In this document: positions 1-64,000 of the stretch, piece by piece | Layout of the letters: each line of letters opens with the position of its first letter | How positions within the stretch are numbered: position 1 is the stretch's first letter | Source of the DNA: Bacillales bacterium UBA6380 | Lineage (GTDB): Bacteria; Bacillota_I; Bacilli_A; RFN20; CAG-826 | Direction of reading: 5' to 3' | Assembly (NCBI GenBank): GCA_002438785.1 | Contig: DJQS01000007.1 | Coordinates: 6,194 to 70,193, forward strand | DNA length: 64,000 nt | Notes under the pieces: model-generated | What the model was told of the DNA's origin: nothing | The model's database searches: none | The model's input: the letters and a program-made list of their open reading frames with translations, nothing else | Translations under genes and position numbers: made by a program

Positions 1-1
1 T

Positions 2-385
2 TGTTTGATTCTTAATAAAAGCGATTTAAGAGCCTTTGCTAAACTTAGAACGAAAGAAGGAAGAAAGGTCCATGCTATCGACTATGTAAATCAAACTATC
101 GATGGTGTTCCTTATGTCCTTAACTCTAACTGTGGAGCTTTAAGTGATCCAGCAACTAGTGAAGGTACTTATTGTATTGCATATGGTTCTTTAACGAACT
201 ATGAAGTACCAATCTTCTCGAATATCGAAATCGGTAAATCCACTGACTATAAATTTAAAGATGGCATCATTTGCTATAAGGCTAGTGTATTTACTGGCGG
301 TAATGTTATCGGATATAAAGGCTTTGTAAGAGTTAAGAAAAAAGCGTCAACCACACCTAGTGTAGAAGAGTCAAATTCTAACTAA
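2..385 (+). CDS. phage structural protein, C-terminal fragment (possibly major capsid protein); 5' end lies outside window
   Basis: ORF open to the window edge; sits immediately upstream of head-tail connector and tail genes; no diagnostic motif seen. Confidence 0.3.
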   Translation, partial: CLILNKSDLRAFAKLRTKEGRKVHAIDYVNQTIDGVPYVLNSNCGALSDPATSEGTYCIAYGSLTNYEVPIFSNIEIGKSTDYKFKDGIICYKASVFTGGNVIGYKGFVRVKKKASTTPSVEESNSN

Positions 386-663
386 TGATTCTTGATTTAG
401 TGAAAGAGTCCCTAGGGATAGTAGAATCTAACCATGATGTAGATAATGAGCTCAATGCTTTAATTGAAGCAAGTAAAGAGCTACTAAGGTCAAGTGGAGT
501 CAGTGAGAAGTATCTTGTTGGCTCTCTTGATCCTCTTATCAGTTCATTTATTTTGATTTATGTCACTACAAGTTTTGGCTATAAGAGTGATGGCAGTTTA
601 AAAGAGTTACCTAAGCATTTTGATTTTTTGCTTAAACAGATAGCTTTAACAAAACATGATTAA
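385..663 (+). CDS. phage head-tail connector protein (gp6-like)
   Basis: 92 aa, ATG overlaps upstream stop; size, position and sequence character match gp6-like connector family (recollection, no search). Confidence 0.4.
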   Translation: MILDLVKESLGIVESNHDVDNELNALIEASKELLRSSGVSEKYLVGSLDPLISSFILIYVTTSFGYKSDGSLKELPKHFDFLLKQIALTKHD

Positions 664-985
664 TGCATTTACTTTAAAGGTAACTCTTTTCAATGTCGAA
701 ACAAGTGCTGATTCTTATGGTAAGCAAAAATATCAAATAAATGAAGAGAGTACCATCATGGCAATGGAAACGAATATCACTAGAAGCGAGTTTTATGAAG
801 CAAGTAGAAGTGGCTATAAGATTTCTCGTGTGATTAGAATAAATAACTTCTTGTATAAAGGTCAAAGGTTTATTGGCATAGATAAGAAAATCTATAAAGT
901 GATTAAAACTTACCAGTTATCGCATTTGCTCGAACTCACCTTAGAAAATACTTCATTAAAGGAATTAGAAGGATGGCTAGTTTAG
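656..985 (+). CDS. phage head-tail adaptor / head closure protein
   Basis: 109 aa, translationally coupled in the head-to-tail joining block. Confidence 0.35.
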   Translation: MINAFTLKVTLFNVETSADSYGKQKYQINEESTIMAMETNITRSEFYEASRSGYKISRVIRINNFLYKGQRFIGIDKKIYKVIKTYQLSHLLELTLENTSLKELEGWLV

Positions 986-1359
986 ATGACTTTGTTGATG
1001 AGATTTCTTCTTTAATTGAGAGCTCATTAGATTTTGATAATGAAGTGGATGAGATTATGGAAGATACCGCTAGAGATATTATTGAAGATATTAAAAGCAA
1101 TGCTCCAATTGGTAAATCTAAAGAGCACTTAAAAGATAGTTTCACTTATTTAAAAGAAGGAACGAAAGTGCATAAAAGCATAACGATCTATTCTTCGAGT
1201 AAAGGAAGACTTGTCCATTTAATTGAGTTTGGCTTTATTCATCGAAGCGGTAAGTTTGTTAATGCTCGACCATTTTTAAGACCTGCTTATGATAAGAATG
1301 AACCGAAGATGGAAACTAAAATCAAGGAGGCAATTAAGAATGCAACTAGAAAATCTTAA
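973..1359 (+). CDS. phage tail component, HK97 gp10-like
   Basis: 128 aa, position between adaptor and major tail protein. Confidence 0.35.
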   Translation: MASLDDFVDEISSLIESSLDFDNEVDEIMEDTARDIIEDIKSNAPIGKSKEHLKDSFTYLKEGTKVHKSITIYSSSKGRLVHLIEFGFIHRSGKFVNARPFLRPAYDKNEPKMETKIKEAIKNATRKS

Positions 1360-1687
1360 AGCAATATTAGAGAGTATCACACCTACCTTTTATGGAAGTT
1401 ATAGTCCATCGATGGTTGAAGAAGAGCTCTCTAATTTTATTGTTTTCACTCGAATAAATAGCTCATTTAAGACTTATTTTGATGATAGGGAAGCAATAAG
1501 AGTGACACATTATCAGGTCAATTTAATCACTATAGATTTAAAGACCATGGATACTCTTTCAAAGAAACTCGAAGAAACTCTTAAACAAAATGACATATCT
1601 TTTACTCTTACAAGCGAATATATAAACGATAACGACACAATAAATACAGTCTATGAAATAGAAATGGAGGAATTTATAGATGGCTAA
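1340..1687 (+). CDS. phage tail completion / tail terminator-like protein
   Basis: Start refined to ATG 1340, 8 nt after AAGGAGG (1325-1331); the ORF-track start at 1289 overlaps the upstream gene. Confidence 0.35.
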   Translation: MQLENLKAILESITPTFYGSYSPSMVEEELSNFIVFTRINSSFKTYFDDREAIRVTHYQVNLITIDLKTMDTLSKKLEETLKQNDISFTLTSEYINDNDTINTVYEIEMEEFIDG

Positions 1688-2243
1688 TAAAATAACTTTT
1701 GGATTACGTAATGTTCACTATGCTTTGGCAACTAATGATGGTGAATCTTGGACTTTTGCTACACCTAAAGAGTTAATCGGCGCTCAGGAATTCTCAACTG
1801 AGATGGTTGGTGGAACAAGTCAAGTCTATGCTGATGATAAGATATTTCACACTTTAGTTTCTAATAGTGGAGCAACCATTACATTAAAATTAACTGAACT
1901 ATCTGACGAGTTTAAAAAGGATATTTTTGGCTATGTTGAAGATAGCAATAAAAACTTAATTGAAGTCACTAATGCTGAAGTGAAGACTTTTGCTTTAGGT
2001 TATGAGATTCAAGGTGATAGTAAGGCTAGGAGAGTGTGGTATTTCTTATGCACGGCAACCCCAGTCGGACAATCAACGAAATCGAAAGCCGATAGCATTG
2101 AAGCAAATAGTGTCTCTTTAACTATTACTGCTCGACCAATTGAAATCAACGATAAAGAAGTCTTAAGAGTTATCGCTTCAAAAGGTGATACAAACTATGA
2201 GAACTTCTTTAAAACTGTAACCTTACCAACTTTAGGAGCTTAA
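1680..2243 (+). CDS. phage major tail protein (TP901-1/phi13-like family)
   Basis: 187 aa, N-terminus MANKITFGLRNVHYA... typical of siphovirus major tail proteins; lies just upstream of chaperone and tape measure. Confidence 0.55.
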   Translation: MANKITFGLRNVHYALATNDGESWTFATPKELIGAQEFSTEMVGGTSQVYADDKIFHTLVSNSGATITLKLTELSDEFKKDIFGYVEDSNKNLIEVTNAEVKTFALGYEIQGDSKARRVWYFLCTATPVGQSTKSKADSIEANSVSLTITARPIEINDKEVLRVIASKGDTNYENFFKTVTLPTLGA

Positions 2244-2247
2244 GTCT

Positions 2248-2592
2248 ATGGAAAAAGTAGTAGAAATTGGTAGTGAAAAGCTCGTTTTAAGATCATCTCT
2301 TTACTCCCTTATCAATTATCGTAATAGGTTTGGAAGCGAGCTCTTTAACGACATCAAAAAAATAGAAGAGGTCAAAGAAAATAATATCACAGAAGTCTTG
2401 GAAGTAATTTTTAGGATCGTTTTCATTTTAACTAATCCTAAAGATGGTGAGACTTTTGATGATTTCTTGAAGAGATTTGATTTAGGAATTTTAAGTGATG
2501 TTAGCTTGCTTCAAAGACTTTCAAATGCGATTGTTGAACTCTTAAAACCCGATAACAAAGGAAATAAAGGAGAGACGTTTCGAAGCGAGTAA
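2248..2592 (+). CDS. tail assembly chaperone (gpG-like)
   Basis: 114 aa acidic protein directly upstream of tape measure; overlapping alternative-frame ORF downstream (see next feature). Confidence 0.5.
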   Translation: MEKVVEIGSEKLVLRSSLYSLINYRNRFGSELFNDIKKIEEVKENNITEVLEVIFRIVFILTNPKDGETFDDFLKRFDLGILSDVSLLQRLSNAIVELLKPDNKGNKGETFRSE

Positions 2593-2773
2593 GCATTCGT
2601 TTACAGCAAATATAATTTTTAATTTAGGTAAATTAGGCTTATCGATTGATGATAGCAGGTACTTTGATATTTCTACATATGTTGAGCTTATCCAAATTGA
2701 GCGAGAAATACATGGTGAAGAAAGTGGAAATAGAAGAGCAAGTCAAACAGATATCGATAGGTTTTTTATTTAG
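2567..2773 (+). other. open +1 frame overlapping the 3' end of the chaperone gene (candidate G-T frameshift extension, about 69 codons)
   Basis: Frame 2 is stop-free from 2567 to TAG 2771-2773, ending 13 nt before the tape measure ATG; classic position of the gpT-like extension. Confidence 0.3.
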
Positions 2774-2785
2774 AAAGGAGGTATT

Positions 2786-4657
2786 ATGGCAGAGACTATA
2801 AGAGGAATAAACATCAAATTAACTCTCGATGGTAAAGATTTACAAAACGAACTTAACAATATTAAAGCCAATTTAAAAGAACAGCAAAAAGATTTAAAAG
2901 CCATCAATACCTCTCTTCGCTATGATTCTTCTAATGTCGATTTATGGAAGAAAAAACAAGAGACATTAAACTCTATTTTAGAAACCACGAAGAAGAAACT
3001 TCAAAATCAAAATGAACAATTAGAAAAAGCTAAAGAAGCCTTAAAGGTTGGCGAGATATCAGAAAAAGAATATAACCAGTTAAGAAGAAACGTTGAATAC
3101 ACGGAAGCTGACATTTCAAAGTTAAATAATGAGCTTAATAAAACAAGTGAGAAAATTAACTCTTTAGGTAGTGTTGACCTTTCTAAACTTTCTAAATTAG
3201 GCACGAACTTAACTAAATATGTGACTGCTCCTCTCATTGGTGCATTTACAGCTTTAACGACCTTGACTGTGAAAAGTGCTGAAACTGCTGATGAATTAGG
3301 TGATTTAGCTCAAAACTTAGGAATCTCAGTAAAATCACTTCAGGAGTGGAACTATGTAGCTAAACTTTTAGCAGTCGATAACGAGCAACTTCAAAAGGCT
3401 TTTATCAAAACGAATTCTCTTTTAGGTGATTTAGCAAGTGGTAATACATCAACTGCAACATCAGCTTTAGAACAGCTAGGAATAACCTATGATAAATTAA
3501 AAGGGAAGAGTGTAGATGAAGCCTTTAATATTATCCGTAATGCCCTATCTAGTTTAGAAGATGAAACTTTAAGAGTTGGCATAGCTAATGATATTTTTGG
3601 CGATAAAATTGGCACTGATTTACAACAACTTTTATCCGCTTCAAGTCAAGAAATAGAGAATTTTAAAAATGAGTGTCTTTCTTTAGGGATTATTACTGAT
3701 GAAGAGGTGAGAAAAAGTGCAGCATTCAACGATGAATTAGATCGAGTGAAACAACAGCTTCAAACATTAGGTGTCGAAGTCGCTCAAATTTTACTTCCTA
3801 TCTTAACTGAGTTTTTAGGTTATGTAAAAGAGAGTCTTATTCCAAAAATCAGTGAATGGGCAAATAAGCTAGCCAACATGAATGACACTACAAAAAAGAC
3901 CATTTTAGTGATTGGTGGAATGATTGCGATTGTTGGTCCAGCGATTAAGATAGTGACAGCTTTAGTGCCTGTAGTAAAAGGTTTATCGACTGCTTTAACT
4001 AGTGTTGGAACAAGCGGATTTTTTGCTGGAGAAGGAATAAATGCTGCCACTTTAGGAATTGGTGCTTTAATCGCTTTACTCGTAGTTGCTTTATCTCAAT
4101 CAGAGACTTTTAAAGAGATCATTGGAGAAATTGGAGAGCTATTAGTTCAAATCATCGAACCTATCTGGGACATCATTGAGACAGTTGGAGAAGCCTTAAT
4201 GCCAATTATTGATTTGGTAATGGAAGTAATAAATACATTAATGGGACTTTTACAGCCTTTATTAGATACGCTTTTGTTACCAATTAAAGTCGTACTTGAT
4301 GTTATAGGAAGAATAATCCAAGCCTTAAATCCAGCCTTAAAACTGATAGCAAATGTAATTCAAAGAGTAATCGCACCAGTCCTTGAGATGCTCTATGCGA
4401 TTTTAGAACCTATTTTTTCTATATTAAACGCCATCATTGAAGCGGTTGAGTGGATTATTGATCATACTGTCGGCTGGCTTATGGATCTTTTTGATTCAGC
4501 AGTTGATTGGTTTAAAGATACATTTCATCTTGGTGGTAATTCAAATAGCTCAAATCAAACTACGAATAACACAACAAATAATGTCACGATCAACACGAGT
4601 TCTAGTGAATTTGATGTCGATTCAGTCAATGAAGCCTTAGGAGGTAATTATCTATGA
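2786..4657 (+). CDS. phage tail tape measure protein
   Basis: 623 aa; N-terminal coiled coil, central hydrophobic/Gly-rich segment, AGGAGG RBS; canonical position after chaperone. Confidence 0.7.
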   Translation: MAETIRGINIKLTLDGKDLQNELNNIKANLKEQQKDLKAINTSLRYDSSNVDLWKKKQETLNSILETTKKKLQNQNEQLEKAKEALKVGEISEKEYNQLRRNVEYTEADISKLNNELNKTSEKINSLGSVDLSKLSKLGTNLTKYVTAPLIGAFTALTTLTVKSAETADELGDLAQNLGISVKSLQEWNYVAKLLAVDNEQLQKAFIKTNSLLGDLASGNTSTATSALEQLGITYDKLKGKSVDEAFNIIRNALSSLEDETLRVGIANDIFGDKIGTDLQQLLSASSQEIENFKNECLSLGIITDEEVRKSAAFNDELDRVKQQLQTLGVEVAQILLPILTEFLGYVKESLIPKISEWANKLANMNDTTKKTILVIGGMIAIVGPAIKIVTALVPVVKGLSTALTSVGTSGFFAGEGINAATLGIGALIALLVVALSQSETFKEIIGEIGELLVQIIEPIWDIIETVGEALMPIIDLVMEVINTLMGLLQPLLDTLLLPIKVVLDVIGRIIQALNPALKLIANVIQRVIAPVLEMLYAILEPIFSILNAIIEAVEWIIDHTVGWLMDLFDSAVDWFKDTFHLGGNSNSSNQTTNNTTNNVTINTSSSEFDVDSVNEALGGNYL

Positions 4658-5475
4658 GAAAGTTTTATTTACAAAATGAGAAAGGTGAGATTTTTTATTT
4701 TGATTACCATTCTAAGGTTCTCATTTCCAGCGTCTCAGGTTTAGGCTTTGAAAAAGAAATCACTTACTTTGATTATGATAATCTCTATAAGAAAATCGAA
4801 GAGAAGAATCCTCAACAAGAGATTGCTTTTAAACTTGTATTTTTAGAAAATTATAAGGGTTTTAAAGGGTTTTTGAAATTTATTGAGGATTCTAGTGAAC
4901 TTGTTTTATATTACACGAGTGTCGACACTAAATACACTTATGTTGAGATTGAATCCTTATCAAAAACTCAAATTGAAGGTGGAGCATTGACTTCGGATTT
5001 AAAGATGAAGAAGCTCTCTTATTGGTATAAAGATGTCGTTAGCGATGTAGTAATCAATGTCTCTAGAACTGGTAAGATTTATCCTTTTACTTATCCTTAC
5101 ACTTATAGCAACTCTTCAAAAGGAAAATTAGAGATTACAAATAATGGATATGCACCAGCTCCTTTAAAGATAATTATTGAAGGTGATGTGAATAATCCAG
5201 AAGTGATTGTTACTAAGGACGGAATTGAAGAAGCTAAGTTAAAAATATATTATGAGTCATCTAATTGTAGGATAGTGGTTGATGCCTTTCCTACTCGACA
5301 ACAAATCACCATCACTGAAAATGAAGAAACCATCGATGCTTATGAATATCAAGATTTCTCATGTGATAACTTTATCTTTTTAAGTAGAGGTAAGCATGAG
5401 ATTACTTTTATTCCAAACACTGAGACTACGCCTAAATGCTCAATTACGATGATTGAAGGATACTTAGGAAATTAG
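4654..5475 (+). CDS. distal tail protein (Dit-like)
   Basis: 273 aa, ATGA overlap with tape measure stop; size and position typical of Dit. Confidence 0.5.
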   Translation: MRKFYLQNEKGEIFYFDYHSKVLISSVSGLGFEKEITYFDYDNLYKKIEEKNPQQEIAFKLVFLENYKGFKGFLKFIEDSSELVLYYTSVDTKYTYVEIESLSKTQIEGGALTSDLKMKKLSYWYKDVVSDVVINVSRTGKIYPFTYPYTYSNSSKGKLEITNNGYAPAPLKIIIEGDVNNPEVIVTKDGIEEAKLKIYYESSNCRIVVDAFPTRQQITITENEETIDAYEYQDFSCDNFIFLSRGKHEITFIPNTETTPKCSITMIEGYLGN

Positions 5476-5477
5476 AT

Positions 5478-6599
5478 ATGAAACTTATATTTTTAGATAG
5501 AGGCACCTTAACATATAAGGATAACGCTTATGTCTCGAATGAGTTTGAAATCATCATTGATAGCGTAGTCAAACAGAAGTCGAATTTTGTCGCTAACAAA
5601 GAAAAGATCAATGCTAGTGTCGGTGATATTGTGGTTTTAAAAGAAGGAGAACTCTCTTATATTGGAATCTTACAATCGATCACTCAAAATAAAGATAAAA
5701 CAAGCAAAATACAACTTAATGACTTTAAAGAAATATTTAATATTGAAGTTCCGATTTCTTCCTTTTCTGGTGATATTTGCTTATTACTAGCAAACACCAT
5801 AAAAAAAGCATTCATTGAAAATAGCGATGATAAGCAAAATCTAAAATATCTTAGAATTAAGCAATTATCTAGTGTAGAAGGTAACTTAAATTATAATGAT
5901 GACACTTTGATTAAAATTGAAGACTTGATTGAAATGGTGAGTAAAACTTATGGCATCATTTTGCATTATAAAGTTAAATTTTTAAGAGGAAGATTTGTAA
6001 ATATTGAAATCATCATACAAGAAGAAAGTCATCTAGTTAAACTGCGACACGACTTTAAAGCGATCAGTAATTTAACAATTAAAGAGAGCGAAGATAACAC
6101 AGTTAATAAATGCATCTTTTATCCGAAAGCTGATAATGAAACACATAAGGATGAGAGATGTTTTTATTTGCTTAAAGATGGAACTATAAGTGAAGATAAG
6201 GAAAGTGAAAATCGATTTAATTACGTCAATGTCTACTCTGCTTTTTATGCGGATAATGAATATGAAAATTTAATAACAAAAGCACAAGAGAAGATGATTA
6301 ATTCTAGTCAAGATCATCAAATAACCTTTGAACTTGATGGAACTAATAAAATCTTCATTCCTTTAGCGAATATTTTTGTTGGGTATTTTATTGAGTTCTA
6401 TGCTCCAAAAAGAACCTATATGACAATGCTTACTCAGATTAAGTATAAGAACACTTTTTCTAGTTGCACCTTGACTTTAGGTGAGCAAAGAAACTCGCTA
6501 ACTGACAAAATTAAAATGCTAAGTAAAGGTGGTCAAGATAGTGGAACGACCATCAATGTATCGACAAATTTAGTAAATTTAGATGGAGGACAATACTAA
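5478..6599 (+). CDS. phage tail-associated / baseplate protein (Tal-like N-terminal module)
   Basis: 373 aa, immediately after Dit. Confidence 0.4.
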   Translation: MKLIFLDRGTLTYKDNAYVSNEFEIIIDSVVKQKSNFVANKEKINASVGDIVVLKEGELSYIGILQSITQNKDKTSKIQLNDFKEIFNIEVPISSFSGDICLLLANTIKKAFIENSDDKQNLKYLRIKQLSSVEGNLNYNDDTLIKIEDLIEMVSKTYGIILHYKVKFLRGRFVNIEIIIQEESHLVKLRHDFKAISNLTIKESEDNTVNKCIFYPKADNETHKDERCFYLLKDGTISEDKESENRFNYVNVYSAFYADNEYENLITKAQEKMINSSQDHQITFELDGTNKIFIPLANIFVGYFIEFYAPKRTYMTMLTQIKYKNTFSSCTLTLGEQRNSLTDKIKMLSKGGQDSGTTINVSTNLVNLDGGQY

Positions 6600-7420
6600 T
6601 GGCAGTAACAAAATTAACCTTTGATGAAGCGCTCAACACGGCAAAAAACGACGCTTATTTCAATTGGTATTTAACAAATAAAACAAATGGAATATTTAAA
6701 GATTTAGGTAATGCTTGTGAGGCAAGTGCAAGTAATGGAAGTATCACCTTTAAAGATGGCTTTGTTTCAGTTTATGGAAGAAGAGTATATATCGAAAACG
6801 GCACATCGATCACTATTACTTTAAATGAAACTAAGAAAGGCTACGTGGTTTTAAAGGTAGATACAATCAATAACAAAGCTGAGATTTTACTTCACGAAGG
6901 AACTTCAAGTAATTATCCTACTCTTACTCAAGAAGACTTATTAGAGCAGGACGGAGTGTTTGAATTACCACTCGTAGGCTACTCTAAAACAACAACTACG
7001 CTCACTTTAGATAAGTCTTGCATCTCTTATATTTCTACGAATAAAGAAGAATTAACAAATACGAGTGAGAAGTTATCGGATGCATTAAAACAAGAAGTAA
7101 ACACTTTAAACTCGACGATTAAGTCAAAGCAACATGGACTTCAATATGTCGTTTTCTATCAATATAGCAGGTCAAACAACACGATAAAGTTTGATATAAC
7201 CAGTGTGATGAGTAAAGATTCGGTCATTCTTTCCTTTGCTTTTTGTAATAACATCATTTCTATTTCTTTAGATTTATTAAAAGGGACTACGGCGATTAGT
7301 TTTGGCTATCGTTATTTAGGAACGGACTATCAAGGATCCATTGAGCGTAGTGGTAACTTTTTATTCATCACGGTTGAAGAGTCAACTCATAATATCAAAA
7401 AACTATATGCACATTTTTAG
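6599..7420 (+). CDS. phage baseplate / tail protein, function unknown
   Basis: 273 aa, coupled ATG overlapping upstream stop. Confidence 0.3.
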   Translation: MAVTKLTFDEALNTAKNDAYFNWYLTNKTNGIFKDLGNACEASASNGSITFKDGFVSVYGRRVYIENGTSITITLNETKKGYVVLKVDTINNKAEILLHEGTSSNYPTLTQEDLLEQDGVFELPLVGYSKTTTTLTLDKSCISYISTNKEELTNTSEKLSDALKQEVNTLNSTIKSKQHGLQYVVFYQYSRSNNTIKFDITSVMSKDSVILSFAFCNNIISISLDLLKGTTAISFGYRYLGTDYQGSIERSGNFLFITVEESTHNIKKLYAHF

Positions 7421-7432
7421 GAGGAAAAAATT

Positions 7433-8284
7433 ATGGCAACAATACAACTTAGAAGAAAAACTACATCAGGAAACGGTCCACATATCGGTAGTACAGGATC
7501 AGTAAAACAAGGTGAGCCATTAATCGATTTAAATGGTGGTAATCTTTATATCGCTAAAAAAGATAAAACGGCATCAAGTTCAGCACCTTTAGCAGTGACT
7601 GATTATTTTGAATTCGTTAATAAAGATAAATTGATCGGCATGATTGAAGATGCTACAACAGCGTTAGAACTTGGCACAGCTTCAAGATTTAATGTAGGAG
7701 ATGCAGAAGGGTGTATTCCTTATGTTCATAGTGATGGTTACCTTTCTCCTGATATTATTCCAAGCATCGCTATCACTAATACCTTTGTGGCTAACTCTGA
7801 TAGTGAAATGATCGCTTTATCAAATGCTGAGGTCGGTGATATTTGTATTCGTAACGACCTATCAAAGACCTTTATTTTAAAATCTAATCCTTATAACACT
7901 CTTTCAAACTGGACTGAACTTAAAACCCCAGCTGATAAGGTTAGCTCAGTAAATGGTAAGACTGGAGCAGTGAATATTTCTCTTAGTGAGTTAGGAGGCG
8001 TTTCAACATCAACGTTTAATACCCACGTAAATAGCAATAAACACTTAACCGATGCTCAAGTTCAACTCTTAAGTCACATCTATTCCTCTGAAATTGATAC
8101 TAGTGCTGGAAGTGTATTTATTAGCCAACAAGAGTTTAGAGATAATGCTATCACAAATGCCATCATGGTTAACTTTGACGTTCATGAATTTTATGAATCC
8201 TTCTTTGTTAAAAAGTTTTATTTAGCTATTGATGGCACTAAGGTGTATCATCCTGGCTCAACGATTGATGGAGGTACTTATTAA
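7433..8284 (+). CDS. phage tail fibre / receptor-binding protein
   Basis: 283 aa; N-terminal MATIQLRRKT...QGEPLIDLNGGNLYIAKKD motif resembles the conserved N-terminal module of Firmicute phage tail fibre/HylP-like proteins (recollection). Confidence 0.45.
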   Translation: MATIQLRRKTTSGNGPHIGSTGSVKQGEPLIDLNGGNLYIAKKDKTASSSAPLAVTDYFEFVNKDKLIGMIEDATTALELGTASRFNVGDAEGCIPYVHSDGYLSPDIIPSIAITNTFVANSDSEMIALSNAEVGDICIRNDLSKTFILKSNPYNTLSNWTELKTPADKVSSVNGKTGAVNISLSELGGVSTSTFNTHVNSNKHLTDAQVQLLSHIYSSEIDTSAGSVFISQQEFRDNAITNAIMVNFDVHEFYESFFVKKFYLAIDGTKVYHPGSTIDGGTY

Positions 8285-8463
8285 TGGCAACTATCATGAT
8301 CAAAAGAGGTCTTAGAGTACCAACAACTACCGCCTTAACGAAAATGGGAGAGATGGCAGTTAATTATCAAACAGGATACGTTTATATTAGATGCATTAAG
8401 GGAATAATGTGTATAAATACGAATACACTATCGACTACGACAACAAGTAGTGCAACATCATAG
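8284..8463 (+). CDS. small ORF (59 aa) repeating the tail-fibre N-terminal motif
   Basis: Not in ORF track; TAATG overlap with upstream stop; translation MATIMIKRGLRVPTTTALTKMGEMAVNYQTGYVYIRC... parallels MATIQLRR...GEP...GNLYI of the preceding gene. Confidence 0.3.
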   Translation: MATIMIKRGLRVPTTTALTKMGEMAVNYQTGYVYIRCIKGIMCINTNTLSTTTTSSATS

Positions 8464-8475
8464 GAGGATAGAATA

Positions 8476-8760
8476 ATGGCGATTATTAAAAAATTAGAGT
8501 CTAGTTTTGGCGTGGATTTAAATTACCATAGGATTACAAATATTTCACTTAATGCTTTGGATAAAGAAGTGATTATCTGCGTCGGTTCATATTTAGATAA
8601 AGAAAAAAGAGATAAGGGGTGTGATCCAATTGATAGCATAGACATTCTGGTGCCTAAAGAGGACTATCAAAACTTTTTTACAGGTAATGTTTTAGAAGTT
8701 GGCTATAAGTGGTTAAGAGAAAATGTAGTCGGATTTGAGGAGGCTATAGATGATAAATGA
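8476..8760 (+). CDS. hypothetical phage protein (94 aa)
   Basis: AGGAGG RBS; overlaps next gene start by 11 nt (coupled). Confidence 0.4.
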   Translation: MAIIKKLESSFGVDLNYHRITNISLNALDKEVIICVGSYLDKEKRDKGCDPIDSIDILVPKEDYQNFFTGNVLEVGYKWLRENVVGFEEAIDDK

Positions 8761-9439
8761 GTTAACTTTAAAAAGAGATGCCTTGCTTAAAAACATCGAT
8801 AAAAACAAAATCGCTAGAGACATAAAAGGTATCCTTCCATCAGTTGAAGTGATGTTTATCTATTTTGGTGGAAGCGTTGCCTATAACAGCTTTGTTGGTG
8901 ATAAGAGCGACTTTGATTTAGTAGTCTTTGTAGATGGATTTCACAAGGTCTTTCAAACAAGTTATAACAATATGGATTTATTCATCTATCCAAAAAATGC
9001 TATTACTGAACGCTATAACAAAGATAACGATTATCCATTTTATAAGCAATGTTTTCTCGATGATGTTTTATCTCTTCCTGCCACATTAGTTTATTTAAAT
9101 CCGAACTACGAAAAAGAATATAACGAATTCAAAAATAAAGATTTTAATGGGGTTTTGCATGGCTTTTTAGATAATTTCTATAATTACCACATGTTTTGTT
9201 TTAACGGATTAACAGAAATGGCTAAGAAATTTTATCACGTTATAAGAATGAAAGGACAAATCGAAAACTATAAAAAGACAGGTAAGTTCACTCTTGATAT
9301 CGCCCCTGAATATTATAAAGAAATGATGGATTTAAAACTCCATTACGATGATAAAAATAGAAAAGATGAATTCTTAAAGAAAATAGAAGAATACTTAAAA
9401 GATATATATGAATTTAAGGAGGTGTTAACTTATGGATAG
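8750..9439 (+). CDS. Pol-beta superfamily nucleotidyltransferase (ANT/Lnu-like fold), phage moron
   Basis: 229 aa; hG[GS]x11DxD motif FGGSVAYNSFVGDKSDFDLVVFV (nt about 8867-8917) typical of minimal nucleotidyltransferases; helical C-terminal half. Confidence 0.5.
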   Translation: MINELTLKRDALLKNIDKNKIARDIKGILPSVEVMFIYFGGSVAYNSFVGDKSDFDLVVFVDGFHKVFQTSYNNMDLFIYPKNAITERYNKDNDYPFYKQCFLDDVLSLPATLVYLNPNYEKEYNEFKNKDFNGVLHGFLDNFYNYHMFCFNGLTEMAKKFYHVIRMKGQIENYKKTGKFTLDIAPEYYKEMMDLKLHYDDKNRKDEFLKKIEEYLKDIYEFKEVLTYG

Positions 9440-9749
9440 TTCATCAATCGCCTTAACCATCATCTCAGTGCTAGGGACAATCTCTAGCATTTTATTTGCT
9501 TTTTTAGCTTTTAGAAGAAATGACAAAAGAGACAATAAGGATGCTGGTAAAAATGAAGGTGTAATGCTTAGTGAAATCGGCTATATCAAGTCTTCAATTG
9601 ATAGGATAGAGAAGTCTTTAAACCATCTTGAAGAGCGATATACTGATCTTTCTAACCGTTTAATTAAAGTGGAAGAGTCCACTAAGAATGCACATAAACG
9701 AATTACGGAACTTCATGAAGAGATAAAAGGAGGAAAAAATCATGAATGA
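9432..9749 (+). CDS. membrane protein with N-terminal TM and coiled coil (XhlA-like lysis accessory?)
   Basis: 105 aa; one TM (res 7-28) followed by charged coiled coil; located just before holin. Confidence 0.35.
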   Translation: MDSSSIALTIISVLGTISSILFAFLAFRRNDKRDNKDAGKNEGVMLSEIGYIKSSIDRIEKSLNHLEERYTDLSNRLIKVEESTKNAHKRITELHEEIKGGKNHE

Positions 9750-10119
9750 AATTTTACTTAACGTTTTAAGCTGTGTAGTGACAGCAGTAATTATTCCTCT
9801 TATCACTTTACTTGGATCTAAACTTATCAAATGGATTTCTGGTAAAATCGATAATGAAAAGACTTCTAAATATTTAACGGAAGCAACAACTATTGTTTTA
9901 GATGCAGTAAAATGTGTCTTTCAAACTTATGTAGAAGCCTTAAAGAAAGAAGGAAGTTTTAATAAAGATGCTCAACTCATCGCTCTTAATAAAGCAAAAG
10001 AGATCGTTTTAAATCAACTTAGTAATGATGTAAAAGAGTATATAAAAAGTAACTTTGGTGATATCGATACCTGGCTTACTACTCAAATTGAAGCAAGTAT
10101 TAACACCTTAAAGAACTAG
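9742..10119 (+). CDS. phage holin (LL-H / holin superfamily 6-like)
   Basis: 125 aa, single N-terminal TM then amphipathic helical region; position at end of structural module. Confidence 0.5.
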   Translation: MNEILLNVLSCVVTAVIIPLITLLGSKLIKWISGKIDNEKTSKYLTEATTIVLDAVKCVFQTYVEALKKEGSFNKDAQLIALNKAKEIVLNQLSNDVKEYIKSNFGDIDTWLTTQIEASINTLKN

Positions 10120-10322
10120 GCTTTTACTTCATCAAAAAGAGCGTCACTAATACTTATTCCTAGAGCATCGCATATCTTAAAAGCGGTTTGAAGTCTGATA
10201 TTTTCATTGTTTAAGACTCGGTTAATGGTTGATAATGATAAGCCAGTAATCTCTGCTAACTCCTTTTTTGATATGCAGTGCTCGACTAGATATTTTCTTA
10301 ATCCATCAAAGGTATAGTTCAT
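10116..10322 (-). CDS. XRE-family HTH transcriptional regulator (Cro/cI-like)
   Basis: 68 aa; HTH LAEITGLSLSTINRVLNN; convergent 4-nt overlap with holin stop; divergent from the recombinase operon. Confidence 0.7.
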   Translation of the reverse strand: MNYTFDGLRKYLVEHCISKKELAEITGLSLSTINRVLNNENIRLQTAFKICDALGISISDALFDEVKA

Positions 10323-10612
10323 ATAAGAATAATAGCGTATTTTATGTAGGAGTTTTAGAAAATTCTGAGTTTAGGTGATAGGCTTAAAATATTTACTGTC
10401 AAGAAAAAGAGAATAGAAAAGAAAATAAACACGCTACAAATTTCTTTATATTACTTAGTAATATAGGCGTTTTATGAATTCATGAATTTGATAGAATTTT
10501 AAGATGATTATGAGATTTCTTTAAGATGAATTTAGATGATTTTGCCATTAAAGTAGGACTAACCAGGATTTAAAAATTCATAGGTTATAATGATTTTAAG
10601 GAGGCAATAAAA

Positions 10613-10828
10613 ATGTATAAAATTCCATCTATAACTCTTGAAACATTGCTCTTTAATCTTCAAGGGAATCAAGAAGTGCTAGTGAAAAATATTGATGTTG
10701 ATCTAACTGCTTATGGAAACGAAAGCTCAATAAGAAAAATATGCTATCAATGGCTAGAACACTTAGTGACATCAATATTTCTAAATGAGCAAAAGCAAAT
10801 TGAAATTCATATCAGTAATGAACTTTAA
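10613..10828 (+). CDS. hypothetical protein (71 aa)
   Basis: AGGAGG RBS at 10599-10604. Confidence 0.3.
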   Translation: MYKIPSITLETLLFNLQGNQEVLVKNIDVDLTAYGNESSIRKICYQWLEHLVTSIFLNEQKQIEIHISNEL

Positions 10829-10963
10829 CCTTATGACTCTGCCTTAATTGGTGGAGTCTTTTTTTGTTGTTGAAGTAAAGAAAACATAAAAAATAAAAAA
10901 TTCAAAATATATCAAAAAAAATCCTCATTTTGCACCAATGGTATTGAGGAGGTGTAACTTCAT

Positions 10964-11380
10964 ATGGACATTATTATGAAAAATAAAATTAAAGCCTTAA
11001 GGAGTGAAGGTTATGGTTATGGAAAAATAGCGGAACTTTTAAATATATCAAAAAGCCAGGTTAGTTCGTTTTGCCGAAGAAATAATATCGATTGTATGAA
11101 TTGCTCGAACTGCATCCATTGTGCTTATTGTGGCTTACCTGTTTCTTGTTTAAATCATCATAAGAAAAAGAGGTTCTGCTCCGATAGTTGCAAGAGTAAA
11201 TACTATAACGAACTTTATAAAAAAGAAGGCAAAATCCATGGTGAAAATCTAACGTGCAAGTGCTGTGGCAAGATATTTAACTCTAAATGGAATAAGAATC
11301 AAGTATTTTGTTCGCATCAATGTTATATTACATACCGTTATAAAGGAGGTAAGAAAGATGATGGAAATAGTGCTTTATAG
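10964..11380 (+). CDS. HTH plus Cys-rich zinc-ribbon protein
   Basis: 138 aa; N-terminal HTH (GYGYGKIAELLNISKSQVSSFCRR) then multiple CxxC pairs; directly upstream of recombinases. Confidence 0.45.
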   Translation: MDIIMKNKIKALRSEGYGYGKIAELLNISKSQVSSFCRRNNIDCMNCSNCIHCAYCGLPVSCLNHHKKKRFCSDSCKSKYYNELYKKEGKIHGENLTCKCCGKIFNSKWNKNQVFCSHQCYITYRYKGGKKDDGNSAL

Positions 11381-11543
11381 AGAGAATTTAGAGAATTATA
11401 AAATTGCCATGAATTTAATAAAAACAATGCAAAACTTAGGTATTTTATCAGAAAACGACCTAAATAAGATGGGTAGAGTTTTAAGAAAAAAATATAGTAT
11501 CAAACCTAGTTCTATTTATGTCGATGATGGGTTGAATTCCTAG
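11357..11543 (+). CDS. small hypothetical protein (about 62 aa)
   Basis: ATG 11357 preceded by AAAGGAGG (11341-11348); ORF-track start at 11265 overlaps the upstream gene. Confidence 0.25.
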
Positions 11544-11584
11544 CCGTTTAGAGTGATGTATATGACTAAGGAGGTATAAAGAAA

Positions 11585-12886
11585 ATGGAAGAAAAAAGCA
11601 TTGAAAAAAGACTCGGTATGCCGTCCTTAGTTCATAAGAAAAAAGTCGCTGCATATTGTCGAGTCTCAGTTGAAAAAGATGCCATGCTCCATTCCTTATC
11701 GAACCAGGTATCCTATTATCAAGATTACATTGCTAAAAACGATGAATGGATCTATGTAGGAACTTATGCAGATGAAGGAATAAGTGGCACTAAGGTTAAT
11801 AGACCTGAATTCAATCGCCTTATTGAAGATTGTAAGGCACATAAAATCGATATGATAATTACAAAGTCAATATCGAGATTTGCTCGAAACACCACGCTCT
11901 TACTTCAAACGACAAGGCTTTTAAAAAAATTAAATATCGATGTCTATTTTGAAGAGCAGAAGATTCATAGTCTATCTAACGATGGTGAGTTAATGCTTTC
12001 TTTACTGGCTGGATTTGCTGAAGAGGAAGCTAAGTCGATGTCAAATAATGTAAGATGGAAAGTAAATAAGTTTTTTGAAGACGGTAAGATTTGGGGACTT
12101 CACAAAATATATGGCTATGATGTTATTGATGGCAAGCTAGTGGTGAATCAAAAAGAAGCTGAAGTCATAAGACTCATTTATCATCTTTATTTAGATGAAG
12201 GACTAGGAACTCATCAAATAGTCAATAGACTTGACGAACTCAATATCCCTGCTCCAAAAGCTAATGGATGGATACGATATAGTGTGCGAAATATTTTAAG
12301 ATCCATCATTTATACTGGCGAGTTGATGCTTGGTAAATATTCTCAAGAAATGAACCCTATATCACACCATAAAGAAAACGATGGAAGATACCCTTTGTAT
12401 TATGTTGAAGAAAGTCATGAGCCAATTATCAGTAAGGAACTTTATGAAAGAGCCCAGGCAACATTTAAACAAAGGAATGAAAAGTATATACCTACCAAAG
12501 AGAATAATTACTCGCCTTTTGCTGGTTTAATTAAATGTGCTAGTTGCGGAAAGAATTATCTTAGAAAGAAAAATAAGTATCGCATCTATTGGATATGTGG
12601 TCAGTTTGTTGTTGGAAAAGGTAAAAAGTGTAATCAAGCCTTATCACTTAGAGAAGATACGCTTTATGAACTTACAAAACTCGCTCTAGATATAGATGAA
12701 GTAACTGAAAAGAGTCTAGAGCCATTAGAACAAATTATGGTTCATGATTCAAAAGACCTAGATTTTATATTCAAAAACGGAGAAAAGAAAACCTATCATT
12801 TTGAGTTTAAGTCAAGAAAAGAATCGTGGACGGAAGAAATGAAAGAAGAAGCAAGAAGAAGGGGGTTATTAAATTATTATGCCTAA
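11585..12886 (+). CDS. large serine recombinase (433 aa)
   Basis: Resolvase catalytic N-terminus AAYCRVSVEKD with Ser nucleophile; recombinase and zinc-ribbon domains (CASCGKNY...C); AAGGAGG RBS. Confidence 0.85.
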   Translation: MEEKSIEKRLGMPSLVHKKKVAAYCRVSVEKDAMLHSLSNQVSYYQDYIAKNDEWIYVGTYADEGISGTKVNRPEFNRLIEDCKAHKIDMIITKSISRFARNTTLLLQTTRLLKKLNIDVYFEEQKIHSLSNDGELMLSLLAGFAEEEAKSMSNNVRWKVNKFFEDGKIWGLHKIYGYDVIDGKLVVNQKEAEVIRLIYHLYLDEGLGTHQIVNRLDELNIPAPKANGWIRYSVRNILRSIIYTGELMLGKYSQEMNPISHHKENDGRYPLYYVEESHEPIISKELYERAQATFKQRNEKYIPTKENNYSPFAGLIKCASCGKNYLRKKNKYRIYWICGQFVVGKGKKCNQALSLREDTLYELTKLALDIDEVTEKSLEPLEQIMVHDSKDLDFIFKNGEKKTYHFEFKSRKESWTEEMKEEARRRGLLNYYA

Positions 12887-14480
12887 AGTAACTAAAATAG
12901 AAGCTACTATAAATCCAAAAACAAGACTGCCAAAGAATCAATTAACAAAAAGAAAAGTTGCAGCCTATGCTCGAGTATCAACCGATAGCGATGAACAAGC
13001 CACATCCTATTCAGCTCAAGTTGATTATTATAGTCGCTATATTAAATCTAGACCTGATTGGGAGTTTGTTGATGTTTATACCGATGAAGGAATCAGTGGA
13101 ACAAATACTAAAAATAGAAATGGCTTTAATAAAATGATCGCTGATGCCTTAGATGGTAAAATTGACCTGATCATCACAAAATCAGTCTCTAGATTTGCTC
13201 GTAATACAGTCGATAGTTTAGTTAATATTAGAAAACTAAAAGAACATAATGTTGAGTGCTACTTTGAAAAAGAAAATATCTATACTTTCGATTCTAAAGG
13301 AGAGTTATTAATTACTTTAATGTCGAGTCTAGCTCAAGAAGAATCTAGGTCGATAAGTGAAAATGTAACTTGGGGACAAAGAAAGAGATTTGCTGACGGT
13401 AAGTTCTCGATGCATTTTAATAACTTTCTTGGCTATAAAAAAGGTCCGAATGGTGAAATTGAAATTGATGAAGAAGAAGCCAAAACTATCAGAGTAATTT
13501 ATAGATTGTATCTTGATGGACATTCTATCGTTGAAATTGCTAAATATTTAGATGAAAACAATTATGGTAAGCCAAATAAAAATAAAGGAACAAAATGGTC
13601 GATTTCAACTGTAAAAGGTATCTTAACTAATGAAAAATATAAAGGAGATGCCTTGCTTCAAAAAAGTTTTACTATCGATTTTTTAGGACATAAGACAAAG
13701 AAAAATGAAGGCGAGATTCCTCAATATTATGTTAAAAATTCTCATCCAGCCATCATACCTAAAGAAGAGTGGGAAATGGTACAAGATGAGATGAAAAGAA
13801 GAAAAAAAATAGGTTCAAAATATCAATTTGTCAATTCATGCTTTAGTAGTAAGCTCATATGTGAAGATTGTGGAGCGTTTTATGGTAGAAAAGTGTGGCA
13901 CTCTACTGATAAAGGAAGAAAAGTAATCTGGCAATGCAATAATAAGTTTAATCTTAGCAAAGAAAAAAGATGCAAAACTCCTCATTTGAGTGAAGAAGAA
14001 ATTAAATCAATGTTTATGAAGGCATACTTTCAACTAATGGATAAGAAGGGAAAGTATATAGATGATTTAAATGAAGTTAAAAATGCTCTTTGTGATATCG
14101 ATGAACTTGAAGACAAAATTAGAGAAAAAGATAAAGAAATAAAAACGGTTATTAGTGATGTTGAAAGTTTAGTGAAAAGTAATGCTAGTAAACCTCAAGA
14201 TCAGCTTAGTTATTATAAAAAGTATGCAGAACTAGAAGAAAAGTATAATTTATTAAAAGCTGATTACGATAAACTAGTAAGCCAAAAAGAAGAAAAAAAT
14301 GCAAAAGCAATAAGAATAGAAAAGTTTATTCAAGACATAAAAAATCATAAAGAAGAGATGGTAGAGTTTAATGAACCGCTCTGGAACTTGCTAGTTGAAA
14401 ATGCTATCGTTCATAAAGACAAATCCATAACGTTTAGGTTTCGAAGCGGTGTTGAAATTAAGGTTGAAGCTGAGGAGTGA
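12879..14480 (+). CDS. large serine recombinase (533 aa) with C-terminal coiled coil
   Basis: AAYARVSTDSDEQ catalytic motif; ICEDCGAFY...C zinc ribbon; long coiled-coil tail; 8-nt overlap with upstream recombinase. Confidence 0.85.
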   Translation: MPKVTKIEATINPKTRLPKNQLTKRKVAAYARVSTDSDEQATSYSAQVDYYSRYIKSRPDWEFVDVYTDEGISGTNTKNRNGFNKMIADALDGKIDLIITKSVSRFARNTVDSLVNIRKLKEHNVECYFEKENIYTFDSKGELLITLMSSLAQEESRSISENVTWGQRKRFADGKFSMHFNNFLGYKKGPNGEIEIDEEEAKTIRVIYRLYLDGHSIVEIAKYLDENNYGKPNKNKGTKWSISTVKGILTNEKYKGDALLQKSFTIDFLGHKTKKNEGEIPQYYVKNSHPAIIPKEEWEMVQDEMKRRKKIGSKYQFVNSCFSSKLICEDCGAFYGRKVWHSTDKGRKVIWQCNNKFNLSKEKRCKTPHLSEEEIKSMFMKAYFQLMDKKGKYIDDLNEVKNALCDIDELEDKIREKDKEIKTVISDVESLVKSNASKPQDQLSYYKKYAELEEKYNLLKADYDKLVSQKEEKNAKAIRIEKFIQDIKNHKEEMVEFNEPLWNLLVENAIVHKDKSITFRFRSGVEIKVEAEE

Positions 14481-14536
14481 TTCTCGGCTTTTTATTTTTG
14501 TATAGAAATAGGGTATAATTGTTTTGGGTGGTAATA

Positions 14537-15148
14537 ATGATAAGAAGTGAAATAGGTAGTCGTTATAGAAAATTAATAGTAATTGAAGAAACAAGTAAAA
14601 GATACCATTCAACTCGCATAGTTAGATGTAGGTGTGATTGTGGTAATGAAATAGAGCTCACCATTAGCAAACTCCATAGCGGACACACCAAATCTTGTGG
14701 TTGTTTAAAACATCGAGTAGTTGATCTAACTGGTCAAAGGTTTTCTAGACTTCAAGTAGTAGAGTTTGCTTATACTAAAAATAGAAAGAATTATTGGAAG
14801 TGCCTATGCGATTGTGGGAACACGTGCTTTGTTGATACAGCCTCACTTAGAAATGGAACGACCGTATCTTGTGGATGTAAGAATAAAGAAAATCGAGCCA
14901 ATGTTAAAAATCTAGATAGTGGATTAGTTGATGGAACTAGAAAGTCATCCATTAAGAAAGATAGGAAAGTGAATAAAAACAATAAGTCAGGAGTTACTGG
15001 TGTTTCATATGATTCCACTAAAGGCTTATGGGTTGCTCAGATAACTTTTCAAAATAAAAATCACTGCCTTGGTAGATATAAAACTAAAAGCGAAGCCATC
15101 AAAGCTAGGAAGAATGGTGAAGAGCAATACTTTTCTAAATATCGATAG
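14537..15148 (+). CDS. AP2-domain DNA-binding protein with duplicated CxCxCG...SCGC zinc-ribbon modules
   Basis: Two repeats CRCDCGNEIELT...SCGCLKHR / CLCDCGNTCFVD...SCGCKNKE then AP2-like segment VTGVSYDSTKGLWVAQI...LGRYKTKSEAIKARK; TATAAT at 14510-14515. Confidence 0.5.
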   Translation: MIRSEIGSRYRKLIVIEETSKRYHSTRIVRCRCDCGNEIELTISKLHSGHTKSCGCLKHRVVDLTGQRFSRLQVVEFAYTKNRKNYWKCLCDCGNTCFVDTASLRNGTTVSCGCKNKENRANVKNLDSGLVDGTRKSSIKKDRKVNKNNKSGVTGVSYDSTKGLWVAQITFQNKNHCLGRYKTKSEAIKARKNGEEQYFSKYR

Positions 15149-15236
15149 GGGTGTCGTTTTCTCTAAGGGTGTCGCTTTTTTGCACTAGGGTGTCGGTTTA
15201 TATATAGGGTGTCGCAAAATTAGCGTAAGGGTGTCG
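15148..15236. repeat. five direct repeats of AGGGTGTCG at about 20-bp spacing
   Basis: Copies start at 15148, 15166, 15187, 15206 and 15228; GC-rich 9-mer in a 27% GC background; the array begins at the AP2 gene stop codon. Confidence 0.85.
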
Positions 15237-15406
15237 AAAGTATCAAGGTCATAATTCTTTGCCATAAGAAAAGCATAGGTTTGATACAAATGTTATCAAG
15301 CCTTTTTTCTTTGCAGATAGGAAACTTTATCCTTTCCGCCAGCAATATTCAGAGCCTTGTAGGAGTGTCAAACGGCATTTTTATGAGGCTCATTTTTTTT
15401 GAATAT

Positions 15407-15464
15407 TGCTACGGAACGAAAGCCTTATCAACGGAACGATAGGTAGTGCTACGGAACGAAAGCC
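15407..15464. repeat. ACGGAACGA x3 at exact 20-bp phase; outer copies embedded in identical 18-mers TGCTACGGAACGAAAGCC
   Basis: Copies start at 15411, 15431, 15451; 18-mer at 15407-15424 and 15447-15464. Confidence 0.85.
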
Positions 15465-15607
15465 TCTAAAAAGATTTTTGATAAAATTTTCGTTTTTATG
15501 ACAAATTATTCTCTAATGTACTATAACAGATGATATGAAACAAAATCTCTAAACAAAAAGACATCTGATTTATAATTTTATTGGACTAATTATAAGGAGA
15601 TGTCTAT

Positions 15608-16278
15608 ATGAATATTTTAGCATTAAATGATACAAAATCATCAAGTACTTTTGAGACTCGTAAAAACGTGATAAACGCAATCTTGAATTTACATTGGTCT
15701 TATAATAAGGCTTGTGGCTATTATCATGCATCAAGAATTTCTATCTACCGTTTCGTTAAAAAAATAAAAATAATCCATGTGATGAAAGCATCGCATTATT
15801 TTCTCATAAGCCAAAAAGTCCACATCCTAATGCATATAATGATGAATTAATACAGAAAATTTTAAACAAGCATAGGAGGTGTCATGGTAAATCAAAATTT
15901 GAAATATGGTGTGATTTTCAATCTTCTATTGGAGATTTTAAACCTTCATATATGACAATTTTGCGTACTTTTAGAAGAAATAGCGAAGATTTTCAATACA
16001 AAACAAATAAAAAGAAAAAACATGATAGACCATACGATACTCCGAAATTGCCTGGCGAAAAATGGCAAGTCGATGTTAAATATGTGCCCAAAGAGTGTAA
16101 AACCCAAGATCTAGAGGGAAGATTTTATCAATATACAATTCTTGATGAATTCAGTAGAAAACGTTTTCTTTATTTTACCAATGAACATTCAATGTATGAA
16201 ACTGTGAAATCGCTTGAAAGAGCATTGAATTTTTTAGACTATATCTCTGCTGGAATACGAACTGATAATTGGTTTTGA
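15608..16278 (+). pseudogene. disrupted IS30/IS481-like (rve/DDE) transposase: HTH fragment plus integrase-core fragment
   Basis: 15608-15850 is an HTH N-terminal piece; 15952-16278 carries GEKWQVDVKYV ... IRTDNWF (RTDNGxEF-type rve hallmark) truncated right after; frame breaks in between. Confidence 0.5.
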
Positions 16279-16449
16279 ATTTTTAGATAGAGCAAAAAGA
16301 GAGAAAGATGGGAAAACTTTGGTTCTATGAAATAAAGTCTGTATGAAAAAAACAGCATACACATTTAATTTCACAGATTTACAGTCTTTTAAAATGAAAA
16401 GGCCTCTATAATTTAAGTGTTCAAAAGCAATAATAGGAGGTCTTTTCAT

Positions 16450-17013
16450 ATGGATTTTAACACATTACTTTTAAGACTTGGGATAAGTTCAGAAAATTTT
16501 ATTAATAAAGAAGGTATTGCTATACCGATTGAAGGAGGAATGCTTTACGAGGTAGAACAACAAAAAATAGTTAGAAAATGTCCATATTGTGAATGTGGTG
16601 AATCGGTAATAATTGGTTACTATTATACAGAAACAAAATGCTCAGAATCAGAAAATTTTAAGGATATCTTGAGAATTATGCGAGTAAGATTCAGTTGCAA
16701 AAAGTGCGGTAAAATATTTTCTCCAAAAATAAATGGAATTGAAAGATATGCAACAATTAGTAATCAAGTTGAAAGATTCATAATAAATGATTTCGTAAAG
16801 CCATTAACTTTTGCTCAAATAGGCAAAAGATATGGCTTGAAAAAGCAAAGAATAATTCAAATTTTTGATGAAAAAGTTAAATATGTTCCTAGAAGAAAAA
16901 TGCCGCGTATTTTATGTATAGACGAAATTAAATTTTCAGAAGAATTTGATCAAAACTACTGCTGCGCCTTGTACGATTTTGAGAAAAGAGAAATCGTAGA
17001 TATTATTAAGTGA
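16450..17013 (+). pseudogene. ISL3-family transposase N-terminal fragment (zinc-finger plus HTH), truncated
   Basis: MDFNTLLLRLG...CPYCECGESV... matches ISL3 N-terminal region; about 188 aa versus about 430 aa full length; AGGAGG RBS; no DDE domain follows. Confidence 0.5.
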
Positions 17014-17351
17014 TAATGTCATAATGCCACTTCAATTTCGTTAAGTTTGCACATCAACTATCCTTTCTTTTTAGTCCAAGTTTTATCCACACCATAATTG
17101 GTAAAAGTATATATACTTTTTCAGTAACCATAGGGTGCTGGTTAAATGAATTGTATTTATACATTTTTATAAAGGAAATTGTCTATATAATTGGCTTAAG
17201 TTTAGTAGAATAAACGACTTGTTTTTTAATATTTTTTGGTCATACAGGTTTCATTTTTGTTATAAAATAATATTTTTGAACTTTAAGTCCCAAAACTCTT
17301 GAATAAAGAATTATCTTATGATACATTTTTAAAAAAGATAGGAGATTAATC

Positions 17352-18581
17352 ATGACCAAACTTATAAATCGTGCTGAATACTTAAAACAACTGATTGAGA
17401 ATAAGGATGTTGATTTAGTAAAAATAATAACTGGTATTCGCAGATGTGGGAAGTCTTCTTTACTAGATTTGCTTCATGAATACCTTTTGCAAAATGGTAC
17501 GCCAGGAGAAAATATTATTCATATGAATCTAGAATCATTACAATATCGGAATATTATTGATTATTTTAGTTTTTATGATTACGTAGCAAAACATATTGCA
17601 AAGAGTGGAAAAACGTATTTGATTTTTGATGAGCTACAGGTAATTGAGCATTGGGAAAAAGCTGTTGAATCATTTCGTTTGGATTTTAATGTGGATATCT
17701 ATATAACAGGCTCTAACGCTTACTTATTATCTTCGGAATTATCGACCTTGCTTTCGGGAAGATATGTGGAGATACGTATGTTGCCATTATCTTTCAAAGA
17801 ATTTTTGAATTTTTATAATTTTGAAGTATCTATCAGTATTGAAGAAAAATTTCAGAAATATCTTCAGTTTGGGGGAATGCCTATTTTAAGAGAATATCAA
17901 TTCAATGAGACGAGAATTAATCAGGCACTTGAAGGCATTTATTCAACTGTTGTTTTAAAAGATATTTTACTCCGCAATCCACAGGCTGATCAGTCAATTT
18001 TAGAAAAGCTTATATTGTTCCTTTGCTCGAATATTGGAAGTATAACTTCGCCAAATAGTATTGGAAATGCCTTATCTCATGAAGGAAATATAATCAAAGG
18101 AAAAGATAAGAATATTGCCAGAAAGACGGTCGATAAATATCTTGATATGCTTCATCAAGCATTCTTTTTCTACTCAGTAAGACGATATGATGTGAAAGGT
18201 AAACAATTTTTGAAAACTTTAGAAAAGAATTATATTATTGATTTAGGATTTCGAAATATGTTATTAGGGTATCGAGATGTGGATAGGGGACATATATTAG
18301 AAAATGTTGTATATTTGGAGCTTATTCGAAGAGGTTACAATGTATATATTGGTAAAATTGGAGAACTTGAGGCTGATTTTATTGCTGAAAAACCAAATGA
18401 AAAACTATATATTCAGGTTACGGAGAGTATGCAATTAATAGAAACACGAGATCGTGAATTAAAACCACTAAGAATCATTAGAGATAATTATGAAAAAATT
18501 ATTCTATCGATGGATAGAAGTTATGTAACTTCTTATGATGGAATTAAGTCATTAAATTTAATTGATTGGCTACTACAATAG
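17352..18581 (+). CDS. AAA+ ATPase (AAA_14 plus DUF4143-type)
   Basis: Walker A GIRRCGKSSLL, Walker B LIFDELQ; 409 aa architecture typical of the widespread DUF4143 ATPase family. Confidence 0.7.
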   Translation: MTKLINRAEYLKQLIENKDVDLVKIITGIRRCGKSSLLDLLHEYLLQNGTPGENIIHMNLESLQYRNIIDYFSFYDYVAKHIAKSGKTYLIFDELQVIEHWEKAVESFRLDFNVDIYITGSNAYLLSSELSTLLSGRYVEIRMLPLSFKEFLNFYNFEVSISIEEKFQKYLQFGGMPILREYQFNETRINQALEGIYSTVVLKDILLRNPQADQSILEKLILFLCSNIGSITSPNSIGNALSHEGNIIKGKDKNIARKTVDKYLDMLHQAFFFYSVRRYDVKGKQFLKTLEKNYIIDLGFRNMLLGYRDVDRGHILENVVYLELIRRGYNVYIGKIGELEADFIAEKPNEKLYIQVTESMQLIETRDRELKPLRIIRDNYEKIILSMDRSYVTSYDGIKSLNLIDWLLQ

Positions 18582-19156
18582 TTCTATTATCCACGCGGAT
18601 AAAATATAATTATTTCAAATTTAAATATTGTATTTGAGATAACATTTTTAAATATTCTTAAATCAATTATTAAGTTGATGAGTTATAGTTACCTTTTATT
18701 TTACAATGAATATAAAGTATAAAAACTCTCGGTAGAATCAGAATTTGTTATAGGTATCATATCACTGGTAGAAAAGTCGTTTTATATTAATTAGATAGAA
18801 TGTGGCATGTTGTTACTTAAATTTTTATATGATTAAAGATGTCAAAATTAGTCATAAATGTTCGATGTAAAGTGAATTTTTTTATCATCGAGATTAGAGA
18901 AATATAGAATCAGATGAATTTATTATCGAATTAAATAAATACCTAGAATGGTTCAAAAATAAGTGAAGATTGAATTATCTTTCTATAAATAATTTCACAT
19001 TATATTAGTGGCAGATGTTGTCAGAAAAATATCTGCATTTCCTTTCCAACAATTTCAGTATGATATTTATAGGAAAATGCATTTAGCTATATCAATAGTT
19101 GTTTAATGTACAAAAGTCGTTATCAGACTTATTTTATTAATTGTAATGACTTAATA

Positions 19157-19279
19157 ATGCAACTCAAAAAAGTTAAGCATGAAAATACTTTAGCAAGAAG
19201 ACTCAAACACTTCATCTCTTATAGTATTCTTATTATTGATGAAGTCGGATTTCTTCTTATTTGTGCAGAAAAATCTTAA
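19157..19279 (+). pseudogene. IstB-like (IS21 helper ATPase) fragment
   Basis: Short ORF MQLKKVKHENTLARRLKHFISYSILIIDEVGFLLICAEKS contains the IstB Walker-B-like LIIDE(L/V)G(Y/F) motif; ends in a stop with further fragments out of frame. Confidence 0.3.
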
Positions 19280-19412
19280 CCTATTATTTCAGCTAACACC
19301 AAGAGGCAATTTATCGACATTGGTGAGTGTTATTTTCCAATAATAGTTAAAAATATATTTATTTTTTAAAAAAGCAACTTAACCTATGTTGATTGAATTA
19401 AGTCGTTTTCAT

Positions 19413-21515
19413 TTATTTAAATTTTGAACTTTTAAACAATTGATTTCTATTAATTGAATGATTGGTTTCGTCAAGCCAATATTCTTTACCATTTCTTGAT
19501 CCGATTTGAATAAATCCTGCTGAAGTACTTAAGCCTGTATTACCTTCTATTTTTGAGTAGAAGGTATAGTTTTCTTTAAATATAGCTCCATCATTTGTTT
19601 CTTCTATAATCCCATCTTCTAAAAGCTGATCATAGAGTTCATCGAATGAGTGATTTTCATGAGGTAATCGATAGTTTTCAATATCTGATCCTTTTTGTAC
19701 TTCAACCGCTCCATTATCTAAATAAAATAGAGCTTTTGCTTCAAGGCCTGGATTAGAAAAAAACAAATGTATATGTATAATTTCAAGATCAGAAGAAGAT
19801 ACTGCATAATATGGAAACAATGATATGACTTTATTAGTTAAATTAGCGGTTCTATCATCAATTTCTTTTGTAGTCCAATCTGGTAATTTTAAAATATCTT
19901 CATTTAATTTAAGATGACTAGTAGAAGAAAATAGGTCTACTTTATATTCCCAGATATTATTTTGCGCTTTAGAATTGTCTTTTTTAGAAATAAGTGTAAG
20001 ATTTCCTAATCTATTTCTTTGCATTAAATATTCATCCTCTGTTAAATTTAATTTAGTAAGCCATTTTTTACCATCTTGCGGCATTAAATGTTCCACACTG
20101 AGCTCTTTTAGATCAACAGGCGCAGAATTGTTAATGTTCTCAATTTTTTCTAAAACGATTCGTAATTGAGAACGTAAGATGTACATGTTATCTGTCCATA
20201 AGTGTTCTCTTAATTCCTTATCGTCAGGAACATATGATGATTTTCCTTTATTTGCATTTATCAAATGCTTTCTTAAGGCTATATCAATATTTGAATAATC
20301 GGGCTTACAAGAAGAGAGTGTATCATTTAAAACAGTAGGGAATATTCTTGTAATAGAAGATGTATCTAATGAGCATAATGCTCTTCTTATTAAGTATGAA
20401 TTGACAATTTTTATGAGATTTGCAAAAACATCATCACTTATTAGTAAATTTTGATTCATTTTATAAAATTCAAGAATAAGAGGAGCTGGCATTTCTGAAT
20501 CAATTTTTCTATAATCAATTAATTCATTTTTTATTGGATTTTTGAATTTTGTAATATCTAAATAATAAAGGTCGTTGTATCCTTTAGCATAATCTTTTAT
20601 ATCTGAAAGAATATCTTTAGGTGATAATCCGCTTTTTTGCTCTTTTTCATAGTATTCTTTGAATGTTGAATAAACAGAGTTGATATTACAAAGTCGTTTA
20701 TATTTAATTGATAAATAGATTCTAAAGAAACCTTCTAGTTTTTTGGCATTGCTATTTAAATTTTTTTCTATTTCGTTCCAATAATTTTTGTAATATATTT
20801 CTTGATCATCACTTGGAATAGTCATTAGTATATAATTTCTAATTAAATCTGATGCAGTTAATTTAGCTCCTGTTGAGTTAATACTTTCGAATATTTTTTG
20901 AGCGTTATCGTCTGAAGAAAGTGGAACACACACTAAGTATAGATTGTCCATTGCCATAAGTATTTGATTAAAAGAAAAACCATTTTTATTTAAGTCATTT
21001 ATTCTATCTTTAGTATAAATATAATTTTTGTATATGTTTGAATCAGTATTTTTAATATTATTTAAATCTTTATTGATTATTTGCTGATAAACATCATCAT
21101 CATTAACCAGTGGCTTTAGTTTGAATTTTAGTTTATCTTGTACAAATTGATTATTTAGATATTGATTCTCTAATTGTGAAGCTAAAGTAATATTGCCAGG
21201 GTCTTTTGTTTCATTTAATAAATCTCTTATTGCATACAACATAAGAAAAGTAGTGGTTAATCTTTGCTGACCATCTATTACAGAAAATTCTCTTGAAAAA
21301 GAATCTAATGGTGTATCTAAATAAATCAGAATACCTAAAAAATGTTTATCATACTTATTTTTTAATACTGCACAAAGATCATCAATATACTGTCTCACTT
21401 CTTTATTTGCTGTCCATGTGTAATTTCTTTGATACACTGGAATTACAAATTGACTTCCTACACTATTCCTTAATAATTCTAATAGACCTGTTCGTCTTGG
21501 TGGTTGATTTGTCAT
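19413..21515 (-). CDS. DUF262/DUF1524 (GmrSD-like type IV restriction / anti-phage) protein with extra C-terminal domain
   Basis: 700 aa; DGQQR motif (VIDGQQRLTT) near the N-terminus; His-Me finger motif SVEHLMPQ in the second half; about 130 extra C-terminal residues. Confidence 0.75.
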   Translation of the reverse strand: MTNQPPRRTGLLELLRNSVGSQFVIPVYQRNYTWTANKEVRQYIDDLCAVLKNKYDKHFLGILIYLDTPLDSFSREFSVIDGQQRLTTTFLMLYAIRDLLNETKDPGNITLASQLENQYLNNQFVQDKLKFKLKPLVNDDDVYQQIINKDLNNIKNTDSNIYKNYIYTKDRINDLNKNGFSFNQILMAMDNLYLVCVPLSSDDNAQKIFESINSTGAKLTASDLIRNYILMTIPSDDQEIYYKNYWNEIEKNLNSNAKKLEGFFRIYLSIKYKRLCNINSVYSTFKEYYEKEQKSGLSPKDILSDIKDYAKGYNDLYYLDITKFKNPIKNELIDYRKIDSEMPAPLILEFYKMNQNLLISDDVFANLIKIVNSYLIRRALCSLDTSSITRIFPTVLNDTLSSCKPDYSNIDIALRKHLINANKGKSSYVPDDKELREHLWTDNMYILRSQLRIVLEKIENINNSAPVDLKELSVEHLMPQDGKKWLTKLNLTEDEYLMQRNRLGNLTLISKKDNSKAQNNIWEYKVDLFSSTSHLKLNEDILKLPDWTTKEIDDRTANLTNKVISLFPYYAVSSSDLEIIHIHLFFSNPGLEAKALFYLDNGAVEVQKGSDIENYRLPHENHSFDELYDQLLEDGIIEETNDGAIFKENYTFYSKIEGNTGLSTSAGFIQIGSRNGKEYWLDETNHSINRNQLFKSSKFK

Positions 21516-22083
21516 TTTTACTGTTCCTTATTTATCATTTTGAAATGTAGTCCATAATATTTTAAAATCACAATTTAGGGTCTTGCAAATTTTACATAAA
21601 GCATCAATATTTATATTTTTAAATTTTATGGTTTTTGCCATAGTAGAAGTTCTTATTCCAGAAAGATTAGTTAATTCCTTCTTGTTTTAATTCTTATTAA
21701 TTGCAATATTCATAATCTGTTATAACTATTCATTTTAGTAAACAAACTCTCTCTTTAAATAAGATATACTTTAATTTTTTTATTTATCAATAAACATAAA
21801 GTTTAAGAATACATAAAAAAGCTTTGATTTTAAAATACATTGGTTAGTTTTTATTATTAATCTACATATCTTTCAATAATAGTTGTATTAAACAATTTGT
21901 AAATTAACAAATTGATTAAATTATCTATCTCCAAATATATTATTCTAAGTTAATAGCAGATGTAGTCAAAAAATCCGTATTCTCAATTGTTACAATTTAT
22001 TATGACTTCATCACTAACTCGCTAATTGGTAAAATAAATATTATTATTGATGAAAATATAAAATAATCTTTGACAATATTTAC

Positions 22084-22093
22084 GGGGGGGGGG
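22084..22093. repeat. G10 homopolymer tract in promoter region
   Basis: tacGGGGGGGGGGttaat; 30 bp upstream of the AAAGGAGGAAG RBS of the 22124 gene; extreme outlier in 27% GC DNA. Confidence 0.9.
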
Positions 22094-22123
22094 TTAATAT
22101 TATAAAAAAAGGAGGAAGAAAAA

Positions 22124-22609
22124 ATGTCAAAGAAAAAAGGGGTTGTTTCAAGTTTTGTTCTAACTATTTTATTCTTTTTAGGAGTTTTATCAGTTCTTTT
22201 CTTTAATCAATGTACAGCTGCAGGAATGTTAAATGAAGAAACTGTTACATTATTTGCGCTTATTGGTGCAGTAATTGACGAAGGAGAAGGTGGATTATTA
22301 GTATTAGCTTTTGTAGTTTTATTAATTACTTTTTTAGTTAGGTTCATTTTATTTTTGATTTTAGCTTTAGCTAAATGCAATATAATTAAAAAAGAATCTT
22401 TCGATGAAAAACTAGTTAAAATTTTAAATATTGTAGACACAATTTGCTTTGTCATTGACGATGTTGCTATATTATATATATTCTTCTATTATGTGATAGG
22501 TGGAAATCCGATATTTTCTGTTTATGGCTTGCCAATAGATGCATTTTATTTTGGTATAAGTATGGCTGCTTATTTAATTACAAGGAAAATGGCTAAACAA
22601 ATAGCATAA
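22124..22609 (+). CDS. small polytopic membrane protein (161 aa), function unknown
   Basis: Four or five hydrophobic segments; strong RBS. Confidence 0.45.
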   Translation: MSKKKGVVSSFVLTILFFLGVLSVLFFNQCTAAGMLNEETVTLFALIGAVIDEGEGGLLVLAFVVLLITFLVRFILFLILALAKCNIIKKESFDEKLVKILNIVDTICFVIDDVAILYIFFYYVIGGNPIFSVYGLPIDAFYFGISMAAYLITRKMAKQIA

Positions 22610-22628
22610 TTAAGTTTAATTATTTTAT

Positions 22629-22670
22629 AAAAAGAACTATCAAATATTTTTTAAATTTGATAGTTCTTTT
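22629..22670. terminator. bidirectional rho-independent terminator
   Basis: AAAAAGAACTATCAAA / TTTGATAGTTCTTTT perfect 15-bp stem flanked by A- and T-runs, between convergent genes. Confidence 0.55.
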
Positions 22671-22708
22671 ATTAAGTAGTTAAGATTATCTAAATTTATT
22701 TTAAGATA

Positions 22709-25700
22709 TTACTTATTTACTTTATATTTTTTAATAAAGATTAAAATAATAATTCCTAATATAGAAAGAATCGATATAAGAATACTCATACTAATAATAT
22801 TACCACCACAACCATTTTTATTAGATTCGCTATTAGTATTTTCTTTTTTATAATTTGTCAATTTAAACTTATATTCAACTGATCCATCAACCATATTTAT
22901 TTTAATAATATGTTCATTTGTTTCTAATGTGTTTAAATATTCATTTGTAAAAGTAATTGTTGATTTAGAATAATCTAAAACATATGAATTTTTATCTAAT
23001 TCTTTTTCATCAATGAGAATATTAATTAAATCTTTTAAATCGCCATTAATTGTTAAAACTAAATCATTTTTAGAATTTAAATCGATTTCTGCAGTGTTTC
23101 CCTTAATTTCATATACTTTTTTATAATTACAAGCTATACTTCCGATTGATAAAGAACCACTTGTAACCCCATCTTTAAATCTATAAACTGGACGATTACC
23201 ATTACTAGTATAACTAGCATCACTAATAGCAAACCCTTCATAATTATCTTCTATATTTAATTTAGTTGGAGGAAGAATGTGAGTAATTGTATTTCCTTCT
23301 TTATTAAATTTAATAGTTGCACCGACATTCTTATAACCATTGTCACTCATAACATATAATTCTTTATTATATGTATCAAAATCCATAGCCATAGCTCCAC
23401 CTAATTTAGAATCATATTCATTAATTAAAGTATATGTTCCATCATTATTTAAAACATAGGCATAAACAAATCCATTATCTTCTAAAGCAACAAAGAATAT
23501 TCCATCATTTATTGAATTTTTATAATTATCTATATTAAAGAGTTCGTTAGTATTTTTATCAATTATAGAACCTTCAATATCCTTGTAAGAAACATATTCA
23601 ACCGATTCAATACCCATATTAGCACTAACGCTAGGTAAAGAAGAAGTAATATCCCATTCCTTAGAAGCAACAATTTCATTGCTATCCTTATTTGGATCAA
23701 CCATTAAGATTGTATTATAGTTAACTCCTTTATTTGAATTATCTCTTTCTGAAGCTAAATAAACAAATCCATTGTCATCAACTGTAATTCCTTCAGCATC
23801 AGGACCTTTTGCAGTTAAATTATCCTTATCTTTAATAAATTTGACTTTTTTACCTTTAGAAAATCCTTCTTTAAAGTTCATTGAACCATCTTTATTGACA
23901 TCTAAAATCCAAAAGGTAGCTGTACCATTATCAACTGCATATAATTGATTATTATAAAAATCTAAGCCAGAAGAATCTTCTAAGAATAAACTTTCCTTAT
24001 CAAATATTTCGATTTCGTTACTTCCTGGCCAATTTATTTTTTCAGGAATATCTTTAAATTTATTAGCACTACCAGGAGTTTCAACCATTGTATTTTGATA
24101 GGTATTGCCATTAAAGTCTGGGTATAATCCCCAAGTCGGATTAGTATCTCCTATCCAAGTAGTTTCAGCTAATAATTGAGAATTATTATCATATAATCTA
24201 ACTGAATCATCTTTTCCTAAACCAAAACTTAAATCTGATATCACAAGATAACCATAAGGCTCAATTGTGGTGCCATCTTTAACTTTGTAAATATTATCAT
24301 CTTTATTATCTTTAATTATAAAATTAGAAATATCAATTTTTTCACTAGTAGGATTAGCAAGTTCTACCCAATCGTTTTCGTTTTCTTTAGGATTTGATTG
24401 TATTTCATTTAAAACAACAGGACTTGTAACTTTATTTAATTTTCCTTTACTAGATGTTGGATAGTCAACAAATTCACCTGTGCCATTAGGAATTCGAGCA
24501 TAAACCCCATTAGCATGAGCACCACTCCATGAATAAGAATCAATTAATAGCTCATCTTTATTATATAAATTAGCTTCATCAGATTTTCCAAGCCCAAAAC
24601 TAAAATCTTTATTTTGCTCAAAAACATAAATTTGATTAGGGTTTAACAAAGTATTATCAGCAACTGGCGTTACTTCGTTTTTCCTAGCTAATTTATCACT
24701 ATCATAAATATGCCAACCTGAAATATCAATCGGAGTAGTTCCAATATTTATAATTTCAACATAATCGATGCCACCATTAGGATCATCAGATTCAATTTCA
24801 TTTATTTTTACTTCTGGTTTATACCATTCATTAGCTTTATTTTTTGTTTCTTTAGTTAATGTAAATGAACCTGTTCCGTCAGGATAACGCCCATAACTAG
24901 CTTTAGCTCCATCCCCATCATAACTTGCGTGGCTAGTCCATGAATATTCATCGATTAATTCTTCTTTTTTATTATAAAGTCTTATAGAATCTCCTCCGCC
25001 TAGGCCGATATCATATTTACCTTCAATATATGTCTTAGTTGTATCATCATAAGCTTGACCAATTGTATTATTATCAATTACGTAAAAACTTTTTGAAGCA
25101 AGCTTTGTTCCTTCTTTAATTTTAAAACGATGATCATCACTATTATCTCTAATTTCATAATTTGATAAATCAATCTCACTATCACTATTATTATAAAGTT
25201 CGATCCAATCATCAGGTTGACTATTAACTTCATTAATTACTAATGGTTTACTTGTATCGGTAATTGGCTCTTCCTTAACGATATTTAATTCACCTTTAGT
25301 AGAATCTTGATCAATAAAATCACCTAAGCCATCTGGCACTCTGGAGTAAGTACCACTAGCTTGAGTAGTATATGTATAAGTATCGATTAATTCTTGATTT
25401 TTATTATAAAGATTAGCTGTATCAGCTTTCCCTAAGCCAAAAGAAAAATTAATTCCTCCTTCTAAAACTAATACTTCATTGCTTTTTAAAATCGTTCCTT
25501 CTTTAATTAAAGTTGTTTCATTATTTGTAAGATTTTCTAAACCTTTTTCATCACTAACAAAATAACCACCAATATCAATATCATTAGTTCCTACATTAAT
25601 AATTTCAATCCAATCTTCACCACCATTAGCATCCTTTGATTCGATTTCATTAATTCTTATACTTTCTTTTTTAAGTTCGTTTTGATTTCTTTTAACTATT

Positions 25701-25768
25701 TTATTATTTATTGATATTCCACTAACACTAATTAAAGAACTTAATACTAATAAACTTGCTTTTAACAT
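22709..25768 (-). CDS. surface protein with four lamin-tail-domain (LTD) repeats, phytase-like/beta-propeller region and C-terminal TM anchor
   Basis: Start refined to MLKASLLVLSSLISVSG signal peptide (ATG complement 25766-25768, GGGAG RBS); four repeats of the INE(I/V)xS...DW(I/V)E(L/I)xN...(I/L)D(I/L)S(N/G)(Y/W/F) pattern; C-terminal hydrophobic anchor. Confidence 0.6.
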   Translation of the reverse strand: MLKASLLVLSSLISVSGISINNKIVKRNQNELKKESIRINEIESKDANGGEDWIEIINVGTNDIDIGGYFVSDEKGLENLTNNETTLIKEGTILKSNEVLVLEGGINFSFGLGKADTANLYNKNQELIDTYTYTTQASGTYSRVPDGLGDFIDQDSTKGELNIVKEEPITDTSKPLVINEVNSQPDDWIELYNNSDSEIDLSNYEIRDNSDDHRFKIKEGTKLASKSFYVIDNNTIGQAYDDTTKTYIEGKYDIGLGGGDSIRLYNKKEELIDEYSWTSHASYDGDGAKASYGRYPDGTGSFTLTKETKNKANEWYKPEVKINEIESDDPNGGIDYVEIINIGTTPIDISGWHIYDSDKLARKNEVTPVADNTLLNPNQIYVFEQNKDFSFGLGKSDEANLYNKDELLIDSYSWSGAHANGVYARIPNGTGEFVDYPTSSKGKLNKVTSPVVLNEIQSNPKENENDWVELANPTSEKIDISNFIIKDNKDDNIYKVKDGTTIEPYGYLVISDLSFGLGKDDSVRLYDNNSQLLAETTWIGDTNPTWGLYPDFNGNTYQNTMVETPGSANKFKDIPEKINWPGSNEIEIFDKESLFLEDSSGLDFYNNQLYAVDNGTATFWILDVNKDGSMNFKEGFSKGKKVKFIKDKDNLTAKGPDAEGITVDDNGFVYLASERDNSNKGVNYNTILMVDPNKDSNEIVASKEWDITSSLPSVSANMGIESVEYVSYKDIEGSIIDKNTNELFNIDNYKNSINDGIFFVALEDNGFVYAYVLNNDGTYTLINEYDSKLGGAMAMDFDTYNKELYVMSDNGYKNVGATIKFNKEGNTITHILPPTKLNIEDNYEGFAISDASYTSNGNRPVYRFKDGVTSGSLSIGSIACNYKKVYEIKGNTAEIDLNSKNDLVLTINGDLKDLINILIDEKELDKNSYVLDYSKSTITFTNEYLNTLETNEHIIKINMVDGSVEYKFKLTNYKKENTNSESNKNGCGGNIISMSILISILSILGIIILIFIKKYKVNK

Positions 25769-25907
25769 AAATTTCTCCCTTTTAGAGAATTTTATTAATT
25801 TTTGGAGTGAGTATTCTATCAATAATCTGTAAATTAAATGTAAATAACTTATATAAATATATATTTTATGTAATTAAAATTAATATAAAATAATGTTAGA
25901 GGTTAAT

Positions 25908-26306
25908 ATGAAAAACATAAATGTTGTTGCTGCAATAATTATTAAAAATAATAAAATATTCATTACACAAAGAGGATATGGAGAATTTAAGGATTATTGG
26001 GAGTTTCCGGGTGGCAAAATTGAAAATGGAGAAACTAAAGAAGAAGCCCTTATTAGAGAAATAAAAGAAGAGCTTAATACTAATATTACCGTCAAGAAAT
26101 TATTAACTATAGTCGAGTATGATTATCCTAAGTTTCATTTAACTATGTCATGTTTTATATGTAATTTTGAAGATAATAATTTTAATTTAGTCGAAGCTGA
26201 AGACTATAGATTTATAGATGTTAATGAATTAGATTCGATTAATTTTTTACCAGCTGATATTTTAACTATTAAAAAAATAAAGCAATATTTTAATGAGAAT
26301 CAATAA
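25908..26306 (+). CDS. NUDIX hydrolase (MutT-like)
   Basis: Nudix box GGKIENGETKEEALIREIKEELN; start refined to MKNINVV. Confidence 0.7.
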   Translation: MKNINVVAAIIIKNNKIFITQRGYGEFKDYWEFPGGKIENGETKEEALIREIKEELNTNITVKKLLTIVEYDYPKFHLTMSCFICNFEDNNFNLVEAEDYRFIDVNELDSINFLPADILTIKKIKQYFNENQ

Positions 26307-29271
26307 TTAATGGCTTACTTATTAAGTAATTATATAGTTCATTTTTGACTGGTATTTCTAATTTTAACTTAAATTGTACGACTTTTGTTTTAATTATATT
26401 TCCGTTTTCTTTTTCTATTGGACATCCATCAAGTTTTACCTGTCCTAAATAATAAAATGAATTATCTTTATCTTTACTTTCCCCAAGTTTATTTATAACA
26501 CTATCTCTTTTTATAAATAATAGTACCCTACCATCATTATTAAAAATATTAATTAATGATTTAATTTCTTCGCTTTTTAATGTTCTATTACTTTTTGAGT
26601 CCCATAAAAAGGTATTTGGGTTTAAAAAGATATCTTTATAATTTATTGAAGCGTCATCATCTAAATCTTTATGATAAGTAACAAATATTGGAACAATATT
26701 AAGATTTTTAAATATCTTATACCCATAAATAGTAGATTCTTCATTTTTTGGATTATTTATTAAATAACATACATCCTTACGTGTATATTTTTCATATAAA
26801 ACAAAATTATTGATTGAATTATCGAATTTTTTAAAATAACGATGATGTGAGTACAAAGAATAATTGATGATTTCAAGAAGATATTTCTTAAAGCATTTAT
26901 TATTTAAAGCTAGTAAGAATTCTTTAGTTAATATAATTTCTTTATTATCATTTATTTTACATATTTGAAGTGGCTTTAATTTTGAAGAATTGTTTAATCC
27001 AAAAGAAGTATTTAAAACACTTAAAATACTATTTTTTATTATAGAGTCATAACAATATTTGATCTTTTTAAAAGTACCTAATTTATTTAAGATATCTGCA
27101 AAATCCAATTCTTTTTTATTAAAAATTAACATTTTAATTAATAAAGCTTCATATATTCTTAACCCACTTCCAATGTTTCTCGATAAATAAATTAGAGTGT
27201 CTTTTTCATTAATATTTAAGATTTCTTTTTCATCATTAATTGTAGATAAAAAATTATAATAAGAATCATAACCATTTTGATAAAAATCTAAAAAAGAACG
27301 TCCAGATAAGTTTCCAAGTAAGTCAAATTCGATAAGAGATGGTATCTTGCCTAATCTATTTTTAATATTAATATATTGTTCTTTTATTCTTCTTTTTTCA
27401 GTATTATTTATACTAGCTAAAGATTCAATTATTCGTTTTGTTGATATTTCATCAAATTGAATAATACTTGAACCTGGTAATAGAGGATGAAGATCTTTTT
27501 CACTATGTTTTTGTCCAGAAGTTTTAGTTGCAAATGTTTCTGGAATTAAAAAATTAGATTGATAATTTCCAATAAAATCAATGACAGTTAGATATTCTTT
27601 ATTTATATCTAAACGTAAACCTCTACCAAGTTGTTGAATAAAAATAATAGAAGACTTTGTAGGTCGAAGAAAAATGACTTGATTAATTGAAGGTATATCA
27701 ATACCTTCGTTAAAAATATCACAAGTAATTATCATTTCTAAATATTTTTTATTAAGATCATTTTCTTCTAATAATGATATCGCTTCATTTCTTTTATTAA
27801 GTGAATCTTCTCCTGATAGAAAAATACATTTGATGCCCTTTTGGTTTATTTTTATGGATAACTCCTTGCCTTCTTCTTTATTTGAAACAAATAATAAACA
27901 TTTTAATCGAGGACCAGAATATCCATAGTATCTAGAATTTTGAATGATTTTATTAACTCTTTCATCACATGTTAAATATTTAAAACTAGTTTTATCATCA
28001 ATTGTTATATTATCAATAACTAAATCAGAAACACCAAAATAGTGGAATGGGACGAGCATATTAGCTTCTAAAGCATCATATAATCTTATTTCATATAAGA
28101 TGTTATTATCAAATATTTTATATATATCATATCCATCTAATCTATCTGGAGTTGCTGACATTCCTAAAATATATTTAGGTTTAAAATAATTTAATATATT
28201 TTGATATAAAGTATTTTCGCCAATTCTATGACATTCATCGATAACAATAAAATCAAAAGCAGTTGGATCAAATTGGTTATAATATTTATCTTTACCTAAT
28301 GTCGAAATATTAGAAAATATGAATTGTGCATCATTAAAATCGTGATTATTACCACTTAATAATTTCATTTTTATTTCATTACCAAATACTTTTTTATAAG
28401 ATTCCAAGGATTGTTTTAAAATATTATCTCGATGTGAAATGTATAATAATTTATTTATTTTAAATTTAGTGATGCTTTTAATAGCAAAAGCAGAAGCAAA
28501 TGTTTTTCCGGTTCCAGTAGAAGAGATTAATAAGCCTTTATTATCTCCTTTATTAATTGATTCATTTAATCTATTTATAAAAACCATTTGCATCGAATTA
28601 GGCTTAAATTGTTCATATTGTACTTCATTATTTAAAATATGAGCTTTTATCTTTAAAGAAGATTCGTATTCTTTTTGATATTGATCTAATATTAAAGACA
28701 AAGGAGTCGATAATTTCCAAATTCTATCATATTCATTTAATATATCCTTAATTATTTTTCCATCTTTATTACCAATTATTAGATTATTCCATTCATTATT
28801 TGTTGTTAATGCACTTTGGGTTAAATTGCTACTTCCTATTATTGCTTTATATTCATTATTTTTAAATTTAAAGATATATCCTTTTGTGTGGAATCCAATA
28901 TTATTTGATGAATTTATATAAAAAAGTCTAACATCAATATTTGAATATTGCTGAAGTTCTTTTAAGGCTTTTGGTTCTGTAAAGCATAGATAATTACTTG
29001 TTATGACAGTTCCATGAACCTGTGGATTTCTATTTTGTAATTCTTTAAATATTTCTTTTAATAAACTAAGACCAGAGTCTGTAATAAAGGCAATTGAAAA
29101 ATGAAATTCTTCACATGTTAATAAATTTTCTTTTAAAGAATAAAATACTTTTTTGATATTATCTTTTTCATTAACGTTGTAAATAAATTCGGGTATGAAA
29201 TTAGATTCGACTACCGAATTGTTGTTTAGATATGCATTTATTAAATTATTTAATATCTCGTTATTTTCCAT
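26290..29271 (-). CDS. PLD-family (HKD) nuclease plus SF2 DEAH-box helicase with long C-terminal domain (possibly DUF3427-like)
   Basis: 993 aa; HTKGYIF...IGSSNLT (HxK ... GSxN) near res 128-150; Walker A LLISSTGTGKT; DExH FIVIDECHRIG; helicase-C motifs (FIQQLGRGLR); about 390 aa C-terminal region without recognisable motif. Confidence 0.75.
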   Translation of the reverse strand: MENNEILNNLINAYLNNNSVVESNFIPEFIYNVNEKDNIKKVFYSLKENLLTCEEFHFSIAFITDSGLSLLKEIFKELQNRNPQVHGTVITSNYLCFTEPKALKELQQYSNIDVRLFYINSSNNIGFHTKGYIFKFKNNEYKAIIGSSNLTQSALTTNNEWNNLIIGNKDGKIIKDILNEYDRIWKLSTPLSLILDQYQKEYESSLKIKAHILNNEVQYEQFKPNSMQMVFINRLNESINKGDNKGLLISSTGTGKTFASAFAIKSITKFKINKLLYISHRDNILKQSLESYKKVFGNEIKMKLLSGNNHDFNDAQFIFSNISTLGKDKYYNQFDPTAFDFIVIDECHRIGENTLYQNILNYFKPKYILGMSATPDRLDGYDIYKIFDNNILYEIRLYDALEANMLVPFHYFGVSDLVIDNITIDDKTSFKYLTCDERVNKIIQNSRYYGYSGPRLKCLLFVSNKEEGKELSIKINQKGIKCIFLSGEDSLNKRNEAISLLEENDLNKKYLEMIITCDIFNEGIDIPSINQVIFLRPTKSSIIFIQQLGRGLRLDINKEYLTVIDFIGNYQSNFLIPETFATKTSGQKHSEKDLHPLLPGSSIIQFDEISTKRIIESLASINNTEKRRIKEQYINIKNRLGKIPSLIEFDLLGNLSGRSFLDFYQNGYDSYYNFLSTINDEKEILNINEKDTLIYLSRNIGSGLRIYEALLIKMLIFNKKELDFADILNKLGTFKKIKYCYDSIIKNSILSVLNTSFGLNNSSKLKPLQICKINDNKEIILTKEFLLALNNKCFKKYLLEIINYSLYSHHRYFKKFDNSINNFVLYEKYTRKDVCYLINNPKNEESTIYGYKIFKNLNIVPIFVTYHKDLDDDASINYKDIFLNPNTFLWDSKSNRTLKSEEIKSLINIFNNDGRVLLFIKRDSVINKLGESKDKDNSFYYLGQVKLDGCPIEKENGNIIKTKVVQFKLKLEIPVKNELYNYLISKPLIIDSH

Positions 29272-29425
29272 AATAAAAGCTTAAATTAATTGACTAAAAA
29301 TTACAATAAATTTAGAATGTTAAAAAATGATTTTTATTAATAAAAATAGGTTTTATAACTTATAAAGCGGCAATAAAATTCTTTAATTTTCTTAAGTTTT
29401 ATTAACAAAACTTAGCAGAAATCAA

Positions 29426-30247
29426 CTATTTTTCTAAAATTTTATCTAAAAAATTAATAGATGATTTAACCCAAGTTTGGACATCATCAAAACAATCTTT
29501 TTTATCATTAACAAGTTCAGTATCAATGGATAATCCATGATGACCATGTTGAAAAATAATTGTTTCGTGGTTAACATTGGCTTTATTTAAGGCCTCATTC
29601 ATTAATTTGGTATTAATAATTGGAACACAATCATCTGTTTCAGTCGACCAAATAAAAGTAGGAGGGTAATCATTATCAATGTGATTTTGAATAGAAAGTT
29701 TATTAATTAATTTAATAGAACCTTCAGTAATATTATTTTTAGTATCTTGATGTGTATCATTTAAAAGTGTAATAACAGGATAAGATAAAATAATAGCTTT
29801 AGGTTTTAGGTGTTTTGTATCTAAAATATTTAATAATTTGCCTAATTCATCATAAAGATAACAATAACTAGCAACTAAATGGCCGCCAGCACTACAACCA
29901 ATCATGGTTATTTTATTAATATCGATTTGATATGCTTTATAATTATTATATATATAATCCATTGCAGCGCATAATTCTAAATGAGGAATAGGATATTTAA
30001 CAGTTGAATAATGATCTTTAGTTGAGTAAGTTAATTTACAGGTTACATAATCATTTAATAAAAATGGTAACGCAATTGGATCACCTTCTCGTAATGAATT
30101 CATATTATAAGCTCCGCCAGGAACTATAATTATTGTCTTTTTCTCTCTATAAGAGTCATCATCCCATGTTTTAATAGTAGTAATTTCTAAAATTGGGTCA
30201 TTTTTTAAATTATAAAATTGGTTTAAATGTATTCTTGTTGTATTCAT
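29426..30247 (-). CDS. alpha/beta hydrolase (esterase/lipase fold-3)
   Basis: GCSAGG (GxSxG) nucleophile elbow, HGHHG region; 273 aa. Confidence 0.6.
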   Translation of the reverse strand: MNTTRIHLNQFYNLKNDPILEITTIKTWDDDSYREKKTIIIVPGGAYNMNSLREGDPIALPFLLNDYVTCKLTYSTKDHYSTVKYPIPHLELCAAMDYIYNNYKAYQIDINKITMIGCSAGGHLVASYCYLYDELGKLLNILDTKHLKPKAIILSYPVITLLNDTHQDTKNNITEGSIKLINKLSIQNHIDNDYPPTFIWSTETDDCVPIINTKLMNEALNKANVNHETIIFQHGHHGLSIDTELVNDKKDCFDDVQTWVKSSINFLDKILEK

Positions 30248-30375
30248 AATTTCAATTTATTATTTATTAAAAAAATATCAAACATTATTTTTAAAATAGA
30301 TAAGAATTTTTAAATTATTTATTTGTTTATAGTTCTTTTTAATAAAAATATAGGTACAGCGTTAAATAAATATAA

Positions 30376-30402
30376 TTTACAAATTATTTACAATAGTTTA
30401 CA
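30376..30402 (+). promoter_or_regulatory. Pho-box-like array: TTTACA x3 at 11/10-bp phase upstream of pstS
   Basis: TTTACAaattaTTTACAatagTTTACA, 67 bp upstream of the pstS ATG; resembles Bacillus PhoP box TT(A/T/C)ACA-N5 direct repeats. Confidence 0.45.
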
Positions 30403-30468
30403 TAACATTGGTTTTATCGAAAATTAATAAGATAAATAATTGTGTCGTTGAAAGAAGGGAAAAAAGAT

Positions 30469-31455
30469 ATGAGAAATATTAGAAATTTATTTATATTAGG
30501 ATTAAGTGCATTAGTCCTTGGAAGTTGTGGTCAAACTGATAATACTAGTAAGTTTGATACAAGTAAAAATATTACTTTATATACCAGAGATACAACTAGT
30601 GGTACAAGAGATGGTTTCTTTACAAAAATTGGAATTGAAGATGCTAAAACTGATGATTCTAAATTAAGAAAAGGTGTAACTCAAACTTCAGGTAACTCTG
30701 ATATGATGGCTAAAGTTGCAAATGATACTTATGGTATAGGTTATGCATCATTAGCTGGTGTTGTTGAAGATACAACTGGTAAAATTAAAGGCTTAAAATA
30801 TGAAGGTGTTGAAGCAAATGAAGAAAATGTTCTTAACGAAACTTATAAATTAACACGTAACTTCAATTATATTATTAGAAATGATTATGCTTCTGATGAT
30901 AAAAAAGGTTTAGTAGTTAAAGCTTTCGTTGCCTATATGTTCTCAAAAGATGGTCAACGTACAATGAAAGAGGCTGATGGTATCTTAACTATTTCTGGTA
31001 AAGATTGGACAGAAGTTGCTAAAGATTATGAATCAGTTTTAAAGGATTCTACACTTAATTTTGAAATTAAAGTTGGTGGATCTACTTCAGTTCAAAAAAT
31101 GAGTCAAAAATTAACTAGTAACTTTGCAGCTTTATTAACAAGTAAAAATGTTAAGTTTACACATAATCACGGTGGAAGTGGTGACGCTTATAAATATACT
31201 CAAGGTGCTGATAAGGATAGTACAAATAAATTAGATATAGCTTTCTTAAGTAGAGAATTAAAAGATACTGAGAAGGCTGCAGAAGGTACAAGCGGTAAGA
31301 TGTGTGTTGATGCTATTGTTCCTATTGTAAATAGTGCTAACCCATATTCAGAAACAACAGCTAAGGATCTAGTTGCTATGTATTCAGTCGATGGTAAAAA
31401 TGATGATAAAGTTGACTGTGGTATGTACACTAAATGGAGTGATGTAATTAAATAA
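30469..31455 (+). CDS. pstS: phosphate ABC transporter substrate-binding lipoprotein
   Basis: Start refined to MRNIRNLF... with lipobox LVLGSCG and RBS AAGAAGGG; PstS-like; first gene of the pst operon. Confidence 0.8.
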   Translation: MRNIRNLFILGLSALVLGSCGQTDNTSKFDTSKNITLYTRDTTSGTRDGFFTKIGIEDAKTDDSKLRKGVTQTSGNSDMMAKVANDTYGIGYASLAGVVEDTTGKIKGLKYEGVEANEENVLNETYKLTRNFNYIIRNDYASDDKKGLVVKAFVAYMFSKDGQRTMKEADGILTISGKDWTEVAKDYESVLKDSTLNFEIKVGGSTSVQKMSQKLTSNFAALLTSKNVKFTHNHGGSGDAYKYTQGADKDSTNKLDIAFLSRELKDTEKAAEGTSGKMCVDAIVPIVNSANPYSETTAKDLVAMYSVDGKNDDKVDCGMYTKWSDVIK

Positions 31456-31530
31456 AATCTTTACAAAATCTTTACAATTACTTACTTGTTCATGATATTT
31501 ATAAATAAATTGCTTTAATATAATTGAGCC

Positions 31531-32559
31531 ATGAACAATGTGTTAAGTGAAAATAAAATTTTGAAAAACTCTAATAGAAAGAAGATTATTGATAAAATAA
31601 TGTTCTTTCTATTTTTATTTATAGCTGTTATTTGTGCTAGTGTAATTCTTGTTACAATTGGAGTAGTTTTAATTAAAGGATTAACACCATTTTTTAAAAG
31701 TTATGAAACGAACAATGGTTTAGTAAAACCAAGCTTTGTTAATTTTTTATTTGGCTTTACTTGGACTAGTCACGGAGCATTTTATTTATTAATAAATACA
31801 ATTTACGCGGTTATTTTATCACTTGTTATATCAATACCAGTGTCAATATTAACCGCTTTATTTATTACTAGGATTGCTCCTAAGACTATTGGAGAAATTT
31901 TTAAAAGTGGTATTGAAGTTCTATCTTCGATACCTTCAATTATTTTCGGATTATTTGGACAGATGGTTATTTGTCCAATGGTAAATAATTTTGCAAATTT
32001 ATTTAATTATCAAACTGCAGGTGGAGCAAGTTTACTTTCTGGAATTATTGTTTTAGCATTAATGTCTATACCAACGATTACTGTAGTATCAATTACATCA
32101 ATTCAAGCTGTAGATAAAAAATATATTGAAGGCAGCGTAGCTATGGGTGCTACAAATAGTGAAACTAATTTCAAAGTTGTTTTAACTGGTGCTAGTAGTG
32201 GAATTATTAGTGGAATTATTCTTGGCGTAGGTAGAGCTTTAGGTGAAGCTACAGCAATAAGTTTAGTTATTGGTAATTCATTATATGGCCCTACATTTAG
32301 TTTGTTCAATACAAGTTCAACCTTAACTACTATTATGATGCTTGGTTTGACTGAGGCAAGTGGATTAGAATATGATATAAAATTTAGTTTAGGTATTTAT
32401 TTAATGCTAGTAATTGTTATAACAAACTTTACCTTAAATTATGTTAAAAATAGAATTGCTAATCCTTATAAAAAAGAGATTTGGCTTAAAAAAGCCTTTC
32501 GTTCTTTGATATTTTTTATAAAAACTAAATTTACGGAGAATAAAAATGAAAAAGATTAA
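31531..32559 (+). CDS. pstC: phosphate ABC transporter permease
   Basis: Polytopic permease with ABC transmembrane EAA-type loop; operon position. Confidence 0.8.
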   Translation: MNNVLSENKILKNSNRKKIIDKIMFFLFLFIAVICASVILVTIGVVLIKGLTPFFKSYETNNGLVKPSFVNFLFGFTWTSHGAFYLLINTIYAVILSLVISIPVSILTALFITRIAPKTIGEIFKSGIEVLSSIPSIIFGLFGQMVICPMVNNFANLFNYQTAGGASLLSGIIVLALMSIPTITVVSITSIQAVDKKYIEGSVAMGATNSETNFKVVLTGASSGIISGIILGVGRALGEATAISLVIGNSLYGPTFSLFNTSSTLTTIMMLGLTEASGLEYDIKFSLGIYLMLVIVITNFTLNYVKNRIANPYKKEIWLKKAFRSLIFFIKTKFTENKNEKD

Positions 32560-33829
32560 TCTTAATATATTTAAGAAAAAAGATGATAATTTTTCAAGAG
32601 TTGCTTTAAGTCCTATTAGGAGAGCTAAAGATATTTTTAGAAATTTCTTAACAATGATATTTAGTTTATTTTCATTGTCTTTATTAGTCTATATTGTCGT
32701 TTATATCTGTGTTTCTGGAGGAAAATATTTAACCTGGGATTTTATAACTAGTAATTATAATGAACAATCTTATACGTTAAAAAGCGTTTCTGGTTTTAAT
32801 ATAAATGATGATTTAAGAACTTTTACATTTAAAGATAATAGTGATGGTGTTTATCAATCCAAAAAGTGGGGAGTTTCTTTTAAAGAAAAAAAGGGAAATG
32901 AAGGGAATTATTTGATTTCAATACATGAAGTTTGTGCTAATTCTTATTTTAATGATTTAATTGATTATAATAACAAAGTCTTTTCTACTGGTTATGAAGA
33001 TACTTACGTTTTTTATTTATATGTTGATAATGAAAACGGTGAAGAAGTTGAATGTGATAAAGATAATATTGAAAAATTTGTAGAAACTTTAGATCGTTCT
33101 ACATCAATTGGTAGTTTATCCATACGTACTTTTGGTGGTGGTATTAGAGGAAGTTTATTATCTACATTATATTTAGTATTAATTACATTATTGATTGCTT
33201 TACCTATAGGAACTGGTGGAGCAATTTATTTGTCAATGTTTAGTAAGAAGAACTTACTAAATAAAATAATTAGATCTTTAATTGATATGACTAGTGCTAT
33301 TCCATCTATTATATTTGGCTTTTTGGGTATTTTAATATTTATACCTTTTATTAATTCAACTGCAGGTAGTAATGGTTCTAGTATATTAGCAGGCAGCCTT
33401 ACATTAGTTGTTATGCTTATTCCAACGATTGTTAAAACAACCGAAGAAAGTATTATAGCTTTACCTAAAGGTTATATGGATTCTAGTTTAGCTTTAGGGG
33501 CTAGTAAGACCGAAACGATTTTTAAAATTATTTTACCTAATGCCTTACCTGGCATTGTTACAAGTATTATATTATCAATAGGTAGAATTATTGGTGAATC
33601 TGCTGCTTTAATATTTGTTATGGGCACAAGTGCTGCAGATAATGTATTATTAAATCAATCAGCTACAACTTTATCAACGCACATTTGGATGCTATTAAAT
33701 GCTTCTGAAGTGCCAAATTATGGCTCAGCTTGTGCTGTTGGTATTATTATATTGATTATTGTTTTTATATTAAGTGCGTTATCAAAAATTGTTCAATATA
33801 GATATTACAAAAAAATTAAAAGGGCATAG
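32546..33829 (+). CDS. pstA: phosphate ABC transporter permease with about 150-aa extracytoplasmic insertion
   Basis: 427 aa; TM1, then a long hydrophilic insert, then canonical PstA core (AIPSIIFGFLGIL..., PNALPG). Confidence 0.8.
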   Translation: MKKINLNIFKKKDDNFSRVALSPIRRAKDIFRNFLTMIFSLFSLSLLVYIVVYICVSGGKYLTWDFITSNYNEQSYTLKSVSGFNINDDLRTFTFKDNSDGVYQSKKWGVSFKEKKGNEGNYLISIHEVCANSYFNDLIDYNNKVFSTGYEDTYVFYLYVDNENGEEVECDKDNIEKFVETLDRSTSIGSLSIRTFGGGIRGSLLSTLYLVLITLLIALPIGTGGAIYLSMFSKKNLLNKIIRSLIDMTSAIPSIIFGFLGILIFIPFINSTAGSNGSSILAGSLTLVVMLIPTIVKTTEESIIALPKGYMDSSLALGASKTETIFKIILPNALPGIVTSIILSIGRIIGESAALIFVMGTSAADNVLLNQSATTLSTHIWMLLNASEVPNYGSACAVGIIILIIVFILSALSKIVQYRYYKKIKRA

Positions 33830-33832
33830 ATT

Positions 33833-34591
33833 ATGGAAGAAAAAGAAATTATATTTAAAGTAAAAAATTTAAATTTATTTTATGGTGATAAACAAGCATT
33901 AAAAGATATAAATATTGAAATTTATAAGAATAAAGTGACTGCTTTTATTGGTCCTAGTGGTTGTGGTAAATCTACTTTTTTAAGATGTTTTAATCGTATG
34001 AATGATTTAATTGAAGGATGTAAAGTTACTGGTGAAATACTTTTTAGAGGTGAAGATATTTTAAAAATTAATCCTATTTATTTAAGAACAAAAGTTGGTA
34101 TGGTTTTCCAACAACCTAATCCATTCCCAATGTCTATTTATAATAATGTAGTTTATGGTCTTAAATGTCAAGGAATTAGAAATAAAAAAGAATTAATGGA
34201 GATTTGCATAGATTCTTTAGAAAAGAGTGCTCTTTTAAAAGAAGTTAAAGATCGTTTAAAAGATAGTGCGCTAGCTCTTAGTGGAGGTCAACAACAACGA
34301 CTTTGTATAGCTAGATGTATTGCCTTATCTCCTGATGTTATTTTAATGGATGAACCTACAAGTGCTCTTGATCCAATTGCAACAAGTAAAATTGAGGAAC
34401 TAATTAGAGAATTAAAGAAAGATTTTACAATTATAATTGTTACTCATAATATGCAACAAGCTACAAGAATTAGTGATTATACTGCTTTCTTTATGTTAGG
34501 AGATTTAGTTGAATATTCTAAAACTGAAGAATTCTTCTCTCATCCTAAAGATAAGCGAAGTGATGATTATATCAATGGTAAATTTAGTTAA
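33833..34591 (+). CDS. pstB: phosphate ABC transporter ATP-binding protein
   Basis: Walker [10 protein letters not shown], signature LSGGQQQR, Walker [12 protein letters not shown]. Confidence 0.85.
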
Positions 34592-34603
34592 TGAGGTGAT
34601 TTT

Positions 34604-35236
34604 ATGTATAAAGATGAATTAATAAATAATTTAAAATTATATTGTATTCGAATGATTGAATTAACTTTTAATGATTTAGATAAAGCAATTAATTCAATTA
34701 AAGATAAAAAAGATGATACAGTTAATGATGATGAAGTTGATAATTATCATTTAAAAATTGAATCTAGTGCTTTAAGAATTTTATTAAAAGAAAGTGTTTA
34801 TAGCCAAGATTTACGTGTAGTTACTGGAATATTAAAATTAGTTGATGATATCGAGAGAATTGGTGATCATAGTGAAGACTTATTATGGTGTACATCAAAA
34901 CTAACTGAAGCTGAAAAACATATTGAACTTAAAAGTTTGGATTTATTATTAACTAGTGTAAAAGATATGGAAATTCTTACCTTAAAGGCTTATTTAGGTG
35001 AAGACATTAAACTAGCTCATGAATTAATTAATAGCGATGATAAGATTGATAAATTATATTTAAGTGTTTTAGATGAATTAGAGAAGTTAAAAGATAAGAC
35101 TAAAATGCAAAATTTTATAATTTATACTACTCTTATTGCTAAATATCTTGAACGTGTTGCCGATCATCTTGTCAATATTAATGAATGGATTATATATATT
35201 AAAAATGGTGAATATAAAGGTAAAGTGATAATATAA
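34604..35236 (+). CDS. phoU: phosphate transport regulator PhoU
   Basis: 210 aa, two-repeat helical protein with ERIGDH / ERVADH motifs; operon position. Confidence 0.75.
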   Translation: MYKDELINNLKLYCIRMIELTFNDLDKAINSIKDKKDDTVNDDEVDNYHLKIESSALRILLKESVYSQDLRVVTGILKLVDDIERIGDHSEDLLWCTSKLTEAEKHIELKSLDLLLTSVKDMEILTLKAYLGEDIKLAHELINSDDKIDKLYLSVLDELEKLKDKTKMQNFIIYTTLIAKYLERVADHLVNINEWIIYIKNGEYKGKVII

Positions 35237-35240
35237 AAAT

Positions 35241-35903
35241 ATGAAAAAATTAATTTATTCAATAGAAGATGATAAAGATATATCTTATATAATTAGATTA
35301 GCTTTAGAAAATAGTGGGTATGAAGTTCATAGTTTTTATGATGGCGAATCTTTTTTAAAAGCTTTTAATGAAAAAAAGCCTGATTTAATATTATTAGATA
35401 TGATGCTTCCAAAAATTCAAGGTCAAGATTTGCTTAAAATTATTCGCAATGATAGCTCAAATAATGATATTGATATCATAATTATAAGTGCAAATAAACT
35501 TATAAGCGATAAGGTTGATGGTCTTAATTTAGGTGCTGACGATTATATTGAAAAGCCTTTTGATATTTTAGAACTTATTTCAAGAGTGAATGCTAGATTT
35601 AGAAAAAATAAAAATAGTATTTATCAAATTGGCGATTATACAATTAACGAAGAAAAAAGATCTATTCAAAAAAATGGTGTTTTATATAAATTAACAAATA
35701 GTGAATTTGATATATTACTTATCTTAATTAAAGAAAAGGGTAATATTGTTTCTCGAGATGAACTAATGACTGCATTATGGGGAAATGATGCTAATTATGA
35801 ATCTCGAACGATTGATATGCACATTAGAAATATTCGTAAAAAATTAAATGATCCTGAAATTATCATTACAATGCATGGACTAGGTTATCGAATTAATGAA
35901 TAA
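35241..35903 (+). CDS. OmpR-family response regulator (PhoP/PhoB-like)
   Basis: Receiver domain DLILLDMMLP plus winged-helix C-terminus; adjacent to pst-phoU. Confidence 0.75.
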   Translation: MKKLIYSIEDDKDISYIIRLALENSGYEVHSFYDGESFLKAFNEKKPDLILLDMMLPKIQGQDLLKIIRNDSSNNDIDIIIISANKLISDKVDGLNLGADDYIEKPFDILELISRVNARFRKNKNSIYQIGDYTINEEKRSIQKNGVLYKLTNSEFDILLILIKEKGNIVSRDELMTALWGNDANYESRTIDMHIRNIRKKLNDPEIIITMHGLGYRINE

Positions 35904-37548
35904 AAAAAGATTTATTTTAATAGATTTTATATTCTTTATAGTAACTTTTATTATTTTTATAGTTTCTTTAACAACTATCAATTATAAATCTAAAAGCGAT
36001 TCAATAAATAATTTAGAAAATTATATTGCAATTGCTTCAAATATTTATAATAAAGAAAGTGATATAAATATTATTGAAGAAACTTTTGATGATTTTAATA
36101 AGGTTCGTATTACTTTGCTTTCTTATGATGATGGTAGTGTAATTTATGATAATAATAAAAATTATAATAAAGAAGAAAATAGATTAGATGAATTTGTTGA
36201 GCATAATAATAAAAATGCTTATTATAAAAAAAGTAAAACTACTAATGTAGAAGTTCTATATTTAGTTAAAAAAGATAACAATACTAATGTTTTTATTCGT
36301 GTTGGCATTCCTAAAGCGGAAGTTTTGTCTTTAACCTATAATTTAGCAATTTATGGTAGTTTAACATTATTTATTATTAATATTGCTTTTTACGTTATGA
36401 TTTATTTTTATTTTCGCAAGGATATTTTATCTATAGAAGAAGATATTAATAAATTAAATAAAATAGTTGATCCTAGTGTACAAATTAATAAAGTTGATAT
36501 TAAAGAATTAAAAAATACTTTATATAAAACCTATGATTTAATTTTAGAAAAAATTAATGAAGTTACTGATGAAAAAAATAAAAAAGATTTTATTTTAAAT
36601 AATATTTCTCAAGGATTTATAATTTTGGATAATCATCTTAACATAATAAGTATTAATAAATATGCACTTAATTTATTTAAATTAGAGGAAAATAAAATTT
36701 TGTTTAAAAATATTTTATACTTAGAATTTGGTAATTTAATAGAAAAAGAATTATTAAATTTTGATAATGATAATAAATCATTTATTATTAGAAATAACAA
36801 TCATTATTATGAGTTCGAAGCAAGCAAGATTAAATTTAAAAATAGGAACGTTATAGCTTTATTAATAATTGATATAAGTAAAGATAAGCAAGCTGAAACT
36901 ATGAAAAGAGATTTCTTTGCTAATGCTTCCCATGAACTTAAATCTCCCTTAACATCAATTATTGGTTATCAAGAATTAATTAAATCTAATTTAATTACAA
37001 AAAAAGAAGATCTTAAAAATGCTACTCAAGCAACTTTAAATGAAGCCCTTAGAATGAAAAACATTGTTCTTGATATGCTATCGTTATCAAAACTTGAGCA
37101 AAATGTTGATAGTGGAAAAGAAAAGATAAATATTAAAGATGTCGTTTTAGAAGTTTTAAATAATTTAAATCCTCAAATAAGGGCAAAAAAAATTAAAATA
37201 TCTACAGATCTCAAGGATTTTTATATAATTTTAAATAAAGATGATGCCTATAAATTAGTCAATAATTTAGTTTCTAACGCTATAAATTATAATAAAATTG
37301 GTGGTGAAATTTATATTAAACTTGATAATTCTTTAATCATAAAAGATACAGGAATTGGTATTAGTGAAGAAGATTTACCACATATTTTTGAAAGATTCTA
37401 TTGTGTAGATAAAGCTCGAACCAAAAACAATTCTGGAACTGGACTAGGGTTAGCTATTGTTAAACATATATGTTTAAATAATAAATTCAAAATAAACGTG
37501 ACTTCGAAATTAAATGAAGGAACTACTTTTGAAATTAATTTCAAATAA
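35896..37548 (+). CDS. sensor histidine kinase (PhoR-like)
   Basis: Two TM, H-box FFANASHELKSPLTS, N/G boxes (GTGLGLAIVK); 8-nt overlap with the regulator gene. Confidence 0.75.
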   Translation: MNKKRFILIDFIFFIVTFIIFIVSLTTINYKSKSDSINNLENYIAIASNIYNKESDINIIEETFDDFNKVRITLLSYDDGSVIYDNNKNYNKEENRLDEFVEHNNKNAYYKKSKTTNVEVLYLVKKDNNTNVFIRVGIPKAEVLSLTYNLAIYGSLTLFIINIAFYVMIYFYFRKDILSIEEDINKLNKIVDPSVQINKVDIKELKNTLYKTYDLILEKINEVTDEKNKKDFILNNISQGFIILDNHLNIISINKYALNLFKLEENKILFKNILYLEFGNLIEKELLNFDNDNKSFIIRNNNHYYEFEASKIKFKNRNVIALLIIDISKDKQAETMKRDFFANASHELKSPLTSIIGYQELIKSNLITKKEDLKNATQATLNEALRMKNIVLDMLSLSKLEQNVDSGKEKINIKDVVLEVLNNLNPQIRAKKIKISTDLKDFYIILNKDDAYKLVNNLVSNAINYNKIGGEIYIKLDNSLIIKDTGIGISEEDLPHIFERFYCVDKARTKNNSGTGLGLAIVKHICLNNKFKINVTSKLNEGTTFEINFK

Positions 37549-37636
37549 TTTTAAATATAAAATTTTACTTGAAACAATCTTAAATTTTTTATATTATTGA
37601 AAAGTCTTTTTTAAAAAGGGAAAGGAGAAAGACTCA

Positions 37637-39181
37637 ATGGAAATGGTAGATGGAAAACTACAACTTTTTGGTGTTAAAAAAGCCGGTTCTACTTATCGAA
37701 AAGAGATTCTTGGTGGATTAACGACCTTCTTTGCAATGAGCTATATTATTGCTACAAATCCAGGCATTCTAAGTGCTAGTGGTATGCCTTGGGGCGCTGT
37801 ATTTATTGCAACTATTTTAGCTTCTGTTATTGCAACATTAATTATGGGACTTTTTGCAAATGTTCCATATGCTCAAGCTCCAGGCATGGGCTTAAATGCT
37901 TTCTTTACATACACCGTATGTATGGCTCTTAAGTTTAGCTGGCAAGAAGCACTAACGATGGTTTTTATTTGTGGTGTTATAAATATTCTTATAACAGTTA
38001 CAAAAGTAAGAAAATTAATCATTAAGGCAATACCTCAATCATTACAATCAGCAATCAGTGGTGGTATTGGTTTATTTATTGCTTATTTAGGTATTTTAAA
38101 TATTGGTGGAATTAGTTTTGGTAGTGGCGTTCCTTCAATGAGCACATGGAATAGTGCAAGTGTTATTGTTTTTTTAATTGGATTAGTAATCTGCATAGTT
38201 TTAAATTGTTTAAAAGTAAAAGGTGCAATGATTATTACAATTATTGTTACTACATTATTTGGTTTAATTCCAATTGGTGGGGTTACATTAACTAAGATGG
38301 GTGCTTTAAGTGTTGGAAGTTCCCAATATGGTTATATGGATGGATTTATTGATGCTTTTAAACAACTTCCACAAACTTTTGGTGCAATTTTTACTAAAGA
38401 AGGATTCCCAAGCTTATTTGGCGAAGGTGGCGTTAAAGCAGTTACTGCAATAATTACAATTTTCTCATTTAGTTTAACTGATACTTTTGATACACTTGGT
38501 ACATTTATTGGAACTGGTAGAAAAACTGGAATATTTACTGATGAAGACATAAATGGTATGGAAACTAGCCGTGGATTTAAATCAAAGATGGACAAAGCTT
38601 TATTTAGTGATTCTGTTGCTACTAGTATTGGAGCTATTTTTGGAACAAGTAATACTACAACATTTGTTGAAAGTGCTGCTGGTATTGGAGCTGGAGCTAG
38701 AACTGGTTTAGCTAGTGTTGTTACCGCTTTAATGTTTTTAGTTTCAATATTCTTTGCTGGTCCAATTAGTGCAATTCCTAGTGCTGCAACTGCTCCGGTT
38801 TTAGTAATTGTTGGATGTATGATGTTATCTAATTTTACAGATATTAAATGGACTAAATTAGAAGAAGCGATTCCTGCTTTCTTTGCTACAGCATTTATGG
38901 CTTTCTGCTACAGCATTTCTTATGGTATAGCAATGGGCTTTATTAGTTATTGTATTGTTAAGTTAGTTTTATTTGTTAAAGATTATATAGTTTATTCCAA
39001 TAAGAGAAAATCAATTGATGATACGATGATTTTAGATGAGAATAATGCTATTCTTAATAAAGAAACTAATGAGGTTATTTTAACTAAACCTAATTTAGGA
39101 ATTAGTTTGATTTTAGGTATTTCTACTCTTTTATTCTTACTTAACTTCATTTTACTTGCTACACCTTTAATGAATAAATAA
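37637..39181 (+). CDS. NCS2/AzgA-family purine (adenine/guanine/hypoxanthine) permease
   Basis: 514 aa polytopic; characteristic N-terminus KEILGGLTTFFAMSYIIATNPGIL of PbuG/AzgA-like permeases. Confidence 0.75.
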   Translation: MEMVDGKLQLFGVKKAGSTYRKEILGGLTTFFAMSYIIATNPGILSASGMPWGAVFIATILASVIATLIMGLFANVPYAQAPGMGLNAFFTYTVCMALKFSWQEALTMVFICGVINILITVTKVRKLIIKAIPQSLQSAISGGIGLFIAYLGILNIGGISFGSGVPSMSTWNSASVIVFLIGLVICIVLNCLKVKGAMIITIIVTTLFGLIPIGGVTLTKMGALSVGSSQYGYMDGFIDAFKQLPQTFGAIFTKEGFPSLFGEGGVKAVTAIITIFSFSLTDTFDTLGTFIGTGRKTGIFTDEDINGMETSRGFKSKMDKALFSDSVATSIGAIFGTSNTTTFVESAAGIGAGARTGLASVVTALMFLVSIFFAGPISAIPSAATAPVLVIVGCMMLSNFTDIKWTKLEEAIPAFFATAFMAFCYSISYGIAMGFISYCIVKLVLFVKDYIVYSNKRKSIDDTMILDENNAILNKETNEVILTKPNLGISLILGISTLLFLLNFILLATPLMNK

Positions 39182-39196
39182 GTTTTATTTTAATAG

Positions 39197-39228
39197 AAAA
39201 GCTAACTATAAAGGTTAGCTTTTCTTAC
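39197..39228 (+). terminator. rho-independent terminator
   Basis: AAAAGCTAAC-tataaag-GTTAGCTTTT then T-rich, 16 nt after the permease stop. Confidence 0.6.
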
Positions 39229-39285
39229 TTTAAAAAACTTTTGAATAATATAGGCATTTATGCTATTATAATTAGGCTTGAATAT

Positions 39286-39359
39286 GCCCCCTTAGTTAAT
39301 CGGTATAACGGATCCATGGTAAGGATCTATGCGTAGTTCGACTCTGCGAGGGGGCACCA
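39286..39359 (+). tRNA. tRNA-Thr (anticodon GGT)
   Basis: Hand-folded cloverleaf: acceptor GCCCCCT/AGGGGGC, D-stem GTTA/TAAC with GG loop, anticodon stem GATCC/GGATC with loop ATGGTAA, T-stem CGTAG/CTGCG with TTCGACT loop, discriminator A plus encoded CCA. Confidence 0.85.
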
Positions 39360-39865
39360 TTGAAAATTTGCGATATTATGCTAAATAACATAATGTCGTT
39401 TTTTTATATATAGAATTACAAAAACAAAAGTGAAATAATTGATGATTTTAGGAAATAGTTGAAAATAGTCTATTTAGATTATCGAAATTACAGGAGATTA
39501 AAAATGAAGAATTAATTATTAAACTTTAATAAATTAAATAAAATATTTGAGTTTAGAAGGTTTTTTAGAAAATTTAGATTCAATTCAAGAAAAATTACAA
39601 TCTTGAAATTAATTTTATCGAAGTGATAGATTATTTAAATTTGATAGAATTAAAATCAAAAAAAGAGCGCATATAATGTAGTGATTAATATATCAGACAT
39701 TTTTATAAAAAATGATTGATTTTGGCTTTAATTTCTAACCATCTTTAAATAAAACGAAAATTTTAAATTTTTTACTTTAGAATTTTAAATACGAATTAAA
39801 ATATTATTTTTGGCTAATTAGGGAGATAGAAATTTTAAAAAAGTATTTATTTAAAACACGAATGT

Positions 39866-39894
39866 TTTTTTCAAGATTGACACTAGATAATAAA
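39866..39894 (+). promoter_or_regulatory. sigma-70-like promoter (TTGACA-N17-TAATAT)
   Basis: Consensus -35 with 17-nt spacer; about 30 nt upstream of the GGAGGG RBS of the 39924 gene. Confidence 0.35.
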
Positions 39895-39923
39895 AATATT
39901 AATATATAGTCATTGGAGGGAAT

Positions 39924-41150
39924 ATGAAATATTTTTGTTATTCATTTGGTCTTATTGTTTTAGTTTTGGCTATAATTTTTCTTTTATTGGCTATTTTCTC
40001 TTATAATTCTAAGAATAAGAGTAAAAATGACTTACTAGGAAGCATAATTAAATGTGTAGTACCTCTACTTGGATTGATATTTATTTTTACATGCTTTACA
40101 AAACTTTTTGATTATAAATATTTATTAAGTGGATTAATTGTTTTTATAATTTATGTGATTTTAGTTTTCTTAATTAAGATTTTAATCTTAACATCTATCT
40201 CAAGATATAGTTTTATTAAATTAATTGAAAGAATTGGATCTGATATTAAAGATTCATTTAAAGAAAAAACAAATGTTTTTTCTAAGATAGGAGATGTTTT
40301 ATTATTTTTAATTTCTCCTGACTTTGTAATAACTAGATTAAGTGAAGATGCACATATTATAAATTATAGTGATGAATATAATAATAAATATATTAGAGTT
40401 AGTTTAAAAAAGTCATATAGTTTATTAAATTTAGTTATCAGTATTATTTTATGCATAATTTGCTATTTTACATTTTATTTTAATAAGAGTAATGCAATTT
40501 ATTTAGGTCTTAAAGCTTTAATCATTTATCATATAATTTCTAGAAGTGTTGAAGAATTATCAAATTTATTTAATGATCTTATTAATAAAGACATTGAATA
40601 TAGATTGAATTTTAAAGAAAAGATTATTATAAGTAGCATAAAAATTATCGAATTTGCTATTTTAATGGTTGGAGCTTATTTAAGTTATAAATATATTGCT
40701 AAAGATGCTTTAGCTGGTGGAATGTCTACCTTATTAGGCAATTTAACAAACAAACATAATTATTATGGATTAACTGCCTTATCTACAATGAGTTTTACTG
40801 GTTGTATTGCTATCTTAATTAATTTATTTATTTCTAATTTTCAAAATAATGAATGCTATGTTGATAAAAATAGTCCTAAGTTAATGGTTATTAATAAAAA
40901 TAACGATAGGATTGAAGATATGTTTTCTTTAATGGATCATCATGATGGTATTGCTAGTATTGTTTTAAATCCTTCTAGAGATCAGTCTTATGTTATTTAT
41001 TATGATAACAAATATTATGGATATAGAAACGTTATTAGTAAGAATTTAGTTAATAATGAAAGTTGCGTTAATGATAATTTCTCAATTAATGAATCGATTG
41101 AATTAACTATTTCATTTAATAAGGAAAATAAAGAAATTACTATTAAATAA
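39924..41150 (+). CDS. polytopic membrane protein (408 aa), function unknown
   Basis: Multiple TM segments; Asn/Ile-rich soluble C-terminal part. Confidence 0.4.
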   Translation: MKYFCYSFGLIVLVLAIIFLLLAIFSYNSKNKSKNDLLGSIIKCVVPLLGLIFIFTCFTKLFDYKYLLSGLIVFIIYVILVFLIKILILTSISRYSFIKLIERIGSDIKDSFKEKTNVFSKIGDVLLFLISPDFVITRLSEDAHIINYSDEYNNKYIRVSLKKSYSLLNLVISIILCIICYFTFYFNKSNAIYLGLKALIIYHIISRSVEELSNLFNDLINKDIEYRLNFKEKIIISSIKIIEFAILMVGAYLSYKYIAKDALAGGMSTLLGNLTNKHNYYGLTALSTMSFTGCIAILINLFISNFQNNECYVDKNSPKLMVINKNNDRIEDMFSLMDHHDGIASIVLNPSRDQSYVIYYDNKYYGYRNVISKNLVNNESCVNDNFSINESIELTISFNKENKEITIK

Positions 41151-41167
41151 AATAATTAAACTATTAA

Positions 41168-41197
41168 AACTGCTTATTAATTTAAGCAGTTTTTTTA
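41168..41197 (+). terminator. rho-independent terminator
   Basis: AACTGCTTA-ttaatt-TAAGCAGTT followed by TTTTTTT. Confidence 0.5.
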
Positions 41198-41253
41198 TGT
41201 CAATAAAAGGATAAAATTAGTGACATTTAAAAACTCAATGTTATAATGTAAAT

Positions 41254-41730
41254 ATGTTCTTAGAAAAGTTTTTTTATTCATTTATTATGAGTTTACCAGT
41301 TGTTATTACAACAATTGGTATTTTGATTTTTTTATTTATTAAATTTAAAAAGACTAGAACTTTAATTTTAGGAATAACATTATTTTATTTTTCCTTATTT
41401 TTTATATATTTAATTTATTCGTATAACTGTAATATTTTTAATATAACTTTTATTAAAAAAATAAAAGCAATACTAAAAATTACTCTTAATATAGTTACAT
41501 TATTTAATGAATATCTTTTATATTTTTTAAATAATGGTTTTGTTTATATATTAATTAGTTTTGTATTTAGTATAACTTTTGTTTTTGCTATTAAAATTAT
41601 TATTATTCTTAATTTAATTGATAAAAAGCCTTCTAAAGTTAAACTATTTATTAAAAAAATTTCATTTTTAATTTTTAATAAAGAAGAATTTAATATATTT
41701 AAAAACCCTTTTTATAATCTTAGATGTTAG
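41254..41730 (+). CDS. small membrane protein (158 aa), function unknown
   Basis: Three or four hydrophobic segments; very AT-rich. Confidence 0.35.
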   Translation: MFLEKFFYSFIMSLPVVITTIGILIFLFIKFKKTRTLILGITLFYFSLFFIYLIYSYNCNIFNITFIKKIKAILKITLNIVTLFNEYLLYFLNNGFVYILISFVFSITFVFAIKIIIILNLIDKKPSKVKLFIKKISFLIFNKEEFNIFKNPFYNLRC

Positions 41731-41778
41731 AGATATTTTATATTTTTAATTTTTAATTTTATAAAATAGGAGTGAATT

Positions 41779-44700
41779 ATGAATAAAAAAATAGTTTTTT
41801 TAACCTTTTGTAGTGTAGCTTGCTTATTTAGCTGTACTAATAAAAAAGACGTAAACGAAGATATTAAAAATATTTATAAAGATATAAGTAACGGAAATAA
41901 ATTAAAGGCGTTTATTATTAAAGATAATAATTATTATATTTTTGAAAATTCAACAGACATTATTTCCTTAGGAAGATTTGATGAATCAACATATAGTTTT
42001 GATAATTCAAATGATTTTGGTTTTATTCTTCCTAGTAGTGGAGTGATTAATTATGATGATTTAAGCATAAGTAATATTTCTAAATTAATTGTCAATTATA
42101 AAAGTAAAGAGATTTATTCTTTTATTGATTATAATACTAAAGCTCTATCTAAAATATATAATAGTAATAATTTCGATAATTTATATTTTTATAATGATTT
42201 TAATAATGAAAAATTTAGTAATGGATATGAAGTAAATCTAAAAATTGATAATTATAATAAAATTAGTTGTGAAGATATAAGGGAGTATTATTTAAATAGT
42301 TTTAACAAATATAATGATTTAAAAGAAATAGATTCCTTATATAAAAATATCAGCATCAGCGATGAGTTTAATGGTAAAAAAGTTGTTTCTATTGGTAACT
42401 TATCTAATACTTTAAAATCTTTAAAAATAGATAACATTAATTTTACATTTTCAAATAACATTGAAAATGTAAGTGAAGATGCTTTTAATGGACTAAAATT
42501 TAATAATGATTTAAATCTGAGTAACAATCTTATAAATATCGAAGATAACGCGTTTAAAAATAGTCAGATAAATAAATTACTTGTTCATGATAAAAAGATT
42601 AATTATAAAGATTCAAGCTTTTTAAATTTAAAATTAAATGAAATTAATTTTGATCATGAGGATTCAAATAATTTAAATTTAATAGATGATTTTATCTCTG
42701 ATAATTATGATTTAAAAGTAACAATTAATAATTTATATTATGATAAATTTACAAAGATAAAGGAAATATATAAAAAAGCTACAAATAACGAAATAAATAC
42801 TAAAGCATACTTAGTTAAAAATAATCATTATTATGTGTTTGATGGAATTGATAAAATTACTCAATTGGGTATTTTTGATTTAGACAAAAATGAATTTAGT
42901 AATAGTAATGAATTTGGTTTTATTCTTCCTAGCAGTGGAACAATTAATTATGATTCAAGTAATGTTTTAGAGTGCTCAAAATTATTAGTTAATTTAAATA
43001 ATAAAAATATTTATTCTTATATTAATTTAGACGGTGAGATTTCTAACGATTATAATGGTAATAATTTTGATAATCTATATTTTTATGGTGATTCAAGTAA
43101 TAATGACATTAGTAATGGATATGAAGTTAGTTTAAAAATTGATAATTATTTAAAAATTAGTAACGAAGAAGTTCGTAATTATTATTTGAATAATTTCCTA
43201 TCATATAATGATTTAAAAGATCAAAAAGACATAAAAAAGTTATATGAAAAGATTATATTAAAAAATGATTTTAATAATAAAAATGTTGTAGCTATTGGTA
43301 ATTTTTCTAAAGTATTAAAAGAACTCGGATTAACTAGTATTAATTTAAATTTAAGTGAAAATATTGAGTATATTAAAGAAGATGCATTTAATGGAATTAG
43401 CTTTAATAATGAAGTTTTGACATTAAATAAAAAACTTAAAAATATTGATATAAGGGCATTTGCTTATTCGAATATTTATACTCTATATGTTTACGATAAT
43501 GAAATTGAATTTTATTATGAAACATATAATAAATTCACTCATAAATTTAGACCATTTGAGGATGATAGTTTTTATGAAGCAAATGTTAAAAATATTCATT
43601 TTGAAACATATAATTCAGGCAATAGTTTATTATCTAATTATTTAGCTGGCAATAATAGTGAATTAATTATTAAATGTGGAAAAAATCTAAATTCTAAATA
43701 TTATGACTCAATAAGTGAGGGCTTAAACATAGAAAAAACAATTAATCCACTTTGTGACTTAAAAGATATTTCAAATAATGTAATTGGAGATAATAATTTA
43801 ACACTAGTAGATACTAATGAAAGCTTAATTTTATCTATTAAAAATAAACTTGATGATGGAAATCTTTATAATGGATCTAATGTTAGAGAATACGGAACTT
43901 TAGATGCTAAAACTGCTAATTCTATACCTAATATGTTAAGTAGCGACTTTGTTAATAAATATACTAAAAATGTTTATACATTAAAATTAAAAAACGATCT
44001 AACAATTAAAGGAAAAGTTTATGTTGGAGCTACTATTAATAGCGAAGCTCAAAGAAATCAAGGATATATTACAGGTGACTATGTTACTCTCGATTTAAAT
44101 GGGCATAATGTTTATATCGAAGATGGTGGAGTATTAGAAAGTAGTGGCTATATTATTGATAGTAGTGCAAATCAAAGTGGTATGATTGAAATCAAAAATG
44201 GTGGCACATTATCGACAAATTTTAATGTAGAAGATTATAGTGGTGGTCAAATTACAAAGAATAGATATGACAAAAATGTTAGTCCTTTCAATTTATTTAA
44301 ATTAGGATATTTGCAAGTTAATACTAAAATAAATAAAGGTGGTAAGCTTAATGGACTTTGCGTTTTGTACGCTTCATATTCTCAAAATGAAGCAATTCAA
44401 ACTATCATTGGAGAAGACGGCTTATTTGATATTAGTTCTAATGATGGATATATCATTAAAAGAGCAAAATTCATTAATAATGAATATGATGGAATTGATC
44501 ATTATGAAATATATGGTGATTGCAAAACTAATTCAATGACTTTAAGAGTTGGAGCTATTGCTTTAAGTACATCAAAATTATTTTTACCATTAACTAGATT
44601 TCAAACAATCGATATCTATAAAGGTAAATTTACCATGAACACAAAATTAAAAGTGCTTCCAGGAACAGAAGTTAATGTTTATAATGGCGCTACTTTAGTT

Positions 44701-45105
44701 ATTAATGAAAACGTTATAATTTATGAAGAATATAAAACACAAGCTGAGGTTGGTGTAAATTATTTTGCAAATTATTGTGATTATTATGCTAGTTCAAAAT
44801 ATGATAAAGATAATATTAATCAAGGGCAAATAAATTTCTATAATGGTTCTAATTTAATAGTAAATGATGGAAATGGAATTAATGGTTTAATAAATGTGGA
44901 AGATAATAATGTCTTAGAGGTAATTAAAAATATGTATGAAAATACTAATTTTAATAATAAATTAGAGTCTATTGAAAGCGATGGAACTACCACATATTAC
45001 ATAGCTGCATCAAGCAATATAACTAAATATTATAAAGATTTAAAAGATAAAATATCATTAATTTCTACTATTAAAGAAGAAGATCACAAAGTAATAACTG
45101 CTTAA
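41779..45105 (+). CDS. large surface lipoprotein with tandemly duplicated about 300-aa modules (BspA-type LRR-like) and C-terminal beta-helix-like domain
   Basis: Lipobox VACLFSC; res about 40-335 and about 340-640 are paralogous (KAFIIKDNNYYIFEN...FGFILPSSGVINYDD versus KAYLVKNNHYYVFDG...FGFILPSSGTINYDS); Gly/Asn-rich repetitive C-terminus. Confidence 0.55.
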   Translation: MNKKIVFLTFCSVACLFSCTNKKDVNEDIKNIYKDISNGNKLKAFIIKDNNYYIFENSTDIISLGRFDESTYSFDNSNDFGFILPSSGVINYDDLSISNISKLIVNYKSKEIYSFIDYNTKALSKIYNSNNFDNLYFYNDFNNEKFSNGYEVNLKIDNYNKISCEDIREYYLNSFNKYNDLKEIDSLYKNISISDEFNGKKVVSIGNLSNTLKSLKIDNINFTFSNNIENVSEDAFNGLKFNNDLNLSNNLINIEDNAFKNSQINKLLVHDKKINYKDSSFLNLKLNEINFDHEDSNNLNLIDDFISDNYDLKVTINNLYYDKFTKIKEIYKKATNNEINTKAYLVKNNHYYVFDGIDKITQLGIFDLDKNEFSNSNEFGFILPSSGTINYDSSNVLECSKLLVNLNNKNIYSYINLDGEISNDYNGNNFDNLYFYGDSSNNDISNGYEVSLKIDNYLKISNEEVRNYYLNNFLSYNDLKDQKDIKKLYEKIILKNDFNNKNVVAIGNFSKVLKELGLTSINLNLSENIEYIKEDAFNGISFNNEVLTLNKKLKNIDIRAFAYSNIYTLYVYDNEIEFYYETYNKFTHKFRPFEDDSFYEANVKNIHFETYNSGNSLLSNYLAGNNSELIIKCGKNLNSKYYDSISEGLNIEKTINPLCDLKDISNNVIGDNNLTLVDTNESLILSIKNKLDDGNLYNGSNVREYGTLDAKTANSIPNMLSSDFVNKYTKNVYTLKLKNDLTIKGKVYVGATINSEAQRNQGYITGDYVTLDLNGHNVYIEDGGVLESSGYIIDSSANQSGMIEIKNGGTLSTNFNVEDYSGGQITKNRYDKNVSPFNLFKLGYLQVNTKINKGGKLNGLCVLYASYSQNEAIQTIIGEDGLFDISSNDGYIIKRAKFINNEYDGIDHYEIYGDCKTNSMTLRVGAIALSTSKLFLPLTRFQTIDIYKGKFTMNTKLKVLPGTEVNVYNGATLVINENVIIYEEYKTQAEVGVNYFANYCDYYASSKYDKDNINQGQINFYNGSNLIVNDGNGINGLINVEDNNVLEVIKNMYENTNFNNKLESIESDGTTTYYIAASSNITKYYKDLKDKISLISTIKEEDHKVITA

Positions 45106-45185
45106 TTTTGTAAAAAAGCCTTTCAAATCTGCATTATTTTAATTATTTTTTTATTAATTATCTAAGAGAGACAATCTATTTATAA

Positions 45186-45212
45186 AAAAGAATGGGTAGT
45201 CCCATTCTTTTT
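45186..45212 (+). terminator. rho-independent terminator
   Basis: AAGAATGGG-tagt-CCCATTCTT then TTTT. Confidence 0.5.
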
Positions 45213-45278
45213 GCATACATAATTAATTTTTTAGCTTCTTGATTTAGATTTTTTATAAAGATAAAATATTTATAACTT

Positions 45279-45914
45279 ATGAATAGAGCCATATTTTTTG
45301 ATTTAGATGGAACATTATGGGATGCATTAGAAGAAATAAATGATTCTTATAATGCTTTTATGTTAGAAAATAATTTACCATATAGATTTACAAAAGACAT
45401 TACCTCTTCTTATATGGGGTTAACTCCTTTAGAAACTGCTAGGCTAGCTTTTAAAGATTTAGATGATGATAAAGCAATGAAATTATTTCATTTACTTTTT
45501 AAATTTGAAATTGCTTATTTAAGAAAGTATCCTGGGAAATTATATAATAACGAAGAAGAAGTTATAAATGCATTATCAAAGTCTTATCCTTTATATATTG
45601 TATCAAATGCTGATAAAGGATATATTGAAAATTATTTATTTGGTTGTGATATGAATCAATATTTTAAAGGTCATATTTGTGCTGGTGATACAGATTGTGA
45701 TAAGGCAACAAATATTAAAATATTGATGGAAAAAGAGGGAATTAACGAAGTAATTTATGTAGGTGATACTTTAAAAGATTATGAACAGTCTAAAAAAGCC
45801 GGCGTTCAATTTATTTATGCTAGTTATGGATTTGGATCGATTGATTTTAAAGTTAATAAAATTGATAATCTTAATGAATTAATACCTTTAATATCTAAAA
45901 TTTTTAATAATTAA
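45279..45914 (+). CDS. HAD-superfamily hydrolase (phosphatase)
   Basis: Motif I FFDLDGTLWD, motif IV-like VGDTLKD. Confidence 0.6.
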   Translation: MNRAIFFDLDGTLWDALEEINDSYNAFMLENNLPYRFTKDITSSYMGLTPLETARLAFKDLDDDKAMKLFHLLFKFEIAYLRKYPGKLYNNEEEVINALSKSYPLYIVSNADKGYIENYLFGCDMNQYFKGHICAGDTDCDKATNIKILMEKEGINEVIYVGDTLKDYEQSKKAGVQFIYASYGFGSIDFKVNKIDNLNELIPLISKIFNN

Positions 45915-45928
45915 AAGGAGAAAAATTT

Positions 45929-47362
45929 ATGGAAAACGAAAATGTGAAGAGCCTAGAAAATTGTCCTAAATTAAAGCTAAACTTCAAACGAACAGCAATT
46001 ATTGGCTTTGCTTTTTTTGGTATTTTGCTTTTATGGCAAGTTTATGATTCATGGTGCCCTTTATTTTTATCTAATTTATTTGAAGAGGCATTACATAAAG
46101 AGCATAATGAAGTTCAATATTTAGTCGGTATAGTTATGGCTTTAGATAACTTAGCTGCATTAATAATGCTACCAATATTTGGTTCTTTATCTGATAAAAC
46201 TCATACAAAGATTGGAAAGCGAATGCCATACATTTTAATAGGCACATTTTGTTGCGCGATAGCTTTTCCATTTATTCCAATCTTATTTCACTATCATAAT
46301 TTAATTGGAACCATTGCTGTTATGGCAATAGTCGTATTTTTTGCAATGATGTATCGAAATCCAGCAGTGGCATTAATGCCTGATATTACTCCAAAACCTT
46401 TAAGAAGCCGTGCTAATGGTATAATTAATATAATGGGTTATTTAGGTGGTGCTTGTGCTACCCTTGTTGGAATGATATTTGTTTTAAGTAAGTATCTAAC
46501 TGGGTGGGAAAATAGTTCTACCAGCATTTGGGTAATTGAAGCACCTTTCTTAATTGCTTCAATTTTAATGATTATCAGTGCATTAGTATTATTTTTCTTT
46601 ATTAATGAAAATAGGATTGAAAAAGAAGTTGCTCCTGAAATGGAATTAGGTGAAAGACTTGCAGCGGTTGAAACATCTGTTGAAGAAGATGATAAAAAAC
46701 CGATGTCAAGGGTTAATAAAATTATGCTTTTATTAATCTTAGGTGCAGAATTTTTATGGTTTATGGCAGATAATGGAATTGGAACTTTCATGTCTATATA
46801 CGTAGAAAAATATCTTCACTCCAGTACAGGTGCTTTGAGCATGTGTATTTTAGTTGGTGGATTTGGTTCTGTTATTGGTTTTGCAGCAGGCGGATTTATT
46901 GCTAGTAAAATAGGACGTAAATGGACTATTTGTGGTGGGCTTAGTTTAACAGCTATCGCCTTAATGATATGGGTCATTATTTCTAACGTAGTTAAAATTG
47001 ATTCCAATGCTGCTGAAAATAGTCAAAAATTTCCTTTTTACTTATATATAATTTGGCTTATTAAAGGGTTCGGAATGAGCTTAGTACATATTAATTCATT
47101 CCCAATGGTTGTAGAGTTATGTTCTAATAAAAAGGTTGGAAAATTTACTGGGTATTATTATGCATCATCTATGGCTGCACAAACTATTACGCCTTGTTTG
47201 ATCGGATTATTAATGTTAAATTCGAATTTTGGATTTGCTCAACTTCCAACTTATGGATTATGTTGTATAGTAGGCTCGTTAATTATATTTCTATTTGTAA
47301 AAAATATTAAAAATAAGGCAATTGTTAAAAAAGGTTTAGAAGCCTTTGATGTGGATGATTAG
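45929..47362 (+). CDS. MFS transporter (GPH/MFS_2-like; possible lysophospholipid or glycerophosphodiester-related transporter)
   Basis: 12 TM; GSLSDKTHTKIGKRMPYIL resembles the GPH D..xGRRxP loop-2/3 signature; large central loop. Confidence 0.65.
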   Translation: MENENVKSLENCPKLKLNFKRTAIIGFAFFGILLLWQVYDSWCPLFLSNLFEEALHKEHNEVQYLVGIVMALDNLAALIMLPIFGSLSDKTHTKIGKRMPYILIGTFCCAIAFPFIPILFHYHNLIGTIAVMAIVVFFAMMYRNPAVALMPDITPKPLRSRANGIINIMGYLGGACATLVGMIFVLSKYLTGWENSSTSIWVIEAPFLIASILMIISALVLFFFINENRIEKEVAPEMELGERLAAVETSVEEDDKKPMSRVNKIMLLLILGAEFLWFMADNGIGTFMSIYVEKYLHSSTGALSMCILVGGFGSVIGFAAGGFIASKIGRKWTICGGLSLTAIALMIWVIISNVVKIDSNAAENSQKFPFYLYIIWLIKGFGMSLVHINSFPMVVELCSNKKVGKFTGYYYASSMAAQTITPCLIGLLMLNSNFGFAQLPTYGLCCIVGSLIIFLFVKNIKNKAIVKKGLEAFDVDD

Positions 47363-47365
47363 AAT

Positions 47366-48103
47366 ATGAAAAAAGAAGTGTTAAGAAAGAAAGTTAATCC
47401 TTTAATTTTTATGGGTGTTGCCCATAGAGGATTGCACACAAAAGATTTTACTGAAAACGGTATGAAGGCATTTGCAAATGCCATTAATAATAATGTCTCT
47501 TTTGAGTTAGATATTCATCTAACTAAAGATAATCAATTAGTTGTTTGTCACGATTCGGATTTAATTAGAACTACCGGGAAAAGTGGAATTATTGAAGATT
47601 TGACGCTAAAAGAAATTAAGGACAATTATAGATTATTTGATGGTGGGGAGATTCCAACCTTTAAAGAATTGTTAGATTTTACTAATGAAAGAGTGCCAAT
47701 GGTTATTGAATTAAAAGTGTATAAAAATAATTACAAGGCTTTAGCTAAGAAATTTTTAGAGGTTATGAAACCTTATAAAAATAAGCAAAATTATTTTGTC
47801 ATCTCTTTTGATCCTCGCGCTTTATTAAAAGTTAAGAAAGGACATTTTGTTAGAGGACTCTTAGTAGGTATGGGTGATAAATGGGTTTATCATTTTAGAT
47901 TTTTATTTGAGTCATTAGATTTAGAAAATAAAATGCTAAAGCTTAAGAGTGTTCAAAGGTATCAAAAAAGACATTTTGTTAATGCTTGGACAATTAATAA
48001 TAAAGAACAATTTGATGAAGTCTATCCTTTTGCTGATACGATTACATTTCAAAACATGGATGTTGAGTATGTAAAAGAAATGCTTAAGAAAAAGAATTTT
48101 TAA
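47366..48103 (+). CDS. glycerophosphodiester phosphodiesterase
   Basis: GDPD motifs HRGLH...ENGMKAF and ELDIHLTKDNQLVVCHDSD. Confidence 0.75.
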   Translation: MKKEVLRKKVNPLIFMGVAHRGLHTKDFTENGMKAFANAINNNVSFELDIHLTKDNQLVVCHDSDLIRTTGKSGIIEDLTLKEIKDNYRLFDGGEIPTFKELLDFTNERVPMVIELKVYKNNYKALAKKFLEVMKPYKNKQNYFVISFDPRALLKVKKGHFVRGLLVGMGDKWVYHFRFLFESLDLENKMLKLKSVQRYQKRHFVNAWTINNKEQFDEVYPFADTITFQNMDVEYVKEMLKKKNF

Positions 48104-48109
48104 ATAAGT

Positions 48110-48457
48110 TTATTTCTTAAAATTATTTTTATCATTATTAGAGTTTTTATCCCATTTATCGCTTAGCTTTTCTAAATCAGCAATAAATTCTTCCCTTGAT
48201 TTTTTTATATTTTCATTTAAATTCAAAAATGATCCTTTTTTTAAAAAATAAGTTGTAACACCTAAACTGATTAAGCCAATACATGTAAATATTAAACCAA
48301 GCCATCCATAAATTTGATTATTCTTATCAATTAAAGGCATAGTTATACCTAGTGATATAAAAATAATAGATATAAATAAAGTTAAAAAACCTAATAAATA
48401 ATATTTTCTTGCTTTGTTTTTATTTGATTTTTCTTTCATAAAAATATTATATGACAA
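48110..48457 (-). CDS. small membrane protein (115 aa)
   Basis: Two TM then charged C-terminal tail. Confidence 0.35.
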   Translation of the reverse strand: MSYNIFMKEKSNKNKARKYYLLGFLTLFISIIFISLGITMPLIDKNNQIYGWLGLIFTCIGLISLGVTTYFLKKGSFLNLNENIKKSREEFIADLEKLSDKWDKNSNNDKNNFKK

Positions 48458-48621
48458 AGAATTTATTTTTAAAATAAAAATATATTTTATAAATTTTTAT
48501 AAAAATAATTAGGTTTTGCAAAGTTTTTTATAAAACTAAATTATTTTAAACAAAAAAACTATTGTTTATTACATAATGAATTATAATTTTTAATATTGTA
48601 TAATATTAAAAGAGGTTATGT

Positions 48622-49083
48622 ATGAAAAAATGTGAGAAATGTGGAAAATATATTGAAGATAGTGCGACATATTGTTCTTATTGTGGGACTAAATATGGTG
48701 CTAAAGAAAGTGATAAAAATAAGAAAAATAAGAATAAAGTCAATTATTACGGGATACTAGCACTAATAATTGCTGTTGTTCCTACTTTATTTAGTCAAAT
48801 CCTAATTAATATTTCTTCTTTGTTCTCTACCGATAATATTGGTCAAATCATGAATAGCAGTTATGGTAATGCTATTGCTATCGTATTTTTATTAACTATT
48901 ATTCTAGGTCTTGTATTTTCAATTGTTGGCTTCGTCTTTAGTTTTAAAGAAGGAGGATTTATATTATCTATATTAAGTTTTTTGATACTTGTTGTTTTAT
49001 TCATATCTATTTTTATTAGTAAAGAAAATGGAAAAACTTTTCTTGAGCAAATCAAAATGTTTCTCGAGGCTAAATATTTATGA
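48622..49083 (+). CDS. zinc-ribbon plus membrane protein
   Basis: N-terminal CxxC...CxxC (CEKCGKYIEDSATYCSYCG), Lys-rich linker, three or four TM. Confidence 0.4.
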   Translation: MKKCEKCGKYIEDSATYCSYCGTKYGAKESDKNKKNKNKVNYYGILALIIAVVPTLFSQILINISSLFSTDNIGQIMNSSYGNAIAIVFLLTIILGLVFSIVGFVFSFKEGGFILSILSFLILVVLFISIFISKENGKTFLEQIKMFLEAKYL

Positions 49084-49796
49084 AAAGTAAATTTTTAAAT
49101 AAGGAATATCTAATTCATTCTCTAAAACAATATAAATATTTAGGAATAATTACATCTATGTTGTTAATTGTTCTTGGTATTTTAATGTTTTGTTTTCCTT
49201 TAATAAGTAATATTATTGCTATCTGGACATTTATAATTGGATTATTACTTGTCGGACTATTTGATTTATTTGCTTATCTTTTCGGAAATAAAGATAATAA
49301 AAAATCTTCTTTTATTTTGCTTAAAGCTATAACAAATATTGTTGTAAGCTTATTAATATTGATACCAATGATAATAAATTCTATTGAAATAGGATTTAAG
49401 GAAGCAATAACTGATTCGACTTTATCTTTCATAAGTTGGGTAGTCGTATTTTTTGGTATTTATTTAGTCTTTACTGGTTTAGGCAGAATTTTTAGAAGTT
49501 CAGTAATAGAAGTTCTTGGTGGCTCGAGATCTGTTGAAATTATAATAGGTGTTACTTATATATTTCTTGGCTTACTTTTTTGTATAAATCCAGCTATTAA
49601 CACAATTACATTTATCACTTATATCTTAAGTATTTATTTAATTTCTTACGGAATTATTTTGTTCATAGAACTTATTACTAGTCCAACGATTAGGGATTAT
49701 AGCAAACCATTTACTCCTAAAAAAGCTAAAGATGGTAGTAAAAACGAAGAAGTTACCGTAGAAATTATTGATAATGATAAATTAGAAAAGAAATAG
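49080..49796 (+). CDS. polytopic membrane protein (238 aa)
   Basis: Six predicted TM; ATGA overlap with upstream gene. Confidence 0.4.
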   Translation: MKSKFLNKEYLIHSLKQYKYLGIITSMLLIVLGILMFCFPLISNIIAIWTFIIGLLLVGLFDLFAYLFGNKDNKKSSFILLKAITNIVVSLLILIPMIINSIEIGFKEAITDSTLSFISWVVVFFGIYLVFTGLGRIFRSSVIEVLGGSRSVEIIIGVTYIFLGLLFCINPAINTITFITYILSIYLISYGIILFIELITSPTIRDYSKPFTPKKAKDGSKNEEVTVEIIDNDKLEKK

Positions 49797-49808
49797 AAGG
49801 AAATTATT

Positions 49809-50432
49809 ATGTTACATGTTGTTGACCACCCATTAATTACTATGAAATTAAATTTGATGAGAGATGAAAGAACTGATAGTAAAGACTTTAGAACTTTGCT
49901 TGATGAAATTTCATCTTTGATGACTTATGAAATATTTAAAGATTTAAAGTTAGTAAAATGTGGAAAAATTAAAACCCCAACAGGCTGTGAAATCGACAAA
50001 TTACATCTTGAATATAATATAATTGTTGTTCCAATCTTAAGAGCTGGAATGGGCATGAGTAATGGTGTTATTAATATGCTACCTAATGCGCGTATTGGAC
50101 ATATAGGTTTATATAGAAATGAAGAGACACTGGAACCAGTCGAATATTTTTTTAAAATGCCTAAAGTTGAAAAACCATTAGTTTTATTATGTGATCCAAT
50201 GGTAGCAACTGGCGGAAGCGCAATTGATGCTATAGCAAGTTTAAAGAAAAAAGGATTTAAAAATATACGATTTTTAGCTTTGGTTGGTGCTCCTATAGGT
50301 GTTAAAAAAATAATGGAAGCACATCCTGATGTTGATATATATATTGCTGCTATGGATGAAAAATTAAATGATAAAGGGTACATTTTACCAGGATTAGGTG
50401 ATGCTGGCGATCGTATATTTGGAACGTTATAA
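49809..50432 (+). CDS. upp: uracil phosphoribosyltransferase
   Basis: Characteristic Upp N-terminus VVDHPLITMKLNLMRDERT and PRPP-binding LLCDPMVATGGS. Confidence 0.85.
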   Translation: MLHVVDHPLITMKLNLMRDERTDSKDFRTLLDEISSLMTYEIFKDLKLVKCGKIKTPTGCEIDKLHLEYNIIVVPILRAGMGMSNGVINMLPNARIGHIGLYRNEETLEPVEYFFKMPKVEKPLVLLCDPMVATGGSAIDAIASLKKKGFKNIRFLALVGAPIGVKKIMEAHPDVDIYIAAMDEKLNDKGYILPGLGDAGDRIFGTL

Positions 50433-50433
50433 C

Positions 50434-51885
50434 ATGAAAAAGAGATTTATTTTTATTAACTTATTTTTATTTTCTATTTTTCCTATTTTATTAAATAGTT
50501 GCTCTAGTATTGATTATCCAAGAGGTGATTTAGAAAAAGGCGGAAAGGTTGAAATTCAAACGATTGGTGAAGGAACGGTTGAAATTGCTGATGAAAATGA
50601 TTTAAATAATGTTTCATTAAATAAGACATTAGTGATAAAAACTTACCCAGCTACGAATTATAAAACGCTATCGATTTTTGTTAATGAATTAGATTTAACA
50701 AATGATCCAAATTTTATTATTGGTGATCCAAATGATATTGTTCATATCGTTGTTACATTTACTAAAATTAATAATGGAACAACTAGCGAAGATAGATATG
50801 GTGTTATAAAACTTGGAAATGTTAATAATGGAACGATTTCTTTTAAAGATAATCATTATAATAATGAAAGTGTTTTACTTGGAACTAAAATTCAAATAGT
50901 TGCTACTCCTAATGAAGGATATAAATTGAATTCATTATCTGTTAATAATGAATCTATTTTATCAACATTAGAATTTATTGTAGAAAAAGAAATTACTTAT
51001 ATTATTGATGCAGATTTTATTTATATTAATTCAAAAAATGATTATTCATATTTATATAATAATAAGATAAAACCTACACGAGGTAATCAAAGTATTAGTT
51101 ATGATGAATATTATGAAAGTGCTAGAGGCTTAAAAGGTTTGGAGTTAAAAAATGAATTACATAATATTATTAAAAAAGGGTCTAAATCTTTTTCATATAA
51201 ATCACTAAATTCTATTTTACCTAAAACTGATGTTGATCCTTATGATTCTTCTAATTTTATTTTAACTTATGAAGGTAGTTATAATAAATCTGAATCCTTT
51301 AATAAAGAGCATACTTGGGCTAAATCTCACGGAGGATTTGGCACAAGTCAACCAACAGGAAGTGATATTCATAATTTAAGACCTTCAAATTCAACCCTAA
51401 ATAGTACTAGAGGTAATTTAGATTTTGGCACTGTCTTAAATCATAGTAATAGTACTGATTGCGGCTATAAATATAATTGGAGTCGTGAAACAATGAAAGG
51501 CAATTACATTGGTGGTGGAAAAAGTGTAAATAGTACTGTTTTTGAACCAAAAGACGAATTTAAAGGAGATGTTGCGCGTATGATTTTTTATATGGCAACT
51601 AGATATGATAGTGATGATAGCTATGATTTAGAAGTAAGTGGAGCTATTGATACTAAATTATATTATGATTATAGTAATGGTGCAAAAGGACTTCACGGTG
51701 TCTTTAAAGATCTTTATGAATGGGCAACTAGTGGAATTGATCCTGTAAGTGATTTTGAAGTTAATAGAAACAATATTATTGACGAAGATTATCAACATAA
51801 TAGAAATCCTTTTATTGACCACCCAGAATTTATTATAATGATTTATGATAAAAATTATTCTGGACCAGGCGCATTAAATGAATAA
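50434..51885 (+). CDS. secreted endonuclease I-family nuclease lipoprotein with N-terminal Ig-like region
   Basis: Start refined to MKKRF...ILLNSC lipobox, one nt after the upp stop; C-terminal EHTWAKSHGG ... SDIHNLRPSNSTLNSTRGNLDFG matches endonuclease I signatures. Confidence 0.65.
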   Translation: MKKRFIFINLFLFSIFPILLNSCSSIDYPRGDLEKGGKVEIQTIGEGTVEIADENDLNNVSLNKTLVIKTYPATNYKTLSIFVNELDLTNDPNFIIGDPNDIVHIVVTFTKINNGTTSEDRYGVIKLGNVNNGTISFKDNHYNNESVLLGTKIQIVATPNEGYKLNSLSVNNESILSTLEFIVEKEITYIIDADFIYINSKNDYSYLYNNKIKPTRGNQSISYDEYYESARGLKGLELKNELHNIIKKGSKSFSYKSLNSILPKTDVDPYDSSNFILTYEGSYNKSESFNKEHTWAKSHGGFGTSQPTGSDIHNLRPSNSTLNSTRGNLDFGTVLNHSNSTDCGYKYNWSRETMKGNYIGGGKSVNSTVFEPKDEFKGDVARMIFYMATRYDSDDSYDLEVSGAIDTKLYYDYSNGAKGLHGVFKDLYEWATSGIDPVSDFEVNRNNIIDEDYQHNRNPFIDHPEFIIMIYDKNYSGPGALNE

Positions 51886-52609
51886 TAATTTTTCATATAA
51901 AAAAGAATTTAACATAACAACGAATATGCTCGATTGTTATGATTATTTAAAATTATCATCAATTTTAGATTTTATGCAATGCGTTGCTAGTGAGCATGCC
52001 GATATTTTGGGTGTTGGATTTAATAATTTTATAAAAAAAGGTTTAATTTGGGTGGTTATTAGAAATAAAGTAGAGATTTTAGATAGCCTAAAAGATTTAA
52101 AAAATATATCGATTAGAACATCTTTAGTTAAACCTAGACTATTTGAATGTCCAAGAGATTACGAAATTTTTAGTGGTGATAAACTTATCATTAAAGGAAG
52201 ATCAATTTGGGCAATTTATGATTTAAATAATAAAAAAATTATTTTACCAAATGATTATGATAGTCTATTCTCTAAAGATATTGGCTTATATAATCGAATT
52301 AAGAAAATAGATTTAATTGACAAAAATTTATTAAAATTTAACTCATATCGAAATGTTAATTTTACTATGTTAGACCATAATAAACACATGAATAATACTC
52401 ATTATTTAGATTTGTTTATGGATATTTATAAACCTACAAAAGAAATAAAAATCAGTTCCTTTCAAGTAGAATATGTATCGCAATGTTATTTAGATGATAA
52501 AATTAGCATATACACTTATGAAATTTTAAATAAAAAATACTTATATGGTTATTGTAACGATGAACTTAAATTTTATATTGAGGTTGATGTAAATGAGTCA
52601 AATAACTAA
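51878..52609 (+). CDS. acyl-ACP thioesterase (hotdog fold)
   Basis: 243 aa; DHNKHMNNTHYLDLF resembles the FatA/B D.N.HVNN.Y motif. Confidence 0.55.
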   Translation: MNNNFSYKKEFNITTNMLDCYDYLKLSSILDFMQCVASEHADILGVGFNNFIKKGLIWVVIRNKVEILDSLKDLKNISIRTSLVKPRLFECPRDYEIFSGDKLIIKGRSIWAIYDLNNKKIILPNDYDSLFSKDIGLYNRIKKIDLIDKNLLKFNSYRNVNFTMLDHNKHMNNTHYLDLFMDIYKPTKEIKISSFQVEYVSQCYLDDKISIYTYEILNKKYLYGYCNDELKFYIEVDVNESNN

Positions 52610-53147
52610 ATCTGTTATCGCTGATTCTTTTTTAAAATTAGTAGAAGAGGAACCAATTGAATCAATTACAATTAGCGATATAACAAAAAATTGTGGATTA
52701 AATAGACAAACATTTTATTATCATTTTAGCGACATCTATGATTTAATTGAATGGATTTTATTAGAAGCAACTGATAAAGTAATTGGAAAAAATAGAACCT
52801 ATAATAGTTGGAAGGAAGGTTATCTAGATTTATTTTATTTTTGTTTAAAACATAAAAAAATAATTACTTATGGATATAATTCTATAAATAGAAAGCAAGT
52901 TGAAAGATTTTTATATAATGTTGCCTTTGATTTTTTAATGAATGTTGCTAACGAATTATCAAAGAATCTCAAAATAAGAGATGATGATAAAAAATATATT
53001 GTTGATTTTTATAAGTTTGCTTTTGTCGGATTTTTATGCGAGTGGATTGATAATGGCATGAAAGATGATCCTAAATATATAGTAAACAAATTAGAGGCAC
53101 TTATTAGTGGCGATTTAAAAAAAGATTTAACGTTATTTTCTTATTAG
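52593..53147 (+). CDS. TetR/AcrR-family transcriptional regulator
   Basis: N-terminal HTH ISDITKNCGLNRQTFYYHF. Confidence 0.6.
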   Translation: MSQITKSVIADSFLKLVEEEPIESITISDITKNCGLNRQTFYYHFSDIYDLIEWILLEATDKVIGKNRTYNSWKEGYLDLFYFCLKHKKIITYGYNSINRKQVERFLYNVAFDFLMNVANELSKNLKIRDDDKKYIVDFYKFAFVGFLCEWIDNGMKDDPKYIVNKLEALISGDLKKDLTLFSY

Positions 53148-53392
53148 TTTTTGTCTAAGAAATTTTTAGCGTAGGAACATGTTGCTTCGACATTATGCCC
53201 TTGTTTTTTGATTATCTCTAAAGCTTCAATTACAAGTTTTTTAGCAATTCCTTGTCCCCTTAAGCTATCACTCACATATGTTCTAGTTATACAGTTTGTG
53301 TTTTGATTAATTAACGGAAATAAAATTTCTGCAATAACATTTTCATTTTCATCTAAGTATTTTATATATTCTTTAGTTTTAATAATTTTCAT
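53144..53392 (-). CDS. small GNAT-like acetyltransferase (82 aa)
   Basis: RGQGIAKKLV acetyl-CoA-binding-like motif; short Acetyltransf_CG-type size. Confidence 0.45.
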   Translation of the reverse strand: MKIIKTKEYIKYLDENENVIAEILFPLINQNTNCITRTYVSDSLRGQGIAKKLVIEALEIIKKQGHNVEATCSYAKNFLDKN

Positions 53393-53432
53393 AATTCACC
53401 TCTTTTTTAATAATATCATAATAAGAAGCGAA

Positions 53433-53451
53433 TTTCTTTAAATATACCCCT
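53433..53451 (+). promoter_or_regulatory. candidate CsoR operator (TATACC-N7-GGTATA pseudo-palindrome)
   Basis: Inverted repeat 30 bp upstream of the csoR ATG, overlapping a probable -10; resembles GC-rich CsoR-type operators. Confidence 0.4.
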
Positions 53452-53481
53452 AGATGGTATATACTTTTGTAGGAGGAAAAT

Positions 53482-53784
53482 ATGGATAAAAAATGTTGTA
53501 CAAATAATATAAAAGTAACAATAAGAGGAGATGATGAGAAAAAGCAAATTATTTCTAGAATAAATAGGATTATTGGACAGATAGAAGGAATTAAGAAAAT
53601 GGTTAATAATGATCGCTATTGCGATGATATATTAATTCAACTTTCAGCAGTTGATAAATCAGTTAAAAGTTTAGCTAATTCTATTTTAGATAGGCATTTG
53701 CATACCTGTATTGTTGATAATATTAAAAAAGGAAATTACGAAATTTTAGACGAGATTAGTGAGCTTTTTAGGAGATTTCAATGA
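53482..53784 (+). CDS. csoR: CsoR/RcnR-family metal-sensing repressor
   Basis: 100 aa; RINRIIGQIEGIKKMV ... C...H...C ligand pattern; 4-nt overlap with copA. Confidence 0.7.
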   Translation: MDKKCCTNNIKVTIRGDDEKKQIISRINRIIGQIEGIKKMVNNDRYCDDILIQLSAVDKSVKSLANSILDRHLHTCIVDNIKKGNYEILDEISELFRRFQ

Positions 53785-56276
53785 AAAAAATATTTGATGT
53801 TAAGGGAATGACATGTGCTAGTTGTCAAGCTCATGTTGATAATGCAGTTAGAAAAATTAAAGGTGTAAAAGATGTAAATGTATCTCTTTTAAATAACACT
53901 ATGGAGGTAGATTATGATGAAAAATGTGTTGATGATCAAGATATAGAAAATGCTGTTAAAAAAGCGGGATATAAGGCCTTTAGTCAAGATAAAAAAGGTA
54001 ATAAGGGAGTAAATGAAAATAATGATTATTCTTTATTAAAATTAATAATAGCAATTACCTTTTTAATATTATTAATGTATGTTTCAATGGGCCATATGAT
54101 TAATTTACCAATGCCTAAGTTTTTAAAAATTTCAACGCATGAAGAAATGATAAAAAATTCATTAATTTTTGCTTTTACTCAATTTTTATTAACGTTGCCA
54201 TCAATTTTTATTTATCGAAATTATTTTATTAACGGTTATAAAAGATTATTTAAACTATCGCCAAATATGGATAGTCTTATAGCATTAGGAAGTAGTGCTA
54301 GTTTAATTTATGGAGTTATTGCTATATTTATGATTGGATATGGATTAGGGTATAACAATTATGATTTAGTTATGCAATATGTCCATAATATTTATTTTGA
54401 AAGTGCGGCAACAATTTTAACCTTAGTTAGTTTAGGGAAATATTTAGAGGGATTATCTAAAAGAAAAACTACTGACAATGTAAAAAAGATGTTAGACTTA
54501 GTTCCTAAAAAAGCAACTATATTTATTAATAATGAGGAAACAACTATACCAGTTAACGAAATTAAAATTAATGATATTGTTGTTGTAAAAAAAGGAGAAC
54601 AGGTGCCTATTGATGGAGAAATTATCGAAGGATCGGGTTCTTTTAATGAATCTAATATTACAGGTGAATCAATGCCTGCTTATAAAAAAAGCAATGATTT
54701 TGTTTATTCTTCTACAATATTAGAATCAGGCTATGTAAAAATAAAGGCAAAAAAAATTGGTGATGATTGTTCTATTAATACAATTATAAAATTAGTCGAA
54801 GAAGCTGCTAATTCTAAAGCTCCTATATCAAAACTTGTTGATAAAATATCTTTATTCTTTGTACCTATAATAATCTTAATTTCACTAGTTGTTTTTATTT
54901 TTTATTTATCTTTTAATTATAGTTTTAATGATGCGTTTAATTATGCAATTAGTGTCTTAGTTATTGCCTGTCCATGTGCTCTAGGCTTAGCAACTCCAGT
55001 TGCTATAATGGTAGGAACAGGAAAAGGTGCTCAGCTTGGTCTTCTTATAAAAAATGCTGAGATATTAGAAAATGCGCATCGTATAAAAACAATTGTTTTA
55101 GATAAAACAGGTACAATTACTATGGGTAAGCCATGTGTTACAGACTTCATTGTATTTAAAAAAGAGGATGATTTACTTTCTAAAATATATTCATTAGAAA
55201 TTAAAAGTGAGCATCCTTTAGCAAATGCTATTATTAGTTATGTTAAATTAAAAGAAAGTAATATTATTAATTATCACGTAGTTAACTATCAAGCGATAGA
55301 AGGAGTTGGTGTTTCAGGTTACATAAATAATGATTTTTATCAAATAGGTAATATAAGGTGTCTTAAAGATAAAAATTATATAAATGATAAAATAGACAAA
55401 TTATCTTTAGAAGGAAAAACTACTTTAGTAATCGTAAAAAATAATGAAGTTATTTCTTTAATATCTTTGAAAGATATTATTAGAAAAGATTCTAAAGAGG
55501 CCATTAGGTTATTAAAGAATAAAGGCATAAAAATAATTATGCTAACAGGAGATAATGAATTAACAGCAAAAAATATTGCTAAAGAAGTTGATATTAATGA
55601 AGTTAGAGCTAATGTATTGCCTATTGATAAAGAGAAAATAATAAAAGATATTCCCCATAATAAAAATAATTTAGTTGCAATGGTTGGAGATGGTGTTAAT
55701 GATGCTTTAGCTTTAACAACTAGTGATATAGGAATAGCAATTGGCGGTGGTACAGATATTGCAATAGAATCTAGTGATATTGTTTTGATTAGAAATAGCT
55801 TATTAGATGTTCTTAACGTTATAAATTTATCTAAAAGGGTTTATTTTACGATAATAGGTAATTTATTTTGGGCTTTTATTTATAATTGCATTGGTATTTT
55901 ATTTGCAACTGGGATGTTTGTGCCACTACTTGGTGAAAATTTTAAATTGTCTCCAATGATTGGATCAGCATGTATGGCATTTAGTTCTATATTTGTGGTA
56001 TTGAATGCTTTAACAATTAATTTATTTAAACCAAAGGCTTATAATAATAAAAAAGTAAATGGAGAAATTTCTAATATGGAAAAAATTGAACTTAATGTAA
56101 ATGGTATGATGTGCATGCATTGTGTAAAACATGTTAAAGAAGCTTTATTAAGTTGTAATGGTGTAAAGCATGTTGATGTTTATTTAGATAGTAAAAAAGC
56201 CATCATCGAAGGTAATAATCTTTCTAAAGACAAGTTAATTAATGCAGTTAAAAATGCAGGATACGATGCATTTTAA
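53781..56276 (+). CDS. copA: copper-translocating P-type ATPase with N- and C-terminal HMA domains
   Basis: GMTCASCQ and GMMCMHCV metal-binding motifs, CPC (ACPCALGLATP), DKTGT phosphorylation site, GDGVNDA. Confidence 0.85.
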   Translation: MKKIFDVKGMTCASCQAHVDNAVRKIKGVKDVNVSLLNNTMEVDYDEKCVDDQDIENAVKKAGYKAFSQDKKGNKGVNENNDYSLLKLIIAITFLILLMYVSMGHMINLPMPKFLKISTHEEMIKNSLIFAFTQFLLTLPSIFIYRNYFINGYKRLFKLSPNMDSLIALGSSASLIYGVIAIFMIGYGLGYNNYDLVMQYVHNIYFESAATILTLVSLGKYLEGLSKRKTTDNVKKMLDLVPKKATIFINNEETTIPVNEIKINDIVVVKKGEQVPIDGEIIEGSGSFNESNITGESMPAYKKSNDFVYSSTILESGYVKIKAKKIGDDCSINTIIKLVEEAANSKAPISKLVDKISLFFVPIIILISLVVFIFYLSFNYSFNDAFNYAISVLVIACPCALGLATPVAIMVGTGKGAQLGLLIKNAEILENAHRIKTIVLDKTGTITMGKPCVTDFIVFKKEDDLLSKIYSLEIKSEHPLANAIISYVKLKESNIINYHVVNYQAIEGVGVSGYINNDFYQIGNIRCLKDKNYINDKIDKLSLEGKTTLVIVKNNEVISLISLKDIIRKDSKEAIRLLKNKGIKIIMLTGDNELTAKNIAKEVDINEVRANVLPIDKEKIIKDIPHNKNNLVAMVGDGVNDALALTTSDIGIAIGGGTDIAIESSDIVLIRNSLLDVLNVINLSKRVYFTIIGNLFWAFIYNCIGILFATGMFVPLLGENFKLSPMIGSACMAFSSIFVVLNALTINLFKPKAYNNKKVNGEISNMEKIELNVNGMMCMHCVKHVKEALLSCNGVKHVDVYLDSKKAIIEGNNLSKDKLINAVKNAGYDAF

Positions 56277-56397
56277 ATGTAAAAGTTTGCAAAATTCAAT
56301 TATTTTTTAAAAAACACAATAATTATTTATATTTCTTTTATAATTATTTATTAGTGTTTTGATTCAAAAATATTCGATTTCGAGTATAATATTTTTT

Positions 56398-59259
56398 ATG
56401 GAAAAAAATGTAATTAAAGTTATTGGCGCTAAAGAAAACAATTTAAAAAATGTTTCTTTAACTATCCCTAAAGATAAGTTAGTTGTTTTTAGTGGTGTTA
56501 GTGGTAGTGGCAAGTCAACCCTTGCATTTGACACTATTTTTGCTGAGGGTCAAAGAAGATATGTTGAATCTTTATCTAGCTATGCTAGACAATTTTTGGG
56601 AAATTTTGAAAAACCAGATGTAGAAAGTATCGAAGGTTTATCACCTGCCATTTCAATTGATCAAAAATCTACTTCTCATAATCCCCGTTCAACGGTTGGT
56701 ACTGTAACTGAGATTTATGATTATTTACGTTTACTTTTTGCTAGAGTTGGTGTGCCATATTGTCCAACACATAATATTCCAATTGTGGCTTTTTCACTTC
56801 AAAAGATTACTGATATCATTATGAATTATCCTAAAGGCAGTAAGGTACAGATATTATCGCCTATTGTTAGAAACGAAAAAGGAACACATAAAGATACGTT
56901 AGATAAAATAAAAGAAAATGGTTTTAGTCGTGTTAGAATTGATAATGAAGTTTGTTTTATTGAAGAGGTAAAACCTTTAGATAAAAATAAAAGACATAAT
57001 ATTGACATAATAATTGATCGTCTTGTTATTAAAGATGATATAAGACCAAGAGTTTTTGAAGCTTGTGAATTAGCAAGTGACTGGGCAAATGGTTTTGTAT
57101 TAGTTTTATGTGGAGAAGAGGAAAAATTATTTAGTGAACATAATGCGTGTCCAATTTGTGGATTCACTGTTCCTAAACTTGAGCCACGTTTATTTTCTTT
57201 TAATTCTCCATTAGGATGCTGTCCTTCATGTAATGGATTAGGTATTAAGCAAGAAGTTGATATCGATTTATTAGTTCCTGATAAAAATTTAAGCATAAAT
57301 GATGGAGCTATCTTGTTTTTTAAAAACACAGTTAATTCTTCTAATATTGACTGGCAAAATTTTGATCAATTATTGCGATATTATCACATACCTAAAGATA
57401 TACCTTTTAAAGATTTAACAAAAGACGATGTTGATTATATAATGAACGGATCTAAAGAACCAATTTCTTATAGTATTACGACTATCAGTGGTAATGTCAT
57501 GAAAAAAAATAATTTTATAGAAGGTCTTAAAACTAAAATTGAGAGATTGTTTAAAGAAACGACTAGCGAATTTAATCGTGAATATTATTCTAAATTTTTA
57601 CGTGATAATGTTTGTACCACTTGCCATGGAGCCCGCTTATCGAAAGAGGCTTTAAGTGTAAAAGTAGCTGGTTTAAATATTTATGAGGTTACTTGTTTAT
57701 CTCTTGATAGACTTTATGAATGGATAAATAATTTAAACAAAACCTTTACTCCATCTCAAATTACAATTGCAGAACTTGTTATAAATGAATTAAAAAATAG
57801 AGTTAAATTCTTAATCGATGTTGGTCTTGAATATTTAACATTGTCGAGAATGTCTATGACTTTGTCTGGAGGAGAAAGTCAAAGAATTAGACTTGCTACT
57901 CAAATTGGTTCTAAATTAAGTGGTGTTTTGTATGTTTTAGACGAACCATCAATTGGTTTGCACCAAAAAGATAGTGAAAAACTTATTAATTCTTTAAAAG
58001 AAATGCGCGATTTAGGTAATACTTTGATTGTTGTAGAACATGATGAGGAAATGATTAGAAGTGCAGATTATATTGTAGATGTAGGGCCTGGGGCTGGTGT
58101 ACATGGTGGTGAAATAGTTGCTTGTGGAAGTTTAAAAGACATTGAAAATGCTCCTAAAAGCATTACTGGTGCATATTTAAGTGGTAGAAAATATATTCCA
58201 GTTCCATTAAGTCGAAATAAAGGTAATGGCAAGTTTATTACTATTAAAGGATGTAGTACAAACAATTTAAAAAATATTGATGTTAAATTTCCACTTGGAG
58301 AATTTATTTGTGTTACAGGTGTTAGTGGAAGTGGAAAGTCAAGTTTAGTTAATGAAACTTTATATTTAGGAATTTTAAAAGAATTAGAACATCAAGATGT
58401 AATTCCAGGAAAATATAAATCTTTAGAAGGACTTGAAAATATTGATAAAGTAATTAATATTTCGCAAGAACCTATTGGTAGAACCCCACGTAGTAATCCT
58501 GCAACCTATGTTAAAGCTTTTGATGATATTAGAGATATATTTGCTAATACTATCGAGGCTAAGGCTAGAGGCTTTGATAAATCTCGATTTAGTTTTAATA
58601 TGCCTGGAGGGCGTTGTGAACATTGTCAAGGCGCTGGCGTAACTAGAATTCCAATGAATTTTTTGCCAGATGTTTATGTTAAATGCGATGAATGTGATGG
58701 AAAGCGATATAATAGTCAAACTTTATTATGTACATATAAAGGTAAAAATATTTATGATGTTTTAGAAATGACAATCGATGACGCTTATGAATTTTTTAAA
58801 AATCATTATTCGCTAGCAAGAAAGTTAAAGACTTTAATTGATGTTGGTTTGGGCTATATGAAACTTGGTCAACCTGCAACTACTTTATCAGGTGGTGAAG
58901 CTCAACGTGTAAAACTTGCTTATTATTTGCAAAAAAGACCAACCGGTAAGACTTTATATATATTAGATGAACCAACAACAGGTTTGCATGTTGATGATGT
59001 AAATAGATTATTAAAAGTATTAGAGACAATTGTGAATAATGGTGATACATTATTAGTAATTGAACATAATTTAGATGTTATTAAAATGGCTGACTATATT
59101 ATTGATATTGGGCCTGATGGTGGAGACAAAGGTGGGCAAATTGTTGCAACTGGAACGCCTGAAGAAGTTAGCAATAATTTAAATAGTTATACTGGAAAAT
59201 ATTTAAAGAATATATTAGAAAAAGATAAACTAAGAAAGGAGAAAATTAATGATGCATAA
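56398..59259 (+). CDS. uvrA: excinuclease ABC subunit A
   Basis: Two ABC modules (GVSGSGKS twice, LSGGE signatures), zinc fingers CPICGF...CPSC and CEHCQGAG...C; start refined to MEKNVIKVIG. Confidence 0.9.
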   Translation: MEKNVIKVIGAKENNLKNVSLTIPKDKLVVFSGVSGSGKSTLAFDTIFAEGQRRYVESLSSYARQFLGNFEKPDVESIEGLSPAISIDQKSTSHNPRSTVGTVTEIYDYLRLLFARVGVPYCPTHNIPIVAFSLQKITDIIMNYPKGSKVQILSPIVRNEKGTHKDTLDKIKENGFSRVRIDNEVCFIEEVKPLDKNKRHNIDIIIDRLVIKDDIRPRVFEACELASDWANGFVLVLCGEEEKLFSEHNACPICGFTVPKLEPRLFSFNSPLGCCPSCNGLGIKQEVDIDLLVPDKNLSINDGAILFFKNTVNSSNIDWQNFDQLLRYYHIPKDIPFKDLTKDDVDYIMNGSKEPISYSITTISGNVMKKNNFIEGLKTKIERLFKETTSEFNREYYSKFLRDNVCTTCHGARLSKEALSVKVAGLNIYEVTCLSLDRLYEWINNLNKTFTPSQITIAELVINELKNRVKFLIDVGLEYLTLSRMSMTLSGGESQRIRLATQIGSKLSGVLYVLDEPSIGLHQKDSEKLINSLKEMRDLGNTLIVVEHDEEMIRSADYIVDVGPGAGVHGGEIVACGSLKDIENAPKSITGAYLSGRKYIPVPLSRNKGNGKFITIKGCSTNNLKNIDVKFPLGEFICVTGVSGSGKSSLVNETLYLGILKELEHQDVIPGKYKSLEGLENIDKVINISQEPIGRTPRSNPATYVKAFDDIRDIFANTIEAKARGFDKSRFSFNMPGGRCEHCQGAGVTRIPMNFLPDVYVKCDECDGKRYNSQTLLCTYKGKNIYDVLEMTIDDAYEFFKNHYSLARKLKTLIDVGLGYMKLGQPATTLSGGEAQRVKLAYYLQKRPTGKTLYILDEPTTGLHVDDVNRLLKVLETIVNNGDTLLVIEHNLDVIKMADYIIDIGPDGGDKGGQIVATGTPEEVSNNLNSYTGKYLKNILEKDKLRKEKINDA

Positions 59260-60721
59260 TTTTTTATATTATTCTGGATTAATCTTGATATTAGGGTCTA
59301 TAATATGTTCTTATTTATTTATAAATTTTACAAATAAAGAAAAAAATATTTCTGATTTGCAGATTATTTTAAAAAAAACATGGGTTTTTGGTTTACTTGG
59401 AATCAGCTTATTTGCACTAGCTTTTATCTTACTAGATTGGGCTTTTTTTATAGATGAGGCTACATTAAATAATTTAAAGACTCTTAATAAGAGTTTAAAT
59501 CCGGGTTTAGTTTTCTTATCTTTCTTTTTTGGGAGTTTGTTTGTAATTGCTATACACATATTTGCTTATAGTTTTTATTTTTATTGGTATTTTCCAAAAG
59601 AAGAAAAGAAGAGAAGGAAATTATTTTTGGTAATTTATACTTTAAGTGCTGTTATAGCCTTTATTTCTTTTATATTATTTAGTGAAGGAAACGCTCAATA
59701 TTTGATTTATCCTTTAGCTAATATTGTACATATTGGTAAGGGAGGATTTTTTGTTTTAACTAGAAATGGTAGTGAATTATCACAAGAAGGAGGACTAAAT
59801 ATTGCCTTATATGCTTTATGCATTTTATCAGGTGCAATTTTAGTTTTATTTATTTGCGATCATTTTACTTATAAATATTATGGTAAACATGGCCTTTTAT
59901 ATACTTGTTTTCTATTTGCCTTTCCTAGCGGAATAATTGGGGCACGACTTTGGTATGTTTGTATCGACATCGGAGATAATGGAGTTAATAGTCAATTTAT
60001 TCAAAGACCTCTTTCAATTTTTGAAATTTGGAACGGAGGACTTGCAATAATGGGCGGAGCTATATTGGGCATTATTGTTGGTGTCTCTGTGATACTTATT
60101 TATAAATATGCTTTAAAAAATAAAGACTATACAAAAATTAATTTATTATTTTTAGTAGATTATATAATTCCTACAATTCTAATTGCACAAGCCATTGGAA
60201 GATGGGGGAATTTCTTTAATAATGAAGTTAATGGAAATTTATACGATATTAAATATTTTAATTGGCTTCCAACATTTATTAGAAATCAAATGCAATATGC
60301 AAATCATGCTACTTGGGGAAGTAATATTGATCATCCTGGAATGATTTATTTGCCTTTATTTTTTATTGAATTTTGTACGAATCTAATTGGTTATTTTACT
60401 ATTTATTTTGGATTTGGGCGTGGTAATTTTAGTAAACTTATTATCTCATTAATAAATAAAATAAAACCTGGATTGATCAAAGCAAAATTTTATCATCCAA
60501 ATGGAGCTTGTGTTGGTGGATATTTAATTTGGTATGGAACAACACGTATAATTTTAGAGCCTTTAAGAACGGGAAGTGATTTTTATAAATCTAGTTTATA
60601 TAGTGCTTATGGAATGGTATTTTCAGGTATATTGATAATTATAATAGCGATATTATGGGATTATTTTATAACACGTAAAGGTGTTAAAAATATTATTTTA
60701 AAAGATGAAGATTTAAATTAA
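59249..60721 (+). CDS. lgt: prolipoprotein diacylglyceryl transferase with about 160-aa N-terminal membrane extension
   Basis: Lgt signature AIGRWGNFFNNEVNG and IWNGGLAIMGG in the C-terminal two-thirds; 490 aa versus about 270-300 typical. Confidence 0.75.
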   Translation: MMHNFLYYSGLILILGSIICSYLFINFTNKEKNISDLQIILKKTWVFGLLGISLFALAFILLDWAFFIDEATLNNLKTLNKSLNPGLVFLSFFFGSLFVIAIHIFAYSFYFYWYFPKEEKKRRKLFLVIYTLSAVIAFISFILFSEGNAQYLIYPLANIVHIGKGGFFVLTRNGSELSQEGGLNIALYALCILSGAILVLFICDHFTYKYYGKHGLLYTCFLFAFPSGIIGARLWYVCIDIGDNGVNSQFIQRPLSIFEIWNGGLAIMGGAILGIIVGVSVILIYKYALKNKDYTKINLLFLVDYIIPTILIAQAIGRWGNFFNNEVNGNLYDIKYFNWLPTFIRNQMQYANHATWGSNIDHPGMIYLPLFFIEFCTNLIGYFTIYFGFGRGNFSKLIISLINKIKPGLIKAKFYHPNGACVGGYLIWYGTTRIILEPLRTGSDFYKSSLYSAYGMVFSGILIIIIAILWDYFITRKGVKNIILKDEDLN

Positions 60722-60734
60722 ATAGGGTATTTTC

Positions 60735-61382
60735 ATGATAAAAGTTATAATTTTCGATATGGATGGAACTATTGTTGACACTGATGAAGTTTTAAGACTT
60801 ACTTGGTATAAGGTTTTTGAAAAGTTTTATAATAATAAACATTACGTTAGTGATGATGTTATTAAAACTTTTAGCGGACCTAGTTTAAAAGAAACTATTA
60901 ATAAATATTTTCCTAATTTTTCTTTTAATGAAGTGAAAGATGTTTATTCGAATTCTTCTTTTGAATATTATGAAAAATATGCTAATGTTTTTCCTGATGA
61001 ACTTGAAGTGTTAAAAAAATTAAAAGATGATGGTTATAAATTGGCTGTATTTACTAATAAGAATAAAGAGAGAGCTTTATATTGTCTAAATAAATTAAGT
61101 TTAAATAAATATTTTTCATATTTAGTTTCTGGTGATGATGTAAAACATAATAAGCCAAATAAAGAGGGCATTGATAAAATTTTAAACTATTATAAAATAA
61201 AAACAGATGAAGCTATTTTAATAGGTGATACAATTTATGATTATAATGCTGCTTTTAATGGAGGCGTTAAATGCATTCTATTAAAAGTTGCTTCTAGAAT
61301 ATTTCCTAAAAATCTTAAACCTATTGGAATTTATACTACATATATGGATTTATATAAAGGGATAAAAGAATATGACAATTAA
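60735..61382 (+). CDS. HAD hydrolase (PpaX/phosphoglycolate phosphatase-like)
   Basis: IIFDMDGTIVDT motif I; position after lgt matches the hprK-lgt-ppaX synteny of Firmicutes. Confidence 0.55.
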   Translation: MIKVIIFDMDGTIVDTDEVLRLTWYKVFEKFYNNKHYVSDDVIKTFSGPSLKETINKYFPNFSFNEVKDVYSNSSFEYYEKYANVFPDELEVLKKLKDDGYKLAVFTNKNKERALYCLNKLSLNKYFSYLVSGDDVKHNKPNKEGIDKILNYYKIKTDEAILIGDTIYDYNAAFNGGVKCILLKVASRIFPKNLKPIGIYTTYMDLYKGIKEYDN

Positions 61383-62298
61383 AAAAGATATCGCTATTAT
61401 TGGAACAGGTGTTGCTGGAATGAGTGCAGCTATTTACTTAGCTCGAACTAAATATACTTTTGAAATATTTGAAAAAAGTGCTATAGGTGGTAAATTAAAT
61501 ATAATAAATAAAATTGAGAATTATCCTGGAGTAAAAGATATATCTGGATTTGATTTGGCTATGGATTTTATTAATCAACTCAAGTCTCTAGATGTAAGTG
61601 TAAATAATACTGAAATTTTAAAGATAGAGAAAGACAATAATTTATTTAAATTATATTCAAAAAAAGACACATATGTTGTGAAAGCAGTTATTATTGCTAC
61701 TGGTATGCAAATTAAAAAACTTGGATTAGCTAATGAAGAGTCTTTTATTGGAAAAGGTATAAGTTATTGTGCTACTTGTGACGGATTTTTTGCTAAGGAT
61801 AAGACAGTTTTACTTTACGGAAATGAAGATCGTGCTTATCTTGAAGCTTTGTTTTTAGTTGGTCTAGTTAAAAAGTTATATTTTGTTCATGATAATAATT
61901 GTGAAATAACTGATAACTTTGAAAAATTGATAAAATATCCTAATGTAATTGAAATTTGTGGGTATAAAATTTCTGCTTATAATGGTGTAGGTCATTTAGA
62001 GAGCGTAACTATCAAAAAGTCGCAAAAAGAGAAAACATTCGAAGTTTCGATGGTTTTTCCATTATCAAAAGAAATTCCTAATAATTATTTATTTAGTGGA
62101 ATTGGTTTAAATAATAAAGATAAATTCATTTCGACTGATGAGGATTGTAAAACGAGTATTGATGGTGTTTATGCAATCGGTGATATAAGAAAGAAAAAAT
62201 TAAAACAAGTTGTTACTGCGGCTAGCGATGGAGCAATTGCTGCGACAGCTGTTATTAAATATTTATTAAGTTTAAAGAAAGATGAACAAGATAAATAG
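61372..62298 (+). CDS. thioredoxin-reductase-like flavoprotein lacking the canonical NADPH-binding motif
   Basis: FAD GxGxxG (IIGTGVAGMSAA), redox CATCDG, C-terminal GDIR...Q..TA.SDGAIAA retained; where TrxB has VGGGDSA...HRRD this protein has LLYGNEDRA...VHDNN. Confidence 0.65.
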   Translation: MTIKKDIAIIGTGVAGMSAAIYLARTKYTFEIFEKSAIGGKLNIINKIENYPGVKDISGFDLAMDFINQLKSLDVSVNNTEILKIEKDNNLFKLYSKKDTYVVKAVIIATGMQIKKLGLANEESFIGKGISYCATCDGFFAKDKTVLLYGNEDRAYLEALFLVGLVKKLYFVHDNNCEITDNFEKLIKYPNVIEICGYKISAYNGVGHLESVTIKKSQKEKTFEVSMVFPLSKEIPNNYLFSGIGLNNKDKFISTDEDCKTSIDGVYAIGDIRKKKLKQVVTAASDGAIAATAVIKYLLSLKKDEQDK

Positions 62299-63244
62299 TT
62301 TTTCTAAAGAAATTAAAGAAGAGTTAACTCTTAGTTGGATCGATGTTACTAGCGAGTTAAGAATTTCCTTATTATCTGCATTTATTAGAGTTAATGGAAC
62401 TATTTCATTTGCAAATAAAAAAGAGAATTTAACACTTGAGGCTGAAAATGCTCAAGTTATTAAGTTTATATATAAGAATTTAAAGGACATGTTTAATGGT
62501 ATTGATATTCATTTTTATTTTCAAAGATCGATGAAACTAAAGAAGAATACAAAATATATTATTGAGATTTTAGATGCTTCTAATATAATTAAAGCCTTTC
62601 ATATTAATTTTTTAGATAATAAAATTCCTTATTCTTTAACAAGCAAAGAAGATAAGATAAAAGCGTATTTAACTGGACTATTTTTATCAAATGGATCATG
62701 CAACGATCCTATTAATACAAATTATCATTTGGAAATTTCTTTGAAAAGCGAAGATTTTGCAAAGGCTATTTTAAAGGTTATTCAAAAAATAAAAAGCAAA
62801 GAATTCAACTTTAAACTTATTCAAAGAAGAAATAATTATGTAATCTATATTAAGAAATCAGATCAAATTAGTGATTTTTTAAATTTTATCGATGCAAATG
62901 AAGCATGTTTAAAATTTGAAAATGTTCGTATGGATCGTGATATATCTAATGTTACTAATAGGCTTATAAATTGTGATGAGTATAATTATTCTAAAATTAT
63001 TTCTAATTCTCAAAAGCAAATTAAGATGATTGATTTTATTGATAAAAATTTAGGTATTAAAAATATTAACAATACTAAGGTTAAAAATTTGTGCATTTTA
63101 CGTAAAGAATTTCCAGAAGCTTCTTATAATGATTTGTCGATTGAGTTGTCTAAAGTAGTAGAACAAAAGGTGAGCAAAAGCAATATTAACCACTTATTTA
63201 GGAAAATAAATGAATTAGCAAAGAGGCTTAATTATGAAGATTAG
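62282..63244 (+). CDS. whiA: DNA-binding sporulation/cell-division regulator WhiA
   Basis: 320 aa; LAGLIDADG-like segments (LTGLFLSNGSC) and C-terminal HTH; conserved position after trxB. Confidence 0.8.
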   Translation: MNKINSFSKEIKEELTLSWIDVTSELRISLLSAFIRVNGTISFANKKENLTLEAENAQVIKFIYKNLKDMFNGIDIHFYFQRSMKLKKNTKYIIEILDASNIIKAFHINFLDNKIPYSLTSKEDKIKAYLTGLFLSNGSCNDPINTNYHLEISLKSEDFAKAILKVIQKIKSKEFNFKLIQRRNNYVIYIKKSDQISDFLNFIDANEACLKFENVRMDRDISNVTNRLINCDEYNYSKIISNSQKQIKMIDFIDKNLGIKNINNTKVKNLCILRKEFPEASYNDLSIELSKVVEQKVSKSNINHLFRKINELAKRLNYED

Positions 63245-63467
63245 TGATATCAATGTTAATTATGAATTTGGTAAAAGAATTAGATATTTAAGGAAGAAAG
63301 AAAATATTTCGATTGAAGAACTAAGTTTTCGTTCTAATATTAATAGAAATTATCTTGGCGATTTAGAAAGAGGAAAAAGAAATCCTACATTAATAGTTAT
63401 TGAAAAAATTGCAATTGGCTTAAATATTACCTTAGAAGAATTGTTTGCAGGTATTGGAATAAAATAA
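63234..63467 (+). CDS. XRE-family HTH protein
   Basis: 77 aa; IEELSFRSNINRNYLGDLERGKRNP HTH. Confidence 0.55.
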   Translation: MKISDINVNYEFGKRIRYLRKKENISIEELSFRSNINRNYLGDLERGKRNPTLIVIEKIAIGLNITLEELFAGIGIK

Positions 63468-63511
63468 AAAGGGCTATTCTTTTAAATAACCCTTTAAAAA
63501 TCGATTATTTT

Positions 63512-63988
63512 TTAAGCTTTTAATGTGATAGTAATCTTAGATTTTACATTTATTAGAGCATTATCATCAGCTAAATTAACAGCTATTGTTACTATTTCAT
63601 CGTGCTTTAATGTAGTTAAATCACCAACAGTTAATATAACTTCATTTTCTTTATCTGTATTAGTTATGGTAATTAAATCACTATCTGATGTAAAACTAAG
63701 TGACAAATCATAAGGATTATCAACGTCTGCTACTAATTTAATTTTATCGCCAGATTTTAAAGAACTACTATCTTCTAATAATTTTAATGAATTAATCTTT
63801 GAAGGATAATATTCATTAAATTTAGATGAATAATCATTATTAATACCAGTTACACTTGCTTTTTGATATTTATCAAAAGAAGAAAATTCAGAATATAAAT
63901 TCTTAATTACTTTTTTAGTTTCATCTAATGACAAATAATATTCACCTTGTTCGTTATAATTAGAAATAATTAAATCAAAATTACCCAC
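63512..63988 (-). CDS. hypothetical protein (N-terminus may lie beyond the window edge)
   Basis: ORF on the minus strand running to within 12 nt of the window end; Asn/Ser/Asp-rich, no motif. Confidence 0.3.
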   Translation of the reverse strand: MGNFDLIISNYNEQGEYYLSLDETKKVIKNLYSEFSSFDKYQKASVTGINNDYSSKFNEYYPSKINSLKLLEDSSSLKSGDKIKLVADVDNPYDLSLSFTSDSDLITITNTDKENEVILTVGDLTTLKHDEIVTIAVNLADDNALINVKSKITITLKA

Positions 63989-64000
63989 AAAACTTTGAAC

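What the first reader, a model, noticed from the sequence alone, without database searches (positions are those of the whole stretch)
8476..9439. Prophage moron between tail fibre and lysis genes: small ORF translationally coupled to a Pol-beta-fold nucleotidyltransferase
The tail-fibre to holin interval is a known hotspot for phage-carried defense, anti-defense and toxin cargo. Here a 94-aa ORF overlaps by 11 nt a 229-aa protein with a clean minimal nucleotidyltransferase motif. The motif is G41-S42-x11-D54-x-D56 (FGGSVAYNSFVGDKSDFDLVVFV) and is followed by a helical C-terminal half. Neither gene has a structural role. The nucleotidyltransferase could be an AbiEii/MNT-like toxin with the small ORF as antitoxin. 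It could instead be an ANT/Lnu-like antibiotic nucleotidyltransferase, or a nucleotide-signal-modifying anti-defense enzyme. The sequence alone does not settle this.
Basis: partly seen in the sequence, partly recalled or inferred. Interest (0 to 1): 0.55.

Follow-up and report, generated by a model that had tools for sequence, protein, structure and literature searches.

The report
Conserved phage late-operon nucleotidyltransferase, not cargo
The two overlapping genes are real and the larger one is an intact nucleotide-transferring enzyme, but it is a fixed, fast-evolving gene of one lineage of prophages of uncultured gut bacteria, not mobile cargo or a toxin-antitoxin pair, and its target is unknown.

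Summary
ORFs 8476-8760 (94 aa) and 8750-9439 (229 aa) overlap by 11 nt, and the G41-S42...D54-x-D56 motif is present.

The 229-aa protein is a two-domain Pol-beta nucleotidyltransferase (AF2 pLDDT 87) whose catalytic residues are invariant or nearly so. Its family has no Pfam, PHROG, NCBIfam or PADLOC membership. It has 89 representatives among 1.84 billion proteins. It is a remote relative of RlaP (PF10127; hhalign 95%), whose members add nucleotides to RNA 3' ends.

The "moron" and toxin-antitoxin readings are not supported:
- In about 50 related loci, down to 28% identity, the order tail fibre, s59, s94, NTase, XhlA-like, holin is unchanged.
- There is no promoter, terminator or GC anomaly around the gene.
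- Variable cargo lies after the holin instead.
- The 94-aa protein family also follows tail-fibre genes in phages that lack the NTase.

One new finding stands out. The NTase N-terminal domain is a recombination and diversity hotspot, 52% identical between phages whose flanking genes are 99-100% identical. Only the tail-fibre C-terminal tip varies as much.

No endolysin was recognised next to the holin.

My best guess, at low confidence, is a late-expressed RlaP-like RNA-end nucleotidyltransferase used in host-specific conflict. The substrate is untested.

The parts
8476..8760 (+). s94: 94-aa acidic small protein (pI 4.7), family phrog_5084; the last gene of the tail-fibre block
   Evidence: ORF. 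phrog_5084 E 2.5e-9. Homologs at 52-71% identity. Homologs directly follow tail-fibre genes in phages BCD7 and phiCDKH01. AF2 pLDDT 83 with no known fold. dN/dS 0.05.
8750..9439 (+). 229-aa two-domain Pol-beta nucleotidyltransferase (NTase core plus HEPN-like helical bundle), an uncurated family remotely related to RlaP
8737..8760 (+). GAGGAGG Shine-Dalgarno (8737-8743), NTase ATG (8750) and s94 stop (8758-8760): the 11-nt overlap
   Evidence: Sequence. Relatives keep an overlap of 8 nt, or about 26-29 nt in distant ones.
8867..8875 (+). Codons for G40-G41-S42 (the hG[GS] motif)
   Evidence: Invariant in A1. G41 is invariant and S42 is at least 90% conserved in the 48-sequence A2.
8909..8917 (+). 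Codons for D54-F55-D56 (metal-binding DxD)
   Evidence: Invariant in A1 and A2.
8975..8977 (+). Codon for D76, the candidate third catalytic carboxylate
   Evidence: Invariant in A1 and the majority residue in A2. Its assignment as third carboxylate is inferred from its position on the strand after the DxD strand.
9224..9247 (+). Codons for K159-K-F-Y162-H163-V-I-R166, the conserved C-domain motif shared with RlaP (K-x3-H-x2-R)
   Evidence: Nearly invariant in A2. It aligns with KRFYHILR / K..H..RLL of RlaP members.
8750..9154 (+). Hypervariable, recombining N-terminal domain of the NTase (residues 1 to about 135)
   Evidence: 52% identical between phages whose flanking genes are 99-100% identical. 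dS is 1.2-1.9 against 0.1-0.35 in the flanks. The L023 remnant breaks at the same point.
7433..8284 (+). TF283: tail-fibre-like protein whose C-terminal third is the only other segment as variable as the NTase N-domain
   Evidence: PHROG tail families E 5e-16 to 3e-12. Variability.
8284..8463 (+). s59: short ORF whose first 44 residues match the N-terminus of a 226-aa protein in the same slot of distant relatives
9432..9749 (+). XhlA-like membrane and coiled-coil protein, overlapping the NTase stop by 8 nt
   Evidence: Pfam XhlA E 6e-7 (29.9 bits, below the 34.7 cut-off) and phrog_1863 E 9e-22.
9742..10119 (+). Holin, the last gene of the coupled late operon; no endolysin follows
   Evidence: phrog_13712 holin E 1.4e-29. 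Downstream ORFs have no lytic domain.

Best explanation
The pair is part of the conserved late (tail-to-lysis) operon of a lineage of temperate siphoviruses. These integrate with twin serine recombinases into uncultured low-GC gut Bacilli, whose MAGs are labelled Mollicutes, Acholeplasmatales or Bacilli. The 94-aa protein is a tail-fibre-linked small protein, not an antitoxin. The 229-aa protein is a catalytically competent Pol-beta nucleotidyltransferase made late in infection together with the tail and lysis proteins.

Shown: the fold, the intact and conserved active site, vertical inheritance in a fixed slot, purifying selection, and allele replacement by recombination in the N-terminal domain.

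Inferred from remote homology to RlaP (PF10127): it binds NTP-Mg2+ with the GS/DxD/D76 site and the K159/H163/R166 helix of the C-domain. It then transfers an NMP to a hydroxyl acceptor, most likely an RNA 3'-OH. This would repair or re-tail RNAs damaged by host RNA-cleaving defences.

The hypervariability of its N-domain, matched only by the tail-fibre tip, is read as a host-strain-specific arms race. The substrate and the biological role are not demonstrated.
For: NTase identity:
- Pfam NTP_transf_2 scores 20.8 bits against a gathering threshold of 21 for the window protein, and 11 of 14 family members match.
- The AF2 model has pLDDT 87 and pTM 0.85.
- BFVD matches full-length phage 'nucleotidyltransferases' at TM 0.55-0.63.

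Active site:
- G40 G41 S42 S53 D54 D56 D76 K159 Y162 H163 R166 are invariant in 14 sequences.
- G41, D54 and D56 are invariant, and S42, S53, D104, K159, Y162, H163, R166 and K196 are at least 90% conserved, in 48 sequences at 18-58% identity.

RlaP link:
- The weakest hit of the family profile in 1.84e9 proteins, P0119, is a bona fide RlaP (PF10127 E 6e-21, full length).
- hhalign gives 93.8% for A1 vs P0119 and 95.2% (E 2.6e-8, 157 columns across both domains including K..YH..R) for A2 vs four RlaP members.
- RlaP enzymes add 1-2 NMPs to RNA 3'-OH ends, and phage T4 NrdC.11 is a member (PMC12776372). Phage RlaPs are thought to restore nucleotides lost to host RNases (PMC7824862).

Core gene:
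- Gene order is identical in about 50 loci.
- dN/dS is 0.15.

Arms-race signature.
Against: - The window protein does not reach the RlaP Pfam model at all, and relatives score 14.8-22.4 bits against a threshold of 23.
- The feature that defines RlaP, a neighbouring RNA ligase, is absent. None lies within the window's prophage part. None was found among the ORFs scanned with Pfam in the early and packaging regions (L064, L071) of a 55-kb relative.
- RlaP genes of deposited phages sit in early or nucleic-acid-metabolism regions, for example next to RNA ligase in Gordonia phage Daredevil, not between tail fibre and holin.
- The family is acidic (median pI 5.5), which is more typical of ANT-type enzymes than of RNA-binding proteins.
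- The best solved-structure matches are aminoglycoside NTases. The PfRlaP structure did not appear among the matches, so no direct comparison was possible.
- Co-variation with the fibre tip is not predicted by an RNA-repair role.
Confidence: 0.3

Rival explanations
1. Fibre-linked or virion-borne protein-modifying enzyme. The NTase nucleotidylylates (AMPylates) a protein, as MntA, DrrA and GlnE do. The target would be the tail-fibre tip, s94 or a host protein, or the enzyme is carried on the tail to act at the next infection. That would explain why its N-domain alleles travel with the fibre-tip alleles.
Against: The co-variation rests on essentially two allele classes, so on few independent events. 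No NTase-type fibre accessory protein is known to me. There is no sequence similarity to MntA, DrrA or GlnE beyond the GS...DxD motif. No interaction or virion data exist.
Confidence: 0.2
2. ANT-like small-molecule nucleotidyltransferase. The enzyme adenylylates a cationic small molecule, either an aminoglycoside or lincosamide antibiotic or a host or environmental metabolite that harms the phage.
Confidence: 0.1
3. Lysis-module component. The NTase occupies the slot that an endolysin holds in other phages and acts with XhlA-like and holin. One way would be to make a nucleotide or oligonucleotide signal that times or gates the membrane lesion, by analogy with the Hailong HalB/HalA logic.
Against: Positional analogy only. 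XhlA-like and holin are highly conserved while the NTase is hypervariable, the opposite of what a co-adapted partner would show. There is no sequence similarity to HalB. The hosts' wall status is unknown, since these orders mix peptidoglycan-positive and peptidoglycan-deficient species (PMC10868615). An endolysin could be unrecognisable or lie in the unscanned part.
Confidence: 0.07
4. Toxin-antitoxin or abortive-infection pair (AbiEii/AbiEi or MNT/HEPN-like), with the 94-aa ORF as antitoxin.
For: The genes overlap. The NTase fold is shared with AbiEii and MNT. Weak N-terminal motif hits to MntA occur in distant relatives and in PDB 5yep (E 0.0024, 46 residues).
Against: No PF08843 or PADLOC hit for either protein. 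s94 has no HTH, RHH or other known antitoxin fold. Its family follows tail-fibre genes without any NTase in BCD7 and phiCDKH01. There is no Rx4-6H HEPN motif in the C-domain (sequence). The pair is embedded in a late structural operon in which every gene overlaps its neighbour. It is never found as a stand-alone module.
Confidence: 0.03

Closest known systems
RlaP (PF10127, RNA ligase-associating Pol-beta nucleotidyltransferases; includes phage T4 NrdC.11, PfRlaP and PaRlaP)
   Same: Same two-domain plan of an N-terminal Pol-beta core plus a C-terminal helical domain. Both have three conserved acidic residues and the K-x3-H-x2-R helix motif. Profile-profile homology covers both domains (95%, E 2.6e-8). 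RlaP is common in phages (511 deposited records).
   Different: The window protein scores below the Pfam threshold. It has no RNA ligase neighbour. It lies in the late tail-lysis operon of temperate siphoviruses instead of early or RNA-repair clusters. It is shorter (212-232 aa against about 226-262 aa). The family is absent from all 50,697 deposited phage genomes.
Aminoglycoside/lincosamide nucleotidyltransferases ANT(3'')(9)/AadA, AAD(9), ANT(4') and LinB
   Different: Identity is 9-13%, with no sequence-family membership. The genomic context is a phage late operon, not a resistance cassette.
MntA/MNT of type VII HEPN-MNT toxin-antitoxin systems, and AbiEii
   Different: Here the helical domain is fused and lacks Rx4-6H. 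There is no partner toxin or antitoxin of the right kind and no PADLOC or NCBIfam hit for the window protein.
HalB of the Hailong defence system
   Different: No sequence similarity. The partner here is an XhlA-like/holin pair of a phage lysis cassette, not HalA. It is a phage gene, not a host defence gene.
phrog_5084 small proteins (for the 94-aa ORF), e.g. BCD7_0078 and phiCDKH01_64
   Same: 29% identity over the full length. Each starts with MA[IL] and sits immediately after a tail-fibre or large tail gene.
   Different: Those phages have no NTase after it. In BCD7 the next gene is a cell-wall hydrolase. In phiCDKH01 it is a 739-aa hypothetical protein.

Membership tests
Pol-beta nucleotidyltransferase superfamily (NTP_transf_2 PF01909 / Polbeta PF18765) | hG[GS] motif, DxD on the next strand, a third carboxylate, and an alpha-beta-alpha-beta-alpha-beta core | tested here: met
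RlaP (PF10127) | Scores above the Pfam gathering threshold (23 bits) | tested here: not met
   The window protein has no PF10127 hit at E up to 1. Distant relatives score 14.8-22.4 bits. Only P0119, at the edge of the family, passes with 75.7 bits.
RlaP (PF10127) | [quoted passage not shown] | tested here: met
   hhalign gives 93.8% (A1 vs P0119) and 95.2%, E 2.6e-8 over 157 columns (A2 vs A6), including the K..YH..R motif.
RlaP (PF10127) | Gene neighbourhood with an RNA ligase (RtcB, Rnl) or another RNA-repair gene | tested here: not met
   None in window 1-19 kb. None among the ORFs scanned with Pfam in the early and packaging regions (L064, L071) of a 55-kb relative. The leftmost 14 kb or so of that contig was not seen. 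The positive control Daredevil gp89 sits beside an RNA ligase.
RlaP (PF10127) | Adds 1-2 NMPs to RNA 3'-OH ends, not to DNA or protein | not testable with these tools
   This needs biochemistry. The activity is defined in PMC12776372.
AbiEii (DUF1814, PF08843) / AbiEi type IV toxin-antitoxin | An AbiEii-family NTase plus an AbiEi partner with a winged-HTH domain, as a stand-alone two-gene module | tested here: not met
   No PF08843 hit in any of 14 members. No PADLOC hit. s94 has no HTH and no known fold. The pair is always embedded in the tail-lysis operon.
HEPN-MNT type VII toxin-antitoxin | A minimal MNT of about 100-140 aa with a separate HEPN toxin carrying Rx4-6H | tested here: not met
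   The NCBIfam MntA model has no hit for the window protein. The helical domain is fused and has no Rx4-6H (sequence). There is no HEPN gene adjacent.
ANT/Lnu antibiotic nucleotidyltransferases | Sequence membership in an ANT or Lnu family (Pfam KNTase_C/DUF4111, NCBIfam models) | tested here: not met
   No such hit. PDB sequence searches find no ANT or Lnu. Only the fold is similar.
ANT/Lnu antibiotic nucleotidyltransferases | Confers resistance or modifies the drug | not testable with these tools
   This needs MIC tests and enzyme assays.
CD-NTase / SMODS signalling synthases | CD-NTase fold and sequence, with an adjacent effector | tested here: not met
Phage moron (accessory cargo) | Variable presence among related phages, its own promoter and terminator, and often deviant composition | tested here: not met
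   The gene is present in all related loci, except that L022 carries a disrupted copy and L023 only the C-terminal 95 residues. No convincing promoter or terminator flanks the pair: the scan found only weak 9-of-12 consensus matches, 10 in the region against 22.2 expected from shuffles. GC is 0.29-0.34, as in the neighbours.

The most novel reading that the evidence does not exclude
This phage lineage has no conventional endolysin, and the hypervariable nucleotidyltransferase in the endolysin slot is a new kind of lysis or host-range factor. It could make or attach a nucleotide signal that gates the XhlA-like/holin lesion, in a Hailong-like logic used by a phage. Alternatively it could nucleotidylylate the tail-fibre tip or the host receptor pathway, so that enzyme and receptor-binding tip must be exchanged together.
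Probability: 0.07. Interest if true: 0.85.

Novelty: new variant of a known kind. Interest (0 to 1): 0.42.

Why it matters
This defines an uncurated nucleotidyltransferase family that is a hallmark late gene of prophages in uncultured RF39/Acholeplasmatales-like gut Bacilli. Nothing is known experimentally about the phage biology of these hosts.

Three features make it a concrete target for biochemistry. The active site is invariant. The catalytic domain is hypervariable and recombining, and it varies together with the tail-fibre tip. The adjacent lysis cassette lacks a recognisable endolysin.

If the RlaP-like reading holds, RNA-end repair would be extended to temperate siphoviruses and to late expression. 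If the fibre-linked or lysis reading holds, it would be a new role for this fold.

The case also shows that a gene sitting in a known cargo hotspot is not thereby cargo.

Tried and rejected
- Toxin-antitoxin, AbiEii, MNT, CD-NTase and PADLOC systems: no hits.
- ANT/Lnu membership by sequence: none.
- Deposited phage genomes: no homolog of the NTase by tblastn.
- Solved-structure relatives by sequence: only the N-terminal motif.
- Broad alignments A2 and A3 were too divergent for the search for related loci. I used A1 and single proteins instead.
- The context of the NTase-radical-SAM fusion P0093 could not be retrieved from viral or metagenome contigs.
- The search for an RNA ligase or an endolysin in a 55-kb relative found neither among the ORFs scanned with Pfam. 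The leftmost 14 kb or so and the small ORFs were not scanned.
- In-situ positive selection as the cause of hypervariability was rejected. dN/dS is 0.13-0.18 with dS 5-10 times that of the flanks, which points to recombinational allele replacement.
- Host wall-lessness as an explanation for the missing endolysin was left open, because these orders are mixed.

Full report
**Observation.** The two ORFs are as described. ORF 8476-8760 (94 aa) and ORF 8750-9439 (229 aa) lie on the + strand. The first stops at TGA 8758-8760 and the second starts at ATG 8750, an 11-nt overlap preceded by GAGGAGG at 8737-8743. Counting the translation gives G40-G41-S42, eleven residues, then D54-F-D56. Upstream lie Dit (Dit_N, E 1.5e-26), two PHROG tail proteins and a 283-aa tail-fibre-like protein. 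Downstream lie an XhlA-like protein and a holin (phrog_13712, E 1.4e-29). Coupling is not peculiar to this pair. TF283/s59 overlap by 1 nt, and NTase/XhlA-like and XhlA-like/holin by 8 nt each. No convincing promoter or terminator interrupts the run, and GC is uniform at 0.29-0.36.

**What the 229-aa protein is.** Pfam NTP_transf_2 scores 20.8 bits, just under the threshold of 21. There are no PHROG, NCBIfam or PADLOC hits.
- A word-indexed search of 5.8 billion proteins found only 14 clusters. 11 of the 14 aligned family members match NTP_transf_2.
- An exhaustive profile search of 1.84 billion representatives found 89.
- The close family keeps G40 G41 S42 S53 D54 D56 D76 K159 Y162 H163 R166 G169 Q170 invariant.
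- In 48 sequences at 18-58% identity, G41, D54 and D56 are invariant. S42, S53, D104, K159, Y162, H163, R166 and K196 are at least 90% conserved.
- AlphaFold2 gives a confident model (pLDDT 87.4, pTM 0.85) with an alpha/beta N-domain and a five-helix C-domain.
- Foldseek against viral models matches full-length phage 'nucleotidyltransferases' at TM 0.55-0.63.

It is therefore an intact two-domain Pol-beta NTase.

**Nearest family.** The most distant significant hit of the family profile, P0119, is a full-length member of PF10127 RlaP (E 6e-21). Profile-profile comparison gives 93.8% (A1 vs P0119). It gives 95.2%, E 2.6e-8 over 157 columns, for A2 against four RlaP members (three of them from phages). 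The match spans both domains and aligns the K-x3-H-x2-R helix. RlaP enzymes add one or two NMPs to RNA 3'-OH ends, not to DNA or protein, and phage T4 NrdC.11 is a member (PMC12776372). In phages they are thought to restore nucleotides removed by host RNases before ligation (PMC7824862). RlaP-type genes occur in 511 deposited phage records, but the window's family occurs in none.

Membership is not met. The Pfam model is not reached, and the defining RNA-ligase neighbourhood is absent. None lies in the window's prophage part. None was found among the ORFs scanned in the early and packaging regions of a 55-kb relative, which carry a DUF2800 nuclease, PolA, a D5-like primase, an SNF2 helicase, methylases, a SAM synthetase, HNH and TerL. 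By contrast, Gordonia phage Daredevil's RlaP sits beside an RNA ligase.

**Cargo or core.** Contigs encoding relatives at 35-58% identity all show the same order: 283-aa fibre, about 60 aa, 93 aa, NTase, XhlA-like, holin.
- tblastn with the window's proteins on 43 loci from genomes, metagenomes and IMG/VR shows a collinear block: TMP, Dit, Tal, t273, TF283, s59, s94, NTase, XhlA-like, holin.
- A holin-seeded search returns the same viral contigs.
- Relatives at only 28-31% identity (L053, L054, L056, L062, L063) keep the same slot, and the whole block is homologous.
- The variable region is after the holin. It holds an HTH gene and orphans here, a type I R-M system in L002 and two GmrSD genes in L056.

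So this is a vertically inherited core gene of the lineage, not a moron. Record titles place the hosts among uncultured Mollicutes, Acholeplasmatales, Mycoplasmatota and Bacilli MAGs.

**Evolution.** Across 18 genomes the NTase is under purifying selection (NG86 dN/dS 0.15). It has the second-highest dN of the block, at 0.38. t273 has 0.44 and TF283 0.22, while the other genes have 0.06-0.19.

Some phages are almost identical in flanking genes: s94 99-100%, XhlA-like 100%, holin 95-98%, Tal 97%. Yet they carry NTases only 66-70% identical. The difference is confined to residues 1 to about 135. That segment is 52% identical, with nucleotide identity 60-66% dropping from 95-99% at the gene start. 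Residues 136-229 are 86-100% identical. dS there is 1.2-1.9 against 0.1-0.35 in the flanks, with dN/dS 0.13-0.18, so alleles are replaced by recombination. A prophage remnant (L023) retains exactly residues 135-229, and L022 has an internal deletion.

The only other segment as variable is the C-terminal third of TF283. In 69 close pairs the two co-vary (r 0.99, no discordance). This reflects about two allele classes and so few events. In wider comparisons these two segments are always among the three least conserved, usually the two lowest, t273 being the other.

**Mechanism.** Shown: an intact NTase, late-operon placement, a core gene, and recombining hypervariable N-domain alleles. Inferred: NTP-Mg2+ binding by GS/DxD/D76 and the K159/H163/R166 helix, and transfer of an NMP to a hydroxyl acceptor.

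By homology the acceptor is most likely an RNA 3'-OH (RlaP-like counter-defence; confidence about 0.3). Four points weigh against this: the missing ligase, the late position, the acidic pI (median 5.5) and the fibre-tip co-variation. My estimates for the rivals are:
- a fibre-linked or virion-borne protein nucleotidylyltransferase (0.2)
- an ANT-like small-molecule enzyme (0.1)
- a lysis-module role (0.07)
- a toxin-antitoxin pair (0.03)

The lysis idea rests on two observations. No recognisable endolysin accompanies the holin in any locus. In BCD7 a cell-wall hydrolase occupies the slot between the s94 homolog and the holin region. The hosts' orders mix peptidoglycan-positive and peptidoglycan-deficient species (PMC10868615), so the missing endolysin remains unexplained.

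**Verdict.** The NTase reading is supported. The moron, toxin-antitoxin and resistance readings are not. This is a new, uncurated variant within the Pol-beta/RlaP-like NTases with an unusual fixed late-operon context and an arms-race-like diversity pattern. Interest is moderate.

Noticed in passing
window 9432-11585; also L001, L002, L053, L054, L056, L063, L064, L071: No recognisable endolysin lies next to the XhlA-like/holin pair or elsewhere in the visible prophage, nor among the ORFs scanned in a 55-kb relative. In Bacillus phage BCD7 a cell-wall hydrolase sits in the slot the NTase occupies here.
   Followed up: partly
window 10116-11543; L002 11576-16621; L056 4344-8821: The truly variable cargo region is between the holin and the recombinases. 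Here it holds a minus-strand Cro/C1 HTH gene and a 71-aa orphan. L002 has a type I R-M system there, and L056 two GmrSD-like genes.
   Followed up: partly
window 10964-14480: The prophage end carries two tandem large serine recombinases (433 and 533 aa). An HTH/zinc-finger protein and a SHOCT-domain ORF precede them. The recombinases and the HTH protein are conserved in most relatives, and the SHOCT ORF is detected in about half.
   Followed up: partly
window 17352-29271: A defence island lies beside the prophage: PDC-S01 (AAA_14/DUF4143, PADLOC E 2e-151), a GmrSD endonuclease (19413-21515) and a PLD + ResIII + DUF3427 helicase (26290-29271). An integrase-core fragment lies at 15952-16278.
   Followed up: no
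window 8284-8463: The first 44 residues of s59 match the N-terminus of a 226-aa protein in the same slot of distant relatives (41% identity, E 1e-9) and weakly resemble the N-terminus of TF283. It looks like a truncated second fibre-like gene.
   Followed up: partly
protein P0093 (559 aa, from the representative search): One family member is fused to a C-terminal radical-SAM domain (CNLNCWYC motif). Its genomic context could not be retrieved.
   Followed up: partly
L022 650-1274; L023 10001-10285: Two loci carry damaged copies. L022 has an internal deletion and frameshift that removes the KKFYHVIR motif. L023 keeps only residues 135-229 next to an intact XhlA-like/holin pair.
   Followed up: yes
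L064 6-1750; L071 8712-9953: Relatives of this phage encode a SAM synthetase (MetK) and two DNA methylases, one fused to ParB_N, just upstream of the terminase.
   Followed up: no
window 22709-25822: A 1037-aa minus-strand protein has four Lamin Tail Domains and a phytase-like esterase region, between the defence genes.
   Followed up: no

Follow-up and report, generated by a model that had tools for sequence, protein, structure and literature searches.

DndI, as which Orf5 was identified (PMC4198939), is part of the IscS-DndBCDE-DndI system (PDB 9jfl) and combines a DUF262 domain carrying a DGQQR motif with a DUF1524 HNH domain, and it has NTPase and nickase activities. It is 594-596 aa in length, has no DUF4357 tail and is encoded beside dndBCDE. 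HEC-06 is an experimentally validated single-protein GmrSD-like defence which needs its DGQQR and EH motifs; its mutants Q79A, R80A, E471A and H472A, at positions equivalent to those of the protein studied here, lose phage defence (Payne et al. 2024, bioRxiv 10.1101/2024.01.29.577857). BrxU and Eco94GmrSD, Type IV enzymes directed against hmC/glc-hmC DNA, belong to the same fold class and show the same motifs, although both lack DUF4357 and BrxU is embedded in BREX. The architecture in which DUF4357 follows a GmrSD core was already published in 2015 and 2017 (Machnicka et al. PMC4619093; Jablonska et al. PMC5714182), and DUF4357 is found also on GIY-YIG nucleases and McrB homologues.

We compared these systems with a gene pair located in the window, which is the whole stretch of 64 kb of DNA that was analysed. 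Both open reading frames were returned as originally predicted, and the coordinates of all features are given in Table 1. The 700-aa protein has the same domain order as the published GmrSD-DUF4357 proteins, namely DUF262, helical linker, DUF1524 and C-terminal DUF4357, with no structural difference. More than 5,500 homologues of it could be scored, most of them of ~700 aa in length and with all three Pfam domains, and the genome collection contained no relative above 52% identity. The nuclease is intact but unremarkable, and the family to which it belongs, anti-phage nucleases made of a single protein, is very large and has been described before. The novelty of the locus had been overestimated in the original prediction, since the architecture is present in PMC4619093 and PMC5714182 and the neighbouring ATPase is the catalogued PDC-S01.

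Table 1. Coordinates of the features in the window
Feature	Position	Strand	Details and basis
Prophage tail genes	973-5475		
Two adjacent large serine recombinases, prophage end	11585..14480	+	Pfam Resolvase + Recombinase + Zn_ribbon_recom
Prophage end, junction with sequence common to a strain without the prophage at this site	15515..15516	.	comparison with L097
rve-type (DDE) transposase fragment, frameshifted and truncated	15608..16278	+	two ORFs; Pfam rve
Truncated ISL3-family transposase	16417..17013	+	N-terminal 198 aa; tblastn
AAA_14 + DUF4143 ATPase, candidate PDC-S01	17352..18581	+	409 aa, AGGAG ribosome-binding site; PADLOC
IstB (IS21 helper ATPase) fragment between the convergent genes	19106..19279	+	57 aa; Pfam IstB_IS21
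GmrSD-family gene, DUF262 + helical linker + DUF1524 + DUF4357	19413..21515	-	700 aa, full-length ORF
C-terminal DUF4357 module, alpha/beta	19416..19793	-	residues ~575-700
DUF1524 / GmrSD_C His-Me finger nuclease domain	19833..20228	-	residues 430-561, Pfam 2.6e-18
DUF262 / GmrSD_N ParB-like NTPase domain	20829..21473	-	residues 15-229, Pfam 2.3e-32
NUDIX hydrolase, PADLOC candidate PDC-S07	25893..26306	+	1.9e-49
PLD nuclease + SF2 helicase + DUF3427, second Type IV-like enzyme	26290..29271	-	993 aa; PADLOC mREase_IV 4e-186, Pfam

Pfam, PADLOC, alignment and fold comparison agree with the earlier assignment to the GmrSD/BrxU/SspE type, a ParB-like NTPase combined with a His-Me nuclease. GmrSD_N scores 113 bits against a cut-off of 33.2 bits and GmrSD_C 66.7 bits against 23 bits (Pfam), and chance cannot account for Pfam matches of this strength. 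All three motifs of DUF262, QR(xxxW), DGxQR and FxxxN, are present: QR at residues 29-30 (nt 21426-21431) within the stretch Q29-R30-N-Y-T-W34, DGQQR at residues 81-85 (nt 21261-21275) and FxxxN as FESIN at residues 209-213 (nt 20877-20891). Their columns are invariant across 68 homologues and the DGQQR region aligns with IDGQQRLTT of PDB 20yv. In DUF1524, the (D/E)H that closes beta1, the loop Asn and the helix Asn of the His-Me finger are all present; the EH of EHLMPQ is E475-H476 (nt 20088-20093), and the other predicted catalytic residues are N505, D513-N514-S515 and N519. These motifs align with the nuclease motifs of SspE and 20yv, and their columns are likewise invariant in 68 homologues. 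Translation and alignment thus find both DGQQR and EHLMPQ, the motifs named beforehand, to be intact. The two catalytic domains are joined by residues 235-460, an all-helical linker with pLDDT mostly >85 in the AlphaFold model, and the ATG is preceded, at a distance of ~9 nt, by an AAGGA ribosome-binding site.

In PADLOC the protein has full-length profile matches to Orf5 (DndI) at 8e-104 and to HEC-06 at 1.6e-59, both over residues ~11-567; the HEC-06 profiles, of ~560 positions, leave the tail uncovered. Among PDB folds, the full model is closest to DndI 9jfl (1.1e-12) and BrxU 7p9m (6.7e-04; Foldseek), and its structural alignment with the latter shows 12% identity. By family as well as by fold the top match is DndI, which is phosphorothioate-sensing, and not a classical Type IV enzyme, and this counts against a Type IV reading. 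No NCBIfam model matched either the GmrSD protein or the ATPase.

The original prediction also noted an extra C-terminal domain of about 130 aa and tentatively called it DUF4357-like, and both statements hold. The last 130 aa are modelled with a mean pLDDT of 91.7 and contain 6 strands and 4 helices (AlphaFold), they are not low-complexity, and pN in the tail is 0.10-0.23 against a pS of 0.60-0.84. From model and sequence we regard this region as a real folded domain under purifying selection. A conserved motif, T-x-L-S-x-S-A...G-S-R-N-G-x-x-Y-W, runs through the tail, and the NG(W/K)xYW motif of DUF4357 is kept in the tail family. The tail itself reaches 23.1 bits (whole protein) or 27.6 bits (isolated tail) against PF14267, below the gathering threshold of 38.4 bits. 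All 25 aligned family tails match DUF4357 (PF14267; best 1.6e-11), two homologues exceed the 38.4-bit cut-off (P0133, 51.2 bits; P0124, 47.8 bits), and most homologues of ~50% identity carry a precomputed PF14267 annotation. By these profile matches the tail belongs to DUF4357. In this clade the tail is divergent, being 27-50% identical to the wider family compared with ~50% for the core. When the tail alone was used in a word-indexed search for homologues, two short ORFs only were returned, which was uninformative on architectures of other kinds. HMMER, run with the tail over all 1.84 billion representatives, gave 29 matches, and nine of the ten scanned against Pfam are GmrSD-type proteins or fragments, so that a query with a single sequence does not extend as far as the GIY-YIG or McrB proteins. 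The tenth (P0141) is an unrelated repeat protein.

The neighbouring gene encodes an AAA+ ATPase of the DUF4143 class, as had been stated and as Pfam (AAA_14, 2.5e-32; DUF4143, 3.9e-16) and PADLOC confirm. By sequence it is a typical AAA_14/DUF4143 member and the already catalogued candidate PDC-S01, matching PDLC04787 end to end (2e-151; its residues 1-409 correspond to positions 6-408 in a profile of 412). According to PMC12988326, members of the PDC-S01 family (COG1373) combine an ATPase with a fused PD-(D/E)XK domain, and the family ranks fourth in frequency among defence calls in prokaryotes. The one homologue tested gave no protection against T4, T5 or T7. Walker A (G28-x4-G33-K34-S35) and Walker B (D93-E94) are invariant columns. 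The nuclease-like motif reads E317...D342...Q355-V-T357, in which E317, D342 and Q355 are present while the subfamily has a threonine for the lysine of (E/Q)xK, T357 being invariant in 18 close homologues. Comparison of the ATPase with the PDB found no solved relative, hence no nuclease structure against which the triad could be aligned. PDC-S01 is a candidate defence family.

Fragments of mobile elements are real at this locus. The rve match (5.7e-10, Pfam) lies at 15952-16278, and the preceding ORF at 15608-15850 is split from it by the loss of one nucleotide at 15764, judged against the 223-aa ORF of L097, a strain without the prophage at this site. By tblastn the second fragment aligns with annotated transposases of ISL3 / IS1476 at 29% identity and 85% coverage, with E values as low as 9e-11, and the third matches IstB_IS21 profile positions 121-166 of 238 (1.5e-08). 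They are located upstream of the ATPase and between the genes, whereas the sequence past the 5' end of the GmrSD gene yielded no IS remnant; therefore the pair is not bracketed by IS debris as had been proposed. Strain L097 matches 15516-20436 of the window at 99.4% and has ssb-rpsR-gdpP-rplI-dnaB in place of the prophage to the left of the junction. The prophage is the only presence/absence difference seen at the locus.

The surroundings of the nuclease support a small four-gene defence island beside the prophage, in agreement with the setting originally suggested. Four PADLOC-family genes lie within 14 kb, adjoining the prophage junction; the second Type IV-like enzyme and the NUDIX candidate are 4-8 kb from the nuclease gene, and the NUDIX gene shares 17 nt with the PLD-helicase gene at the 3' end of the latter. 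The immediate neighbours of the GmrSD gene are the IstB fragment, the PDC-S01 ATPase and a small membrane protein, with no methylase or Hma helicase. In contrast to HEC-06, which is embedded in Hma (helicase-methylase-ATPase) systems, the gene here stands alone. Its neighbourhood is not conserved: relatives at 71-87% identity are found with an AlwI RM system, AAA_13, Hachiman or MobL/T4SS elements, and these changing defence contexts fit an autonomous mobile defence gene.

We consider it probable, from sequence and by analogy, that the gene product is a defence nuclease of the GmrSD family, a single polypeptide working on its own, with the DndI / HEC-06 branch as its nearest and a Type IV-like mechanism. 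NTPase and nuclease activity, modification dependence and the role of DUF4357 are inferred. In analogy to BrxU, SspE, DndI and HEC-06, the N-terminal ParB-like DUF262 would bind and hydrolyse NTP through the QR / DGQQR / FxxxN pocket, and the NTP cycle would gate the C-terminal DUF1524 His-Me finger, which would nick or cut invading DNA. The most likely target would be phage DNA with a modification absent from the host (Type IV logic).

The protein could instead serve a phosphorothioate (PT) system as an effector of the DndI/SspE type, sensing host PT marks and nicking unmarked foreign DNA, in dependence on dnd/ssp modification genes elsewhere in the genome. Orf5 as the best PADLOC family, DndI as the best solved-structure match and the match of SspE to the nuclease motif speak for it. 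However, the Orf5 set of PADLOC consists of 17 broad HMMs covering GmrSD-like proteins generally, dnd/ssp genes are absent from the ORFs scanned across the window (phage, pst, uvrA, lgt and transporter genes) and from the gene lists of seven close-relative loci, and DndI is toxic without PT so that an orphan copy would harm, which makes a PT effector unlikely. A decaying, non-functional remnant in an IS-scarred region would be suggested by the three transposase/IstB fragments nearby and by orthologues of 99.7% nucleotide identity in two other samples, which carry the null allele Q42* and, in one of the two, also D513N in the nuclease motif. These alleles indicate that the gene is dispensable and sometimes lost. 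In the window, however, the ORF is not truncated, its invariant motifs are all in place and its ribosome-binding site is good, the gene is identical to copies on four contigs, and pN is far below pS in all domains (dS is saturated in two of the three close comparisons, leaving pN/pS and one dN/dS estimate as usable), and we find decay in this strain improbable. The genes might also form one two-gene system in which the ATPase senses or translocates and GmrSD cuts, as they are neighbours with 831 bp between them, PADLOC assigns each to a defence or candidate family, and the two are found together again, at 99-100% identity, in several metagenome samples that appear to represent the same species. 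Against this, the genes are convergent with the IstB fragment inside the gap, HEC-06 and BrxU work alone, six places with a 78%-identical ATPase have no GmrSD, and in 87 related GmrSD loci no homologue of AAA_14/DUF4143 type occurs within 10 kb. The ATPase is therefore not a partner of the nuclease, and a two-gene system, already largely refuted, is rejected on the neighbourhood data of the 87 loci as very improbable; the earlier doubt about a shared operon of convergent genes was justified. Relatives of the ATPase adjoin a small resolvase and an HTH gene, without GmrSD. The 831-bp spacer had no plasmid match, and promoter and terminator scans stayed at chance level. The ATPase is an independent gene, merely co-resident in the island.

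For the tail of the putative stand-alone nuclease, we propose a conserved folded accessory domain which most likely adds DNA/substrate recognition or regulates the nuclease. About 12 related loci have a different, unclassified tail of 145 aa on a core that is 45-48% identical, which favours tail swapping. A more specific proposal is that DUF4357 would adopt a RAMA/SAND fold, read modified DNA and so set the target specificity of this GmrSD branch, a swappable C-terminal sensor retargeting one core; the target could then be adenine-modified or otherwise non-cytosine-modified phage DNA. We regard this as a long shot, and a DNA-reader role of any kind is weakly suggested. Pfam RAMA is touched by only two of the 25 tails (E 0.049), the tail shares 8-16% sequence identity with RAMA (CcrM C-terminus 6pbd, MPND 7ydt) and SAND domains, and the DNA-binding surfaces of RAMA and SAND are basic whereas the tail is acidic. 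For the RAMA domain of MPND, a 6mA preference is absent in vitro (PMC9963953). Weak DEP/wHTH-like matches of the tail in a profile search of PDB sequences are probably spurious and were set aside. It is conceivable, though we think it rather doubtful, that the tail does not read DNA and is an autoinhibitory, oligomerisation or phage-protein-sensing module. The DUF4357 family is consistently acidic (median pI 4.6, net charge -9), Foldseek of the tail against the PDB gave no significant match (best E 0.41), and a DNABIND prediction did not favour DNA binding (PMC5714182), all in line with such a module.

The locus can be annotated with confidence: one gene codes for a Type IV-like restriction enzyme of the GmrSD family that ends in DUF4357, the other for an independent PDC-S01 candidate ATPase, and both lie in a defence patch of four genes at the prophage junction. 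The role of DUF4357 is a family-wide question and not peculiar to this locus. If DUF4357 is a RAMA/SAND-like DNA reader, its repeated presence on nucleases of the GmrSD, GIY-YIG and McrB types would be accounted for, and there would be a starting point for predicting the specificity of Type IV enzymes.

Both open reading frames of the islet, encoding a GmrSD-family nuclease and an AAA_14/DUF4143 ATPase, lie where the original prediction had placed them (see the table). Pfam matches of the nuclease comprise GmrSD_N at residues 15-229 (2.3e-32) and GmrSD_C at residues 430-561 (2.6e-18). The DGQQR motif and the His-Me finger that had been claimed are found at residues 81-85 and at E475-H476, together with the DUF262 motifs QR (29-30) and FESIN (209-213) and the His-Me finger residues N505, D513-N514-S515 and N519, the full set of diagnostic nuclease residues being intact. 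These positions occupy invariant or near-invariant columns in an alignment of 68 homologues and can be aligned with SspE and one solved DUF262 protein (PDB).

Genes of the islet and of its defence-related neighbourhood (window coordinates)
Feature	Position	Strand	Details
AAA_14/DUF4143 ATPase gene	17352-18581	+	409 aa, good ribosome-binding site
GmrSD-family nuclease gene	19413-21515	-	700 aa, good ribosome-binding site
NUDIX gene (PDC-S07)	25893-29271 region, downstream in the window		PADLOC 1.9e-49
993-aa PLD-helicase-DUF3427 protein (mREase_IV)	25893-29271 region, downstream in the window		PADLOC 4e-186

The top PADLOC models for the nuclease are Orf5 (8e-104), the former name of DndI (PMC4198939), and HEC-06 (1.6e-59), each spanning residues about 11-567, and the sole significant PDB matches of a full-length AlphaFold model (pLDDT 80) are DndI (9jfl, 1.1e-12) and BrxU (7p9m, 6.7e-04). 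These matches mark the core as a standard GmrSD-family enzyme, lying on the DndI/HEC-06 side of the family. Experiments have validated HEC-06 as a single-protein defence, and its DGQQR and EH mutants are inactive (bioRxiv 10.1101/2024.01.29.577857). The nuclease matches DndI in its DUF262/DUF1524 fold, but dnd/ssp genes were found neither among the ORFs scanned across the 64-kb window nor at the loci of relatives with 71-87% identity. Since DndI without phosphorothioation also harms its host (PMC11662687), we infer that a Type IV, modification-dependent reading is to be favoured over PT-sensing. The family is distributed in Clostridia, Erysipelotrichaceae, Bacteroidales, Fibrobacter and others, and the nuclease is an additional member of this large, catalogued family.

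The C-terminal tail of about 130 residues had tentatively been called DUF4357-like, and it is indeed a DUF4357 domain. In the whole nuclease the Pfam match, at residues 630-686, is sub-threshold, its 23.1 bits falling short of the 38.4 required. Each of the 25 family tails aligned has a match to PF14267 (best 1.6e-11), some relatives exceed its gathering score, and most of the roughly 700-aa homologues (about 50% identity) carry a precomputed PF14267 annotation and the NCBI name 'DUF4357 domain-containing protein'. The entire module of roughly 106 residues (584-689) also aligns to the C-terminal end of PDC-S14, a PADLOC candidate. As predicted, the tail is a folded extra domain and not of low complexity: modelled in isolation with the family alignment, it has a pLDDT of 91.7, six strands and four helices. 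In three close orthologues its pN is 0.10-0.23 against a pS of 0.60-0.84, and in a single unsaturated comparison dN/dS is about 0.13 for the tail and 0.08 for the core; purifying selection thus acts on the tail, which nevertheless evolves faster than the core. The GmrSD plus DUF4357 architecture was already published in 2015 (PMC4619093) and 2017 (PMC5714182), and other DUF4357 carriers include GIY-YIG/T5orf172 nucleases and McrB homologues. Two short ORFs consist of the DUF4357 part only (95 aa, 88% identity to the query; 98 aa, 70% identity, found on 44 contigs) and could represent either stand-alone domains or genes that were called too short.

At about a dozen loci (L031, L033-L040, L042, L043, L049) whose GmrSD core shares 45-48% identity with the query, DUF4357 gives way to another, unclassified tail of 145 aa (the last ~145 codons, containing ...KMYPQGDKEKYWFGYR...HYHIVIF...LLSKP...); three examples scanned gave no Pfam match. 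The presence of a different tail at the same position on a related core suggests that the GmrSD C-terminus is a swappable module.

RAMA domains contact dsDNA via the backbone and have been proposed as 6mA readers, but MPND shows no 6mA preference (PMC9963953). RAMA parallels DUF4357 in being fused to nucleases, namely GIY-YIG and Mrr in prokaryotes (PMC11037411). Resemblance of the tail to RAMA/SAND is a lead and not a result; the link is weakened because Foldseek with the tail returned nothing significant (best E 0.41), Pfam RAMA touches only 2 of 25 family tails (E 0.049), a tail sequence profile picked up neither RAMA nor SAND chains among PDB sequences, and members of the domain family are acidic (net charge -9, median pI 4.6). 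Only the last 40 residues, bearing a conserved SRNGxxYW motif, are basic. A regulatory or protein-sensing module is a live alternative, and the function of DUF4357 is the single real uncertainty, of modest interest.

The ATPase (Pfam AAA_14 2.5e-32, DUF4143 3.9e-16) covers the PADLOC profile PDC-S01 end to end (2e-151). PDC-S01 is unvalidated, yet reported to rank fourth among defence calls in prokaryotes (PMC12988326); the sole homologue put to the test failed to protect E. coli from T4, T5 or T7. Homologues of 409 aa with 78-83% identity number in the hundreds and come from Gemmiger, Lachnospiraceae and Bacilli. DUF4143 is classified as a PD-(D/E)XK domain (PMC3424549). Walker A and Walker B do not vary among the homologues, nor do E317, D342 and Q355. 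Where the (E/Q)xK motif would have its lysine there is a threonine (Q355-V-T357, nt 18414-18422), conserved without exception in 18 homologues of 72-87% identity; catalysis by the C-terminal domain may be atypical or absent.

The possibility that ATPase and nuclease form a two-gene system was rejected. The genes converge, the 831 bp that separate them contain an IstB fragment, and an AAA_14/DUF4143 homologue lies within 10 kb at none of 87 other GmrSD-relative loci, in agreement with the original view that a shared operon is unlikely. Close relatives of the nuclease instead neighbour an AlwI RM system, an AAA_13 gene, Hachiman and conjugative-element genes. Conversely, GmrSD is absent in all six places (L091-L096) with a 78%-identical ATPase, which invariably has a small, divergent serine resolvase on one side and, downstream, an HTH_3 gene and then a NAD-dependent DNA ligase. 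Sequence left of the resolvase varies from contig to contig, which suggests carriage by a mobile element. The ATPase is an independent, catalogued candidate gene.

Window positions 1 to about 15515 are a prophage end with tail genes (HK97-gp10-like, tail tube, tape-measure-like and Dit proteins), an AP2-domain protein and two adjacent large serine recombinases. The metagenome contig L097 matches 15516-20436 at 99.4% identity and carries ssb-rpsR-gdpP-rplI-dnaB (L097 1-8162) in place of the prophage; therefore the islet is chromosomal, outside the prophage, which is polymorphic between strains. All 31 differences from L097 fall inside an rve transposase fragment (15555-16035), which may reflect gene conversion between IS copies or an artefact of assembly; identity is 100% over the following 4.4 kb (16036-20436), which takes in the ATPase and the GmrSD gene's 3' half. 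The transposase debris is genuine (frameshifted rve fragment, ISL3 N-terminus, IstB fragment); the predicted bracketing of both genes did not hold, since part of the debris precedes the ATPase and the rest lies in the gap that separates the two genes.

The defence-island setting is borne out by four PADLOC-family genes in 14 kb, and the original interpretation of the islet, whose observation is confirmed, was essentially right. In a Prevotella MAG (L023 9983-15826), PLD-helicase (27% identical to that of the window) and NUDIX (66%) genes come immediately after a GmrSD-DUF4357 gene and share its strand. The window, too, has all three types of gene within 10 kb; NUDIX and PLD-helicase may constitute a module. 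From about 30 kb onwards the window holds housekeeping genes (pst, uvrA, lgt). Just downstream of a tRNA-Thr (39286-39359; region 39286-45105), ORFs of 408 and 1108 aa have no Pfam match at E <= 1e-05 and no PADLOC match.

Two independent metagenome assemblies from other samples contain nuclease orthologues (L099 3314-5416, L100 2290-4392; 99.7% nucleotide identity) with a Q42* change (codon 42 CAA>TAA), the former additionally bearing D513N in the nuclease motif. These copies look like natural null alleles, and such Q42* orthologues are the presence/loss dynamic typical of defence genes.

Follow-up and report, generated by a model that had tools for sequence, protein, structure and literature searches.

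This locus raises the question of whether a run of ten G residues, situated a short distance upstream of the gene for a small membrane protein in a very AT-rich genome, is a phase-variation switch that operates through the spacing of a promoter. The window, by which we mean the whole 64 kb stretch of DNA that was analysed, has a GC content of 27.2 %, and the run, GGGGGGGGGG, occupies exactly positions 22084–22093 of its plus strand, as read from the window sequence. It is the sole run of G or C longer than 5 nt in the 64 kb, the next longest being four runs of G5 and one of C5; in dinucleotide-preserving shuffles, 0.05 runs of at least G8 were expected, and the observed count was reached in 0 of 100 shuffles. 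The observation is thus far from chance, because the expectation from shuffles is only 0.05 and the next G/C runs reach only 5 nt. This bears out the original prediction, which held the tract to be non-random in a genome of 27 % GC and placed it at the coordinates above, where it was found again in the sequence; it also recurs in 31 independently assembled records. The stretch 22070–22126 reads TTGACAATATTTAC-GGGGGGGGGG-TTAATATTATAAAAAAAGGAGGAAGAAAAAATG, with 16 nt between the end of the tract and the ribosome binding site. The tract has at least the slippage-prone size of about 7 nt both in the window (G10) and elsewhere (G8–G11), with a G6 variant in addition. Phase variation through an intragenic frameshift was considered and rejected, the tract being outside the reading frame, with its end 30 nt 5′ of the ATG and upstream of the ribosome binding site.

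The tract belongs to a compact unit, in which it is preceded by a perfect −35 box and followed by a −10 box, a strong ribosome binding site, an ATG and a terminator (Table 1). The −35 and −10 boxes were assigned from consensus and conservation, and the position of the −10 box in particular is putative. Sequence variation around the promoter is far from even: SNPs are densest in the 84 nt 5′ of the ATG (22040–22123), at 7.1 per 100 nt, as opposed to 1–2 per 100 nt in the remaining intergenic region and 2.9 in the gene. Despite this peak around them, the hexamers and the ribosome binding site are spared, and the −35 box, the −10 region and the ribosome binding site are the same in all loci except for one base in a contig with 2.9x coverage (L006). 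The predicted location in a promoter spacer agrees with these data, in that the tract probably separates TTGACA from TAATAT or TATTAT and both boxes are kept while neighbouring bases vary. The strong hairpin downstream of the gene folds with −23.7 kcal/mol (z-score of −6.3 against shuffles) and acts as a terminator, which makes the 161-aa gene monocistronic.

Table 1. Coordinates in the window of the putative promoter module and of the gene downstream.
Feature	Position	Strand	Remark
−35 hexamer TTGACA, perfect consensus	22070–22075	+	Same in every locus covering the box
Promoter spacer, 19 nt in the window: ATATTTAC + G10 + T	22076–22094	+	
G10 homopolymeric tract, hypermutable element	22084–22093	+	Length alleles across loci
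Putative −10 region, TAATAT (22095–22100) overlapped by alternative TATTAT (22098–22103)	22095–22103	+	Consensus reading
Ribosome binding site AGGAGG, 8 nt 5′ of ATG	22110–22115	+	Unchanged in all loci
Candidate controlled gene, 161 aa, ATG at 22124	22124–22609	+	Listed ORF
Hairpin terminator separating the small gene from the convergent LTD gene	22627–22672		RNA fold

The length of the spacer preceding TAATAT equals that of the tract plus 9 nt, that is, 17 (the canonical spacing), 18, 19 and 20 nt for G8, G9, G10 and G11, respectively, while the alternative TATTAT would be preceded by a spacer of 17–18 nt at G5–G6. A promoter scanner with a spacer limit of 16–18 nt did not call the window promoter in its G10 state, because the 19-nt spacer exceeds this limit. 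In the commonest states, G10 and G9, the spacer is longer than optimal, which would mean that expression of the gene is mostly low or off, unless our reading of the −10 box is offset.

We then compared the tract among copies of the locus. The exact protein and seven near-identical variants led to 31 assembled loci, and a scan of metagenome DNA added one more (L032). One locus (L015) falls short of the tract, and the length observations (n = 32) thus derive from the window and 31 metagenome or MAG loci. The alleles were G6 in six cases, G8 in one, G9 in ten, G10 in 13 (window included) and G11 in two. Contigs L008 and L009, which come from different samples, differ over ca. 3.5 kb by one SNP and by the tract, G11 versus G8; together with L012, from a third sample, they have identical flanks over ca. 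1.19 kb, yet carry G11, G8 and G9. Likewise, one identical 486-nt haplotype of the gene is present in ten loci, and the nine of them that cover the tract have G8, G9, G10 or G11. In a 1.2-kb alignment of 19 sequences the tract was the only indel with more than two alleles, ragged sequence ends excluded, and among 21 homopolymers in a 3.5-kb alignment of 12 sequences length varied in only two, namely the tract, with four alleles, and a T7/T6 run, with two. The tract changes far faster than point substitutions accumulate, and its variation therefore bears the signature of slipped-strand mispairing. An invariant length across strains had been named beforehand as the outcome speaking against a switch; instead, we found lengths of 6, 8, 9, 10 and 11, some of them with identical flanks, all the variation recorded being between samples or assemblies. 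On one flank haplotype the tract was found both above and below the modal length, as would be compatible with reversibility. The G6 alleles contain an adjacent A-to-G change and appear in several backgrounds; in our view they represent contracted variants of greater stability, in which TATTAT, at 18 nt, could still drive transcription. The tract and the gene had one and the same relative orientation in the window and in the 31 covering loci, and phase variation through an invertible promoter was rejected. Carriers of the locus are MAGs and gut-type metagenome assemblies; two exact-pattern scans of species-representative genomes, one for the promoter with a variable gap and the other for the ribosome binding site plus the gene start, gave no match, and the locus is therefore absent from them.

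The tract itself is not an assembly artefact, being internal to long contigs with coverage of up to 28x. The differences in length might nevertheless be sequencing or assembly errors at a difficult homopolymer, given that many contigs have a coverage of 2–5x, where calls of homopolymer length are less reliable, and that six contigs (L006, L015, L022, L023, L028 and L031) end within ca. 110 nt upstream of the ATG and the contig of a homologue (L034) ends 59 nt 5′ of its own ATG, suggesting that assemblers struggle at this spot. We consider this explanation highly improbable, since well-covered contigs also differ: G10 was found at 28x, G9 at 8.3x and, as the extremes with stated coverage, G11 at 25.6x and G6 at 14.6x and 17x, the G8 allele coming from a single Logan contig with coverage unstated. 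Moreover, three near-identical contigs of 62,963, 63,047 and 63,031 nt (from NCBI, JGI and ENA, and probably derived from the same data) all have G9, and the A and T runs of 6–7 nt in the same contigs are without such scatter. Contigs that end beside the tract include the 13.6-kb L031 and, for the homologue, the 24-kb L034; these breaks fit either heterogeneity of length at the level of reads or poor sequencing through the tract.

The gene downstream had been described as coding for a polytopic membrane protein, and four transmembrane helices are indeed predicted in its 161-aa product. The protein had no match in Pfam, PADLOC or PHROGs, and its relatives among billions of proteins comprise only one cluster at 90 % identity, with eight variants, and three further clusters at 50 % identity: a HMMER scan of 1.84 billion representative proteins retrieved only three other clusters, and a profile search added three sequences. 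An AlphaFold model (pLDDT of 86) consists of four long helices, and structure searches returned only generic four-helix bundles and tetraspan proteins. The ORF is intact in 32 of 32 copies. Within the species, nine codons vary only synonymously and five with a change of amino acid, over 106 synonymous and 377 non-synonymous sites; the resulting pN/pS of ca. 0.19, our own estimate from codon counts, indicates purifying selection on the gene.

Length variation by itself attests to mutability only, and the tract could be a neutral mutational hotspot devoid of any regulatory role; the G6 alleles, where the tract shrinks in several backgrounds and the gene is retained, would fit this idea. Comparison with homologues makes it rather improbable. 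The layout consisting of a −35 box, 8–9 nt, G10 and a −10 box recurs in two of the three other subfamilies, at 30–37 % identity. The homologue P0009 (36 % identity) has the promoter TTGACT-AAAAATGAC-G10-TATTAT and, unlike the gene in the window, is flanked by genes for a GDSL lipase and a beta-galactosidase on either side, whereas P0011 (30 % identity) comes second in an operon with the promoter TTGACA-AAGCTTAAC-G10-TATATT, the first gene of which codes for a DUF6273 lipoprotein with a lipobox. The −35 boxes of the homologous promoters in L033 (TTGACT) and L040 (TTGACA) are each 9 nt 5′ of their own G10. In the window, P0009 and P0011 alike, the spacer is 19 nt at G10 and would be 17 nt at G8, and in all three divergent promoters a TA-rich hexamer follows the tract directly or after 1 nt. 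The P0010/P0185 subfamily has an ordinary promoter in which the tract is absent. Across 159 kb of fetched loci, every G/C run of at least 7 nt sits in such a promoter. A G10 is strongly disfavoured at 27 % GC, yet it is kept at the same place of the promoter in these distant homologues, whose other promoter bases have diverged, and the gene itself is under purifying selection. The persistence of G10–11 at the same position in DNA of 25–29 % GC, while other bases diverge, argues that selection favours the mutable tract instead of simply tolerating it. The proposal of a slipped-strand switch thus draws its support from both the hypervariability in length and the layout conserved in homologues of such low identity.

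A second poly-G promoter is present in the same species, at 12505–12526 of the minus strand of L032, and reads TTGACA-ATCGT-G11-TAAATT, followed by AAGGAG and ATG; its spacing differs, with 16 nt at G11. The gene that follows (11263–12477, minus strand) has a TAA stop at codon 40 and then an in-frame ORF of 340 aa, with two transmembrane segments, a coiled coil and a Cys-rich C-terminus, and it represents a pseudogene or, alternatively, a gene preceded by a leader peptide. The strain variant represented by L032 carries a Macro-domain island.

The tract, even if hypermutable and affecting expression, could act other than through the distance between −35 and −10, as a regulator binding site or next to one, as in opc or nadA, by influencing promoter melting or within the 5′ UTR of a transcript that starts at a promoter farther upstream. 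Promoters with poly-G/C tracts acting by means other than spacing have been described, and an effect of poly-G on promoter melting was proposed for tprL of Treponema pallidum (PMC7864442). In our locus, the promoter scanner found other promoter-like matches upstream, for instance at 21912–21941. Additionally, a motif of ca. 35 nt that could be a regulator site is common to the sequences upstream of the −35 boxes in L033 (4880–4945) and L040 (70–130). We regard this alternative as unlikely, though less so than a neutral hotspot, in view of the three divergent promoters, in which TTGACA or TTGACT precedes the tract by 8–9 nt, a hexamer comes after it and the 19-nt spacer is the same. The ca. 35-nt motif has no recognisable copy in the window, the G run has no complementarity to the AGGAGG ribosome binding site, and Rfam contained no RNA element for 21400–22800. 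The motif has the form TGTCTACTTTATTAATAGC..TTCAT..AGCACTTCAC, also written CTACTTTATTAATAGC..AGCACTTCAC, and its part AGCACTTC recurs in L042, ahead of the promoter that lacks a tract; the motif may represent a regulator site or what is left of a duplicated promoter cassette.

We therefore favour, with a probability of roughly 0.7, a switch based on slipped-strand mispairing of the tract, which would lie within the spacer of the sigma-70-type promoter serving the 161-aa gene; this reading is built on sequence comparisons. During replication, the G run would gain or lose G residues by slippage, and the change in length would alter both the distance and the rotational phasing between TTGACA and TAATAT. 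The strongest transcription is predicted at G8–G9, and the common G10 state, as well as G11, is predicted to be weak or off; G6 would be a more stable state using the overlapping TATTAT at 18 nt. A population would then be a mix of expression states of the small four-helix membrane protein. What we infer in this model includes the transcription start site, the ON length, reversibility within a clone and the biological benefit.

The original prediction also involved the genes on both sides of the module. The gene upstream, on the minus strand, had been called GmrSD-like, and its product matched both Pfam GmrSD_N and GmrSD_C; it is an intact gene of 700 aa for a type IV restriction enzyme (19413–21515). 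That the tract lies in a divergent region shared with this gene holds for the window, but the arrangement is strain-specific, with a Macro-domain gene on the same strand upstream in other strains. A divergent promoter shared with GmrSD was rejected as well, since the start of GmrSD is ca. 570 nt away and the module is unchanged where the Macro-domain gene replaces it. The large surface protein beyond the small gene, which had been tied to the switch, did not fare better: it is convergent, lies beyond the terminator and is absent from the loci of the homologues, and for these reasons it is not part of the switch.

Comparison of the window at ca. 21516–22020 with L007, L011 and L032 showed that strains have exchanged the region 5′ of the promoter module. 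Most strains contain GmrSD on the minus strand, and these three contain a Macro-domain gene, a PD-(D/E)XK fragment and the poly-G-driven gene for a protein with two transmembrane segments. Homology is regained ca. 50 nt 5′ of the −35 box, which puts the promoter and the small gene at the fixed edge of a variable island. GmrSD was disrupted independently in other strains over the region compared (L002, L005, L014, L017, L018, L024, L027, L029 and L030): L002 and L005 have a contraction from (GT)4 to (GT)3 at nt 583, in six loci a stop follows codon 41 without any indel, and L018 lacks 1 nt. The pattern resembles recurrent loss, and slippage may also occur at the GT repeat itself. The LTD surface protein (22709–25822, minus strand) has four lamin-tail domains, a phytase-like domain, a signal peptide and a C-terminal transmembrane anchor, and is of 1019 or 1037 aa, with other records calling 1019 aa from an internal ATG. 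In L010 (2086–3465) it is called as a truncated product of 459 aa and in L013 it is split in two, and it may thus also be disrupted in some strains.

These genes belong to a defence-island-like stretch that contains a PDC-S01 ATPase, GmrSD, the LTD protein, a NUDIX protein (PDC-S07) and a DUF3427-type type IV restriction enzyme. Because the neighbours of the homologues are unrelated, we draw no functional link between the small gene and any of its neighbours. A few kb upstream of the defence genes, ORF 12879–14480 codes for a large serine recombinase, similar to CcrB and XisF, and is adjacent to ORF 11585–12886; the stretch at 11–30 kb may be an integrated mobile island.

The UvrA protein encoded in the window shares 82 % identity with the one from Candidatus Onthovivens merdipullorum, and Onthovivens is placed by GTDB in Bacilli; RFN20; CAG-826 (supplement of PMC13092985). 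Codon CGG was found once among 16,601 codons from 40 ORFs, at codon 66 of ORF 17352–18581, as opposed to 49 CGA and 263 AGA codons. In Onthovivens genomes CGG is reported to be reassigned from Arg to Trp (PMC13092985), and the single CGG of the window may not encode Arg.

Poly-G tracts between −35 and −10 set transcription via spacing in Neisseria meningitidis porA (van der Ende et al., 1995, as summarised in PMC7864442) and in T. pallidum tp0126 (PMC7864442). The candidate switch resembles that of porA in having a G run in a putative sigma-70-type spacer; in porA, the length of the run sets the spacing and thereby the transcription of a single gene for an envelope protein. It differs in that porA codes for a porin of a proteobacterial pathogen, whereas here the host belongs to low-GC uncultured gut Bacilli and the product is a small four-helix protein of the cytoplasmic membrane. 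The tprE/G/J genes of T. pallidum are transcribed only with at most eight G residues, though longer runs are common (Giacani et al., PMC7864442), in a manner reminiscent of our promoter, for which G8 is predicted to be optimal while G9–G10 predominate. T. pallidum also has promoter runs of poly-G of 7–12 nt and several such promoters per genome; nevertheless, it belongs to another phylum, other gene families are involved, and lengths within strains and reporter activities have been measured there, as opposed to variation between samples only in this work. In the vlp promoters of Mycoplasma hyorhinis, a poly-A tract is situated between −35 and −10. These share with our locus a homopolymer in the (here putative) promoter spacer of genes for membrane proteins or lipoproteins (the operon in L040 starts with a lipoprotein gene) and a very low-GC lineage with reduced genomes, although the tract is of G and not of A and we saw no sign of a multigene family of the vlp kind, in which coding regions are repetitive.

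Although the mechanism is a classical one, novelty lies in the host lineage, in the private family of proteins that bears the switch and in the indication that a genome may have several promoters of this kind. To our knowledge, phase variation through simple sequence repeats has been studied almost wholly in pathogens, such as Neisseria, Haemophilus, Campylobacter, Helicobacter, Treponema and Mycoplasma, and in gut commensals attention has centred on invertible promoters. The locus offers a clean case, obtained from metagenomes alone, of a candidate poly-G spacer switch in uncultured, very low-GC gut Bacilli. Records of homopolymer switching in commensal Firmicutes may be too few, because the tract is collapsed to a single length in assemblies.

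More tentatively, and with the odds rather against it, poly-G spacer switches could be lineage-wide in the Onthovivens-like gut Bacilli of RFN20/CAG-826, and the four-helix protein could be a phage receptor or exclusion factor, as it lies at the edge of a swap-prone defence island. If so, several unrelated genes for membrane proteins or lipoproteins per genome would carry the cassette of TTGACA, a short linker, G10–11 and a −10 box, the candidates being the four-helix family, the DUF6273 lipoprotein operon and the two-TM coiled-coil protein. This would amount to a ‘phasome’ comparable to that of Campylobacter or T. pallidum in commensal Firmicutes, in which the stochastic expression of the four-helix protein would trade off phage sensitivity.

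What the first reader, a model, noticed from the sequence alone, without database searches (positions are those of the whole stretch)
25908..29271. Standalone 993-aa PLD-nuclease / SF2-helicase / unknown C-terminal domain protein, convergent with a NUDIX hydrolase: candidate anti-phage module
The minus-strand ORF 26290-29271 fuses an N-terminal HKD/PLD-like nuclease (HTKGYIF ... IGSSNLT, about nt 28890-28820) to a DEAH-box SF2 helicase. The helicase carries GTGKT at about nt 28540, DECH at about 28250 and FIQQLGRGLR at about 27600. A roughly 390-aa C-terminal region (about nt 27470-26290) has no motif I recognise. The PLDc_2 + ResIII + Helicase_C + DUF3427 combination is, as far as I recall, a recurrent uncharacterised architecture in defense islands. 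It differs from Mokosh (SF1 Upf1-like helicase), Hachiman and Hna. A nuclease-helicase fusion is the logic of many abortive-infection or restriction-like systems. The gene sits in an accessory stretch next to an LTD surface protein, IS debris and a GmrSD-like gene, and its 3' end overlaps a convergent NUDIX hydrolase gene by 17 nt. NUDIX enzymes occasionally partner with immunity systems through nucleotide-signal or NAD-derivative hydrolysis. Whether the pair is functionally linked is open.
Basis: partly seen in the sequence, partly recalled or inferred. Interest (0 to 1): 0.7.

Follow-up and report, generated by a model that had tools for sequence, protein, structure and literature searches.

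The report
SauUSI-type restriction enzyme with NUDIX partner
The 993-aa protein is not an uncharacterised defence fusion but a clear relative of SauUSI, the well-studied enzyme that shreds incoming DNA carrying methylated cytosine. Its small NUDIX neighbour is a conserved partner whose role is still untested; it may destroy methylated-cytosine nucleotides.

Summary
A 993-aa minus-strand ORF (26290-29271) carries PLD/HKD nuclease, SF2 helicase and DUF3427 domains. It overlaps a convergent NUDIX gene (25908/25893-26306) by 17 nt.

The claim that the architecture is uncharacterised is wrong. The protein aligns end to end with SauUSI of Staphylococcus aureus (PDB 7CLG, E 2.6e-179, 39% identity). 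It also matches PADLOC's Type IV restriction model (E 4e-186). All four mutationally proven nuclease residues, the helicase motifs and the modelled 5-methylcytosine pocket are conserved.

The NUDIX link is real and was already noted in 2011 without an explanation. Its best PDB match, 5X1X, is the S. aureus NUDIX encoded 1 nt upstream of sauUSI. In 80 genome loci with homologues, 50 have an adjacent NUDIX. Among homologues with a SauUSI-type Tyr+Asp pocket the figure is 36 of 38 evaluable loci. Three gene arrangements occur, across bacteria and archaea.

A family relative, B. fragilis Q5LBB1 (PDB 3GWY), hydrolyses 5-methyl- and 5-hydroxymethyl-dCTP, the two marks SauUSI reads. I therefore infer that the partner clears modified dCTP from the nucleotide pool. 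This is untested.

Verdict: a new member of a known kind, of modest interest. The partner's function is the open question.

The parts
26290..29271 (-). SauUSI-family Type IV (5mC/5hmC-dependent, ATP-dependent) restriction endonuclease gene, 993 aa
   Evidence: Full-length match to PDB 7CLG SauUSI (E 2.6e-179) with 39% identity over 999 aligned positions. PADLOC mREase_IV PDLC03658 matches at E 4e-186, profile positions 12-952 of 953.
28672..29271 (-). PLD/HKD nuclease domain (aa 1-200), corresponding to SauUSI residues 1-191
   Evidence: H128, K130, N149 and E160 align with SauUSI H119, K121, N139 and E150. Each of those was shown essential by Ala substitution. All four are invariant in 19 homologues and present in every locus ORF that includes this domain.
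27403..28608 (-). SF2 DExH helicase-like translocase ATPase (aa 222-623), corresponding to SauUSI 221-617
   Evidence: ResIII and Helicase_C hits. Motif I GTGKT at 253-257, motif II DECH at 345-348, SAT at 372-374 and motif VI QQLGRGLR at 546-553.
26797..27402 (-). Coupler region (aa 624-825), corresponding to SauUSI 618-805; Pfam DUF8090 plus the first part of DUF3427
   Evidence: Collinear alignment with SauUSI. PF26350 DUF8090 is precomputed for the 99%-identical protein. Domain limits are taken from PMC7913695.
26293..26796 (-). SRA-like target recognition domain (aa 826-993), corresponding to SauUSI 806-953
   Evidence: Pocket residues Y851, F863, V864, D880 and W890 correspond to SauUSI Y831, F841, I842, D858 and W868. 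The wedge residue M829 is Y849 here.
25908..26306 (+). Conserved NUDIX partner gene (132 aa; 137 aa if started at 25893), convergent with the restriction gene and overlapping it by 17 nt
   Evidence: NUDIX domain at E 2.2e-17. The best PDB hit, 5X1X, is the S. aureus NUDIX encoded 1 nt upstream of sauUSI. A NUDIX gene is adjacent in 50 of 80 homologue loci. The convergent overlap is kept in relatives at 60-99% identity whose flanks differ.

Best explanation
The locus is a two-gene SauUSI-type Type IV restriction module in an uncultured low-GC Bacillota (Firmicutes) genome.

The enzyme, by homology to SauUSI: it should act as a dimer joined through its PLD nuclease domains. The C-terminal SRA-like domain flips out 5-methylcytosine or 5-hydroxymethylcytosine in incoming DNA. 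Recognition switches on the SF2 ATPase. The enzyme then translocates along the duplex and cuts away from the site. Repeated cycles shred the modified DNA. No methyltransferase is needed, because the host's own DNA lacks the mark.

The NUDIX partner, by inference: it is a nucleotide-pool enzyme that hydrolyses 5-methyl- and 5-hydroxymethyl-(d)CTP to the monophosphate. This would keep the mark out of host DNA, which would otherwise become a substrate for its own enzyme. It could also starve phages that build such DNA.

What is shown here: the homology, the conserved residues and the gene linkage. What is inferred: activity of this particular enzyme, its sequence context, and the NUDIX substrate.
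For: Enzyme:
- Full-length hits to SauUSI and to the PADLOC Type IV model.
- Catalytic, helicase and pocket residues are conserved.
- The SauUSI mechanism comes from PMC3141236, PMC7913695 and bioRxiv 10.1101/2025.10.16.682607.
- No C5-methyltransferase motif IV occurs anywhere in the 64-kb window.

Linkage:
- A NUDIX gene is adjacent in 50 of 80 genome loci: 23 upstream co-directional, 18 downstream co-directional, 9 convergent. These span Bacillota, Bacteroidota, Proteobacteria, Actinobacteria and Archaea.
- Of 80 metagenome loci picked by the NUDIX, 31 have a SauUSI-like neighbour.
- The pair is kept while its flanks change.
- The window genes' best PDB hits, 7CLG and 5X1X, are the two S. 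aureus pair members.

NUDIX substrate:
- Q5LBB1 (3GWY) hydrolyses 5-Me-dCTP, 5-hydroxymethyl-dCTP and 5-Me-CTP at about 5e6 M-1 s-1, with low activity on canonical NTPs.
- 3GWY and 5X1X are 44% identical to each other but only 24-28% identical to the MutT-type structures 7SYC and 4V14.
- Linked NUDIX proteins reach 54% identity to 3GWY.
- The position of MutT Asn119 is Asp in 78 of 82 linked proteins, in 3GWY and in 5X1X. It is Asn in the MutT-type structures.
- NUDIX adjacency tracks the SauUSI-type Tyr+Asp pocket: 36 present and 2 absent, against 12 present and 22 absent for other pockets (Fisher p = 5e-8, uncorrected for phylogeny).
Against: - No activity data exist for this protein. Identity to SauUSI is 39%, so the sequence context and the 5mC/5hmC preference could differ.
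- Deleting the NUDIX gene in S. aureus Newman gave a viable strain that still restricted DNA (data not shown in PMC3312211). The partner is therefore neither required for cleavage nor an essential antidote in the laboratory.
- The characterised 3GWY gene and its close relatives are not next to a SauUSI-like gene.
- 27 of the close NUDIX homologues with full flanks are unlinked.
- The window NUDIX is about equally distant from all references: 36-39% to 5X1X, 3GWY, 3HHJ and 7SYC.
- It scores just above NCBIfam's MutT cutoff (100 bits against 97.9).
- PADLOC's PDC-S07 profile also scores MutT-type proteins, so that hit is not specific.
- The pocket-NUDIX correlation is confounded by shared ancestry.
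Confidence: 0.85

Rival explanations
1. The enzyme is SauUSI-type, but the NUDIX is an ordinary MutT-like housekeeping sanitiser (8-oxo-dGTP or general dNTP). It is often found beside the restriction gene without any functional coupling.
For: TIGR00586 MutT scores 100 bits against a cutoff of 97.9. The S. aureus nudix deletion still restricts DNA. Many close homologues are standalone. The window NUDIX is no closer to 3GWY than to 7SYC by BLAST.
Against: Adjacency in 36 of 38 loci with the SauUSI-type pocket, in three independent gene arrangements across phyla and archaea, is far above chance for a family present about once per genome. The pair persists while its flanks change. The 8-oxoG-reading Asn119 of MutT is replaced by Asp (the role of Asn119 is from my own knowledge of MutT structures).
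Confidence: 0.25
2. The NUDIX is a second arm of defence rather than self-protection. It depletes phage-made 5-hydroxymethyl- or 5-methyl-dCTP during infection, so phages with fully substituted cytosine cannot replicate. SauUSI meanwhile cuts whatever modified DNA enters.
For: Q5LBB1 is equally active on 5-Me-dCTP and 5-hm-dCTP. Even unlinked NUDIX homologues often sit beside defence candidates: PDC-S41, PDC-S05, PDC-S13 and SoFic. PADLOC lists the family as candidate PDC-S07.
Against: No phage data exist. Lowering the modification level of phage DNA would reduce SauUSI targeting, so the two activities could work against each other. This reading is not exclusive of the self-protection reading.
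Confidence: 0.2
3. The large protein is a housekeeping DNA-repair or recombination helicase-nuclease rather than a restriction enzyme.
For: There are weak partial hits to RadD, UvrB and Hef helicase cores. Within this species the gene looks common: 16 members in the 90% cluster, against 14-27 for housekeeping genes.
Against: Those hits cover only the SF2 core and fall far below their cutoffs. The full-length match is to SauUSI, which is experimentally a restriction enzyme. Split, probably inactive, alleles occur in some strains, as expected for a dispensable restriction gene.
Confidence: 0.02
4. The NUDIX removes pyrophosphate or other products of SauUSI's ATP/dATP hydrolysis. This was the suggestion made in 2011.
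For: Proposed in PMC3141236.
Against: SF2 ATPases release ADP and phosphate, not pyrophosphate (established enzymology). NUDIX enzymes hydrolyse nucleoside diphosphate-X compounds, not free pyrophosphate. The partner is not needed for restriction.
Confidence: 0.03

Closest known systems
SauUSI (Staphylococcus aureus USA300, SAUSA300_2431; PDB 7CLG)
   Same: Same domain order over the whole length: PLD nuclease, SF2 DExH ATPase, coupler, SRA-like DUF3427 domain. Identity is 39%. The catalytic H/K/N/E residues, the helicase motifs and the 5mC pocket residues (Tyr, Phe, Asp, Trp) are conserved. No methyltransferase is nearby, and a NUDIX gene is adjacent.
   Different: It is 40 aa longer. The wedge residue Met829 is Tyr849 and Ile842 is Val864. 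The NUDIX gene is convergent and overlaps the 3' end, rather than lying 1 nt upstream in the same direction. The host is an uncultured gut Bacillota. The recognition context (S5mCNGS in SauUSI) is unknown here.
S. aureus NUDIX SAUSA300_2432 (PDB 5X1X, deposited as 'Mutator mutT protein')
   Same: It is the best PDB match of the window NUDIX (E 3.5e-23, 38% identity). It has the same size and the same Asp at the MutT-Asn119 position, and it is a partner of a SauUSI-type gene.
   Different: Gene order and orientation differ. I found no published substrate for 5X1X in the held library.
Bacteroides fragilis Q5LBB1 (PDB 3GWY), a 5-substituted (d)CTP pyrophosphatase, and E. coli NudG/Orf135
   Same: Same small MutT-like NUDIX fold family. 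3GWY is 36% identical to the window protein and 44% identical to 5X1X. Its substrates, 5-Me-dCTP and 5-hm-dCTP, carry exactly the marks SauUSI reads.
   Different: Q5LBB1's own gene is standalone, beside a DprA-like gene. The substrate of the window protein is not measured.
Other Type IV enzymes (McrBC, Mrr, GmrSD, MspJI, and DUF3427-HNH / PD-(D/E)XK fusions)
   Same: Modification-dependent restriction without a cognate methylase. A GmrSD-like gene lies 5 kb away in the same block.
   Different: These use different nucleases and motors (GTPase in McrBC, no motor in MspJI). Only the DUF3427 reader is shared with the fusions described in PMC6765204.

Membership tests
SauUSI family (Type IV ATP-dependent modification-dependent REase) | N-terminal PLD/HKD nuclease with catalytic His-x-Lys plus Asn and Glu (SauUSI H119, K121, N139, E150) | tested here: met
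   H128, K130, N149 and E160 align with these residues and are invariant among homologues.
SauUSI family (Type IV ATP-dependent modification-dependent REase) | Central SF2 DExH helicase-like ATPase with motifs I, II, III and VI | tested here: met
   GTGKT, DECH, SAT and QQLGRGLR are present, with ResIII and Helicase_C hits.
SauUSI family (Type IV ATP-dependent modification-dependent REase) | Coupler plus C-terminal DUF3427/SRA-like reader with the modelled 5mC pocket (Y831, F841, I842, D858, W868) | tested here: met
   DUF3427 at E 1.3e-62. Y851, F863, V864, D880 and W890 are conserved. This is a sequence-level test; the fold was not modelled.
SauUSI family (Type IV ATP-dependent modification-dependent REase) | Collinear full-length homology to SauUSI | tested here: met
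   Query 10-984 against chain 12-952, E 2.6e-179. 39% identity. PADLOC PDLC03658 at E 4e-186.
SauUSI family (Type IV ATP-dependent modification-dependent REase) | No cognate DNA methyltransferase | tested here: met
   No methyltransferase among the neighbours scanned. No C5-MTase motif IV in any frame of the 64-kb window. The rest of the genome was not available.
SauUSI family (Type IV ATP-dependent modification-dependent REase) | ATP-dependent cleavage of 5mC/5hmC DNA but not unmodified DNA; dimer through the nuclease domains | not testable with these tools
   Requires biochemistry. Known only for SauUSI itself.
SauUSI family (Type IV ATP-dependent modification-dependent REase) | Linked MutT/NUDIX gene (a frequent but not universal trait) | tested here: met
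   The adjacent NUDIX overlaps by 17 nt. 50 of 80 homologue loci have one. Reported for at least 60 homologues in PMC3141236.
5-substituted (d)CTP pyrophosphatases (Q5LBB1/3GWY, NudG-like NUDIX) | Intact NUDIX box catalytic residues | tested here: met
   G41-x5-E47-x7-R55-E56-I57-x-E59-E60 is read directly. E44, E47, R55, E56, E59 and E60 are invariant in A2. The last box Gly is Asn62, as is usual in this subgroup.
5-substituted (d)CTP pyrophosphatases (Q5LBB1/3GWY, NudG-like NUDIX) | Closer to the characterised 5-Me-dCTPase than to 8-oxo-dGTPase MutT | tested here: inconclusive
   Window protein: 36% to 3GWY, 39% to 5X1X, 38% to 7SYC. For the linked family as a whole the answer is yes: up to 54% to 3GWY against 26-38% to MutT types.
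5-substituted (d)CTP pyrophosphatases (Q5LBB1/3GWY, NudG-like NUDIX) | Kinetic preference for 5-Me-dCTP and 5-hm-dCTP | not testable with these tools
   Measured only for Q5LBB1.
MutT 8-oxo-dGTP diphosphatase | Score above the TIGR00586 equivalog cutoff | tested here: met
   100 bits against a cutoff of 97.9, which is marginal.
MutT 8-oxo-dGTP diphosphatase | Asn at the E. coli MutT Asn119 position, which reads 8-oxoguanine (own knowledge of MutT structures) | tested here: not met
   The window protein has Asp122. Asp also occurs in 78 of 82 linked homologues. Asn occurs in the MutT-type structures 7SYC and 4V14.

The most novel reading that the evidence does not exclude
The NUDIX partner is a dedicated pool guard for modification-dependent restriction. 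It destroys 5-methyl- and 5-hydroxymethyl-(d)CTP, which could arise from shredded foreign DNA, from turnover of m5C-containing RNA, or from phage synthesis. This stops the host from writing the very mark its Type IV enzyme attacks. Type IV systems are thought to need no self-protection gene, so this would give them an immunity-like component. It would work at the nucleotide level instead of by DNA methylation. I found no paper in the held library that makes this connection.
Probability: 0.4. Interest if true: 0.6.

Novelty: new member of a known kind. Interest (0 to 1): 0.35.

Why it matters
The enzyme itself adds only another SauUSI homologue from an uncultured gut bacterium. It is useful to know as a likely barrier to introducing Dcm-methylated DNA into such organisms.

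The more useful outcome is a sharper, testable hypothesis for an observation left open since 2011, namely why SauUSI-type genes carry a NUDIX neighbour. Three separate facts now line up:
- The linkage is strong and follows the cytosine-reading pocket.
- A solved structure labelled 'MutT' (5X1X) is the S. aureus partner.
- A family relative specifically hydrolyses 5-methyl- and 5-hydroxymethyl-dCTP.

If confirmed, Type IV restriction would have a nucleotide-pool safeguard. Defence-annotation tools could then call the pair as one system.

Tried and rejected
- PADLOC PDC-S07 as evidence that the NUDIX is defence-specific. Rejected because MutT-type structures score almost as well: 134 bits against 165 for the window protein.
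- A direct link through the characterised enzyme. The 3GWY gene and its relatives at 86% and 65% identity are not next to SauUSI-like genes.
- A recurrent alternative partner in the 27 unlinked NUDIX loci. None was found by all-against-all BLAST. Several neighbours are, however, defence candidates.
- Domain fusions of the NUDIX as a clue to function. I found class-I methyltransferase, MBL-fold and weak CdiA_C fusions, none decisive. All are stop-to-stop ORFs not checked for frameshifts.
- Promoter and terminator scan of 25600-29700. It was uninformative in this AT-rich DNA: fewer promoter-like sites than in shuffles, and no terminators.
- Rfam scan of the window. No hits.
- Literature on 5X1X and on S. 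aureus locus tags. Nothing relevant was found.
- Not done: structure prediction and fold search. A 39%-identical crystal structure covering the full length made them unnecessary.
- Not done: organism identification beyond the labels 'uncultured Firmicutes/Clostridiales/Mollicutes bacterium'. The best genome relative of the enzyme is Candidatus Enterosoma at 53%.
Full report
**Observation**

The minus-strand ORF at 26290-29271 encodes 993 aa. Pfam finds PLDc_2 (aa 98-185), ResIII (222-377), Helicase_C (456-554) and DUF3427 (695-983, E 1.3e-62).

A 137-aa NUDIX ORF runs 25893-26306 on the plus strand. It is convergent with the large gene, and their 3' ends overlap by 17 nt. A GAGGT element 4 nt before the second ATG favours a start at 25908. 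This gives 132 aa, which is how public assemblies call the gene.

**What the large protein is**

It is not an uncharacterised architecture.
- PADLOC's Type IV model PDLC03658 matches end to end (E 4e-186, profile positions 12-952 of 953).
- The PDB search gives chain 7CLG_A over residues 10-984 (E 2.6e-179).
- 7CLG is the crystal structure of SauUSI (PMC7913695).
- Pairwise identity to the S. aureus SauUSI sequence is 39% over 999 aligned positions.

SauUSI cleaves DNA containing 5mC and 5hmC, requires ATP or dATP, and has no companion methylase. Its residues H119, K121, N139 and E150 are each essential (PMC3141236). The window protein has H128, K130, N149 and E160 at these positions. They are invariant in an alignment of 19 homologues and present in every homologue ORF that covers the domain. 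Helicase motifs I, II, III and VI are present.

The modelled 5mC pocket of SauUSI is Y831, F841, I842, D858 and W868, with wedge residue M829. The window protein has Y851, F863, V864, D880, W890 and Y849.

The expected mechanism is therefore the one shown for SauUSI:
- flipping of the modified cytosine by the reader domain;
- activation of the ATPase;
- directional or loop translocation;
- cleavage away from the site, and shredding by repeated cycles.

For this protein, all of this is inference from homology.

**Context**

The window is co-oriented on the plus strand except for a block at 19.4-30.2 kb. That block holds a GmrSD-like gene, an LTD-repeat protein, the SauUSI-like gene and an esterase, and its GC is 0.23-0.25. 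No C5-methyltransferase motif IV occurs in any frame of the window.

The organism is an uncultured MAG labelled Firmicutes, Clostridiales or Mollicutes bacterium. The 90%-identity cluster of the enzyme has 16 members. It includes split versions (509+481 aa and 768+108 aa), which are probably inactive alleles. The family is large: 4127 hits at E <= 1e-10 among the candidates scored.

**The NUDIX neighbour is a conserved partner**

Xu et al. (2011) already wrote that a MutT/NUDIX gene (SAUSA300_2432) is linked to sauUSI and to at least 60 homologues. They presented this as 'data not shown' and said the function 'remains to be examined'.

Forward test:
- A scan of one genome per species with an alignment of homologues gave 80 loci.
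- In 50 of them, a homologue of the window NUDIX lies directly beside the SauUSI-like gene.
- The arrangements are 23 upstream co-directional, 18 downstream co-directional (often overlapping by a few bases) and 9 convergent.
- The hosts include Bacillota, Bacteroidota, Proteobacteria, Actinobacteria and the archaea Methanobrevibacter, Methanococcoides, Methanosarcinaceae and Bathyarchaeota.

Reverse test:
- 80 metagenome loci were chosen by the NUDIX alone.
- 31 have a SauUSI-like neighbour, 27 with full flanks do not, and 22 are truncated.

Close relatives of the window enzyme at 99%, 61% and 60% identity keep the convergent 3'-overlapping pair while their flanking genes differ.

The best PDB match of the window NUDIX is 5X1X, deposited as 'Mutator mutT protein'. 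It is 99% identical to an S. aureus protein encoded 1 nt upstream of the 953-aa SauUSI gene. So both window genes have the two members of the S. aureus pair as their best structural relatives.

**What the partner may do**

A screen of NUDIX enzymes showed that B. fragilis Q5LBB1 (PDB 3GWY) hydrolyses three substrates with kcat/Km of 4-7e6 M-1 s-1: 5-Me-dCTP, 5-hydroxymethyl-dCTP and 5-Me-CTP. Its activity on 5-OH-dCTP is 50-fold lower, and it has low activity on canonical NTPs (PMC5158307). The 5-methyl and 5-hydroxymethyl substituents are the two marks SauUSI recognises.

Supporting comparisons:
- 3GWY and 5X1X are 44% identical to each other. Each is only 24-28% identical to the MutT-type structures 7SYC and 4V14.
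- SauUSI-linked NUDIX proteins are up to 54% identical to 3GWY or 65% to 5X1X, against 26-38% to the MutT types.
- At the column of E. coli MutT Asn119, 78 of 82 linked proteins carry Asp, as do 3GWY and 5X1X. The MutT-type structures carry Asn. Asn119 reads 8-oxoguanine, from my own knowledge of MutT structures.
With SauUSI-type Tyr+Asp it is present in 36 and absent in 2 evaluable loci. With other pocket states it is present in 12 and absent in 22. With Asp replaced by Asn or His it is present in 1 and absent in 6. Fisher p = 5e-8, not corrected for shared ancestry.

I infer that the partner removes 5-substituted (d)CTP from the nucleotide pool. That would protect host DNA from acquiring the mark, and possibly starve phages that synthesise such nucleotides.

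**Caveats**

- The NUDIX substrate is an inference only.
- Deletion of the S. aureus NUDIX gene did not abolish restriction and was viable (data not shown in PMC3312211).
- The 3GWY gene itself and its close relatives are standalone.
- The window NUDIX is about equally distant from all reference structures.
- It marginally passes NCBIfam's MutT cutoff.
- PADLOC's PDC-S07 profile is not specific.
- Searches of the held library found no paper connecting a 5-Me-dCTP NUDIX with Type IV restriction. Subscription literature is not covered.

**Verdict**

The claim of novelty is wrong. The locus is a new member of the SauUSI family together with its known, but functionally unexplained, NUDIX partner. 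Interest is modest and rests on the now testable hypothesis for the partner.

Noticed in passing
window 19413-21515 (-): An intact 700-aa GmrSD-like Type IV enzyme with an extra C-terminal DUF4357 (weak hit, below Pfam's cutoff) lies in the same minus-strand block. In the 99%-identical strain L168 it is split into 202-aa and 470-aa ORFs.
   Followed up: partly
window 17352-18581 (+); L170 1521-2819; L171 37-1335: An AAA_14/DUF4143 ATPase (PADLOC candidate PDC-S01, E 2e-151) lies 8 kb from the SauUSI-like gene. The same family lies directly upstream of the SauUSI-like gene in relatives at 61% identity.
   Followed up: no
window 19413-30247: This is the only block of long (>=120 aa) minus-strand ORFs, apart from a few nested or terminal ones, in an otherwise plus-strand window. 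Its GC is 0.23-0.25, against 0.30-0.34 to the left. This is consistent with an accessory insertion beside the pst operon. In L169 the pair also lies next to a pst-phoU-phoBR operon.
   Followed up: partly
L030, L031, L042, L047, L059, L062, L073: In these SauUSI-like homologues the pocket Asp (SauUSI D858) is Asn or His, and they mostly lack the NUDIX neighbour. Hosts are Cetobacterium, Companilactobacillus, Campylobacterales/Arcobacter and Gemella. They may read a different modified base.
   Followed up: partly
L113 687-2804, L152 1815-3800, L007 upstream of 5334-5981: A Schlafen-group-3/DUF2075 helicase protein (PADLOC candidate PDC-S41, E 6e-249) lies immediately upstream of the NUDIX in two loci that lack SauUSI. 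In one archaeal locus that has SauUSI, the stop-to-stop ORF holding the NUDIX also carries the C-terminal end of such a helicase. It may be a second recurrent NUDIX partner.
   Followed up: partly
L127 4989-6008, L114 677-1711, L072 3977-5173, L100 4182-5390: The NUDIX domain appears fused to a class-I SAM methyltransferase domain in two loci and to an MBL-fold domain in two others. These are stop-to-stop ORFs and were not checked for frameshifts.
   Followed up: no
L081 854-1828, L083 4875-5807: The characterised 5-Me-dCTPase gene type (3GWY, Bacteroides) sits divergently beside a DprA-like gene (a weak DNA_processg_A hit). It is not beside a restriction gene.
   Followed up: no
window 22124-22609 (+): This 161-aa ORF between the GmrSD-like and LTD genes has no hit in Pfam, PADLOC or NCBIfam. 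It is conserved in L168. I found no IS remnant there.
   Followed up: partly
window 40000-43000: GC is very low here (0.18-0.19), inside or near a 1108-aa ORF at 41779-45105. I did not examine it.
   Followed up: no
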